Program-made: the position numbers and the translations under genes
Origin: Nonlabens ponticola
Lineage (GTDB): Bacteria; Bacteroidota; Bacteroidia; Flavobacteriales; Flavobacteriaceae
Assembly (NCBI RefSeq): GCF_003966335.1
Contig: NZ_CP034549.1
Coordinates: 2,580,001 to 2,612,000, forward strand
Direction: 5' to 3'
Length of the DNA: 32,000 nt
Shown here: positions 1-32,000 of the stretch, in pieces
Position numbering within the stretch: position 1 is the first letter of the stretch
Layout of the letters: the number at the start of each line of letters is the position of its first letter
The notes under the pieces: generated by a model
Told to the model about the DNA's origin: nothing
Seen by the model: the letters and a program-made list of their open reading frames with translations, nothing else
Database searches by the model: none

Positions 1-1
1 T

Positions 2-2962
2 ACAGGGATATTTCAAGGTCAAGAAATATGTGAGGCTAACTTTACCGTGTACTCACCAGAATTCTTAGCAAAACAGCAAAATATCGCCTTCAATGAGATA
101 GGATATGGTAACCGTTTAACGCTTACCGAAGGTAATCTAGTAGAGAACGTTCAAAACCTTCAATTAGCAAATGGTTTAAAGCCTAGTGAACGTAGCGAGA
201 TAGACAGAAACCATTTAGATTTTACCATAGAGATGGAAACAGGTACAGGTAAAACCTATGTGTATTTGCGTTCTATTATGGAGTTATACACCAAATATGG
301 TTTTTCAAAACATATTATCGTAGTACCATCAATTCCTATCAAAGAAGGTGTGTATAAATCACTTCAAATCACTGAAGACCATTTCAAGCAATTATATGAT
401 AACCTCAACTACAATTTCTTTATATATGACAGTAGTAAACTGAATGAAGTGCGAGACTTTTCTACCAATGATGGTTTATCCATTATGGTCATTAACATTG
501 ATGCGTTTCGCAAAAGCTTTGAAAATCCAGAAGATGCTAAAAAGAAGGCAAACATCATTCATCGTTATAACGATAAGTTAGGATACAAGCCTTTAGACCT
601 CATCAAAAACACAAATCCAGTAGTGTTTATCGATGAACCTCAAAGTACAATGAGTACACCACTGGCTAAAAAGGCTGTGCAAGGTTTAAATCCGTTGGCT
701 ATTCTTCGTTATTCAGCGACACATAAAGAGAAGGTGAATTTAATGTACAAGCTGGATGCAGTAGATGCCTATGACAAAAAGCTGGTAAAGCAAATAGAAG
801 TAGGTTCTATACAGACTGAAGGTATGAATAATCAAGCGTACATACGTTTATTAGAAGTTCGCTCAAGGCGAAATACAATAGAAGCTCGTGTTGAGGTAGA
901 TGTAATGCAAGGTGGAAGCATTCAACGAGTCAAAAAATGGGTAAAGCAAAACCAAGACCTAGAAGAACTTACAGGACGTATTGAATATGAAGGCTACATC
1001 ATCAAAGATATTTACGTAGCCGATGAATACATCGATTTTACAAGTCGTGATGGAGAATTAAAGGTTGGTGAAGCTATTGGTAGTGTAGATGATAAACAAA
1101 TTAAGACCGCTTTGATAAGTAAAACAATCGAAGCACATTTGGATAAGGAATTAGTGCTCAATCCGCAAGGAATAAAGGTGCTCAGTTTATTCTTTATTGA
1201 TTCCGTAGGTAAATATCGAGTGTATGATGAAGAAGGAAATGCCTCTCTAGGGGAATACGCAGAAATTTTTGAAAAGGAATACCAAAAGCTCATCAAGAAA
1301 ACCAAGTATGCAAGCCTGTTTGGAGAAATGAAAGATGTTGAAGTAGATGCTTCAGAAGTTCACAATGGTTATTTTTCTATTGATAAGAAAAGTAAAGCGA
1401 GTAACAAAAAAGAGAAGTTTGAATACTTCAAGGATACCACTGGTAAAGTGAATGCAGATGAGTATACCTATAATCTTATTATGCGTGATAAGGAAAAGTT
1501 ACTGAGTTTTGATTCTAAGTTGCGTTTTATCTTTTCGCACTCAGCATTAAAAGAAGGATGGGATAATCCTAATGTGTTCCAGATATGTACGTTGAAGGAT
1601 GCTGGTAATTCAGACATTAGAAGAAGACAGGAAATTGGTCGAGGTTTACGATTATGCGTAAACCAAGATGGAGAACGTGTATATGGCTTTGAAACCAATA
1701 CATTAACCGTAATGGCTACAGAATCTTATGTGGATTTTGTAGATAACCTTCAGAAGGAAATTGAAGCCGATACAGGAATTAAATTCGGAATTCTGGAATC
1801 ACACAGTTTTAATAATGTCGTTATGAGTATCGATGGTGATGAGGTAGAATATTTAGGTCAAGAAAAATCAGAACAACTTTATGACTTCCTCATCCTAAAA
1901 GGATACATCGATATGAGAGGTAAAGTACAAGATTTACTGCGTATTGCTATAAAAGATGATGCAGTAGAACTTCCTGAAGAATTTACTGAAAGTGAACACG
2001 TAGAAAATCAAATCTTAAGTAATTTAAAAGCAGCAGCTGGAAAACTTCAGATTAAGAATCAGGACGATAAGAAGAAAGTACGAGTAAACAAACGAGTACT
2101 TAACAGTCCAGAATTCAAAGAACTTTGGGAGCGAGTAAAGTATAAGACTACATTCTCAGTAGATTTTGATTCAGATAGCTTAGTGAAGGAGTGTATTAGA
2201 GCTCTAGACGATAGATTAAAGATTACTAGAGGGAAGCTTCATTATACTAAAGTTAAGGTCGCTATGAGTATCGGAGGACTTCAAGTCAATGAAGACCCAA
2301 CTACTTATTTTGAGAATGTTAAAGACGAAGTTGAGGTATTGCCAGATATTGTAGGATACCTTCAAAATGAAACTCAATTAACACGCAAGTCTATTGTTAA
2401 GATACTCACAGAAACCAATAAGTTGGGCTACTTTAAAATAAATCCGCAAAAGTTTATTGAAGGTTGCATTGATATCATTAATGAGCAAATGCGTTTACAT
2501 ATTGTAGATGGTATTCAATACAAAAAGATAGGAGATTCTGAATATTACAGTCAGGAACTTTTTGAAAACGAAGAGCTTTTCGGTTACTTAAAAAGCAACC
2601 TCAGCGAAAGCGAAAAATCACCTTATGATTACGTAGTCTATGATTCAACCGTAGAGTCAAAACTAGCCAATGATTTTGAGAATAGTGATAATATTCCGGT
2701 ATACGCAAAACTCCCAAACTGGTTTAAAATTGACACACCATTAGGAACCTACAATCCAGATTGGGCTATCCTCTGGAAAGATGGCGATGATGAGAAGCTA
2801 TACTTTGTGGTAGAATCCAAAGGAACAACCCTATTCGGTGATTTAAGACCTAAAGAACAAGGTAAAATAGATTGTGGTAAAAAGCATTTCAAAGCTTTAG
2901 ATACAGAAATGATTGTAGCTGCAAGTATGGAGGATGTAACTAATCAGGCTTTGATGGCGTAA
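2..2962 (+). CDS. res: Type III restriction enzyme Res subunit (SF2 helicase plus C-terminal PD-(D/E)xK endonuclease), 5'-partial at the window edge
   Basis: The frame is open from nt 2 (TGIFQGQEICEANFT precedes the GTG at 47), so the gene starts upstream. Helicase motifs are EMETGTGKT (I), FIDEPQ (II), RYSATH (III), KEGWDNPNVFQICTL and QEIGRGLR (VI). C-terminal YNPDW...FVVESKG fits a PD...ExK nuclease. The IEMETGTGKTYVYLR / EGWDNPNVF pair is characteristic of Type III Res proteins. Stop is TAA at 2960-2962. Confidence 0.85.
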   Translation, partial: TGIFQGQEICEANFTVYSPEFLAKQQNIAFNEIGYGNRLTLTEGNLVENVQNLQLANGLKPSERSEIDRNHLDFTIEMETGTGKTYVYLRSIMELYTKYGFSKHIIVVPSIPIKEGVYKSLQITEDHFKQLYDNLNYNFFIYDSSKLNEVRDFSTNDGLSIMVINIDAFRKSFENPEDAKKKANIIHRYNDKLGYKPLDLIKNTNPVVFIDEPQSTMSTPLAKKAVQGLNPLAILRYSATHKEKVNLMYKLDAVDAYDKKLVKQIEVGSIQTEGMNNQAYIRLLEVRSRRNTIEARVEVDVMQGGSIQRVKKWVKQNQDLEELTGRIEYEGYIIKDIYVADEYIDFTSRDGELKVGEAIGSVDDKQIKTALISKTIEAHLDKELVLNPQGIKVLSLFFIDSVGKYRVYDEEGNASLGEYAEIFEKEYQKLIKKTKYASLFGEMKDVEVDASEVHNGYFSIDKKSKASNKKEKFEYFKDTTGKVNADEYTYNLIMRDKEKLLSFDSKLRFIFSHSALKEGWDNPNVFQICTLKDAGNSDIRRRQEIGRGLRLCVNQDGERVYGFETNTLTVMATESYVDFVDNLQKEIEADTGIKFGILESHSFNNVVMSIDGDEVEYLGQEKSEQLYDFLILKGYIDMRGKVQDLLRIAIKDDAVELPEEFTESEHVENQILSNLKAAAGKLQIKNQDDKKKVRVNKRVLNSPEFKELWERVKYKTTFSVDFDSDSLVKECIRALDDRLKITRGKLHYTKVKVAMSIGGLQVNEDPTTYFENVKDEVEVLPDIVGYLQNETQLTRKSIVKILTETNKLGYFKINPQKFIEGCIDIINEQMRLHIVDGIQYKKIGDSEYYSQELFENEELFGYLKSNLSESEKSPYDYVVYDSTVESKLANDFENSDNIPVYAKLPNWFKIDTPLGTYNPDWAILWKDGDDEKLYFVVESKGTTLFGDLRPKEQGKIDCGKKHFKALDTEMIVAASMEDVTNQALMA

Positions 2963-2971
2963 TTTGAAACT

Positions 2972-3550
2972 ATGGAAAAACCAGTAAAAGAAATTAAGGA
3001 GAATTATGCTAAGTATGAGGAGTTATTAGTGAACACTAAGAACACCTCAACAAAAGTTATAGTTCTTGATGAAATTAAAGGAAATCACAAAAATACCAGA
3101 GTTAAAAAAGTGGATGTGGAGCACACTTCCATTCCTGAAACATTGGAATTGATTGTGGAATCTAAGATTGAAAATAAAAAAGATTTTAAATTCAAACTTA
3201 GAGCACCTGAATATACTGGCATACCATTTTTTAGATTCGATTCTGATGGTGTAGCACATTACAATCGAATGCCAGATGTAGAATTACCAAAACAAAAAGT
3301 TGATACACCTCATTTTCATAAGTATGATGATGGAGGTAGAAACATAGCATACAAAACCGAATCATTAAAAAAAGAGACTGAAAAAGAAGCTTTATTGAAT
3401 GATATTAGTTTGTGTATGGCTCATTATTGTGATGAGTCTCAGACTTTTTACAATACTGATAAATATGTCGAAATCGTCCAGACTCCACCTACTGAAATGG
3501 ATTTCGATAGTAATAATGATAACCCAACCGAAGGCGTAGAATATGACTAA
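2972..3550 (+). CDS. Hypothetical protein, 192 aa (cassette gene 1)
   Basis: ATG lies 9 nt after the res stop and the 3' end overlaps the next gene by 8 nt. The N-terminal third is Lys/Glu-rich. The centre carries a His-containing block, FFRFDSDGVAHYN-x17-TPHFHKYDDGG. The C-terminal tail is acidic (TEMDFDSNNDNPTEGVEYD). I cannot assign a family. Confidence 0.6.
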   Translation: MEKPVKEIKENYAKYEELLVNTKNTSTKVIVLDEIKGNHKNTRVKKVDVEHTSIPETLELIVESKIENKKDFKFKLRAPEYTGIPFFRFDSDGVAHYNRMPDVELPKQKVDTPHFHKYDDGGRNIAYKTESLKKETEKEALLNDISLCMAHYCDESQTFYNTDKYVEIVQTPPTEMDFDSNNDNPTEGVEYD

Positions 3551-4370
3551 TCTAGAAAAAATAGTAATGAATGTTCGTCAATGCTTTGACCAATTATGGT
3601 CTTTCAAGCTTAGGGGAACAGACACCATAGAAATAAGTACACCATACTCAACTACCACAAGCAAGTTCGTTTCCATATATGTTACTGAAAGAGGTGGTAA
3701 GTTTATAGTTTCAGATGGAGGGCTTCTTAACAGTGAAGCGTACGAATCTGAAATTGACTATGAGAACCAATGTCTTCTAAAAATATTATATCATTTTGAG
3801 GCGTTTTATGAAGTAAAAAGAACTCAGGATAAAAAAGGCGTAAAGCATTATTACATGACTACTCAGAAAGAAAACCTCATTCCGAATATGGTTTATGAAA
3901 TGGCTCAGTTTGTTTCTATGTGCGCCTCAGCTGCAACAGTTCAATTTGAAGACCCAAAAGAAATAGAAGAAAGGAATAGTTTTAGGACTAAAGCAACTTC
4001 TTATATCAGTAGTAACTTCAAGAAGTATGAGCCTAAATTCAGAGCACCTTTAGATAAGGAGGAATTTCGTTCAGTAAGATTTAGTGTATTAATGGAGAGA
4101 CGAAATAGATTAAACCTTATTAGCTATGTAACAGGTTCTACCGCTGCTAATTTCAGAAATAGCATTGCGAGAGCCAATATGAATTTTGAGATAGCCAGCG
4201 CATCTAAATACAATGACTACATTGATAATAAAATAGTACTCGTAAATAATACCGCAGATGGTTTTGTGCTCAAACAGATAGGGAAGCAACTTAACATTTT
4301 GGAAGAACATACAGGTCAGGAAGCTGTTCAATGGTCTGAACGTGAGAAGTTATTAGCAGTTTTAAATTAG
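3543..4370 (+). CDS. Hypothetical protein, 275 aa (cassette gene 2), possibly DUF1828/DUF1829-like
   Basis: The start overlaps the upstream stop (ATGACTAA). The N-terminal pattern W.F.....DTIEISTPY......FVSIYVTERGGKFIVSDGG resembles what I remember of DUF1828 (TPF..h.D.I.IYV....g.y.lSDdG). This is unverified. No catalytic motif was recognised. Confidence 0.6.
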   Translation: MTNLEKIVMNVRQCFDQLWSFKLRGTDTIEISTPYSTTTSKFVSIYVTERGGKFIVSDGGLLNSEAYESEIDYENQCLLKILYHFEAFYEVKRTQDKKGVKHYYMTTQKENLIPNMVYEMAQFVSMCASAATVQFEDPKEIEERNSFRTKATSYISSNFKKYEPKFRAPLDKEEFRSVRFSVLMERRNRLNLISYVTGSTAANFRNSIARANMNFEIASASKYNDYIDNKIVLVNNTADGFVLKQIGKQLNILEEHTGQEAVQWSEREKLLAVLN

Positions 4371-4375
4371 ATTTT

Positions 4376-6118
4376 ATGACACTTAAATCCATTGAAATAC
4401 GAAATGTAAAAGGAATTGAACACAAGAAATTTGATTTAGATATTGTAGCAAATAAACCCAGCCTTCTTGTAGCTCCCAATGGTTTTGGAAAGAGTTCATT
4501 TACTTGTGGATTTAGTTCAATGAATAACGCTCGTATTGTTTTAAAAGATGAGGATAGATTTCGTGGAGATAACAATAATCATCCAATAATAAACATTGTT
4601 TATGAAAAAGAAGCTGGTAATATACTGAGCTTGTCAGCTACTCACGAATCAAATACTATCAAAGATGAATTTGATTATTTTACTATAAAAAGTACTTTAA
4701 AAGCTAAAGGTTCAGCGTCATTTTATGGTGGAGGTGCTACAGCAAGAATGATTATTGAGACAGTTGTGCTTATTGACACAATACCTCCAAATAGAAACTT
4801 TAATAATTATACAGTAACCGAATTGAGGCAAAGATTTGGAGGATGTGGTAGAGTTTTACCAAATCCAAATGTGGTTTTTGCCAATAGATTATTGGTAGAA
4901 AGACTTTCAGAAAACTATACAACTTTATCAAGAGGTTTTGGTCAGCAGGTAACCAATCGCATCCAGTTGATTATTGATGAAGTGAATGAACAGAATGGTA
5001 CTGCTGCTCAATTAAAGAATTGGATAAACGCAAATTGTATTGAAAGACTCAGGGAAATTAATCACCTATCAACATTAGCAGAAATAATCGGAAATTTTGA
5101 TATTGGTCAGGATAGTGAAGTAGATAACTTTTTATTAGCAATCCAAGTTATTTGGATTTACAATAGGGATGTAGATGCGTTTAAAGCTGCTTGTAAGTAT
5201 AGTAATTATAGAATGGCGAAAGATGAATTTGATATGAACCTTAGCCATTTTGATTCAACTTGGAAAAATATACGCACAACTCAAGAACAAGGAAGGTTGT
5301 TGTTAAAGTTCCCCAGAGCTAATGAAATATCCAATGGGCAGCGTGATATATTATCATTCATAGCTATGCTGTTTAAGGCTAAAATCAAGCTTCGGAAAAA
5401 TGCTAGTATTCTAATTATAGATGAGGTTTTCGATTATTTAGATGATGCTAATTTAGTTGCAGCTCAATATTACGTCACCAATTTTATTAAGGAGTATAAA
5501 GATAAAGGGAGGAAAATATATCCATTGATATTAACTCATTTAAATCCGCTCTATTTTAAAAACTATACTTTCAGTAATCAAAAAACTTATTATTTGGATA
5601 AATCATCAATGCAAGTTATTGATAGTATGAGGCGATTAATTGTTAATCGTAATGATGTCAATATTGCAGATGTAGTTTCTTCAAGACTATTGCATTATCA
5701 CCCAGAAGCTCCTGATAAAAGAGAAGAATTTAGAAACTTGAATATACGTGAGCTTTGGGGTGTTGGAACTACATTTAGAGATTTCACATTTGAGCAAGTA
5801 CAAAATTATATAGAAAATAATGCCTATGACCCTTTTGCAGTATGCTGCGGAGTTCGTGTAAAAGTAGAAATGCTTACTTATGCTAAAATTGATGATGATA
5901 ATAATAGAACCGAATTTTTGACAACAAAGAAAACAAGACCAAAATTAGATTTCGCAAAATCAATAGGTATTATATCACCTGAACCCTATTACCTTTTAGC
6001 AGTAATTTATAATGAAGGGATGCATTGGAAAAATAATGTTGATAATGTTTCACCAATCGCTTCCAAACTTGAAAATCTCACGATTAAGAAAATTATTTCT
6101 GACCTTTTCCAAGCTTAA
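4376..6118 (+). CDS. ABC/SMC-fold (AAA15/AAA21/PrrC-like) ATPase with a ~190-aa uncharacterised C-terminal domain (cassette gene 3)
   Basis: ATG lies 5 nt after the upstream stop. The N-terminus MTLKSIEIRNVKGI...F.L is typical of RecF/SMC-type ATPases. Walker A is APNGFGKSS (aa 33-41, nt 4472-4498). The signature-like motif is SNGQRDILSF, Walker B/D-loop is ILIIDEVFDYLDD, and the H-loop is LILTHLN. The C-terminal domain has R494-x3-E498 and NEGMH550. Confidence 0.8.
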   Translation: MTLKSIEIRNVKGIEHKKFDLDIVANKPSLLVAPNGFGKSSFTCGFSSMNNARIVLKDEDRFRGDNNNHPIINIVYEKEAGNILSLSATHESNTIKDEFDYFTIKSTLKAKGSASFYGGGATARMIIETVVLIDTIPPNRNFNNYTVTELRQRFGGCGRVLPNPNVVFANRLLVERLSENYTTLSRGFGQQVTNRIQLIIDEVNEQNGTAAQLKNWINANCIERLREINHLSTLAEIIGNFDIGQDSEVDNFLLAIQVIWIYNRDVDAFKAACKYSNYRMAKDEFDMNLSHFDSTWKNIRTTQEQGRLLLKFPRANEISNGQRDILSFIAMLFKAKIKLRKNASILIIDEVFDYLDDANLVAAQYYVTNFIKEYKDKGRKIYPLILTHLNPLYFKNYTFSNQKTYYLDKSSMQVIDSMRRLIVNRNDVNIADVVSSRLLHYHPEAPDKREEFRNLNIRELWGVGTTFRDFTFEQVQNYIENNAYDPFAVCCGVRVKVEMLTYAKIDDDNNRTEFLTTKKTRPKLDFAKSIGIISPEPYYLLAVIYNEGMHWKNNVDNVSPIASKLENLTIKKIISDLFQA

Positions 6119-6153
6119 AACTACAATTTAGTTCTGTTTTTCTTTCAAATTAA

Positions 6154-6197
6154 TTTTATAACAAATCGCTAACTAATGTTTGCAATTTGTTATAAAA
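6154..6197. repeat. 13-bp perfect inverted repeat (TTTTATAACAAAT / ATTTGTTATAAAA) with an 18-nt spacer. It could be a weak AT-rich terminator of the cassette or an operator/recombinase site.
   Basis: Arms at 6154-6166 and 6185-6197 were read directly. It sits 36 nt after the ATPase stop and 50 nt before the ATG at 6247. Confidence 0.5.
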
Positions 6198-6246
6198 ACC
6201 TGGTTATTTGTACTTTACAATATTTGAAAGGCAAAAAATCAGAATT

Positions 6247-6546
6247 ATGGAAATCGCAAAAATAATTTTAGGACAAATTAAATATCTAGATAAAATGGCA
6301 CTTATGGCTTGGGGAGCTAGAAACTTTGTAGCACTACCAAAGTCAAAAGAATTTCAAGGTGGTTTACGATTCAAAGTAAATGGTCTTAAACATCAAGGTT
6401 GGGTTACTATAGAGCTTACATATTTAGATGAGTACACGGTAACTTTTATTAATGAAGATGTTGAGGTGGTGAAAGTTCGTCACGGTGTTTATTGTGATAT
6501 GCTTGTAGATGTAATAGACTACATTGAGGGTAAAGAAGCGGCTTAA
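6247..6546 (+). CDS. Hypothetical small protein, 99 aa, translationally coupled to the serine recombinase
   Basis: The ORF track starts at TTG 6208. The in-frame ATG at 6247 (MEIAKIILGQ...) is more plausible. The stop TAA overlaps the recombinase ATG (TAATG at 6544-6548). No recognisable motif. Confidence 0.55.
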   Translation: MEIAKIILGQIKYLDKMALMAWGARNFVALPKSKEFQGGLRFKVNGLKHQGWVTIELTYLDEYTVTFINEDVEVVKVRHGVYCDMLVDVIDYIEGKEAA

Positions 6547-7262
6547 TGAAACAGTTCGTAGCATATTACAGAGTCAGTACGCAAAAGCAAGGGAAATCTG
6601 GGCTTGGTCTTCAAGCTCAGAAAAATGCTGTACTTCATCATACTGGAAGCAAAGGTGAAATCATAGGTGAGTTCACCGAAGTTGAAACAGGAACTCGTAA
6701 AAAGAAGCGCAAAGAAATCTATAAAGCTATTGATTTAGCTAAAAAAGAAAAAGCTACTCTAGTCGTTGCCAAGTTAGATAGACTTTCGAGAGATGTAGAG
6801 TTTACATCGGCTCTCTTTAATGGAGGTATTGATTTTGTTTGTTGTGACAATCCAGAAGCCAATAAACTTACGATTCAATTACTGTCGGTAATTGCAGAAC
6901 ACGAAGCATCGGTCATTTCAACTAGGATTAAAGATGCTCTAAGGGTTAAAAAGGAAAAAATTGCCAGAGGTGACTACACTAATAAGGATGGTTCTCAAAT
7001 GAAAATGGTAAATGGCAAAGTTCGTTTAGGTAACCCGAACGGCTTTGGTGAGTACCAAAAATTAGGAGTTGAGAAGATTAAAGAGAACGCTAGGAACAAT
7101 AAGGCTAACATACAAGCCAAAGACATCATTTGTTCTGCTCGTAAAGAGGGCTTAACCTACCAACAAATAGCCGATAAATTAAATAAATTACAATATACAA
7201 CTAGAACAGGAAAGCAGTTTCACGCCACACAGGTACAAAGATTACATAAAAGGTGTATTTAG
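6546..7262 (+). CDS. Small serine recombinase (resolvase/invertase family) with a C-terminal HTH
   Basis: N-terminal YYRVSTQKQ carries the catalytic Ser context. LVVAKLDRLSRD is a resolvase core motif, followed by VIAEHE. The C-terminal LTYQQIADKLN...TRTGKQFHATQVQRL fits a helix-turn-helix. At 238 aa it is too short for a large serine integrase. Confidence 0.85.
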   Translation: MKQFVAYYRVSTQKQGKSGLGLQAQKNAVLHHTGSKGEIIGEFTEVETGTRKKKRKEIYKAIDLAKKEKATLVVAKLDRLSRDVEFTSALFNGGIDFVCCDNPEANKLTIQLLSVIAEHEASVISTRIKDALRVKKEKIARGDYTNKDGSQMKMVNGKVRLGNPNGFGEYQKLGVEKIKENARNNKANIQAKDIICSARKEGLTYQQIADKLNKLQYTTRTGKQFHATQVQRLHKRCI

Positions 7263-7389
7263 ATATAACACTTCTATATTTATGAATCTATTTCACCATT
7301 CATCACCTGCCTTTACCAAAAGGTATTTGGACATCCGACAAGAGGAGTTGGATGATATTTACATGAGCCTTTAGTACAACTCTATTTGG

Positions 7390-7422
7390 ATGACTGGACA
7401 TGATAAAACCAAGTCCAGTCAT
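7390..7422. terminator. Hairpin between the convergent recombinase gene and the 69-aa ORF (10-bp perfect stem, 13-nt loop)
   Basis: ATGACTGGAC (7390-7399) pairs with GTCCAGTCAT (7413-7422). There is no strong T-tract, so terminator function is uncertain. Confidence 0.35.
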
Positions 7423-7447
7423 GCATATTAATAATGCAAAGTCTCGC

Positions 7448-7657
7448 CTATTCGCTACCTACATACCAATTAGACTGTTCTTCGGCTAGAAACAATTCAG
7501 CCAGTCTATTTTCGCGTTGTAGGAGTAATAATTCGGCTCGCAATGCTTCATAACGATAATCAGCGTTTTCTTCATATTGAATCCTGATATAGTTTACTAG
7601 CAATTCTCTAGTAAAAGGTGTTAAACCTAAATCCATGTACTCTAAATTCTCATTCAT
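7448..7657 (-). CDS. Hypothetical 69-aa protein, predicted helical and acidic
   Basis: ATG-initiated ORF convergent with the recombinase gene, with hairpins directly downstream. There is no similarity I can name, and coding status is unsure. Confidence 0.35.
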   Translation of the reverse strand: MNENLEYMDLGLTPFTRELLVNYIRIQYEENADYRYEALRAELLLLQRENRLAELFLAEEQSNWYVGSE

Positions 7658-7898
7658 AATAGTATTGTTTTAAATTATTATGATGCAAAGAGAACTGTTT
7701 AATCTAGGTATAGCTAGGGATTCCCTTGCATTCCCTAGAACTTTGGGAATATTGAGTCTAAACCGTAACTTGCGGAGTATAACAGTGAATTTAGGTTAAG
7801 TTACCCTATGGGTTACCCTGTAAAACTGAACCTTTGTAGAGTGCTGTAAACAAGATGTTTAAAGATATTGAGGAAGAACCTTCTTCTCCGCTTAAAGC

Positions 7899-7930
7899 AA
7901 AGCTCGATTTTCAGTAGAAAATCGAGCTTT
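7899..7930 (+). terminator. Intrinsic-terminator-like hairpin (13-bp perfect stem, 6-nt loop) in non-coding island-border DNA
   Basis: AAAGCTCGATTTT (7899-7911) pairs with AAAATCGAGCTTT (7918-7930), followed by TGTATTTT. No convincing upstream gene on the + strand. Confidence 0.4.
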
Positions 7931-8074
7931 TGTATTTTAGAAACATCAAGAATTACCGGTTCTTGTAAGTGGATAGAACACAAAAGCCCAGAGATCGCTT
8001 GAGCCTGACAAGGCTTGATTGTCACGAGCGTGTGAAACTAGCATCACGCAAGTATTACTTTCTTCTCCACAATG

Positions 8075-8102
8075 AAAACCCGCAACAAGAGTTGCGGGTT
8101 TT
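8075..8102. terminator. Bidirectional intrinsic terminator, probably serving the MFS transporter gene on the - strand
   Basis: AAAACCCGCAAC (8075-8086), loop AAGA, GTTGCGGGTTTT (8091-8102). A/T runs flank both sides. It lies about 120 nt downstream of the stop at 8223. Confidence 0.55.
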
Positions 8103-8222
8103 GTGTTTAACACGATTACTTGTTCAACACTAGTGTTTAATGACGCAATTGAACGCCAGAGTCATATAACGATCTAAAGTGTTGCGTTCTATAAAAAATT
8201 CAACAGCAAGATTGAAATAAGG

Positions 8223-9605
8223 TCATTCCTTCTCCCAAAAACCCTCGATTTCCTCCAGCGTTTTGCCTTTAGTCTCTGGTAGGAATTTGTAGGTCACAAA
8301 AACGATGATGAGAATAAACAGAATAAACAAGAAATAAGGCAGTGAACCGTTCCAGAAGCTGCCATTATTGACCTCGCTACCCATAACAATAGGAAAGGAT
8401 TGAGACACCGCATAGTTGGCGGCCCATTGCGCGGCAACGGCGACCGACATCGCAACGCTGCGAATATTATTAGGGAACATCTCTGACAACACCACCCAAA
8501 CCACTGGTCCCATTGACAATGCAAAAGAACCTATAAATACGAGAACACCAATCAAGGAAACTAATCCTACAGCTTGTTGTTGCAAACTAACACCTAACAT
8601 TAAGAAACCAGCAATCATCCCAAAGGAACCAATATAGATCAGCGGTTTTCTACCCAATTTATCTACTGTAAACATGGCGATAAACGTGAATACTAGATTG
8701 ACAAATGCTAGCAATATTTGCTGCGCCAGCACATCATCTTTACCAAAACCTAAGGCCTTTTCAAAAATATCAGCGCCGTAATATAATACTGCATTTATCC
8801 CTGTAAATTGTTGGAGTACAGACAGTACCGTTCCTATGGCGATGATCCCTAAGATTCCAGCAGACCAGTAATTTATTTTTTCTTTTTTGGTCGATTTATT
8901 GATTGATTTTTTGATCTCTTGTAATTCTACAACTGCTAACTCGCTGGGATGGATTTTTTCAAGAATTTGCAATGCATCGTCGTCGTCACCTTTTAGAGTA
9001 AGCCATCGCGGGCTTTTTGGTATAAAGAATAACAGGACAAGAAACAACAAACTAGGAATCAACTCTGACCAAAACATGCGTCGCCAGCCTATCGCGATGT
9101 TTTCCAGCTCAGATAAGTTTTGCCCGATAAAGTAGGTCGCTAGAAATACTACAAAAAAGCCTATTACAATCGCCAGCTGATAATAAGTTACCATGCGGCC
9201 TCGTATGTTTCCAGGTGCAATTTCTGCGATGTACATGGGTGCGTTCATCGATGCGATCCCTATTCCCAATCCACCGATGATTCTAAAAACTACCAGCATT
9301 GAGACTGTTTGCGGTAAAAATTCTGGCAACCCAGACCCTAGCGCCGATACTGAAAACAAAATTGCAGACACTATCAGCGATATTTTTCTGCCGTATCGCG
9401 TGCTCATAGGTCCGGCGATCACAGCACCTGCAAAACAGCCCAACAAGGCACTGCCCACTACCCAACCTTTCATGGTGTCGCTTAACTCAAAGAATTTGCT
9501 CAAGAAAAATTGCGCACCATTGATGACGCCTGTATCATAGCCAAATAAAAAGCCACCTATAGCGGTGACCGCAGCGATAAATAATAAATAGGATTTGTTG
9601 GACAT
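8223..9605 (-). CDS. MFS sugar porter family transporter (xylose/galactose/arabinose:H+ symporter-like)
   Basis: 460 aa with about 12 hydrophobic segments. Sugar-porter signatures are GRKISL, PKSPRWL (the PESPRxL motif) and PETKGKTLEEIE near the C-terminus. Confidence 0.85.
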   Translation of the reverse strand: MSNKSYLLFIAAVTAIGGFLFGYDTGVINGAQFFLSKFFELSDTMKGWVVGSALLGCFAGAVIAGPMSTRYGRKISLIVSAILFSVSALGSGLPEFLPQTVSMLVVFRIIGGLGIGIASMNAPMYIAEIAPGNIRGRMVTYYQLAIVIGFFVVFLATYFIGQNLSELENIAIGWRRMFWSELIPSLLFLVLLFFIPKSPRWLTLKGDDDDALQILEKIHPSELAVVELQEIKKSINKSTKKEKINYWSAGILGIIAIGTVLSVLQQFTGINAVLYYGADIFEKALGFGKDDVLAQQILLAFVNLVFTFIAMFTVDKLGRKPLIYIGSFGMIAGFLMLGVSLQQQAVGLVSLIGVLVFIGSFALSMGPVVWVVLSEMFPNNIRSVAMSVAVAAQWAANYAVSQSFPIVMGSEVNNGSFWNGSLPYFLFILFILIIVFVTYKFLPETKGKTLEEIEGFWEKE

Positions 9606-9626
9606 GGCTAGTATGGTTTGTTTTAG

Positions 9627-9648
9627 TTACGCTTTCGCGAAAGCGTAA
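9627..9648. repeat. Host palindrome copy a (fullest form): TTACGCTTTCGCGAAAGCGTAA, a 22-bp perfect palindrome
   Basis: Read directly. The 14-bp core is at 9631-9644. It is intergenic, between the stop of the 544-aa surface-protein gene and the start of the MFS gene. Confidence 0.95.
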
Positions 9649-9658
9649 ATCTAATCAT

Positions 9659-11293
9659 CTATTGCTTTATCCTTAGCACACCAGAGCTGGTCTGGTAAAC
9701 ATCGCCTGTCTCCAGACCAGCAGTGGTGGCTGCTGCATCTGTATCTGCTATAGGTAGATTTGAAAAGTTGATTTCAGTTGCTTTGATCTTGCCTTCAACA
9801 ACAAGTTTTTCATCGATTGCGGCAGTTCCTGTATTGATCCCGACATTACCTCGATCATCAATACGCATTCTTAATCTATTATTTACTGTGCCATCTAGAG
9901 AGGTATGAAAATCAATCCTGCCAGGCATGTCACCTGCACCGGTTAGATTATTTGCCATGGAACCCATGCGTATAGCTGCAGCATTTCTATAACTACTACC
10001 ATCATAACCTTGGGCTTCCATATTATAAAAATTGAAATTAGACTTTCCAGAAACTGGTAAAGGATTTGCTTGCGTGCCAGCGGCACTTCTTATGTGAAAT
10101 GTGGTAATGTTAGAACCGTAAGAATGAGCATCAAAGTCTGCATCACCACTAAAATTATCATCACCGTGAATCTCAAGTGCCTCGCTAGGCGTGGCAGTTC
10201 CTATACCAACATTACCATTTTTTAAAATTGTAAGTGCATTGTTTCTAGTGGTCACCTCACCTACTCTAAAACCATTACCTACGGTAAATAGCCTATCATT
10301 CCCTTCATAGGTGGTCGTCGATGTTGGCGTATAATTTGAATTGTAATTTCCTAGTACAGTCTCCACATATGATTTAGCGATCAATCCATTTCCTATCGTG
10401 GTTGCATTAACACCACTAGCATTATTAAATGATCCTATGGCTAGTGCATTATTTCCAGAGGCAACATTCGTAAATCCTTGAGCAAAAGAGTATTCTCCAA
10501 TGGCATCATTCAAACGTCCTTGAGTAAACGATCCTATACCACTGCTTTCATTGGTATTTCCCATGGCAACCGCATTGTCTGCAGCTGCATCATTTGCAAT
10601 TCCAATGGCAAAAGAATGCTCACCACTTGCTGTATTGGCGCGTCCCATGATCGTGGAATATCTACCAGAGGCTTCACCCAAGTAGCCAAAAGCAGTACTT
10701 GACTCACCGCTAGCGAGCGTGCTGCGACCCAATGCAAGCGCATAAGTTCCAGTAGCTCTGGTCAAGCGCCCCATGGCTACAGAACTAGTGCCGCTGGCTG
10801 TAGGATTTAAACCAAAGGCAATACTGGTTGTTCCCACATTTACTGCGTCAAAAGTGTCTCCTGTTGCTTGTCCGGCTCTAAAAGCTGCCTTTGACTTATC
10901 AAAAAAGAAACGCTTATCATCATCTGTGGTAGAAGTATCGTTGTCTAATTGATCTGACCCAAAAGCAAAATCATCATTCTTTAAGCTGGTAGTATTGTGA
11001 ACCACACCAGACTGGCTTATAAACTCATTTGACTCTGCAAAAATGAGCTGTATCCATTGTGTACCATCATAATACCAAAACCCAGAAGGATCTTCAGTCT
11101 GATAAACTAATAAACCGGTAGCTGGTGTGCTTATCGCTTCACGTTGGGTTTCAGTCATTCTTGGCGCAAGCAATCCTTGACTATCAGATGAGATATCCAG
11201 AATAGCAGATGCATCAGGATTAGTCGTGTTGATACCTACTTGAGAGAATGCACAGTGAGAAATCAATAGTGCCACTAATATTAGAAAACGCAT
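9659..11293 (-). CDS. Secreted surface protein with YadA-head/Hep_Hag-like 14-residue repeats and tail-fibre-like VGIGT motifs
   Basis: The preferred start is ATG 11293 (MRFLILVALLISHCAFSQ, a signal peptide), not the TTG at 11314. At least ten in-phase 14-aa units of form xxAxGxxxxASGxx (SIAFGLNPTASGTS, SVAMGRLTRATGTY, ...) span about nt 10385-10825. The N-terminal VGINTTNPDASAILDI and the later GNVGIGTATPSEALEI are typical of flavobacterial tail-fibre-domain proteins. Confidence 0.7.
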   Translation of the reverse strand: MRFLILVALLISHCAFSQVGINTTNPDASAILDISSDSQGLLAPRMTETQREAISTPATGLLVYQTEDPSGFWYYDGTQWIQLIFAESNEFISQSGVVHNTTSLKNDDFAFGSDQLDNDTSTTDDDKRFFFDKSKAAFRAGQATGDTFDAVNVGTTSIAFGLNPTASGTSSVAMGRLTRATGTYALALGRSTLASGESSTAFGYLGEASGRYSTIMGRANTASGEHSFAIGIANDAAADNAVAMGNTNESSGIGSFTQGRLNDAIGEYSFAQGFTNVASGNNALAIGSFNNASGVNATTIGNGLIAKSYVETVLGNYNSNYTPTSTTTYEGNDRLFTVGNGFRVGEVTTRNNALTILKNGNVGIGTATPSEALEIHGDDNFSGDADFDAHSYGSNITTFHIRSAAGTQANPLPVSGKSNFNFYNMEAQGYDGSSYRNAAAIRMGSMANNLTGAGDMPGRIDFHTSLDGTVNNRLRMRIDDRGNVGINTGTAAIDEKLVVEGKIKATEINFSNLPIADTDAAATTAGLETGDVYQTSSGVLRIKQ

Positions 11294-11500
11294 GTATCTT
11301 GAAGTTAGAAACAACTAATCTACTCTGCAAATGATCAGTAATTGATATTTGTCTTCAATAAATCTTTAATAATCCGATGAAAAACCGATAGTTGATAATT
11401 GTTAATTAAAATCGACACCAATGCCTTTGTTAATCAAGGTTTTGCTTGGATTTCATTTATCATATGTTAATCACTTAATGTTAATTTTAAAAACTATTAC

Positions 11501-11514
11501 GCTTTCGCGAAAGC
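11501..11514. repeat. Host palindrome copy b: GCTTTCGCGAAAGC (preceded by TTAC)
   Basis: Read directly. It lies in the divergent intergenic region between the surface-protein gene and pta. Confidence 0.95.
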
Positions 11515-11646
11515 AAAACCAAACTAATATCCTGCGCCTATAAAAACGCTAATCTTAGAATTAAGAATAGAATAACCATCGGAATATCGCTAGCCAAAGT
11601 CTAGGTAGTACTTTTATAAAAAGTAAGTTTTTTTATCCAAAACTAT

Positions 11647-13749
11647 ATGACCAACAAAGCCGTGTATATCACCACCATAGAATCCAATAGTGGAAAATCC
11701 ATTGTCTCGCTAGGATTGATGAAATTATTACTGAGTAAGACTGCTAAGGTTGGTTACTTCAGGCCTATCATAGATGATCTGGCTGCTGGCGCGTCTGATA
11801 ATCATATACAGACTATTGTGAGCCATTTTAATCTTGATCTGGAATTCACCGAAACCTATGCCTACCAACGTAGTGAGGTCATGCGTCTCAAAAACCAAAA
11901 TCGTGAAGACAAAATAATCACGCGCATCATCGAGAAATATAAGGCGATTGAGGAGCGTTTTGACTATGTCCTTATTGAAGGAACAAGCTTTACCGGTGAA
12001 GGCGCGCTTATTGAATTTGACGTCAATTTACTGATTGCAAAAAATCTAGGGGTACCAGCCATTATTCTTGCGAGTGCCACTGGAAAAACGACCGAAGAAT
12101 TGGTCGGTGCCTTGCAACTGGCCTACGACTCGTTTCATGATAAAGGTGTTGAAGTGCTGTCTCTTATTGCCAATAAGGTGCAAGCAAATGACGCGGATGA
12201 CGTTATTAAAAAGCTCAAGTATCATTTACCCAATGACGTCATCATCAATGCCATACCGCTCAACCCTATTCTGGCCAATCCGTCGATCAAGGAAATCGTT
12301 GAGGCGCTTGATGCCACGGTACTTTTTGGCAAGGATTACCTCAATAATCAGGCTGGATATTTTAGTGTTGGTGCAATGCAGTTACGCAACTATTTGACGC
12401 ATCTTAAAGAAAATGGCTTGGTCATCACGCCAGGCGATCGAGCAGACATTATACTGGGTGCTTTACAGGCAAATATTTCGGCAAATTACCCTGCAATCTC
12501 AGGAATTGTATTGACTGGTGGTCTGCGACCTGAGGAATCTATCATCAAACTCATAGAAGGACTGGTAGATGTTGTCCCGATACTATCCGTGCAAGGCGGC
12601 ACCTATGCAGTGACCAATCATATAGGTGACATAAAATCACAGATATATGCAGAGAATACGCAGAAAATCACAACGTCCATATCAGACTTTGAGCAGCATG
12701 TCAATGTAGATGCGTTGCTGGAGCGGTTGATCACCTTTAAGACAGATGCCATAACGCCGCGTATGTTTCAATACAACCTGCTTAAGAAGGCAACGGCGCA
12801 CAAAAAACACATCGTCCTGCCAGAAGGTATGGATGAGCGCATCTTGCGCGCTACCAAGCAGCTTACCGATATTAATGCTGTAGACATCACGCTACTGGGT
12901 GATAAAAAACAGATCGCCGACAAGGTGGCACTGATGGATCTACAGCTGGATCTCAGTAAGATATCTATTATCGATCCTGTGAAGAGCGATGATTTTGAAG
13001 CTTTCGCGAAAGCGTTATACGAACTAAGAAAGCACAAAAATGTAAACCTTGCAATGGCACGAGATCTCATGGAAGATGTCTCTTACTACGGCACCATGAT
13101 GGTATTTCAAGGAAAAGCAGACGGCATGGTATCGGGTGCGGTTCACACCACGCAACATACCATAAGGCCTGCCTTGCAATTCATCAAGACGCGACCTGGC
13201 GCCAGCATCGTTTCATCGGTATTTTTTATGTGTCTTGAAGATCGCGTGTCCGTTTATGGTGACTGTGCCATCAATCCTAATCCTACTGCATCACAACTTG
13301 CGGAAATCGCCATATCGAGTGCTGCGACTAGTAGAGCTTTTGACATTGATCCAAAAATCGCCATGCTTTCATACTCTTCTGGATCATCAGGCGTGGGCGA
13401 AGATGTAGAGCGTGTACGCGAGGCAACCCAGTTGGTAAAACAACAAGCACCAGACCTTAAGGTCGAAGGACCAATCCAATACGACGCTGCGGTTGATTTG
13501 AAAGTAGGAAAAGCCAAAATGCCTGAAAGCGAGGTCGCAGGACAGGCAAACGTGTTTATTTTCCCTGATTTAAATACTGGAAACAATACCTACAAAGCGG
13601 TGCAACGCGAGACAAAAGCTCTTGCCATAGGTCCAATTATTCAAGGATTGAACAAGCCAGTCAATGACCTAAGTCGTGGATGTACAGTAGATGATATTTT
13701 TAATACCGTGATTGTGACATCCATTCAAGCACAGGACGATTCCTTTTAA
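11647..13749 (+). CDS. pta: Phosphate acetyltransferase, long form (N-terminal BioD-like/DRTGG region plus PTA_PTB domain)
   Basis: 700 aa. The C-terminal half carries SGAVHTTQHTIRPALQ, YGDCAINPNP and ANVFIFPDLNTGNNTYKAVQR. It sits directly upstream of ackA. Confidence 0.9.
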   Translation: MTNKAVYITTIESNSGKSIVSLGLMKLLLSKTAKVGYFRPIIDDLAAGASDNHIQTIVSHFNLDLEFTETYAYQRSEVMRLKNQNREDKIITRIIEKYKAIEERFDYVLIEGTSFTGEGALIEFDVNLLIAKNLGVPAIILASATGKTTEELVGALQLAYDSFHDKGVEVLSLIANKVQANDADDVIKKLKYHLPNDVIINAIPLNPILANPSIKEIVEALDATVLFGKDYLNNQAGYFSVGAMQLRNYLTHLKENGLVITPGDRADIILGALQANISANYPAISGIVLTGGLRPEESIIKLIEGLVDVVPILSVQGGTYAVTNHIGDIKSQIYAENTQKITTSISDFEQHVNVDALLERLITFKTDAITPRMFQYNLLKKATAHKKHIVLPEGMDERILRATKQLTDINAVDITLLGDKKQIADKVALMDLQLDLSKISIIDPVKSDDFEAFAKALYELRKHKNVNLAMARDLMEDVSYYGTMMVFQGKADGMVSGAVHTTQHTIRPALQFIKTRPGASIVSSVFFMCLEDRVSVYGDCAINPNPTASQLAEIAISSAATSRAFDIDPKIAMLSYSSGSSGVGEDVERVREATQLVKQQAPDLKVEGPIQYDAAVDLKVGKAKMPESEVAGQANVFIFPDLNTGNNTYKAVQRETKALAIGPIIQGLNKPVNDLSRGCTVDDIFNTVIVTSIQAQDDSF
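13000..13013. repeat. Host palindrome copy c: GCTTTCGCGAAAGC inside pta
   Basis: Read directly. It is translated as E-AFAKA-L (frame GCT TTC GCG AAA GC). Confidence 0.95.
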
Positions 13750-13758
13750 TTCCTACTC

Positions 13759-14946
13759 ATGAAAATTCTCGTACTCAACGCTGGTAGCTCATCGATAAAG
13801 TTTCAATTACTGGATATGACAGATACAACAGTTATCGCCAGTGGAATAGTAGAACGCATTGGGCAAACTGATGCGATCACTTCTTTTGAAATAGGAAAGA
13901 ATGAGCATCGCTCAGTTATGGCTATTGCAAATCATAAAGAAGCTTTACAACAGGTGGTTCATCTTTTATTGGATCCTGAAAAAGGCGTGGTAGGTAATGT
14001 GGACGACATCACAGCGGTAGGTCATCGTGTCGTTCATGGCGGCAATGAGTTTACTGACACAACATTAATTGATGAAAACGTAAAACATAAAATCGGCGAA
14101 TTTGCCTCACTGGCACCGCTTCATAATCCACATAATCTGGAAGGTATTGAGGTGGCGACATCGCTCTTTCCCAACGCAAGACAAGTAGCGGTTTTTGACA
14201 CGGCATTTCATCAAACGATTCCTGTAAAAGCAAGCAAGTACGCATTGCCAAGTGAGTTGTTTGATGAACATCATATTCAGCTATATGGTTTTCATGGTAC
14301 GAGCCATAAATATGTATCTCAACAAGCCATTGATTACCTCAAGTTGAAAAAATCAAAAATTATCTCGATTCATTTAGGTAATGGTTGCAGCATGACGGCC
14401 ATTGAGAATGGAAAGAGTATTGATCATAGTCTAGGTTTTGCGCCATCTAATGGTTTGATTATGGGCTCACGTAGTGGCGATATTGATCATGCTATTATCT
14501 TTCATCTGGTCAACAAACTAGGGTATCAGTTGGAAGATGTGGAGCGAATGATCAGCAAAGAAAGTGGTATGCTAGGATTAACAGGTTTCAGTGATTTGCG
14601 TGAGATCCAGCAGGCCGCGAGCGATGGCGATAAAAATTGCCAACTAGCCTTAGAAATGAATGCCTACCGCATCAAGAAATACATAGGATCTTACACTGCT
14701 GCCATGAATGGGGTTGATGTAATCATTTTCACTGCAGGAATCGGTGAGAATTCAAGCTTGCTGCGAGCGATGGTTTGTGCAGATATGAATTATTTGGGAA
14801 TCTCAATGGATGCAAAAGCCAATAAGCAGCGATCTGATGAGCTTTTTGAGATTCAAAGTGGTATTTCTCAAGTCAAGATTCTCGTTATTCCAACCAATGA
14901 GGAATTGGAAATTGCAAATCAAGTAAAGACTTTATTAGAGCAATAA
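13759..14946 (+). CDS. ackA: Acetate kinase
   Basis: MKILVLNAGSSSIKFQL N-terminus, plus GHRVVHGG, GFHGTSH and IIFTAGIGENS. 395 aa. Confidence 0.93.
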   Translation: MKILVLNAGSSSIKFQLLDMTDTTVIASGIVERIGQTDAITSFEIGKNEHRSVMAIANHKEALQQVVHLLLDPEKGVVGNVDDITAVGHRVVHGGNEFTDTTLIDENVKHKIGEFASLAPLHNPHNLEGIEVATSLFPNARQVAVFDTAFHQTIPVKASKYALPSELFDEHHIQLYGFHGTSHKYVSQQAIDYLKLKKSKIISIHLGNGCSMTAIENGKSIDHSLGFAPSNGLIMGSRSGDIDHAIIFHLVNKLGYQLEDVERMISKESGMLGLTGFSDLREIQQAASDGDKNCQLALEMNAYRIKKYIGSYTAAMNGVDVIIFTAGIGENSSLLRAMVCADMNYLGISMDAKANKQRSDELFEIQSGISQVKILVIPTNEELEIANQVKTLLEQ

Positions 14947-15034
14947 TATTCTTTGAATCTAAAATTTATTTTTTTGACGCCTACAAGTGTGCATCGATTG
15001 AAACTACTTAAGAAATTGTGACCAAATATTTATA

Positions 15035-16039
15035 TTGCTTGAAATAACAAAACTTCAACTTTTGAAACTCAAATACAGTCGAGTAGCCTTTTTCACATTT
15101 GTCTACCTCATCACCTTTCTTTGGTCAAACGCTCAATCCTTTAGCGGCACCATTTTTTCTGAAAGGAACATTATTGCAAAGAATGATCAGGTAAATATCG
15201 ATTCGATTCAAAATTCAAGGCTGGGCAGTTATTCACAATATAAGATCACAGATGGCTATTATAAATCAACTTATCTTGATCAGGATACAATCCCTACATA
15301 TTCTTATACCTTTTTCAAAGAGGATTTCAAAATGTATGACGATCAATCCAACCGCGATTTCATCACTTATAGAGATGCGAGAGAATCAATATCATCACCC
15401 AAGCTCAAAATCTACAGAGATAGCGTCAAACAAATACTAGGATATAATTGCTATAAAATTGTGAAGTACTATGATAAGTTCACAGTGACCAGTTATGTAG
15501 CACCTTCCTTGAGTGTGTCCTTTAAATCATTTAAAGGACATAAGCTATCTGGCTGGTACACTACCTTAAAGAAGACTCAAGGCGCGATGGTTCTACAAAG
15601 CACAACAGAATATGAAGATTACATAGAGACAAGTACTGCAACTCAAGTGATTGAACAGCAATTATCTAAAAGAGATTTTACTCTACCTGACGATAAGCCT
15701 ATCGCCCACAAATTTGAGCAGGTAAGTGAAAGTCCGGAACTATTACCAATTACAGAAGCGCAAAAATGGTTGTATCTCAAATTATTAGAGAAGAGCAAAG
15801 CGCAATTGAAATCAGGTGAATCTTACAAATCCGTGGTAAGCATCATGATTGATAACAGTGGTGATGTAGTGGACATGAATAAAATTGAGCTGGGCAAACC
15901 AGCACTGGACGACCTAGCTGTCGAGATCATGAAAAAATGTAAGTTTAAATTTAAACCTGCAGTGAAAGATGGTGCACCAGTCAATTACTTCTCTTATTTT
16001 CCAATAACGTTTAGTTCTAGTAATTTTTCGAATAATTAG
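15035..16039 (+). CDS. Hypothetical secreted protein with a TonB-C-like C-terminal domain
   Basis: The hydrophobic N-terminus (VAFFTFVYLITFLWSNAQS) looks like a signal peptide. The C-terminal ~80 aa (VVSIMIDNSGDVVD...FKPAVKDGAPVNYFSYFPITF) resemble a TonB C-terminal fold. The start is uncertain: TTG at 15035 and no nearby ATG. Confidence 0.55.
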   Translation: MLEITKLQLLKLKYSRVAFFTFVYLITFLWSNAQSFSGTIFSERNIIAKNDQVNIDSIQNSRLGSYSQYKITDGYYKSTYLDQDTIPTYSYTFFKEDFKMYDDQSNRDFITYRDARESISSPKLKIYRDSVKQILGYNCYKIVKYYDKFTVTSYVAPSLSVSFKSFKGHKLSGWYTTLKKTQGAMVLQSTTEYEDYIETSTATQVIEQQLSKRDFTLPDDKPIAHKFEQVSESPELLPITEAQKWLYLKLLEKSKAQLKSGESYKSVVSIMIDNSGDVVDMNKIELGKPALDDLAVEIMKKCKFKFKPAVKDGAPVNYFSYFPITFSSSNFSNN

Positions 16040-16182
16040 TTTGCCGCAATATTTAATGAGCTAAAAGTTGACAGGCCTAATGCTAGATCTTAAAAAGACG
16101 CTATTAAGGTTTCTTTACACGTTAAAGCATGTTAATCAAAAGATAGATACGGCATATACATCCTATCTTGAAAATAAAAATC

Positions 16183-16335
16183 ATGAAAGCACAAGAAGGA
16201 AAATCAGAAAAAGAAGTACGCAAGGCATCTATTGAAAAGAAAATGGCTCACGATGCTGAAGCCAAAGAAGAACTCAAAAAAGGTTCTGGTGGTTATGGCT
16301 CTCGTGATTACAAAAATAATGCTGAGGAAGAATAG
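16183..16335 (+). CDS. Small hydrophilic protein, 50 aa (not in the supplied ORF track)
   Basis: ATG...TAG translated by hand gives MKAQEGKSEKEVRKASIEKKMAHDAEAKEELKKGSGGYGSRDYKNNAEEE. A strong terminator hairpin follows 22 nt downstream. Confidence 0.4.
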   Translation: MKAQEGKSEKEVRKASIEKKMAHDAEAKEELKKGSGGYGSRDYKNNAEEE

Positions 16336-16356
16336 TTACCTTATCTGCAAAACATC

Positions 16357-16383
16357 AAATCCCAACGTATGACGTTGGGATTT
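16357..16383. terminator. Bidirectional intrinsic terminator between the convergent small ORF and the DsbA-like gene
   Basis: AAATCCCAACGT (16357-16368) pairs with ACGTTGGGATTT (16372-16383), followed by TTGTTT. Confidence 0.6.
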
Positions 16384-16387
16384 TTGT

Positions 16388-17023
16388 TTATCCAGCATTT
16401 TCAAAGGCTTGTAACGCTTGCTGATAATGATTCTCTAATTGTTCAAGTGTTATATAACCTCTCGCGATAGGCGCAGCACTATTTTCTTGTAAAAGAAATA
16501 CGGTAGGAAATCCAGTGACTTGTAATTGAGAGCTGATAGCAAAGTCTTGTTTCGCCTTTTCTAGGTACTTATCGTCAGTCATTTTTTGTTCAAACTCCTT
16601 GGCATCAATGCCAACGACTTCTGCTAACTCTACATAGGTCTGCGTTTCTAACGGCTTTTTGCCATGATAGTAAATGGCCTTTTGTATATCTGACGCAAAG
16701 GACAGTTGCTGTTCCGGTTTGTATTCTCTAAAAATTGTCATCGCAATGGCTGCTGGTAAACTGGTGAAAATTGCACTGCCATCAGCTAGCGTACCATCTA
16801 GAAAATCTTTACCAAATTTTACTCCAGATCGTTGCTCTACATCCTTGTATGCAGTAGAGATGTAAGCCGCGACCTCACCTATGGGTCCTACTCGATCGCC
16901 CGTGATCATGCCACCAGAAATGACCTCGCATTCAAGACCTTTATCTTTCACAAACTGCTCAATTACAGGTGAGAAACCGTAGCACCAACCGCATAGGGCG
17001 TCATATATGTATAGTAATTTCAT
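16388..17023 (-). CDS. DsbA-family thioredoxin-fold protein
   Basis: The N-terminal YIYDALCGWCYGF contains a CxxC active site in the beta1-alpha1 position typical of DsbA/FrnE-like proteins. 211 aa. Confidence 0.8.
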   Translation of the reverse strand: MKLLYIYDALCGWCYGFSPVIEQFVKDKGLECEVISGGMITGDRVGPIGEVAAYISTAYKDVEQRSGVKFGKDFLDGTLADGSAIFTSLPAAIAMTIFREYKPEQQLSFASDIQKAIYYHGKKPLETQTYVELAEVVGIDAKEFEQKMTDDKYLEKAKQDFAISSQLQVTGFPTVFLLQENSAAPIARGYITLEQLENHYQQALQAFENAG

Positions 17024-17334
17024 GTGTTTGTGTGTTATATTTTTAGCTCAGTTTTTCCTAGTTGGCTTTGAAATTAAACCATCTATAGATAAGATTAAAG
17101 GCATTAGATATAACAAATAAGTATTACCTGCTTGTACCTGTGCTCTGGTATTTTATTTCTTTAATTAGAATGAGTTTCAGTCTGCTATGAGGAAAGGTTT
17201 TAGTTATACCGCACTTTGGTCCTGTAAGATCCTTTGCCTTCTGATAGGCACTTATATTCTCAAGCTTGATTTGATAAGCACTTTACATATAAAAAAATAC
17301 TTATGCCTTGTTTCCTTTGCTTGCTCACTATCTC

Positions 17335-17348
17335 GCTTTCGCGAAAGC
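17335..17348. repeat. Host palindrome copy d: (C)GCTTTCGCGAAAGC(G)TAA, 16-bp palindrome at 17334-17349
   Basis: Read directly. It is intergenic, between the DsbA-like gene and the response regulator gene. Confidence 0.95.
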
Positions 17349-17454
17349 GTAATTATTAAAACATCGCTCAACATGAGCAACTGACTACTATTCTTGAGCC
17401 TTAATGCAAAGATCAACTCGTAATGCTTACCCTACTTAAAAGATTCATTAAAGG

Positions 17455-18138
17455 CTACTTATCCCAATACTTATGGAAGAATTCCTCTTGATAGGTTTTG
17501 GAGAGTTTGAGTCGATGATCCTTGATTTGAATCATGCCTTTCTCAATCTTCTCAATGCCATCAGGATTGACGGCAATACTGCGATTGATGCGTGCCAGTC
17601 TATTTTCAGGAAACATTTCTATCAAGGCCTGTAGCGATGATCGTACAACGACGGTCTCATCAATTAAGTGCAACTCTACATAGACATGATCTGCCTGGAC
17701 ATAGCACAAATGAGCTAAATCTATTTGATACACACTCGAACCTATCGTGAATGAGAAAAGCGTTGACTCATCGCTCTCGTTGGCAAAATAGATATCAATA
17801 TTTGCCGTGAGTGTTGCCTGGTCTATCGGTTTTGCTAAATAGCCAATGGGTTTAACCTGCTTTAATTTACTCAATGTCGCAGGATCTGTGTAACTGGTAA
17901 GAAAAATAAATGGGATATGATAATTCTTCTTAATCGTTGCGGCGAGGTCAATGCCGTTTTTCTCATCAGATAAATTGACGTCCAACAACACTAGGTCTAC
18001 TTTATTTTCTTCTAATGTCTCTAGGGCTTCCTCATAATCAATAGCGATCATGACATCAGTATAACCATGCTTGCGCAGCATTTTCTCTATACCATTGGCA
18101 ATCATCACCTCATCCTCTACTATCAAAATACTCTTCAT
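17455..18138 (-). CDS. LytTR-family response regulator (REC plus LytTR DNA-binding domain)
   Basis: MKSILIVEDE...DLVLLDVNL carries the phospho-acceptor Asp, followed by FIFLTSY and the conserved Lys in YLAKP. The C-terminal ~100 aa have LytTR-like layout. ATG 18138 overlaps the kinase stop (TGATG). Confidence 0.85.
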   Translation of the reverse strand: MKSILIVEDEVMIANGIEKMLRKHGYTDVMIAIDYEEALETLEENKVDLVLLDVNLSDEKNGIDLAATIKKNYHIPFIFLTSYTDPATLSKLKQVKPIGYLAKPIDQATLTANIDIYFANESDESTLFSFTIGSSVYQIDLAHLCYVQADHVYVELHLIDETVVVRSSLQALIEMFPENRLARINRSIAVNPDGIEKIEKGMIQIKDHRLKLSKTYQEEFFHKYWDK

Positions 18139-19901
18139 CACCTAAAACTTTTTTTCTTGAGACGTATCACAAAAGAGGATTGTTCTCGCTGCACTTTTCC
18201 CTTCAATTGTCTAGCCATACTGCGCACTATAAATAGTCCTAGATGATCTTCTGACTGTTTCTCCAAAAACTCGACACCATTATCGCGGTAAGTCAATACC
18301 ACGTACTCCTCAAAATCTGTGACGGTGACATGGATCTTGAGTTTATTGTCAATGGGCTGGGCGTGTTTTAAAGAATTGGTTATAAGCTCATTCATAATGA
18401 TGCCTAAAGGTAAGGCAGTTTGAGCATTGACTTCAAAATCCTCAAAATCCGTACTGGACTGTACTTTCTTATTGCTCATTTGCAATAAGGCATCTATCAT
18501 GTCGTCTAGATAGGATTTTATTTTAACGGTATCACCAGAGGCAACATCAGTACGATGAATCAACCGCTCGTGAACGATGGACATGGCTTGTATCCTATTG
18601 TTCAATCCTGTTAAGTTGCGTGTTGTCTCTTGTTGGGTTGCCTCATCGATCTGGAAACCAATCAGGCTCTGAATGAAGGCAAGATTATTTTTAACGCGGT
18701 GATTGACTTCTTTAAGCAAAAAATCCTTGCGCTTAATTGTTTTAGAGAGGTCGAGATTGATAGCAGATATACTATCATTTTGTTCCTTTATTTTATTGTT
18801 CTTGCGATAAATCCAGAAAAGAAACAATCCTGTAAGCAATAAGAATATAATTAAGAAACCCAACAGCAGCAACAAACGATTAAAAGATCGATCTCTATCG
18901 TCTAATTGTTCCTGTAGTTTTTGATTCCGTAACACGGTTTCTTCTACCGCAAATTGATATTCTAATTCTTTAGTTCTAATGTCACGCGCGCGCTGTTTGT
19001 ACTCGTCATCGCTTAACTTATAGAGCTTATAACTCTCTAAAGCCTGTTGCTGCATTCCTAATTGTTCCTCGATCTCACTCTGCTGTTTATAAACAGATGA
19101 CATCACATAACTTTGACCAAAAGTGTATTCCTTATTAATGGAATCATTGTATGTGCGAGCCATCTCAACCTGATCATCCATCATGTATGAAGATGCCAAT
19201 AGATAGTACATATTTCTTATTCCTTGCTCGTCTCCATGTCGTTTATATTCTTGTAAGCTTTTTGTAAAATATTCACGCATCTTCTGTACGGAATCTGATG
19301 GTGTTATAAGTCCTAATACCAATAAGGAGGTTGCGGTAACATTCTTGTAGTCAAACTGCTTTCCATAATTAAACGCTCCCATGGCCAGACGACGTGCCTC
19401 ATTATGTCGGTCATTGACTCGATACCAGGATGCTGATCGGTATAGAAACTCACCATAATCTTCATTTCTATCCAACTCGCCGTTTTCATAGATACGTTCA
19501 ACACGATTGAGATCTTTTTTACTTAGAACCATCTCCTCTTGAATCTCATACACTAGTGCTCGTTGAAGCAACACCTTAACCTGTTGTTCAGGCTCGATGG
19601 TCGATTTTTCTAATAGCTCAATCGAGAGTAAAATGGCCTCATCATAAAGCGCGACATCGACCAGCAATTTTAGCTTTAGGATTTTGAGATCTGTTTTGGC
19701 TAGCTGGAATGATTTATCCTGCAATAATGCATTGATACTATCAATGGCTATACTTCTATCAATGGTTAGAGACAAACTATCTATTACCTTGACTTGAGAA
19801 ATCAGTGGATCTTCTGGTAATATGGCTGTTTTATCTTGACCTATTGCTTTAAAGCAAGACCACAATAGCAAAAAACTCAAAATCGTAGGAAAGACTTTCA
19901 T
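18138..19901 (-). CDS. Sensor histidine kinase (HisKA_2 type) with an N-terminal TPR-like sensor region and one internal TM segment
   Basis: The preferred start is ATG 19901 (MKVFPTILSFLLLWSCF, a signal/TM segment). H-box is EVNHRVKNNLAFIQSL and N-box is MNELITNSLKHA. A TM segment is LLLLLGFLIIFLLLTGLFLFWIY. The gene is coupled to the downstream response regulator. Confidence 0.8.
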   Translation of the reverse strand: MKVFPTILSFLLLWSCFKAIGQDKTAILPEDPLISQVKVIDSLSLTIDRSIAIDSINALLQDKSFQLAKTDLKILKLKLLVDVALYDEAILLSIELLEKSTIEPEQQVKVLLQRALVYEIQEEMVLSKKDLNRVERIYENGELDRNEDYGEFLYRSASWYRVNDRHNEARRLAMGAFNYGKQFDYKNVTATSLLVLGLITPSDSVQKMREYFTKSLQEYKRHGDEQGIRNMYYLLASSYMMDDQVEMARTYNDSINKEYTFGQSYVMSSVYKQQSEIEEQLGMQQQALESYKLYKLSDDEYKQRARDIRTKELEYQFAVEETVLRNQKLQEQLDDRDRSFNRLLLLLGFLIIFLLLTGLFLFWIYRKNNKIKEQNDSISAINLDLSKTIKRKDFLLKEVNHRVKNNLAFIQSLIGFQIDEATQQETTRNLTGLNNRIQAMSIVHERLIHRTDVASGDTVKIKSYLDDMIDALLQMSNKKVQSSTDFEDFEVNAQTALPLGIIMNELITNSLKHAQPIDNKLKIHVTVTDFEEYVVLTYRDNGVEFLEKQSEDHLGLFIVRSMARQLKGKVQREQSSFVIRLKKKSFR

Positions 19902-20218
19902 CAATTCCAAATATAAGCCCAACTAGCATAAGTAATTAGTATGATTTAAAATGGGAAAAGATCACTCACGTTGTAAGAAATCAAGTAATTAAATACTTCA
20001 ACAACGTTTGAATACGCTTTTAAGAACAAAAAACCATAGGTTAAGAACATATAAGTTATAGCACTCCTTATTTGCTTTACATTTATACCTCAATAAAGAT
20101 TTAACTGAAAAGAGTTGAAGATTTTTGAAAATTCATTGCAGAGATGACATTTTCATTTTTAGGGTAGTAATAGTACGTAAGGGACCTTTAACGAGGTGTA
20201 TTATTACAACATTTTTAG

Positions 20219-20244
20219 GGGTCTAGCATGCTAGACCCTTTTTT
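20219..20244 (+). terminator. Orphan + strand intrinsic terminator (20-bp perfect palindrome plus T6)
   Basis: GGGTCTAGCATGCTAGACCC (20219-20238) is followed by TTTTTT (20239-20244). There is no A-run on the 5' side, so it is directional. No + strand ORF of 60 aa or more lies upstream. Confidence 0.5.
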
Positions 20245-20251
20245 ATGCCAT

Positions 20252-20282
20252 AAAAAAAAGACCGCTCGATGGCGGTCTTTTT
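20252..20282 (-). terminator. Intrinsic terminator of the DUF2383-like gene (bidirectional architecture)
   Basis: The A8 run (20252-20259) is followed by stem AGACCGC (20259-20265) / GCGGTCT (20272-20278) and then a T-run. It lies about 20 nt downstream of the stop at 20301 on the - strand. Confidence 0.6.
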
Positions 20283-20300
20283 ATTTATAATATAAATATC

Positions 20301-20774
20301 CTATTGAAGATCCTCTAGTTTCTTAACGGTGCTCAAACTGTTTTCAACTTGTTTCCATTGATTTTCAAGAATTGGAACAACTTCTGCCAGCAAGGTTTCT
20401 GATTTAAGGATTTCCTTGTATTCATCTACGCTAGCTTTTTCACCTCTAATACATTCCTCAAGGATGCTTTCCTCATTATCGCTTGAAAATGCTGCCTTGA
20501 TATCCATCCATGATCTATGCAAATCGCCTGCAGTTGATCCTGTAGTTGATGGCTCTTCATTGAGTTGATGTAATTGTTGATGAAGCTCGGTAGCAAAATG
20601 GCTACGTTGTGCAGCGCGTTGTTTGAAATATTCTTTCAATCGATCATTATCTACTTTCTCAATGGCATGTTTGAAGCCTTTCTCGGCATCATAGCTTTTT
20701 TCTAGAAGCTCATTCAATTTTGATACGGTCGTATCGTGAATCAATTCATGTGCTTCTTCTCTTGTCGTTTTCAT
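20301..20774 (-). CDS. Ferritin-like four-helix-bundle protein (DUF2383 / PA2169 family)
   Basis: 157 aa, all-helical. LNELLEKSYDAEKGFKHAIEKV and the second-half repeat ILEECIRGEKASVDEYKEIL are typical of this family. Confidence 0.75.
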   Translation of the reverse strand: MKTTREEAHELIHDTTVSKLNELLEKSYDAEKGFKHAIEKVDNDRLKEYFKQRAAQRSHFATELHQQLHQLNEEPSTTGSTAGDLHRSWMDIKAAFSSDNEESILEECIRGEKASVDEYKEILKSETLLAEVVPILENQWKQVENSLSTVKKLEDLQ

Positions 20775-20928
20775 GTTTTTCTTTTCAAGATACTAGTAGA
20801 TGAGCTGTTGAATTACCAATACTATTGTAATTCACAGCGGTTTAACATCGACTACTTTTAAAACGAATTAATTGGATTAATTCCTAATTGAATGTAGGAA
20901 TATTTCCCAATAGCGTTTAAATTTGCAC

Positions 20929-22317
20929 ATGCCCTTATCAGAAAATCAGATATACTCTATTGTTGATGTAGAAACCACCGGCAAAGGTTTAGGCGGCAAT
21001 CGCATTACAGAGATTTGCATCGTGCGCATGCAAGGAAATCGAGAGGTAGATAAATTTATCAGCCTAGTAAATCCAGACCAGCCTATTCCTAGCTATATCA
21101 CACATTTAACTGGCATAGACGACCATACCGTCGCTGACGCACCTTTTTTTGAAGACATCGCAAGCCAAATACTAAATTTTCTATCAGATGCCATATTTGT
21201 CGCGCACAACGTGGGATTTGACTACAATGTAATTCGCAATGAATTCAAACGGTTGAATATAGAATGGAGCAGTAAAAGATTGTGTACTGTTCGGCTTTCG
21301 CGAAAGCTAATACCCAACCTTCCATCCTACAGTCTAGGAAGATTGTGCTCCTCATTGTCAATACCGCTAGATAATCGTCACCGCGCTGAAGGTGATACAG
21401 ATGCCACAGTAATCCTGTTCCAACGACTGTTATCTCTTGATGAAGACGAGGACGTCATGGAATCATTTCTCAACGCACGCAGCAAGGAAAGCACCTTGCC
21501 ACCTAACGTGCCCAAAGAGCAATTTGCAGCATTGCCATCATCGCCAGGAATTTATTTATTCAAGGATAAAGCCAATAAAGTGATTTATGTAGGTAAGGCT
21601 ATTAATATCAAGAAACGAGTTCTCTCACATTTTTACACTAAAAAGAGTAAGTCCTATCTCATGGGACAAGAGATATATAATATTGATTATGAAGTAACGG
21701 GTAATGAACTCGTTGCGTTGCTACTCGAGGCCGACATGATACGCCACTACTATCCTAAGTTTAACAGCGCACAGAAAAAATCTCGTAAGACCTACCAAAT
21801 CATTAGCTACAAAAACCAGCGTGGTGTCATACAACTGGCTATCGCTGTATCAAAATCCTTTGACTACAGTGTGATTACTTTCTACAATCGCGCACAAGCG
21901 GTAGAAAAGCTAGAGCAGTTATGTGAAGATTTCAACCTATGTCCCAGATATTGTTCCTTGCAAATGACTACTGGTCGTTGCACGCACTACAAATTACGTA
22001 ATTGTGAAGGCATCTGTGATCACGAGGAAACAGTAGAGCATTACAATGTTAAAGTAGAAAAGGCTATTGAATCACTACACGAGGACAAGCCTACTTATAT
22101 TATCAAGGAAAATGGCCGTAGCAAGGACGAGAATTGTTTTGTGCTTGTAAATGAAGGTAGGTATCAAGGCTACGGCTATGTCGCTAATGATATTGCAGTA
22201 AGCAGCGTGGATGTTTGTGAGACATATATTGAGCGCAAACAAACCAATTATCACACCAATCAAATACTCAATAGCTACATACGCAAGAAAGATCTTGCGG
22301 TCCCTAGAGTGGCGTGA
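20929..22317 (+). CDS. DnaQ-like 3'-5' exonuclease fused to a GIY-YIG (UvrC/Cho-like) nuclease domain
   Basis: The preferred start is ATG 20929. Exonuclease motifs are Exo I SIVDVETTG, Exo II FVAHNVGFDYNVI and Exo III HRAEGDTDAT. The GIY-YIG motif is PGIYLFKDKANKVIYVGKAINIKKRV. Confidence 0.8.
   Translation: MPLSENQIYSIVDVETTGKGLGGNRITEICIVRMQGNREVDKFISLVNPDQPIPSYITHLTGIDDHTVADAPFFEDIASQILNFLSDAIFVAHNVGFDYNVIRNEFKRLNIEWSSKRLCTVRLSRKLIPNLPSYSLGRLCSSLSIPLDNRHRAEGDTDATVILFQRLLSLDEDEDVMESFLNARSKESTLPPNVPKEQFAALPSSPGIYLFKDKANKVIYVGKAINIKKRVLSHFYTKKSKSYLMGQEIYNIDYEVTGNELVALLLEADMIRHYYPKFNSAQKKSRKTYQIISYKNQRGVIQLAIAVSKSFDYSVITFYNRAQAVEKLEQLCEDFNLCPRYCSLQMTTGRCTHYKLRNCEGICDHEETVEHYNVKVEKAIESLHEDKPTYIIKENGRSKDENCFVLVNEGRYQGYGYVANDIAVSSVDVCETYIERKQTNYHTNQILNSYIRKKDLAVPRVA
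21294..21307. repeat. Host palindrome copy e: GCTTTCGCGAAAGC inside the DnaQ-GIY-YIG gene
   Basis: Read directly. It is translated as R-LSRK-L (frame G CTT TCG CGA AAG C). Confidence 0.95.
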
Positions 22318-22339
22318 TGGGTGAAGAGATACAGGTTCT

Positions 22340-23611
22340 CTAGGTCTTCAACTTTTTCTTTCTAGCCGCTGGGAATAGAATGTTATTTAAAATCAACCGG
22401 TAACCTGGTGAGTTAGGGTGCAAACTCAATTCCGTAGGTGGATCTCCTACTCTGTGTTGATAATCTTCTGGATCATGGCCACCATAAAAAGTAAAGAATC
22501 CTTTACCGCGAATACCGTGAACGTATCGAGCTTCTCTATTGCTTTTATTTTCTCCTAGAACCAATACATTTTTCTTGACTTGATTGCGATCATAGCTGGT
22601 TGTTTGACCCATGAATCCTTTTACTAGACTGGTATGATTTTGATTGAGCATGGTTGGTATAGGATCCCATTTGGCACTAAAATCCATAAGGGAAAAATAA
22701 TCCAGCTCCTTTTTGATCCTACGCTTACGTGTCATATCGATCGAGCTAAACTCATAGGTCATAGGCGAGCGTTCCAGTAAGAAGTCTGTAAAGGCAAACG
22801 TGCGTGTGTAATCAATCTTATTCTGGTAATCTGCTTGAGAAGGATCGCCGTCAAACATAGGTTCTGCTATATCAACACCTTCGGCAGCAAGAGCTATGTC
22901 AAAACTATCGGTTGCACTGCACATGGCAAACATGAAACCACCACCGATGACGTAATCACGTATCTTAAGAGCAACAGCTAGTTTTTCTTCGCTTACCTTG
23001 TTGTAACCTAGCTCGGCAGCCAGATTTTCTGCATTTTGCTTTTCCTCTATATACCATGGCGCTGCGCGGTACATACGGTAAAACTTACCATATTGACCTG
23101 TAAAATCCTCATGATGCAGGTGTAGCCAGTCATATAATAACAATTCATCAGCTAGCACTTCCTTATCATAGATCTTTTCGTATGGAATTTCTGCATATGT
23201 GAGCACCATCGTTACTGCGTCATCCCATGGAGATTTTCCTGATGGTGTGTAAACCGCAATTTTTGGAGCCTTTTCCAGCAATACTTCTTGCATATTTTGT
23301 GATGGGCTAGCGATAAGATCCAATAAGCTGCTCACTTCACTTTCAGATTTTGGCTCATAGCTTACTCCACGTATCACTAATTCTTTTTGAAATTCTGGAG
23401 TGTCTGAAATAAGGAAGGAACCACCGCGATAGTTGAGAAGCCACTTTACCTTAGTTCCTTTTTCTAGAATCCAATAGGAAATCCCATAAGCCTTGAGGTG
23501 ATCCTTCTGGGTTTCTGCATCCATTGGGATCAATAGATATTGTGCACTCATGCTACCTGCACCACACAAGGAGATTAGCAAAAACAAAAAGCTGCGAAAT
23601 AGGTTTCTCAT
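22340..23611 (-). CDS. Conserved secreted hypothetical protein, 423 aa
   Basis: It has an ATG start and a signal peptide (MRNLFRSFLFLLISLCGAGSMSAQ). I recognise no catalytic motif. Confidence 0.65.
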   Translation of the reverse strand: MRNLFRSFLFLLISLCGAGSMSAQYLLIPMDAETQKDHLKAYGISYWILEKGTKVKWLLNYRGGSFLISDTPEFQKELVIRGVSYEPKSESEVSSLLDLIASPSQNMQEVLLEKAPKIAVYTPSGKSPWDDAVTMVLTYAEIPYEKIYDKEVLADELLLYDWLHLHHEDFTGQYGKFYRMYRAAPWYIEEKQNAENLAAELGYNKVSEEKLAVALKIRDYVIGGGFMFAMCSATDSFDIALAAEGVDIAEPMFDGDPSQADYQNKIDYTRTFAFTDFLLERSPMTYEFSSIDMTRKRRIKKELDYFSLMDFSAKWDPIPTMLNQNHTSLVKGFMGQTTSYDRNQVKKNVLVLGENKSNREARYVHGIRGKGFFTFYGGHDPEDYQHRVGDPPTELSLHPNSPGYRLILNNILFPAARKKKLKT

Positions 23612-23694
23612 ATACGTGTACGATAAAATGGAGCCTGTGACCCTAAAGATACTTTAGGATTACAACTTTTGTACCGTTATAGGAACAGGTAGAT

Positions 23695-25242
23695 CTAGAA
23701 GTCCAACCCATCATCTTCCATGTCGTCCGGTGCGCCAAAGGCTTCACCTGGAGTTGGGAATGCTGGTGCATCTGGTTTAAAAGTATCGTCGTTTGCTGCA
23801 CTGTTCATCTTACTACCAAATTCATCTGGAGTCGTAAAGAATGTATCCATATTATCAAACTTACCATACTTACCAATAAACTTGAGACGTATGTTGTCAG
23901 TGGCTCCATTACGGTGTTTAGCAACAATAAAATCTGCTTGATCCTTAGTTGGTGATCCATCGTCATCATCCCATTCATCAAGACCGTAATATTCTGGTCT
24001 ATAAATAAAGGAAACAATATCTGCATCTTGCTCAATCGCTCCAGATTCACGCAGGTCACTCAATAATGGTCGTTTGCTACCACCACGAGTCTCTACAGCA
24101 CGAGATAATTGCGAAAGCGCTATTACTGGAACTTCTAGTTCCTTGGCAAGTGCTTTGAGGTTACGCGAGATGGTAGAAATTTCTTGCTCACGATTACCAC
24201 CTTTATTACCAGTTTGTGCCGTCATGAGCTGCAAGTAATCAATCATGATCAATTTGATGCCGTGTTGGGAAGCTAGACGACGACATTTGGCTCGCAAGTC
24301 AAATATGGATAACGATGGTGTATCATCAATAAAAATAGGAGCACGCTCTAGATCCTTTACCTTAACGTTGAGCTGTTCCCATTCATAGGGTTCTAGTTTT
24401 CCCGTACGTAATTTGTCCGATGGTAGTCCAGTTTCAGAAGAGATCAAACGCGTAATCAATTGTACACTACTCATCTCAAGAGAGAAAAAGGCAACAGGAA
24501 TGTTACTTCCTACAGCAATATTACGTGCCATGGATAATGTAAATGCGGTTTTACCCATACCAGGACGAGCTGCAACGATTATCAAATCACTAGGCTGCCA
24601 GCCGCTGGTAAGTCTGTCTAGATCTGTAAATCCTGTTGGAATACCACTCAATCCATCACGATTGGCAATTTCCTCAATGCGTTGTTTTGCTTGACGCACG
24701 AGATCCATGGCAGTCTCTGTACTCTTGCGTATGTTTCCTTGGGTTACTTCATAGAGCTTAGTTTCTGCCTTATCAAGCAGGTCAAAAACATCGGTAGATT
24801 CTTCATAAGAATCATTGATAATTTCAGTCGATAGTTTGATCAAACTGCGTTGGATAAACTTTTGCAAGATGATTCTCGCATGGTACTCGATGTGAGCGGT
24901 TGAGCTTACCAATTGGGATAATTGTACCAGATAATGATCACCGCCAACGCTCTCTAATTTACCATCCTTGCGCAATTGTGCCGAAACGGTTAATAAGTCC
25001 ACTGGACTACCGCTTTTGAACAAAATATCTATCGCATCAAAAATCGATTGATGTGCCTTGTGATAAAAAGCACCTGGAGTAAGTAAGTCGATCACCTCAT
25101 CAACACCTTTACCATCAATCATCAACGCGCCTATCACAACACGCTCTAGATCAACTGCTTGAGGTGGTATCTTACCTTTCTCAAGAGGAATGACGGGACT
25201 ATTTGTTTTGATTGATATGCCTTGTTCTTTAACTTTTTCCAT
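23695..25242 (-). CDS. dnaB: Replicative DNA helicase DnaB
   Basis: PPQAVDLERVVIGALM marks the N-terminal domain. Walker A is AARPGMGKTAF and Walker B is LIMIDYLQLM. Also present are ALSQLSRAVE and DADIVSFIYRPEYY. ATG 25242 is preferred over TTG 25251. Confidence 0.92.
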   Translation of the reverse strand: MEKVKEQGISIKTNSPVIPLEKGKIPPQAVDLERVVIGALMIDGKGVDEVIDLLTPGAFYHKAHQSIFDAIDILFKSGSPVDLLTVSAQLRKDGKLESVGGDHYLVQLSQLVSSTAHIEYHARIILQKFIQRSLIKLSTEIINDSYEESTDVFDLLDKAETKLYEVTQGNIRKSTETAMDLVRQAKQRIEEIANRDGLSGIPTGFTDLDRLTSGWQPSDLIIVAARPGMGKTAFTLSMARNIAVGSNIPVAFFSLEMSSVQLITRLISSETGLPSDKLRTGKLEPYEWEQLNVKVKDLERAPIFIDDTPSLSIFDLRAKCRRLASQHGIKLIMIDYLQLMTAQTGNKGGNREQEISTISRNLKALAKELEVPVIALSQLSRAVETRGGSKRPLLSDLRESGAIEQDADIVSFIYRPEYYGLDEWDDDDGSPTKDQADFIVAKHRNGATDNIRLKFIGKYGKFDNMDTFFTTPDEFGSKMNSAANDDTFKPDAPAFPTPGEAFGAPDDMEDDGLDF

Positions 25243-25437
25243 AGGATTCAAAAGTAATGGGAATAGATCATTTATTAAGATTTCCTTATCATGAGACGAT
25301 CAACAATCGTGCTCTTTTTAATGTTCATAATATGTTGAAAGCGTCACCTAAAAAATTCATTACTTGAGCTATCACTATAGCAGAATCAAATCAGTTTTCA
25401 GATTAGCCAGCTAATTCTGTTCACTTCTTTTTACCAT

Positions 25438-25468
25438 AAAAAAATCCTCGCTATGCGAGGATTTTTTT
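25438..25468 (-). terminator. Intrinsic terminator downstream of accA (bidirectional form)
   Basis: AAAAAAATCCTCGC-TAT-GCGAGGATTTTTTT: a GC-containing stem flanked by an A-run and a T-run. Confidence 0.6.
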
Positions 25469-25487
25469 CAACTGATTAATCAGTTTT

Positions 25488-26441
25488 TTATCCTTTAAAA
25501 ACACCCATTTTAGAATACTTGTCCATACGTTGTTTTACCAACTCTTTGGGTGACAAATCTTTTAGTTCATCGTGTAATCTATGGATACATTTTGCTACGG
25601 ATACAAAAATCTCTTCACGATTCTTGTGCGCACCACCTTCTGGCTCGTCAAGAATCTCATCAACTAGTTTCAGCTTTTTCATGTCCTTACCAGTAAGCTT
25701 GAGAGCATCTGCAGCGGTTTCCTTGTGTTCCCAGCTTCTCCATAGAATGGAAGAGCAAGACTCTGGTGAGATTACACTATACCATGTATTTTCCAGCATC
25801 ACCACCCTATCGCCTACACCTATTCCCAATGCACCACCACTGGCACCTTCACCTATGATCATCACGATGATAGGCACTTTAAGGCGTGTCATTTCTAGGA
25901 TATTGCGAGCAATCGCCTCACCTTGACCGCGCTCTTCAGCCTCTAACCCAGGAAACGCACCTGGCGTATCAATTAAGGTAACGACCGGCACGCCAAATTT
26001 CTCTGCGCTCTTCATAAGACGCAGCGCCTTGCGGTAACCTTCAGGATTTGACATCCCAAAGTTGCGGTACTGACGTGTCTTTGTATTAAAACCCTTTTGC
26101 TGACCTATAAACATGTAGGTTTGATCACCTATTTTTCCCAGACCGCCTATCATCGCCTTATCGTCCGCAACGTTGCGGTCACCGTGCAATTCTAGCCATG
26201 TTTCGCCACATATGTTCTTGATATAATCCAGCGTGTAGGGACGATCTGGATGCCTTGACATTTGCACACGCTGCCATGGCGTCAAGTTAGAATATATGTT
26301 CTTGCGCGTCGCTTTGAGCTTTTTCTCTAATTGTTTGATGGTTGCAGACACATTTACATCGCTGTCTTCACCAATCAATAACGTTTGCTGGTACTTGTCT
26401 TCCAGCTCCTTGATGGGTAGTTCAAAATCTAGGTATTCCAT
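25488..26441 (-). CDS. accA: Acetyl-CoA carboxylase carboxyltransferase alpha subunit
   Basis: [14 protein letters not shown]..., [21 protein letters not shown] and [16 protein letters not shown]. 317 aa. Confidence 0.92.
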
Positions 26442-26554
26442 AAAATTTGTTCCAATTGGGGAAACAAATATAACAAAACATCAGGCTGCACTTGCAGGTG
26501 AGTTGCCCGCTTATTAACAAGACTTTCTTGAGAGGATCTGTTGGTGAGAATTTT

Positions 26555-26568
26555 GCTTTCGCGAAAGC
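26555..26568. repeat. Host palindrome copy f: GCTTTCGCGAAAGC (followed by GTAA)
   Basis: Read directly. It is intergenic, between the accA start and the EamA gene stop. Confidence 0.95.
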
Positions 26569-26649
26569 GTAATCCCAACAACCATATGATCCAGTAACCA
26601 TTGTTATTGCAACACCACGGCAGTTGCAAGCATGCTACATCGTTGCCTG

Positions 26650-27576
26650 CTAAGGTTGTATTTGTGTGGCGGCACCACGTTTCTTACCCAATCGAGTCTT
26701 GACGATACCATTAAGAATTATGACTGCAAGAATAATAGCTGCACCGACGTAAAATTGCGGCGTCATCTGCTCTGCAGTACCAAAAACTAGAAACGCCAGA
26801 ACAATCCCATAAATAGGCTCTAGATTGATGGTGAGCATGACCGTGTAGGCGCTCAAATATTTCATAACCTTGACGCTGGCGATGAATGCATATGCCGTAC
26901 AAGCAGAGGCAAGAATCCCAATCCACAACCAATCCATTTGAGTAAGCTGGCTAGGCATGACAAAATCTGTAGGAACTATGACAAAATATAACGACAAGAA
27001 CAGCACACCGCTTGCCAACTCATAAAAACTGATAGTCGATGGTGGATGAACCTTTGCCCACTTGACATTCATGATTGAAAATATGGCACTAAGCAATGCC
27101 GCGCTCAAACCTAGTATCATGCCCATAACATACTGCGTCTCTACCTGAAAAATGTAGTAGAGCGCACCGATGATGATCAAACCAAAGATGAGTTCATAGC
27201 CTACAAACTTTTTAGAAGTAAAAAGTGGTTCCAGCAAGGCTGTAAAAAATGCGCCGGTACTACACATTGCTAAGGTTACAGACACATTGCTTGCTTTAAT
27301 AGCTCCAAAAAACGTAACCCAATGTAAGGCAATCACGATACCTGCCAGAATAAATCCAATGATACGTTTTCTAGGGAGCGCATTAGCGCCTGTAAGCTGT
27401 AAGGGTATTCCCATCACTTTCATATAGATAAAAATCAATGGTACTGCCAGACTCATGCGCCACCAGACGAGTGGTATACTTTCTATGCTAATGAGAGCGC
27501 CCAACACCGCGGTAAAACCCCAGATAAAGACAATGAAATGTAGATGTATGTAATTGAGTAGCCTAGCGTCGCGCAT
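26650..27576 (-). CDS. EamA/DMT-family membrane transporter
   Basis: About 10 hydrophobic segments in two halves. ATG 27576 (MRDARLLNYIHLHFIVFIWGF) is preferred. The track's longer ORF (to 27672) would run about 110 nt into the upstream lptF/G gene. Confidence 0.75.
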   Translation of the reverse strand: MRDARLLNYIHLHFIVFIWGFTAVLGALISIESIPLVWWRMSLAVPLIFIYMKVMGIPLQLTGANALPRKRIIGFILAGIVIALHWVTFFGAIKASNVSVTLAMCSTGAFFTALLEPLFTSKKFVGYELIFGLIIIGALYYIFQVETQYVMGMILGLSAALLSAIFSIMNVKWAKVHPPSTISFYELASGVLFLSLYFVIVPTDFVMPSQLTQMDWLWIGILASACTAYAFIASVKVMKYLSAYTVMLTINLEPIYGIVLAFLVFGTAEQMTPQFYVGAAIILAVIILNGIVKTRLGKKRGAATQIQP

Positions 27577-28633
27577 TGCGTAAAAGGAATATAGCAACGA
27601 TGGCAAAAAATATGTTAGGCGTCCACACGGCAATGAGTGGTGAGAAAGTACTTTTCTCTGCAATGGTACCAAAAACCTTATCCATAAACATGTAGGTCAT
27701 GGCGATAACGATACCTATCGCTAGGTTCACGCCCATGCCACCACGCTTTTTAATGGAGGAAACCGCTACCGCAATGATGGTAAAAATGAACGCACTTATG
27801 GGTATGGTTATGCGCTTGTATTTTTCTACATAGTATATATTCATGTTGGCATTACCACGACGTTCTTCCTGCTCTATAAAATCGTTGAGTTCTGTAAATG
27901 ACTTGACTTCTGCAGCATAGGATACTGGCGTGAGTTCTCCTATCTCAAAATCAAATAATGTGTCAAATCTGGATTTTTTTGTAATGATCTCGCTGTTGTC
28001 AAGGATCACTCTTTTTTTATATTGGCTCAACGTATAGGTACTATCCTTGAAAGTGATGCGAGACGCATAGATCTTATGCTTAAGAACATTGTCTTCAAAA
28101 TGCTCTAGTGTAAAGTCATAACCTAGCTTACGTGATGGCTGGTAATTACTCACGTAGACGTACTCGTTGTCATTGATTTGCCTAAAAACATTAGTGGATT
28201 GAATCTCACTATTACGCTTAAAGTATTTGTATTGGAACTCATTAAAACCTTCTGCAGCTTTAGGGACAAACACAGCACTCAATAATAATGCAGTGACACA
28301 AACTAGCGTTGCTCCTATTATATAAGGTCTCAAAAATCGGTTGAATGATACTCCCGAACTTAAAAAGGCAATTACCTCGGTATTATTAGCCAGTTTTGAG
28401 GTAAAAAACATGGTCGATATAAACAGGAATATCGGGAATAGGAAATTGGTGAAGTACATGGTAAAATCACCCAAATAAATAAGTGTCTCGCCTAATGGCG
28501 CATCCTTAGCAATGATCTTACCTATCTTTTCGGCAATGTGTACTGTTACCATTATTGGTAAAAATAATAGCAACAACAGCGCAAAACTACCCAGGTATCT
28601 CTTTAATATGTAGCGATCAAGAATACTTAACAC
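27563..28633 (-). CDS. LptF/LptG-family LPS export permease (YjgP/YjgQ)
   Basis: The N-terminal ILDRYILKRYLGSF is the family hallmark, with 3 + 3 TM segments around a periplasmic beta-rich insert. The GTG start overlaps the tgt stop by 1 nt (TAGTG). Confidence 0.8.
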   Translation of the reverse strand: MLSILDRYILKRYLGSFALLLLLFLPIMVTVHIAEKIGKIIAKDAPLGETLIYLGDFTMYFTNFLFPIFLFISTMFFTSKLANNTEVIAFLSSGVSFNRFLRPYIIGATLVCVTALLLSAVFVPKAAEGFNEFQYKYFKRNSEIQSTNVFRQINDNEYVYVSNYQPSRKLGYDFTLEHFEDNVLKHKIYASRITFKDSTYTLSQYKKRVILDNSEIITKKSRFDTLFDFEIGELTPVSYAAEVKSFTELNDFIEQEERRGNANMNIYYVEKYKRITIPISAFIFTIIAVAVSSIKKRGGMGVNLAIGIVIAMTYMFMDKVFGTIAEKSTFSPLIAVWTPNIFFAIVAIFLLRNARR

Positions 28634-29763
28634 TATAATCTATTGTCCATTTGTTTGACCATTTTTTCTTTCCATGTAGCAAAATCTCCTGCGAGAATGT
28701 GTTTTCTTGCTTCACGCATCAACCATAAATAAAACGCCAGATTGTGTATCGTGCATATTTGACGACCCAACATTTCATTGACGGTAAATAAGTGACGCAC
28801 GTACGACTTTGAATACTCAGTATCTACCCAAGCATATCCTGCATCATCAAGCGGACTGAAATCTGCTTCCCACTTTTTATTTTTAATGTTAATACTACCG
28901 TTTGCTGTGAAAATCATCCCATTACGGCCATTTCTTGTAGGCATTACACAATCAAACATATCTACACCTAACGCAACATTCTCTAATAAATTGATTGGTG
29001 TGCCTACACCCATAAGATATCTAGGTTTCTCATTAGGTAAGACTGCGGTTACAACCTCAGTCATGGCATACATTTCTTCGGCTGGTTCACCAACTGATAA
29101 ACCACCGATTGCATTTGCAGGTAGATCGCAATTTGCAACAAACTCTGCACTTTGCACTCTCAGGTCTTTATAGGTGCTTCCCTGGATAATAGGAAATAAG
29201 GTTTGCTTGAAACCATATCGATCAGGAGTATTATTGAAATGCTCAATACACCTCTTTAACCATCGATGCGTCATGTGCATACTGCGTCTCGCATAATTAT
29301 ATTCACATGGATAAGGTGTACACTCATCAAAGGCCATAATGATATCTGCACCTATACTGCGCTGTATATCCATAGCACGCTCTGGCGTGAAAAAGTGATA
29401 ACTACCGTCGATGTGAGATTTAAACTTGACGCCTTCTTCCTTGATCTTTCTATTGGCACTCAAGGAATATACTTGGTAACCACCTGAGTCTGTTAAAATA
29501 GGTCGATCCCAATTCATAAATTGGTGCAATCCACCTGCTTTTTCAAGAATATCAGTGCCAGGTCGCAAATACAAATGATAGGTATTTGCGAGAATAATAT
29601 CAGGATTCACTTCTTCTTTCAACTCACGTTGATGCACGCCTTTTACAGTACCTAGCGTACCTACAGGCATAAATATAGGCGTCTCAATCGCACCGTGATC
29701 TGTATGAACCACGCCTGCACGAGCTTGAGTAGCAGCATCTGTTTTTAATAGGTCAAATTTCAT
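28633..29763 (-). CDS. tgt: tRNA-guanine transglycosylase (queuine tRNA-ribosyltransferase)
   Basis: ATG 29763 is preferred (MKFDLLKTD...ARAG...T.HG.IETPIFMPVGT). Also present are LTDSGGYQV, GGLSVGEP and DMFDCVMPTRNGRNG. Confidence 0.92.
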   Translation of the reverse strand: MKFDLLKTDAATQARAGVVHTDHGAIETPIFMPVGTLGTVKGVHQRELKEEVNPDIILANTYHLYLRPGTDILEKAGGLHQFMNWDRPILTDSGGYQVYSLSANRKIKEEGVKFKSHIDGSYHFFTPERAMDIQRSIGADIIMAFDECTPYPCEYNYARRSMHMTHRWLKRCIEHFNNTPDRYGFKQTLFPIIQGSTYKDLRVQSAEFVANCDLPANAIGGLSVGEPAEEMYAMTEVVTAVLPNEKPRYLMGVGTPINLLENVALGVDMFDCVMPTRNGRNGMIFTANGSINIKNKKWEADFSPLDDAGYAWVDTEYSKSYVRHLFTVNEMLGRQICTIHNLAFYLWLMREARKHILAGDFATWKEKMVKQMDNRL

Positions 29764-29814
29764 GTGCGGCAAAGATAAGGAGTTGGTTGAGGATAAGAAG
29801 TACAAAGTATTAAG

Positions 29815-29905
29815 CAGTATTTAGTGTTCAGTTTTCAGTTTCCCGTGTTTAGTGTTCAGTATTTTGTTTTCAGTATTCAGTATTCAGTATTCAGTATTCA
29901 GTATT
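29815..29905. repeat. Heptanucleotide tandem array of 13 in-phase units (consensus CAGTATT), the last 5 perfect
   Basis: Units are CAGTATT TAGTGTT CAGTTTT CAGTTTC CCGTGTT TAGTGTT CAGTATT TTGTTTT, then (CAGTATT)x5 at 29871-29905. The array lies in the 329-bp divergent region between tgt (ATG 29763, -) and tkt (ATG 30093, +). Confidence 0.95.
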
Positions 29906-30092
29906 TAGATGAATGATTGACTTTTGACTTGAGCTCAATAAATGTGTAAATCTTCCATTTCGATTTCAGTTTCAGTTTAGATTTTAAACGTTGTTTACAA
30001 ATGACACCAAATCGTTGATAACCCTTGCAGCTGTCCGTACCTTATCTTTAGGCAACTTTTTAACTTTACCCACACAACTTAAAAACTCAACA

Positions 30093-30938
30093 ATGGCTGA
30101 TATACAGCAATTAAAAGACCTTACCACGCAGGTGCGACGCGACATTGTGCGTCAAGTACATGCAGTAAACAGTGGTCATCCAGGTGGCTCACTAGGCTGT
30201 GCGGAATTTCTAGTGGTTCTCTATAACGAGATCATGCAACACGATCCTAGTTTTGACATGGACGGTAAAGGAGAAGATCTGTTCTTCCTTTCTAATGGCC
30301 ACATCTCACCAGTATTTTATAGCGTTTTAGCTCGTGCTGGATATTTTCCCGTTGAGGAATTGAACACCTTCCGTAAGCTGGATTCCAGACTACAAGGTCA
30401 CCCAACGACTCATGAAGGACTACCAGGCGTGCGTATTGCCAGTGGTTCACTAGGTCAAGGAATGAGTGTTGCCATAGGTGCTGCCGAGGCTAAAAAACTC
30501 AACAATGACAAGCGCACGATTTTTACATTGCACGGTGATGGAGAGTTGCAGGAAGGCCAGAATTGGGAAGCAATCATGTATGCCAGCGCTAACAAGGTTG
30601 ATAACCTTATCGCGACCATCGATGTTAACGGTCAACAAATTGACGGTAGTACAGAGAGCGTTCTGGCACTAGGAGATCTTGAAAATAAGTTTGTGGCCTT
30701 CGGCTGGGAAGTTGTTATAGTGGCAAACGGGAACGATATAGCCAGTGTGATTTCTGGTATTGAAGAGGCGATCTCGCTTTCGCGAAAGCAAAAACCTGTA
30801 TGCATCCTGCTTCATACAAGCATGGGCCATGGTGTGGACTTTATGATGGGTTCTCACAAATGGCATGGTGTAGCTCCTAATGATGAGCAACTTGCAGAAG
30901 CACTGAAACAGAATCCTGAAACGCTAGGCGACTACTAA
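30093..30938 (+). CDS. Transketolase, N-terminal (TPP-binding) subunit of the two-subunit form
   Basis: ATG 30093 is preferred (MADIQQLKDL...). Motifs are SGHPGGSLG, HGDGELQEGQNWEA and NLIATIDVNGQQIDG. Confidence 0.9.
   Translation: MADIQQLKDLTTQVRRDIVRQVHAVNSGHPGGSLGCAEFLVVLYNEIMQHDPSFDMDGKGEDLFFLSNGHISPVFYSVLARAGYFPVEELNTFRKLDSRLQGHPTTHEGLPGVRIASGSLGQGMSVAIGAAEAKKLNNDKRTIFTLHGDGELQEGQNWEAIMYASANKVDNLIATIDVNGQQIDGSTESVLALGDLENKFVAFGWEVVIVANGNDIASVISGIEEAISLSRKQKPVCILLHTSMGHGVDFMMGSHKWHGVAPNDEQLAEALKQNPETLGDY
30776..30789. repeat. Host palindrome copy g: GCTTTCGCGAAAGC inside the transketolase N-subunit gene
   Basis: Read directly. It is translated as IS-LSRK-Q, in the same frame as copy e. 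Confidence 0.95.
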
Positions 30939-30969
30939 TATTAAAACTACTGCCATCGCAGATAGACAT

Positions 30970-31923
30970 ATGAAAACATATACAAATACAGGAAATAAGG
31001 ACACGAGATCAGGTTTTGGCGCTGGGTTGACCCAACTGGGCGATACCAATAAAAATGTGGTTGCATTGTGTGCCGATCTTACGGGATCGCTCAAGATGAA
31101 TGAGTTTGCAGACCGCTACCCAGAACGTTTTTTTCAAGTAGGAATTGCTGAGGCTAACATGATGGGAATCGCAGCAGGACTTACTATCGGCGGTAAAATT
31201 CCATTTACGGGAACTTTTGCTAATTTCTCTACAGGTCGCGTTTATGACCAGATAAGACAAAGCATTGCTTACTCAGACAAGAATGTGAAAATTTGTGCTT
31301 CGCATTCTGGATTGACTCTAGGAGAAGATGGAGCAACACACCAGATTCTTGAGGACATTGGCCTTATGAAAATGCTGCCTGGTATGACCGTCATCAACAC
31401 ATGTGATTATAATCAAACCAAGGCCGCTACACTAGCCATTGCAGATCATCACGGACCAGTATATTTGAGATTTGGCCGTCCCAAGGTTGCTAACTTCACT
31501 CCTGAAGATGGTGAATTTCATATAGGCAAAGCCGTTCATTTACAAGAAGGTAGCGATGTAACTATTGTTGCGACAGGACATTTAGTTTGGGAAGCACTAG
31601 AAGCTGCTAAGGAATTGAACGAAAAAGGCATCAGTGCCGATGTGATCAACATTCACACCATCAAACCGCTCGATGAAGAAGCGATCATCAAGTCAGTCAA
31701 GAAAACAGGCTGCATCGTCACTGCTGAAGAACATAACTATTTAGGCGGATTAGGTGAAAGTGTTGCTCGTACACTTGCCCAGCATCATCCAGCACCACAG
31801 GAGTTTGTCGCTACTCAGGATACCTTTGGCGAGAGTGGAACGCCAGCGCAACTGCTAGAGAAATACGGGCTTAATGCAGCCAATATTGCTAAACAAGCAG
31901 AAAAAGTGATCGCTAGAAAATAA
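30970..31923 (+). CDS. Transketolase, C-terminal (pyrimidine-binding plus C-terminal domain) subunit
   Basis: FQVGIAEANMMGIAAG, GEDGATHQILEDI and PVYLRFGR. 317 aa. Confidence 0.9.
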   Translation: MKTYTNTGNKDTRSGFGAGLTQLGDTNKNVVALCADLTGSLKMNEFADRYPERFFQVGIAEANMMGIAAGLTIGGKIPFTGTFANFSTGRVYDQIRQSIAYSDKNVKICASHSGLTLGEDGATHQILEDIGLMKMLPGMTVINTCDYNQTKAATLAIADHHGPVYLRFGRPKVANFTPEDGEFHIGKAVHLQEGSDVTIVATGHLVWEALEAAKELNEKGISADVINIHTIKPLDEEAIIKSVKKTGCIVTAEEHNYLGGLGESVARTLAQHHPAPQEFVATQDTFGESGTPAQLLEKYGLNAANIAKQAEKVIARK

Positions 31924-31942
31924 GCTAGCAATTGACCTAAAT

Positions 31943-31978
31943 AAAAGACCCTTTGATTTATAAATCAAAGGGTCTTTT
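31943..31978 (+). terminator. Intrinsic terminator after the transketolase operon
   Basis: The 36-bp perfect palindrome is AAAAGACCCTTTGATTTA|TAAATCAAAGGGTCTTTT, followed by a T-run. Confidence 0.7.
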
Positions 31979-32000
31979 TATGCCTTAAATAATTTGGTTA

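Follow-up and report, generated by a model that had tools for sequence, protein, structure and literature searches.

Gene array behind the Type III res gene

The window (the whole 32,000-nt stretch of DNA that was analysed) comes from Nonlabens ponticola and opens with res (positions 47-2962, + strand), the operon anchor, which encodes the restriction subunit of a Type III restriction-modification (R-M) system whose mod gene lies upstream, outside the window. This assignment relies on a full-length match to the PADLOC model REase_III (1.4e-302 over residues 9-953) and on the Pfam domains RE_endonuc (7e-36) and ResIII (3.9e-11). Three genes follow on the same strand. The first two, g1 (2972-3550, 192 aa; DUF6978-like and PDC-M24A-like) and g2 (3543-4370, 275 aa; DUF1828-like and PDC-M24B-like), form a conserved pair, while g3 (4376-6118, 580 aa) is an independent module, an ABC/SMC-type ATPase that stands alone and has a C-terminal domain of its own. 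As read in the sequence, the TAA stop of res is separated from the ATG of g1 by 9 nt (TTTGAAACT), g1 and g2 overlap by 8 nt (ATGACTAA), and 5 nt (ATTTT) lie between the TAG stop of g2 and the ATG of g3; the ORF sizes and spacing given in the original prediction agree exactly with the ORF list and with these junctions.

No terminator-like site was found on the + strand from position 1 to position 6118, and the co-directional tight array ends at an inverted repeat (6154-6197; 20-nt arms, 4-nt loop, 90% complementarity). This agrees with the earlier remark that no hairpin occurs before position 6154, and the proposal of a single transcription unit behind the Type III res gene is supported in that the genes form one tight array which is probably co-transcribed. 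The repeat obtained no score as an intrinsic terminator and, since it is AT-rich and no T-run follows it, a terminator role is not established. It separates g3 from orf112 (6208-6546, + strand) and a gene for a small serine recombinase (6546-7262, + strand; Pfam Resolvase, 4.1e-22), which together make up the right-hand end of a low-GC island.

The GC content is 35.5% for res, 32.1% for g1, 34.9% for g2 and 31.7% for g3. The three genes had been described as more AT-rich than res and hence as secondarily inserted into the R-M locus; they are weakly lower in GC, but res does not reach the 38-40% that had been estimated, and base composition is a weak argument for such an insertion. A clearer step separates the block 1-7262 (34.1%) from the remaining window (40.4%), so that base composition sets off the entire R-M island as foreign, not a cassette inside it. 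The comparative evidence for a modular insertion of the cassette genes, on the other hand, is strong.

The g1-g2 pair

When one genome per species was scanned with the g2 profile, 29 loci emerged; g1 lies directly upstream of g2 in 28 of them, the 29th being cut by a contig end. Both genes are also present in all 40 of the 40 IMG/VR contigs. The pooled g2 loci, among them loci on Bacteroidota chromosomes, on 40 prophage contigs and in the lysogeny module of Bacteroides phage BS-TP3, have g1 directly upstream in 70/70 cases. Neighbours of the pair include R-M genes of Types I, IIG and III as well as genes for TIR, NACHT, KAP NTPase and DUF3987 primase proteins. At the protein level, g1 has the invariant motif G93..H96-x-N98..T112-P-H114..G122..Y127, and the invariant residues of g2 (alignment A1) are W19, E30, T33-P34, D58-G-G60, E140, G198-S199 and W264. 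Neither protein has a relative in the PDB by sequence.

The three genes had been said to fit no named system. None of them reaches one in PADLOC v2.0.0, Pfam or NCBIfam, and this part of the claim stands; the pair, however, weakly matches a predicted candidate, PDC-M24, and is therefore not wholly undescribed. The match is weak and partial both for g1 (PDC-M24A, 6.5e-5, profile positions 33-118 of 146) and for g2 (PDC-M24B, 3.6e-5, profile positions 16-72 of 255). PDC-M24A is matched by 9/21 members of the g1 family, and two PDC-M24B models are matched by 12/21 and 4/21 members of the g2 family, or 12-16 of the 21 overall. These matches are reciprocal, specific and consistent in order, with weak E-values (about 1e-5 to 7e-5) and partial coverage. 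PDC systems are phage defence candidates proposed by "guilt-by-embedding", i.e. from their embedding in or attachment to R-M, BREX or DISARM loci, and PDC-M24 is a predicted two-gene cassette (FAM_00129>>FAM_00065) counted 153 times (Payne et al. 2024, bioRxiv 10.1101/2024.01.29.577857). As in PDC-M24, gene A directly precedes gene B on the same strand, at every pooled locus, and the pair is embedded in or adjoins R-M genes (Type I, IIG and III loci). The Pfam links are concordant as well, with DUF6978 for g1 (matched by 2 family members) and DUF1828 for g2 (0.007; in phage BS-TP3, the g2 homologue carries a DUF1828 annotation). This weak sequence evidence suggests that g1-g2 is a distant relative of PDC-M24, the clade found in Bacteroidota and prophages being a remote branch which may escape routine PADLOC runs.

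The abundance of the pair in viral sequences (IMG/VR viral contigs account for 40 of the 69 external loci) raises the question of whether it primarily serves phages or mobile elements, for example in superinfection exclusion, in lysogeny control or as an addiction (toxin-antitoxin) module that keeps the element stable, its presence in R-M islands being hitch-hiking. In prophages, the pair is close to RecT/RecE/Erf genes, to the integrase and to prophage ends; in the isolated phage BS-TP3, it corresponds to gp25 and gp24 and lies in the lysogeny module between repressor and integrase; and its two overlapping genes have the layout typical of toxin-antitoxin pairs. We nevertheless consider this explanation decidedly unlikely, as the pair lies, at many chromosomal loci, within an R-M operon or at its end while phage genes are absent nearby, and as no known toxin, antitoxin or repressor was found among the homologues of g1 and g2 (PADLOC, Pfam, NCBIfam and PDB sequence searches). 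It is moreover a refinement more than a contradiction, because superinfection exclusion by a prophage and host defence are compatible. In the reading that we prefer, g1-g2 (Module A) is a fixed two-gene unit that moves among R-M operons, integrative elements and temperate Bacteroidota phages, where it sits in the lysogeny modules, and would act as a self-contained anti-phage module of toxin-antitoxin-like or abortive-infection type. With its invariant H-x-N...T-P-H, g1 may be the likelier catalytic or metal-binding partner.

The g3 ATPase and its C-terminal domain

The complete ATPase motif set attributed to g3 in the original prediction is confirmed: Walker A, signature, Walker B and H-loop are all present and are invariant in 26 diverse homologues, down to 30% identity. 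In the Walker A motif (4472-4498, + strand; residues 33-41, APNGFGKSS), A33, P34, N35, G36, G38 and K39 are invariant. The same holds, in the ABC signature and Walker B/D-loop (5330-5443, + strand; SNGQRD at residues 319-324 and IIDEVFDYLDD at residues 345-356), for S319, N320, G321, R323, D324, I348, D349, E350, F352, D353, Y354, L355 and D356, and the H-loop is T387-H388. The order of these motifs, together with the head fold, places g3 in the ABC/SMC-type ATPase superfamily. In the AF2 model (pLDDT 83.6), the predicted head is PtuA/Rad50-like with a helical insert; the best Foldseek matches are PtuA (Septu, retron Eco7/Ec78), Rad50, SMC heads, RecF and GajA, with a probability of 1.00 for their heads. 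Pfam gives SMC_N only, below threshold, and PADLOC gives generic ABC-ATPase matches only, those to AriA, GajA and ATPase-Toprim being confined to the ATPase core.

The head is followed by a family-specific all-alpha C-terminal domain (5588-6118, + strand; residues 405-580), which may act as effector or regulator. Its invariant residues are R425, H440, R494-x3-E498 and K523, and Y545-N546-x3-H550 is near-invariant. The domain is found nowhere but at the C-terminal end of proteins about 575-620 aa long, and its fusion to the ATPase does not vary across the 341 clusters at 50% identity. The domain model (pLDDT 88.4) gave no significant structural match in Foldseek, to any nuclease or otherwise, nothing in BFVD and no PDB match by sequence. 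The best-superposing sub-threshold matches include the HEPN proteins HepT, Cas13bt3 and Las1 (E > 1), and several others are TetR/GntR-type helical regulators. A candidate HEPN motif, Y-N-E-G-M-H (Y-N-[ED]-x-x-H in the family), has Y545 at the position of the canonical Rx4-6H arginine; HEPN families lacking this arginine exist (PMC3710099). The domain gives only faint hints of a HEPN kinship, and a diverged HEPN is possible.

Among known systems, the anticodon nucleases PrrC and RloC combine an ABC ATPase with a C-terminal HEPN RNase, and PrrC is located inside a Type Ic R-M locus (PMC3710099). Like g3, they are single polypeptides in which a Rad50/SbcC-like ABC ATPase at the N-terminus is joined to an all-helical C-terminal domain that conserves R, E and H, and the embedding of PrrC in an R-M locus is paralleled by the habitual position of g3 within R-M operons or at their end. 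However, the R-M systems to which g3 is linked are of Types I, IIG and III, and g3 is often found where there is no R-M system. The canonical Rx4-6H arginine is replaced in g3 (H550 and N546 being conserved), its acidic residue is in R-x3-E and not in E-x3-[KR], and its similarity to HEPN structures is below significance. No PrrC or RloC model was found among the listed PADLOC matches of g3, nor among the 25 of 38 families listed for the 26 members. A second comparison concerns PtuA of Septu and of retron Eco7/Ec78 (type I-A), the best structural match, whose ABC ATPase head likewise contains a helical insertion and which is weakly matched in PADLOC at the Walker A region of g3; as the PtuA TM-scores are only about 0.3, the likeness is confined to the head. 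PtuA partners with the HNH nuclease PtuB, whereas g3 has no conserved partner, no HNH domain was found in g1 or g2, and g3 has an extra C-terminal domain of its own. Finally, HEC-04 is an ABC ATPase with a C-terminal effector that was found embedded in another defence system and is active alone (Payne et al. 2024, bioRxiv 10.1101/2024.01.29.577857). The concept of a single-protein ABC ATPase fused to a C-terminal effector (putative in g3) is common to HEC-04/OLD and g3, but the effector of HEC-04/OLD is an alpha/beta Toprim nuclease, and the all-alpha domain of g3 shows no Toprim signature. More generally, g1, g2 and g3 have no match to the Toprim or DUF4435 domains of Gabija, PARIS and OLD (PADLOC, Pfam, NCBIfam).

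The g3 family is large (>2,224 clusters at 90% identity, 341 at 50%) and extends over Bacteroidota, Cyanobacteria, Proteobacteria and Firmicutes, with homologues about 55% identical across Bacteroidota and cyanobacteria. Places where g3 is found without the pair include the 3' ends of restriction operons (Types I, IIG and III), other defence contexts, plasmids (three cases) and prophage-like contigs. R-M genes are at most three genes upstream of g3 in 13/56 loci and HsdS is directly upstream in 7 loci; 6 further loci have PLD-SNF2 with an Eco57I methylase, Mrr-helicase, KAP or nSTAND genes. In about two thirds of the sampled g3 loci, no R-M or defence gene was recognised by a limited seed set. 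The neighbours are highly variable, and no universal partner gene was found across the sampled loci.

It could be argued that g3 is no immune effector but a RecF/RecN/SbcC-like ATPase for repair or chromosome maintenance, or a restriction accessory, whose C-terminal domain is a non-catalytic interaction or DNA-binding domain. SMC_N as the sole (sub-threshold) Pfam match, the presence of Rad50, SMC heads and RecF among the structural neighbours, and a C-terminal domain with TetR/GntR-type regulators among its sub-threshold matches and no significant nuclease match would all agree with this. The distribution argues otherwise: g3 is scattered over several phyla, is carried by plasmids and prophage-like contigs and changes its position in defence islands, a patchy and mobile pattern unlike that of housekeeping repair genes, and the attachment of g3 to three R-M types and to non-R-M defence genes makes a dedicated cofactor of one enzyme unlikely. 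As the invariant R/H/R/E/K and the near-invariant H of the C-terminal domain also look catalytic more than structural, we regard a non-immune role as very unlikely. On the immune reading, g3 (Module B) would work like PrrC, RloC or HEC-04, the ATPase being a nucleotide- or nucleic-acid-sensing switch that restrains the C-terminal effector, perhaps a metal-independent, HEPN-like RNase, until infection. That g3 habitually closes R-M operons suggests that it backs up restriction as a second line of defence.

Two independent modules in one R-M island

The original prediction treated g1, g2 and g3 as one R-M-linked defence system. In such a system, by analogy with Septu, Gabija and PARIS, the ATPase would be the sensor or motor and g1 and g2 the effectors. 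The close packing of the genes with no terminator between them is in line with this idea, and the spacing is compatible with a functional coupling in this lineage; the gene order is identical in Algibacter (locus L004), and the closest structural relatives of g3, the PtuA ATPases, are partnered by a small nuclease. The Algibacter locus, in which SNF2 helicase, DUF4391 and Mod genes lie upstream of res, is however the nearest relative of the window (its res is 92% identical) and is thus not independent evidence. The trio is not a unit, and the co-conservation check put forward with the original prediction fails: g3 is present in 1/29 loci of the g2-profile scan, in 0/40 IMG/VR contigs and in 2/70 pooled g2 loci, and conversely g1-g2 lie upstream of g3 in 2/56 g3 loci (those with at least 2 kb of upstream sequence). 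Each module also occurs alone behind related res genes. Indeed, three combinations are found there: Res-g1-g2-g3 in the window and in Algibacter, Mod-Res-g3 without g1-g2 in a close relative (locus L033), and Res-g1-g2 followed by GmrSD genes, without g3, in Flavobacterium (locus L009). The variable neighbours of g3 speak against a conserved partner, and neither HNH nor Toprim was detected in g1 or g2 by Pfam or PADLOC, as had been noted from the sequence. A single three-gene system is thus largely refuted and, in our opinion, most improbable.

We consider it quite probable that the stretch downstream of res is a variable cargo slot of a horizontally acquired R-M island, here occupied by two independent candidate modules. 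Both are probably co-transcribed with res in Nonlabens ponticola, yet do not form one system. The expectation of a defence environment was well founded, the neighbours of the modules elsewhere being overwhelmingly R-M or other defence genes and mobile elements, and from this genomic context a defence function is plausible for both. A further-reaching but unlikely proposal is that the large g3 family, which has no name, consists of immune sensors made of one protein each and acting as generic guards of Type I, IIG and III enzymes, with a new effector fold or an arginine-less HEPN derivative, and that g1-g2 is a prophage-disseminated system with a new His-based catalytic protein. If true, the g3 guard would fire when a phage disables restriction, and would be a wider counterpart of PrrC-EcoprrI, the only case known.

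The Flavobacterium island is closed by the same orf112 and serine-recombinase pair as the window, and serine recombinases are found near the modules in several further loci.

Organisation and boundaries of the restriction island

The plus strand carries four co-directional genes: res, encoding a Type III restriction subunit (47..2962; PADLOC REase_III, 1.4e-302; Pfam ResIII and RE_endonuc), and the ORFs g1 (2972..3550, 192 aa), g2 (3543..4370, 275 aa) and g3 (4376..6118, 580 aa). As described in the original prediction, the successive junctions are a 9-nt gap (res/g1), an 8-nt overlap, ATGACTAA (g1/g2), and a 5-nt gap (g2/g3), and no terminator-like site was found on this strand up to position 6118. 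An inverted repeat with 20-nt arms of 90% complementarity, AT-rich and without a T-run, follows at 6154-6197, ahead of orf112 (6208-6546) and a small serine recombinase (6546-7262), which close the low-GC island. Two more hairpins lie 3' of the recombinase (7384-7428 and 7899-7930), the second of which, with 14 perfect pairs, is the sole strong terminator-like site on the plus strand in the first 8 kb. An explanation of the locus by a retron, a non-coding RNA or a tRNA was dropped, since Rfam and tRNA searches gave no match and no reverse transcriptase was seen.

The base composition had been read as a hint that g1, g2 and g3 were inserted secondarily into the restriction-modification (R-M) locus. 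This argument is weak: the GC content is 35.5% for res and 32.1%, 34.9% and 31.7% for g1, g2 and g3, so that res and the three ORFs differ by just about 3 points. The true step coincides with the island boundary, where the block 1-7262 (res, the three ORFs, orf112 and the recombinase) has 34.1% GC versus 40.4% for the remainder of the window (8223-32000). GC content was therefore rejected as a sign of secondary insertion, and it is the entire R-M island that looks horizontally acquired. The GC3 values are 0.22-0.30 for the island genes versus 0.44-0.48 for the next three genes.

Homologous loci from other genomes or contigs, designated here by L-numbers, show related surroundings. In the closest relatives, from Algibacter (L004, 478-9420) and Flavobacterium tyrosinilyticum (L009, 501-9420), mod-res follows genes for a SNF2-family helicase of about 1,056 aa and for a DUF4391 protein, so that the array comprises four genes (helicase-DUF4391-Mod-Res), and the same two genes probably stand upstream of the window. 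The orf112 and serine recombinase pair also closes the Res-g1-g2-GmrSD island of F. tyrosinilyticum at its distal end (L009, 16455-17535), and serine recombinases adjoin g3 or g1-g2 in L033, L022, L045, L036, L041/42 and a Brochothrix plasmid. The stretch from the R-M operon to the serine recombinase may be where variable cargo is swapped.

Co-occurrence of g1, g2 and g3

The three families comprise more than 2,224 homologous clusters for g3 (as a rule 53-57% identical, from Bacteroidota and, in addition, Planktothrix), 74 for g2 and 61 for g1. A g2-profile scan restricted to one genome per species retrieved 29 loci, in which g1 lies directly upstream of g2 in 28, the 29th being cut by a contig end, and g3 is present in one, that of Algibacter (L004). 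Since the res of this locus is 92% identical to the window res, it does not constitute independent evidence. A scan of IMG/VR with g2 gave 40 viral contigs, many near-identical copies among them, all of which (40/40) encode g1 and g2 and none g3. Pooled, the g2 loci (n=70) contain g1 in 70/70 cases and g3 in 2/70. Starting from g3, 97 loci were gathered, the window counted, many of them on short metagenomic contigs; g1-g2 lies upstream of g3 in two of the 56 loci with at least 2 kb of upstream sequence, namely the window and L004, which share the order Res-g1-g2-g3.

These counts, from the comparison that the original prediction itself had named as able to refute it, speak strongly against the view of the trio as a single R-M-linked defence system. 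We therefore distinguish the g1-g2 pair (Module A) from g3, an ABC/SMC-type ATPase (Module B). These are the testable units, and a cloned trio would represent two systems at once; functional coupling of g1-g2 and g3 in this one lineage is possible despite the comparative data. Compared with Septu, Gabija, PARIS, OLD and PrrC/RloC, the trio is a member of none. In place of the claimed system stand two things: an unnamed, very large family of R-M-linked ATPases that carry an effector-like domain, and a prophage-borne branch of the candidate system PDC-M24.

Each module is found behind a Type III operon in the absence of the other. The locus L033 has the arrangement GmrSD-Mod-Res-g3 and lacks the pair; its g3 is 67% identical to that of the window and its res is a related Type III subunit. 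In L009, SNF2-DUF4391-Mod-Res-g1-g2 is followed, in the place of g3, by a 420-aa protein and two GmrSD-type genes. The locus exemplifies how interchangeable defence cargo (g1-g2, g3, GmrSD, KAP and TIR genes) is accommodated at the 3' end of R-M operons.

The g1-g2 pair

The window proteins give weak PADLOC matches to the two models of PDC-M24 (g1 to PDC-M24A, 6.5e-5; g2 to PDC-M24B, 3.6e-5). Among 21 members of each family, the A model matched 9/21 g1 and the B models 12-16/21 g2, and PADLOC matched no other family in these sequences; in Pfam, some g1 correspond to DUF6978 and some g2 to DUF1828. The PDC systems are "guilt-by-embedding" candidates detected within loci for BREX, DISARM and Type I R-M; one of them, the cassette PDC-M24, comprises two genes (FAM_00129>>FAM_00065), was counted 153 times and is listed as a candidate only (bioRxiv 10.1101/2024.01.29.577857). 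The match of g1-g2 to this cassette is weak but the gene order is consistent. Considering the PADLOC matches, the Pfam links and the two-gene organisation, we regard g1-g2, on sequence grounds, as a probable distant offshoot, in Bacteroidota and prophages, of the catalogued, unvalidated candidate PDC-M24, which would carry this candidate into Bacteroidota and the temperate phages of gut Bacteroides.

The conserved residues are G93, H96-x-N98, T112-P-H114, G122 and Y127 in g1, and W19, E30, T33-P34, D58-G-G, E140, G198-S199 and W264 in g2. Comparison of both sequences with PDB chains revealed no relative among solved structures, and literature searches for PDC-M24, DUF6978 and DUF1828 found no functional data.

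The pair occurs in diverse settings: after Type I HsdR (L006, L007, L028, L045), before HTH-HsdM-HsdS-HsdR (L010, L014, L016), after an MmeI-like Type IIG enzyme and a TIR protein (L005), next to NACHT and KAP NTPases, behind the DUF3987 primase of an integrative element (L013, L015, L016) and alone in Larkinella and Hymenobacter. The viral contigs represent true prophages, on which g1-g2 is accompanied, among others, by RecT, RecE and Erf-like proteins, by an integrase in L078 and by a tape-measure protein in L081, and host genes within 1-2 kb place the pair at prophage ends. The isolated temperate Bacteroides phage BS-TP3 encodes homologues of g1 (gp25, HMM E 2e-58) and g2 (gp24, 2e-87) within its lysogeny module, with the repressor and the integrase on either side. 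We suggest that g1-g2 could be a two-component toxin/partner or abortive-infection type module, with g1 as the putative catalytic partner, spread by temperate phages and R-M islands. We lean towards a role in defence or exclusion; in Bacteroides phages, the pair could shape phage-phage and phage-host competition.

The g3 ATPase family

The ATPase motifs originally recognised in g3 were confirmed, and they do not vary among homologues, even at 30% identity: Walker A (K39), SNGQRD (319-324), Walker B with D349-E350, and H388. A protein identical to g3 is recorded for Nonlabens ponticola. In the AF2 model (pLDDT 83.6) an ABC head bears a helical insert (about residues 147-290), and the C-terminal domain (about 405-580) is all-helical. 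The PDB structures matched by Foldseek were, in this order, PtuA (retron Eco7/Ec78; Septu), cohesin, SMC5/6 and Rad50 heads, RecF and GajA, with probability about 1 and a TM of about 0.3, so that these matches concern the head only. Within sequence databases, g3 matched SMC_N alone in Pfam, below threshold, and no NCBIfam family over the cut-off, with only weak sub-threshold ATPase matches. PADLOC, applied to 26 diverse members, returned scattered generic ABC-ATPase matches (mad3, mad8, PtuA, AriA, LmuB, AbiLi and PDC-S46; best 1e-10), and no PrrC or RloC model was among the families listed.

As Foldseek of the full-length protein reported the ATPase head only, the C-terminal domain was also modelled alone (pLDDT 88.4). 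It is present in 341 clusters at 50% identity and is confined to a single architecture, in which it ends proteins about 575-620 aa long. Its invariant residues (R425, H440, R494-x3-E498 and K523) and the near-invariant Y545-N546-x3-H550 are conserved even in the 30%-identical Brochothrix plasmid protein. The isolated model had no significant match in PDB or BFVD, and its sequence gave nothing meaningful against PDB chains. The best-superposing sub-threshold matches are the HEPN proteins HepT, Cas13bt3 and Las1, with a TM of 0.34-0.42 and an rmsd of about 6 Å for HepT (7bxo, 6m6w). N546-x3-H550 equals the HEPN motif R[NDH]xxxH in spacing, but Tyr replaces Arg; HEPN families without this Arg have been described (PMC3710099). 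HEPN membership is thus a lead, and that the domain is a metal-independent (HEPN-like) RNase is a tentative reading to which we give rather less than even chances. An apparent Rx4H motif (RLLHYH, residues 435-440 of the window g3) was discarded: H440 alone is invariant, the R being variable.

R-M subunits (Type I, IIG or III) lie at most three same-strand genes upstream of g3 in 13/56 loci, a lower bound as the R-M annotation of metagenomic loci relied on a small seed set; HsdS is directly upstream in seven loci. Six further loci that were spot-checked contain PLD-SNF2 helicase and Eco57I-type methylase, Mrr-helicase, KAP NTPase and nSTAND NTPase genes, and the Planktothrix g3 is located within a toxin-antitoxin and MmeI island. 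The gene was also found on three plasmids and eight IMG/VR contigs, and not in isolated phage genomes. Its close neighbours vary and are sometimes lacking; the three candidate partners examined, a zinc-finger 164-aa protein (7 loci), an AraC-like 275-aa protein (5) and a downstream 270-aa protein (4), were rejected as none is general. Because R-M contexts recur while no neighbour is general, g3 behaves as a self-contained single-gene module that prefers the 3' end of restriction operons.

We consider g3 an unmodelled family of a known kind, in which an ABC ATPase is fused to or paired with an effector and embedded in other defence systems; it is very widespread and unnamed, with a conserved, putatively catalytic C-terminal domain, and repeatedly joined to restriction operons. 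PrrC, RloC and HEC-04 provide the closest working analogy, according to which the ATPase switch would restrain the fused C-terminal effector and free it upon infection. The R-M linkage suggests that g3 could be a second line of defence behind restriction, and an anti-phage or abortive-infection function is, in our judgement, more likely than not. Our literature searches found no experimental test of the roles proposed for g3 or g1-g2. If g3 is indeed an R-M-guarding effector, the PrrC paradigm would extend past one E. coli Type Ic system.

Some accessory genes accompany g3 locally. The 164-aa zinc-finger-like protein (CxxC...CxC), encoded about 19 nt upstream of g3 in L034 (6488-6982), L036 (6487-6981), L088, L089, L093, L103 and L113, matched no Pfam family, and its copies from two unrelated assemblies are 85% identical; it may be an optional partner in one sub-clade. 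In the same Type I R-M operon slot, L036 has another accessory gene between hsdS and the 164-aa protein/g3 (5928-6476), encoding a 182-aa protein with a canonical HEPN-type motif (R-N-E-F-A-H). The gene of about 270 aa, likewise without Pfam match, either overlaps the g3 stop or directly adjoins it in one sub-clade (L124, L125, L126, L140), whose g3 is about 45-47% identical to the window protein, and may be a clade-specific partner. Finally, the 3' end of the g3 homologue overlaps with a small ORF in L001 (9718-9849, 43 aa) and in L034 (8727-8882, 51 aa). The first 20 residues of the two ORFs are 75% identical, most likely because the conserved 3' coding sequence of g3 is read there in another frame.

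Follow-up and report, generated by a model that had tools for sequence, protein, structure and literature searches.

The gene at positions 4376..6118 (+ strand) of the window, the whole 32,000-nucleotide stretch of the Nonlabens ponticola contig NZ_CP034549.1 that was analysed, encodes a 580-aa protein (from the ORF list) that joins an ABC ATPase to a separate C-terminal domain. We propose, giving the proposal about an even chance, that it is a self-contained anti-phage module of the abortive-infection type from a previously undescribed family, which would act in a manner similar to PrrC and RloC. The ATPase head would serve as sensor or switch, like those of PrrC, RloC, OLD, PARIS, and Septu, and the C-terminal domain would be the effector.

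The 580-aa protein belongs to an unnamed, uncharacterised, and widespread family. More than 2,224 homologues are found in a 90%-identity cluster database, all named either "hypothetical" or generic ATPase, and 595 clusters at 50% identity are related to it (E<=0.001). Members of the family number over 2,000 and come from at least 10 phyla, and their taxonomic range is very broad and patchy. Apart from a sub-threshold SMC_N match, no family model in Pfam or NCBIfam covers the protein; the matches in PADLOC v2 are weak and confined to the ATPase head, and cultured-phage GenBank records contain no match.

The ATPase head (4376..5602, + strand) is of the SMC/Rad50/RecF/PtuA type and carries a helical insert at aa ~147-292, as indicated by Pfam, Foldseek, and the secondary structure of the model. 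Its Walker A motif or P-loop, N35-G-F-G-K39-S-S41 (4478..4498, + strand), has invariant N35 and K39, and at least 98% of sequences keep G36 and G38. The ABC signature-like motif S319-N-G-Q-R-D324 (5330..5347, + strand) has invariant S319 and D324, with N320, G321, and R323 at 90% or more, and the Walker B motif with the D-loop, I345-L-I-I-D349-E350-V-F-D353-Y-L-D356 (5408..5443, + strand), has invariant D349, D353, Y354, and D356, with E350 at 99%. The switch histidine of the H-loop, H388 (5537..5539, + strand), is invariant as well. When the full-length model was compared with the PDB using Foldseek, 83 matches at E<=0.001 were obtained, including the cohesin Smc head (4e-8), PtuA of retron-Eco7/Ec78 (6e-8), Rad50 (1e-7), and Septu PtuA and RecF (~5e-6), such that Smc, Rad50, PtuA, and RecF heads span the range from 4e-8 to 1e-5. 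The Pfam SMC_N model matches the head at 1.8e-7, which lies under its curated cut-off (gathering score). In PADLOC, weak matches over the N-terminus were obtained for AbiLi (6.6e-6), ATPase-Toprim, LmuB, and PtuA, the last covering just the first ~40 aa at 6e-4 to 2e-2. Because its motifs are invariant and its structure matches Smc, PtuA, and Rad50, the N-terminal 400 aa constitute an ABC ATPase head of SMC/Rad50/RecF/PtuA type with its catalytic machinery intact.

Since the best structural matches are the heads of Smc, Rad50, and RecF, the protein might be a housekeeping ABC ATPase of DNA repair or chromosome maintenance (RecF/RecN/SMC-like) with no role in defence. We consider this extremely improbable: tblastn (E<=1e-3) against one genome each of 185,579 species returned just 226 matching stretches, the genes reside in AT-rich defence islands flanked by integrases or recombinases, the protein contains no long coiled coil, and the NCBIfam RecF model scores 17.7 against a cut-off of 172.

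The motifs of the ABC core end at H388 and a final beta strand spans residues 403-406, after which an all-alpha unit of 12 helices begins at ~410. This putative effector domain (aa ~410-580; 5603..6115, + strand) was modelled by AF2 with high confidence when taken alone (pLDDT 96.1, pTM 0.91), and it again forms a separate all-alpha unit in the full-length model (pLDDT 95.6). Searches of Pfam, PADLOC, and NCBIfam with the whole protein gave no match to it. A Pfam scan of 43 diverse C-terminal domains at E<=10 found nothing recurrent, the lone matches being DUF4145 (0.034) and HEPN_RiboL-PSP (0.77). Sequence searches of the PDB returned just two chance matches to KorA proteins (E 0.5-0.6) for the single sequence and none for the domain profile. 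In addition, Foldseek comparison of the domain model with PDB and BFVD gave no match at E<=0.001. The weak match with the highest probability is the HEPN toxin SO_3166 (5yep_C; E 3.7, probability 0.18, target-normalised TM 0.42, rmsd 6.2 Å), which is at noise level, as is Las1 (8j60_C, E 8.9). The domain is thus an independent helical unit without a detectable sequence or structural relative. Several nuclease and toxin folds were considered and rejected: the doublet of HD phosphohydrolases and the HxFxxGNGR motif of Fic/Doc proteins are missing, and PD-(D/E)xK, HNH, PIN, and Toprim folds need beta strands or acidic clusters. The domain is all-alpha and has one invariant acid.

The earlier note on this DNA had drawn attention to R494, E498, and H550 in a separate C-terminal domain. 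The domain is real, and the three residues stand exactly as described in the ORF (codons CGT at 5855-5857, GAA at 5867-5869, and CAT at 6023-6025), where the local sequences are PFAVCCGVRVKVEMLTYAKI around R494/E498 and YLLAVIYNEGMHWKNNVD around H550. It had also raised the invariance of these residues among homologues as a point to check. In 126 full-length representatives of 50%-identity clusters, which are 29-52% identical to the query, each of the three is present in 126/126. Invariant columns were counted in an alignment of 106 sequences (A4) whose columns average 34% identity, and 15 of the 580 positions proved invariant. Ten of them are ATPase motif residues (N35, K39, S319, D324, D349, D353, Y354, D356, Q364, and H388), and the other five, R425, H440, R494, E498, and H550, all fall in the C-terminal domain. 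Judged from these alignments, the conservation of R494, E498, and H550 is far beyond chance.

In the AF2 models, most of the invariant residues of the C-terminal domain occupy loops or the ends of helices. R425 (5648..5650, + strand) directly follows helix 416-423 and H440 (5693..5695, + strand) directly follows helix 431-438. R494-x3-E498 (5855..5869, + strand; family consensus LRxxIEK) is carried by helix 486-503, T520 and K523 (5933..5944, + strand; 97% and 96% of the 126 representatives) mark the start of helix 520-529, and N546-x3-H550 (6011..6025, + strand; family consensus IYNxxLH, with N546 at 95%) is located at the end of helix 542-548. R425, H440, and N546, the last four residues before H550, had not been named in the earlier note. 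The residues five to seven positions before H550 are Y545, I544, and V543, none of which is Arg, and therefore the canonical HEPN motif Rx4-6H is absent.

In the window, the ATPase gene is preceded by a Type III restriction subunit gene, res (1..2962, + strand; PADLOC REase_III 1.4e-302), whose frame stays open up to the window's left edge with no in-frame stop before position 47 and whose product matches Pfam ResIII and RE_endonuc. Between the two are a 192-aa gene (2972-3550) and a 275-aa gene (3543-4370), which together (2972..4370, + strand) resemble PDC-M24A and PDC-M24B (PADLOC 6.5e-5 and 3.6e-5); the matches are weak and of partial coverage, with the genes in the right order. Downstream are a 112-aa ORF (6208-6546, + strand) directly after the ATPase gene and a serine recombinase (6546-7262, + strand; Pfam Resolvase 4.1e-22). 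A recombinase likewise follows the homologue on a Brochothrix plasmid. The island that contains the ATPase gene is AT-rich relative to its flanks, and a tRNA scan of the window found none.

All four genes, res, the 192-aa and 275-aa genes, and the ATPase gene, lie on one strand with gaps of 9, -8, and 5 nt. Being so tightly packed with two PDC-M24-like genes, the ATPase gene might belong to a system of several genes, which counts against the self-contained module proposed here. The ATPase could be the third subunit of a three-gene system whose effector or sensor is supplied by the 192-aa and 275-aa proteins, and the gene order is kept in a 78%-identical Algibacter locus (L005). Such an arrangement nevertheless appears distinctly unlikely, as the pair adjoins the ATPase solely in the window and in L005 (84 loci plus the window), PDC-M24 was defined as a two-family candidate defence cassette on its own (Payne et al. 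2024), and the PADLOC matches to it are weak (~1e-5).

The neighbourhoods of relatives were compared by all-against-all clustering of the ±5 neighbours at 84 loci. No conserved partner gene was found among them, the largest neighbour cluster being HsdS (10/84), and no conserved neighbour family corresponds to the adjacent HNH nuclease PtuB that is the hallmark of Septu. Approximately one-fifth of the loci lie directly downstream of a Type I, IIG, or III restriction-modification (R-M) operon or inside a BREX operon, and ~75-80% have no adjacent R-M or BREX system. A Type I system is located directly upstream on the same strand at 10 of the 84 loci (L001, L002, L007, L008, L016, L028, L031, L033, L071, and L080), and there the ATPase gene comes last in the operon, at its 3' end. 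When it directly follows an R-M gene or a 164-aa ORF, the gap is -38 to +19 nt. Type IIG systems adjoin the ATPase gene at two loci (L037 and L040), and Type III systems adjoin it in the window and in L005, which has a Type III mod (PADLOC 7.9e-189) followed by res. At another locus (L052) it lies within BREX, flanked by PglX (E=0) and PglZ (1e-204). Other neighbours include Wadjet, DRT, TIR, Thoeris, AriA, integrases, and transposases, and many loci are stand-alone (e.g., L004 and L096). Overall, the gene most often stands alone; where it accompanies such a system, it usually closes a Type I, IIG, or III operon at the 3' end, and in one case it lies inside BREX. Members of the family reside in defence islands, where they are often embedded in DNA-targeting immune operons or form their final gene. 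The earlier suggestion that the protein guards a Type III system was consequently too specific: two PDC-M24-like genes separate it from res, and its relatives stand beside Type I, IIG, and III systems, inside BREX, or alone.

These neighbourhoods also bear on whether the C-terminal domain is an effector at all. It might be a sensor, ligand-binding, or oligomerisation module, with killing or protection provided by the neighbouring system or by another protein. Sites that bind phosphate or nucleotides also typically contain Arg, His, Lys, and Thr, PrrC is itself regulated through dTTP binding (PMC3710099), no nuclease fold was found by Foldseek in PDB and BFVD, and the gene often shares a transcription unit with R-M or BREX genes. 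We regard this explanation as unlikely, because no partner gene is conserved across the 84 loci of the family, many loci stand alone, and the absolute invariance of Arg, Glu, and His across phyla is more typical of catalysis. Moreover, the neighbouring systems are of unrelated types, which makes one shared protein partner unlikely.

If the C-terminal domain is indeed the effector of a self-contained module, its chemistry may be approached from the types of residues conserved and by analogy. The set of Arg, His, Glu, Lys, Thr, and Asn without an acidic metal-binding cluster suggests that metal-independent RNA transesterification would be the likeliest reaction, and such RNA cleavage would halt translation in the infected cell. 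PrrC and RnlA use sets of Arg/Glu plus Arg/His for metal-independent RNA cleavage (PMC3025547; PMC8266594). A fuller version, which we put forward tentatively as a possibility, is that the domain represents an unrecognised metal-independent RNase fold, related to neither HEPN nor PrrC, in a new, widespread single-gene abortive-infection system that rides the 3' ends of Type I, IIG, and III R-M operons and the interior of BREX operons as a second line triggered by attack on them.

If the tail is the effector, the family would realise in a new way the design of an ATPase sensor joined to a toxic enzyme, already represented by PrrC, RloC, OLD, PARIS, and Septu, and its predicted catalytic domain would be structurally unprecedented. 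Because the gene recurs inside, or as the last member of, DNA-targeting systems that are unrelated to one another (Type I, IIG, and III R-M and BREX), it may provide a tractable case for understanding how embedded back-up defences sense the failure of the first line, and the eight conserved residues of the C-terminal domain are immediate targets for mutagenesis.

Among known systems, PrrC is similar in several respects. Both proteins are single polypeptides with an N-terminal ABC-type NTPase and a helical C-terminal domain of ~130-170 aa, both contain an invariant Arg-x3-Glu and a later Asn-x3-His (the Asn being near-invariant here and mostly Asn in PrrC), and both are often found within or beside R-M operons. 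By eye, L319-R320-x-x-(L/Y)-E324-K325 of PrrC resembles the R494-x3-E498 segment, and PrrC mostly has N352-x3-H356. Each also has an invariant His farther upstream (H440 here and H295 in PrrC). The residues of this pattern are at most candidate equivalents of those in PrrC. On the other hand, PrrC has ~396 aa versus 580 aa here, where the head contains the 145-aa helical insert; Glu and His are 32 residues apart in PrrC and 52 here; R349 and H315 of PrrC have no obvious counterpart; and PrrC lies between hsdS and hsdR or hsdM at 9 of 10 plasmid loci, the tenth (L099) being unannotated.

The earlier note had suggested a divergent PrrC/RloC-type or HEPN-like RNase, of which the discrete domain, the invariant triad, and the link to R-M and other immune operons stand, and homology is not supported. 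The note had named a lack of HEPN or PrrC similarity in sensitive profile or structure searches as evidence against its idea, and this is the outcome here as far as the searches reach. Models of PF13166 (AAA_13), PADLOC PrrC and RloC, and the HEPN clan of Pfam gave no match to the 580-aa protein at E<=1, whereas a PrrC sequence used as a positive control (93% identical to database "anticodon nuclease" proteins) scored 5.3e-148 on the PADLOC PrrC model, and PF13166 was found in 120/120 listed PrrC homologues versus 0/120 listed homologues of the 580-aa protein. Comparison of C-terminal domain profiles (43 or 126 sequences) with PrrC alignments (25 close or 16 diverse sequences) by hhalign gave probabilities of 0.2-0.7%, and the motifs were never in register in local, global, or trimmed-query runs, all of which were negative. 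The sole segment aligned to PrrC extends from Walker B to the H-loop (probability 53%, E 1.4e-4). Structural comparison with HEPN folds was likewise without a significant match, SO_3166 being the best of the weak ones.

We judge it unlikely that the domain is a true, extremely diverged anticodon nuclease of the PrrC/RloC type (HEPN superfamily). In that case R494/E498 would correspond to R320/E324 and N546/H550 to N352/H356, with a helical insertion of ~20 residues between them. The motifs are collinear (LRxxIEK versus LRx(I/L)(L/Y)EK, and IYNxxLH versus R(I/L)(I/V)NxxSH), and all four PrrC positions involved are essential for toxicity, N352A and H356A being non-toxic (PMC3025547). The shared upstream His, architecture, and R-M link point in the same direction, as do the top-probability though non-significant Foldseek match to a HEPN toxin, the appearance of Las1, and the documented existence of HEPN families that lack the motif Arg or carry insertions as long as 60 aa (PMC3710099). 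The motif match, however, was spotted by eye and post hoc, and it is opposed by the hhalign and model searches, the missing Arg before H550, the lack of counterparts of R349 and H315, and Foldseek values at noise level. Because genes of the family are linked in many genomes to operons of restriction and other DNA-targeting immunity, a PrrC/RloC-like role as an ATPase with a fused effector is plausible; we infer by analogy that the protein would work in a PrrC-like way, yet it is not a demonstrable member of the PrrC/RloC family.

RloC resembles the 580-aa protein in joining an ABC head to a fused C-terminal domain, the effector in RloC and the putative effector here. It carries an Arg-Glu-His triad (PMC3025547), and it too is mostly without R-M linkage and therefore self-regulating. 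It differs in its long coiled coil with a zinc hook, both of which are absent here. The RloC-type models of PADLOC do not match the 580-aa protein, and the RloC-like PDC-S06 models, which do match PrrC, do not match it either.

HEPN RNases (HepT/SO_3166, RnlA/LsoA, Cas13, Csm6, and KEN) are also small and all-alpha, with a conserved His after a polar residue and an upstream Arg/Glu pair, as exemplified by R255/E258 and R318/H323 of RnlA (PMC8266594), and HEPN families are frequently linked to R-M loci (PMC3710099). They differ in being four-helix bundles of 100-120 aa, compared with ~170 aa and 12 helices here, and in the Rx4-6H motif, from which only a polar residue (Asn) and the His remain here, with Y545 at the would-be Arg position.

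Finally, the 580-aa protein has no conserved partner, and its fused domain adopts none of the Toprim, HNH, PIN, or NERD folds that serve as effectors, fused or encoded in an adjacent conserved gene, in PtuA, AriA, GajA, OLD, LmuB, HEC-01 to HEC-04, and AbiLi. PtuA proteins (Septu and retron-associated) provide the nearest solved structures for the ATPase head (6e-8 to 1e-5), and all these systems share the logic of an ABC sensor plus an effector, in keeping with the report that defence ABC ATPases always come with an effector, either fused to them or encoded next to them (bioRxiv 10.1101/2024.01.29.577857).

The ABC head of the 580-aa protein encoded at 4376-6118 (forward strand) is intact, with a complete motif set that consists of Walker A (N35-GFGK39SS), a signature-like motif (S319-NGQRD324), Walker B plus the D-loop (IIDE350VFDYLD356) and the H-loop (H388). 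A Foldseek search with the full-length model returned 83 PDB matches at E<=0.001, led by cohesin Smc heads (4e-8) and including retron-Eco7 and Ec78 PtuA (6e-8), Rad50 (1e-7), as well as Septu PtuA and RecF (~5e-6); judged by the predicted structure, the head is of the SMC/Rad50/RecF/PtuA type, with a compact helical insert (aa ~147-292) where a long coiled coil would be. The last beta strand spans residues 403-406, and the chain is purely helical from there to the C-terminus. When residues 401-580 were modelled alone with AlphaFold2, 12 helices were obtained (pLDDT 96.1, pTM 0.91), which were unchanged in the full-length model (pLDDT 95.6, pTM 0.85). The separate domain that an earlier note had recognized in the last ~190 aa is therefore real, with boundaries at approximately aa 410-580, and the codons and residues given there are exact: R494 (CGT, 5855-5857) and E498 (GAA, 5867-5869) on the forward strand in GVRVKVEMLTY, and H550 (CAT, 6023-6025, same strand) in IYNEGMHWKNN.

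The family is large, with more than 2,224 proteins in a database clustered at 90% identity and 595 clusters at 50% identity (E<=0.001), 307 of which match at E<=1e-30; among the matches listed, the names are without exception either 'hypothetical' or generic or spurious ABC-transporter designations. A tblastn search (E<=1e-3) of one genome per species, covering 185,579 species, gave 226 matching stretches, the best 80 of which belong to Bacteroidota, Cyanobacteria, Bacillota, Pseudomonadota, Campylobacterota, Actinomycetota, Chlorobiota, Fibrobacterota, Gemmatimonadota, Planctomycetota, and Bdellovibrionota. The three residues singled out earlier proved invariant: every one of the 126 full-length cluster representatives, whose identity to the query is 29-52%, carries R494, E498, and H550. 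An alignment of 106 sequences with 34% mean column identity has just 15 invariant columns, 10 of them being ATPase catalytic-motif residues and the other five (R425, H440, R494, E498, and H550) all lying in the C-terminal domain, where T520, K523, and N546 are also conserved at 95-97%. In the model, R494 and E498 are one turn apart on helix 486-503, H550 comes just after helix 542-548, which ends at N546, R425 and H440 each directly follow a helix, and T520 and K523 stand at the start of helix 520-529. As far as the alignments tell, these invariant residues are the signature of a functional site and not a product of chance.

No Pfam or NCBIfam family model is available for the family, and a limited literature search found no published description of it. 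The only Pfam match, both for the family and for the protein itself, is a sub-threshold one of the head to SMC_N, NCBIfam gave nothing useful, and no PADLOC v2 model fits except for weak N-terminal matches to the ATPase head (AbiLi at 6.6e-6; ATPase-Toprim, LmuB, and PtuA at ~1e-3 to 1e-4). In these three collections, neither PF13166 nor any PrrC, RloC-type, or HEPN model matched the protein. The control query, an EcoPrrC sequence, scored 5.3e-148 on the PADLOC PrrC model; database proteins named 'anticodon nuclease' matched it at up to 93% identity, and PF13166 was present in all 120 of its matches listed. Two PrrC alignments were used, one of 25 close homologues and one of 16 sequences down to 30% identity, ten of them from plasmids. 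Profiles of the C-terminal domain (43 or 126 sequences) reached only 0.2-0.7% probability against them in hhalign and the motifs were never aligned, while full-length profiles aligned only from Walker B to the H-loop (probability 53%, E 1.4e-4). Moreover, 43 diverse C-terminal domains scanned singly at E<=10 revealed no recurrent Pfam family, and the domain profile had zero matches among PDB sequences. With the pLDDT-96 domain model, Foldseek found nothing at E<=0.001 in the PDB (350,542 chains) or BFVD; the match of highest probability in the PDB, the HEPN toxin SO_3166 (5yep_C; probability 0.18, E 3.7, rmsd 6.2 Å, and TM-score 0.34/0.42, the highest among PDB matches), is at noise level, as is Las1 (8j60_C, E 8.9). 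The canonical HEPN motif, Rx4-6H (PMC3710099), is absent from the domain because Y545 sits at the Arg position. Thus, the membership in PrrC/RloC or HEPN families suggested in the earlier note is not borne out by model, profile, or fold comparison, and the C-terminal domain is discrete and confidently folded, with invariant Arg/His/Arg/Glu/His residues and without detectable relatives.

Clustering of the ±5 neighbours at 84 related loci (handles beginning with L) yielded no conserved partner gene, the largest cluster being HsdS (10 of 84 loci). At about one locus in five (a raw share and a lower bound, with divergent R-M genes incompletely detected), the ATPase gene is immediately preceded, in the same orientation, by genes of DNA-targeting immunity. 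They comprise Type I hsdM/S/R (L001, L002, L007, L008, L016, L028, L031, L033, L071, and L080), Type IIG or Eco57I-like genes (L037 and L040), Type III genes (the Algibacter locus L005, Mod 7.9e-189, and the window), large helicase-nuclease genes (L019 and L057), and BREX in a Sulfurimonas MAG (L052), where the ATPase lies between PglX (E=0) and PglZ (1e-204), which are surrounded by BrxC and BrxL. When the gene just before the ATPase is an R-M gene or a 164-aa ORF, the two are separated by -38 to +19 nt. Other neighbours include Wadjet JetA and JetC, DRT UG5-nitrilase, TIR clusters, ThsB, AriA, PD-T4-7, several PDCs, toxin-antitoxin genes, integrases, and transposases. Members of the family were also found on ten viral contigs of IMG/VR and on three plasmids, but cultured-phage records gave no match. 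It is clear that the family resides in defence islands and has been attached recurrently and co-directionally to unrelated DNA-targeting systems; in such surroundings a housekeeping role is highly improbable. The protein is best described as a fusion of an ABC ATPase with a putative effector, a known kind of protein, associated with restriction systems.

Several of these loci have features of their own. The 164-aa Cys-rich protein (CMMCGN...GCNC), which has no Pfam match, is encoded 17-19 nt upstream of the ATPase at five loci of Bacteroidota and others (L006, L007, L008, L020, and L033; for example L008 9492-9986), in three of them between hsdS and the ATPase, and could be an accessory or regulator of one subfamily. 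The BREX operon of the Sulfurimonas MAG (2669-17964) is complete, and between pglX and pglZ it embeds, among others, the ATPase homologue, a 518-aa protein resembling pAgo/SIR2-associated proteins (3.8e-26), and a 138-aa ORF between the two. In a Planktothrix island (L004), the family member is preceded at a distance of ~4 kb by a second, different ATPase (SMC_N/AAA_23, 574 aa, 2426-4150), together with many toxin-antitoxin genes, actin- and profilin-like genes, and an MmeI-type enzyme.

In the window, four genes are tightly packed on the forward strand, and that of the ATPase comes last. The first, Type III res (1-2962; PADLOC 1.4e-302), runs off the left edge: from position 2 to a GTG at 47 its frame is free of stops, which puts the start of the gene before the window, and the PADLOC model is aligned from its position 43 onwards. 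Since mod precedes res in the Algibacter locus (78% identical), it is presumably located here just beyond the left edge of the window. A 192-aa gene begins 9 nt downstream of res and is overlapped by 8 nt by a 275-aa gene (the pair at 2972-4370), with weak matches to PDC-M24A and PDC-M24B, respectively (each about 1e-5), and the ATPase gene starts 5 nt past the latter. PDC-M24 is a two-gene candidate system embedded in immune operons (Payne et al. 2024); the pair may be a diverged copy of such a cassette between res and the ATPase. The 275-aa protein also shows faint similarity to DUF1828. A three-gene system formed by the ATPase and this pair is improbable, and would overlap the other readings and not exclude them. 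A 112-aa ORF (TTG start) and a 238-aa serine recombinase whose start it overlaps by 1 nt follow the ATPase (6208-7262, forward strand). On a Brochothrix plasmid (L095, 9008-9568), the homologue likewise has a recombinase downstream, and a Type III-like helicase and a methyltransferase are encoded nearby. The ATPase and recombinase may form a mobile cassette. GC content is 31-36% over the first ~7 kb (1-7262) and 36-45% over most of the rest (8000-32000), which fits a horizontally acquired defence island with its right end at ~7.3-8.2 kb; no tRNA gene was found in the window.

In characterised defence ABC ATPases, the head is always coupled to a fused or adjacent effector (bioRxiv 10.1101/2024.01.29.577857). 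Considering this and the lack of a conserved neighbour, the C-terminal domain should act as the effector. That the tail is a non-catalytic sensor or regulator, set against the five invariant residues on one side and the missing relatives on the other, appears rather unlikely. For an effector domain, the most economical chemistry would be that of PrrC, RloC, and HEPN RNases, metal-independent RNA transesterification, because an acidic metal-binding cluster is missing among the conserved residues; that the domain represents a new RNase fold is possible, if doubtful.

A true distant PrrC/HEPN homologue is unlikely: collinear local motifs and an upstream invariant His speak for it, but the motif match was made after the fact and is unsupported by any statistical method run. 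By eye, LRxxIEK and IYNxxLH of the family resemble L319-R320-x-x-(L/Y)-E324-K325 and R349-(I/L)-(I/V)-N352-x-x-S-H356 of PrrC, respectively, and the invariant upstream His is H440 here and H295 in PrrC. PrrC toxicity needs each of R320, E324, N352, and H356, as well as H295 and R349 (PMC3025547), and the HEPN RNase RnlA likewise has an upstream Arg/Glu pair (R255/E258) before its Arg/His (R318/H323) (PMC8266594). The Glu-to-His spacing is 52 residues here versus 32 in PrrC, which is no real objection because HEPN domains can accommodate as many as 60 inserted residues (PMC3710099). Ten plasmid PrrC homologues (L097-L106), 30-59% identical to a PrrC homologue that is 93% identical to the EcoPrrC query, share H295, H315, L319, R320, E324, K325, F329, G331, R349, S355, and H356 as nuclease-domain invariants, whereas N352 is mostly Asn and once Asp. 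Nine of them are flanked by hsdS on one side and by hsdR or hsdM on the other (the tenth, L099, is without annotated features), a placement unlike that of the present family. Although model, profile, and fold comparisons do not place it in the PrrC/RloC or HEPN families, the protein probably acts in the manner of PrrC or RloC, and may be a switchable toxin that would stop translation once the first-line DNA defence is subverted; this overall model, by way of either distant homology or a new fold, seems to us evenly poised between right and wrong.
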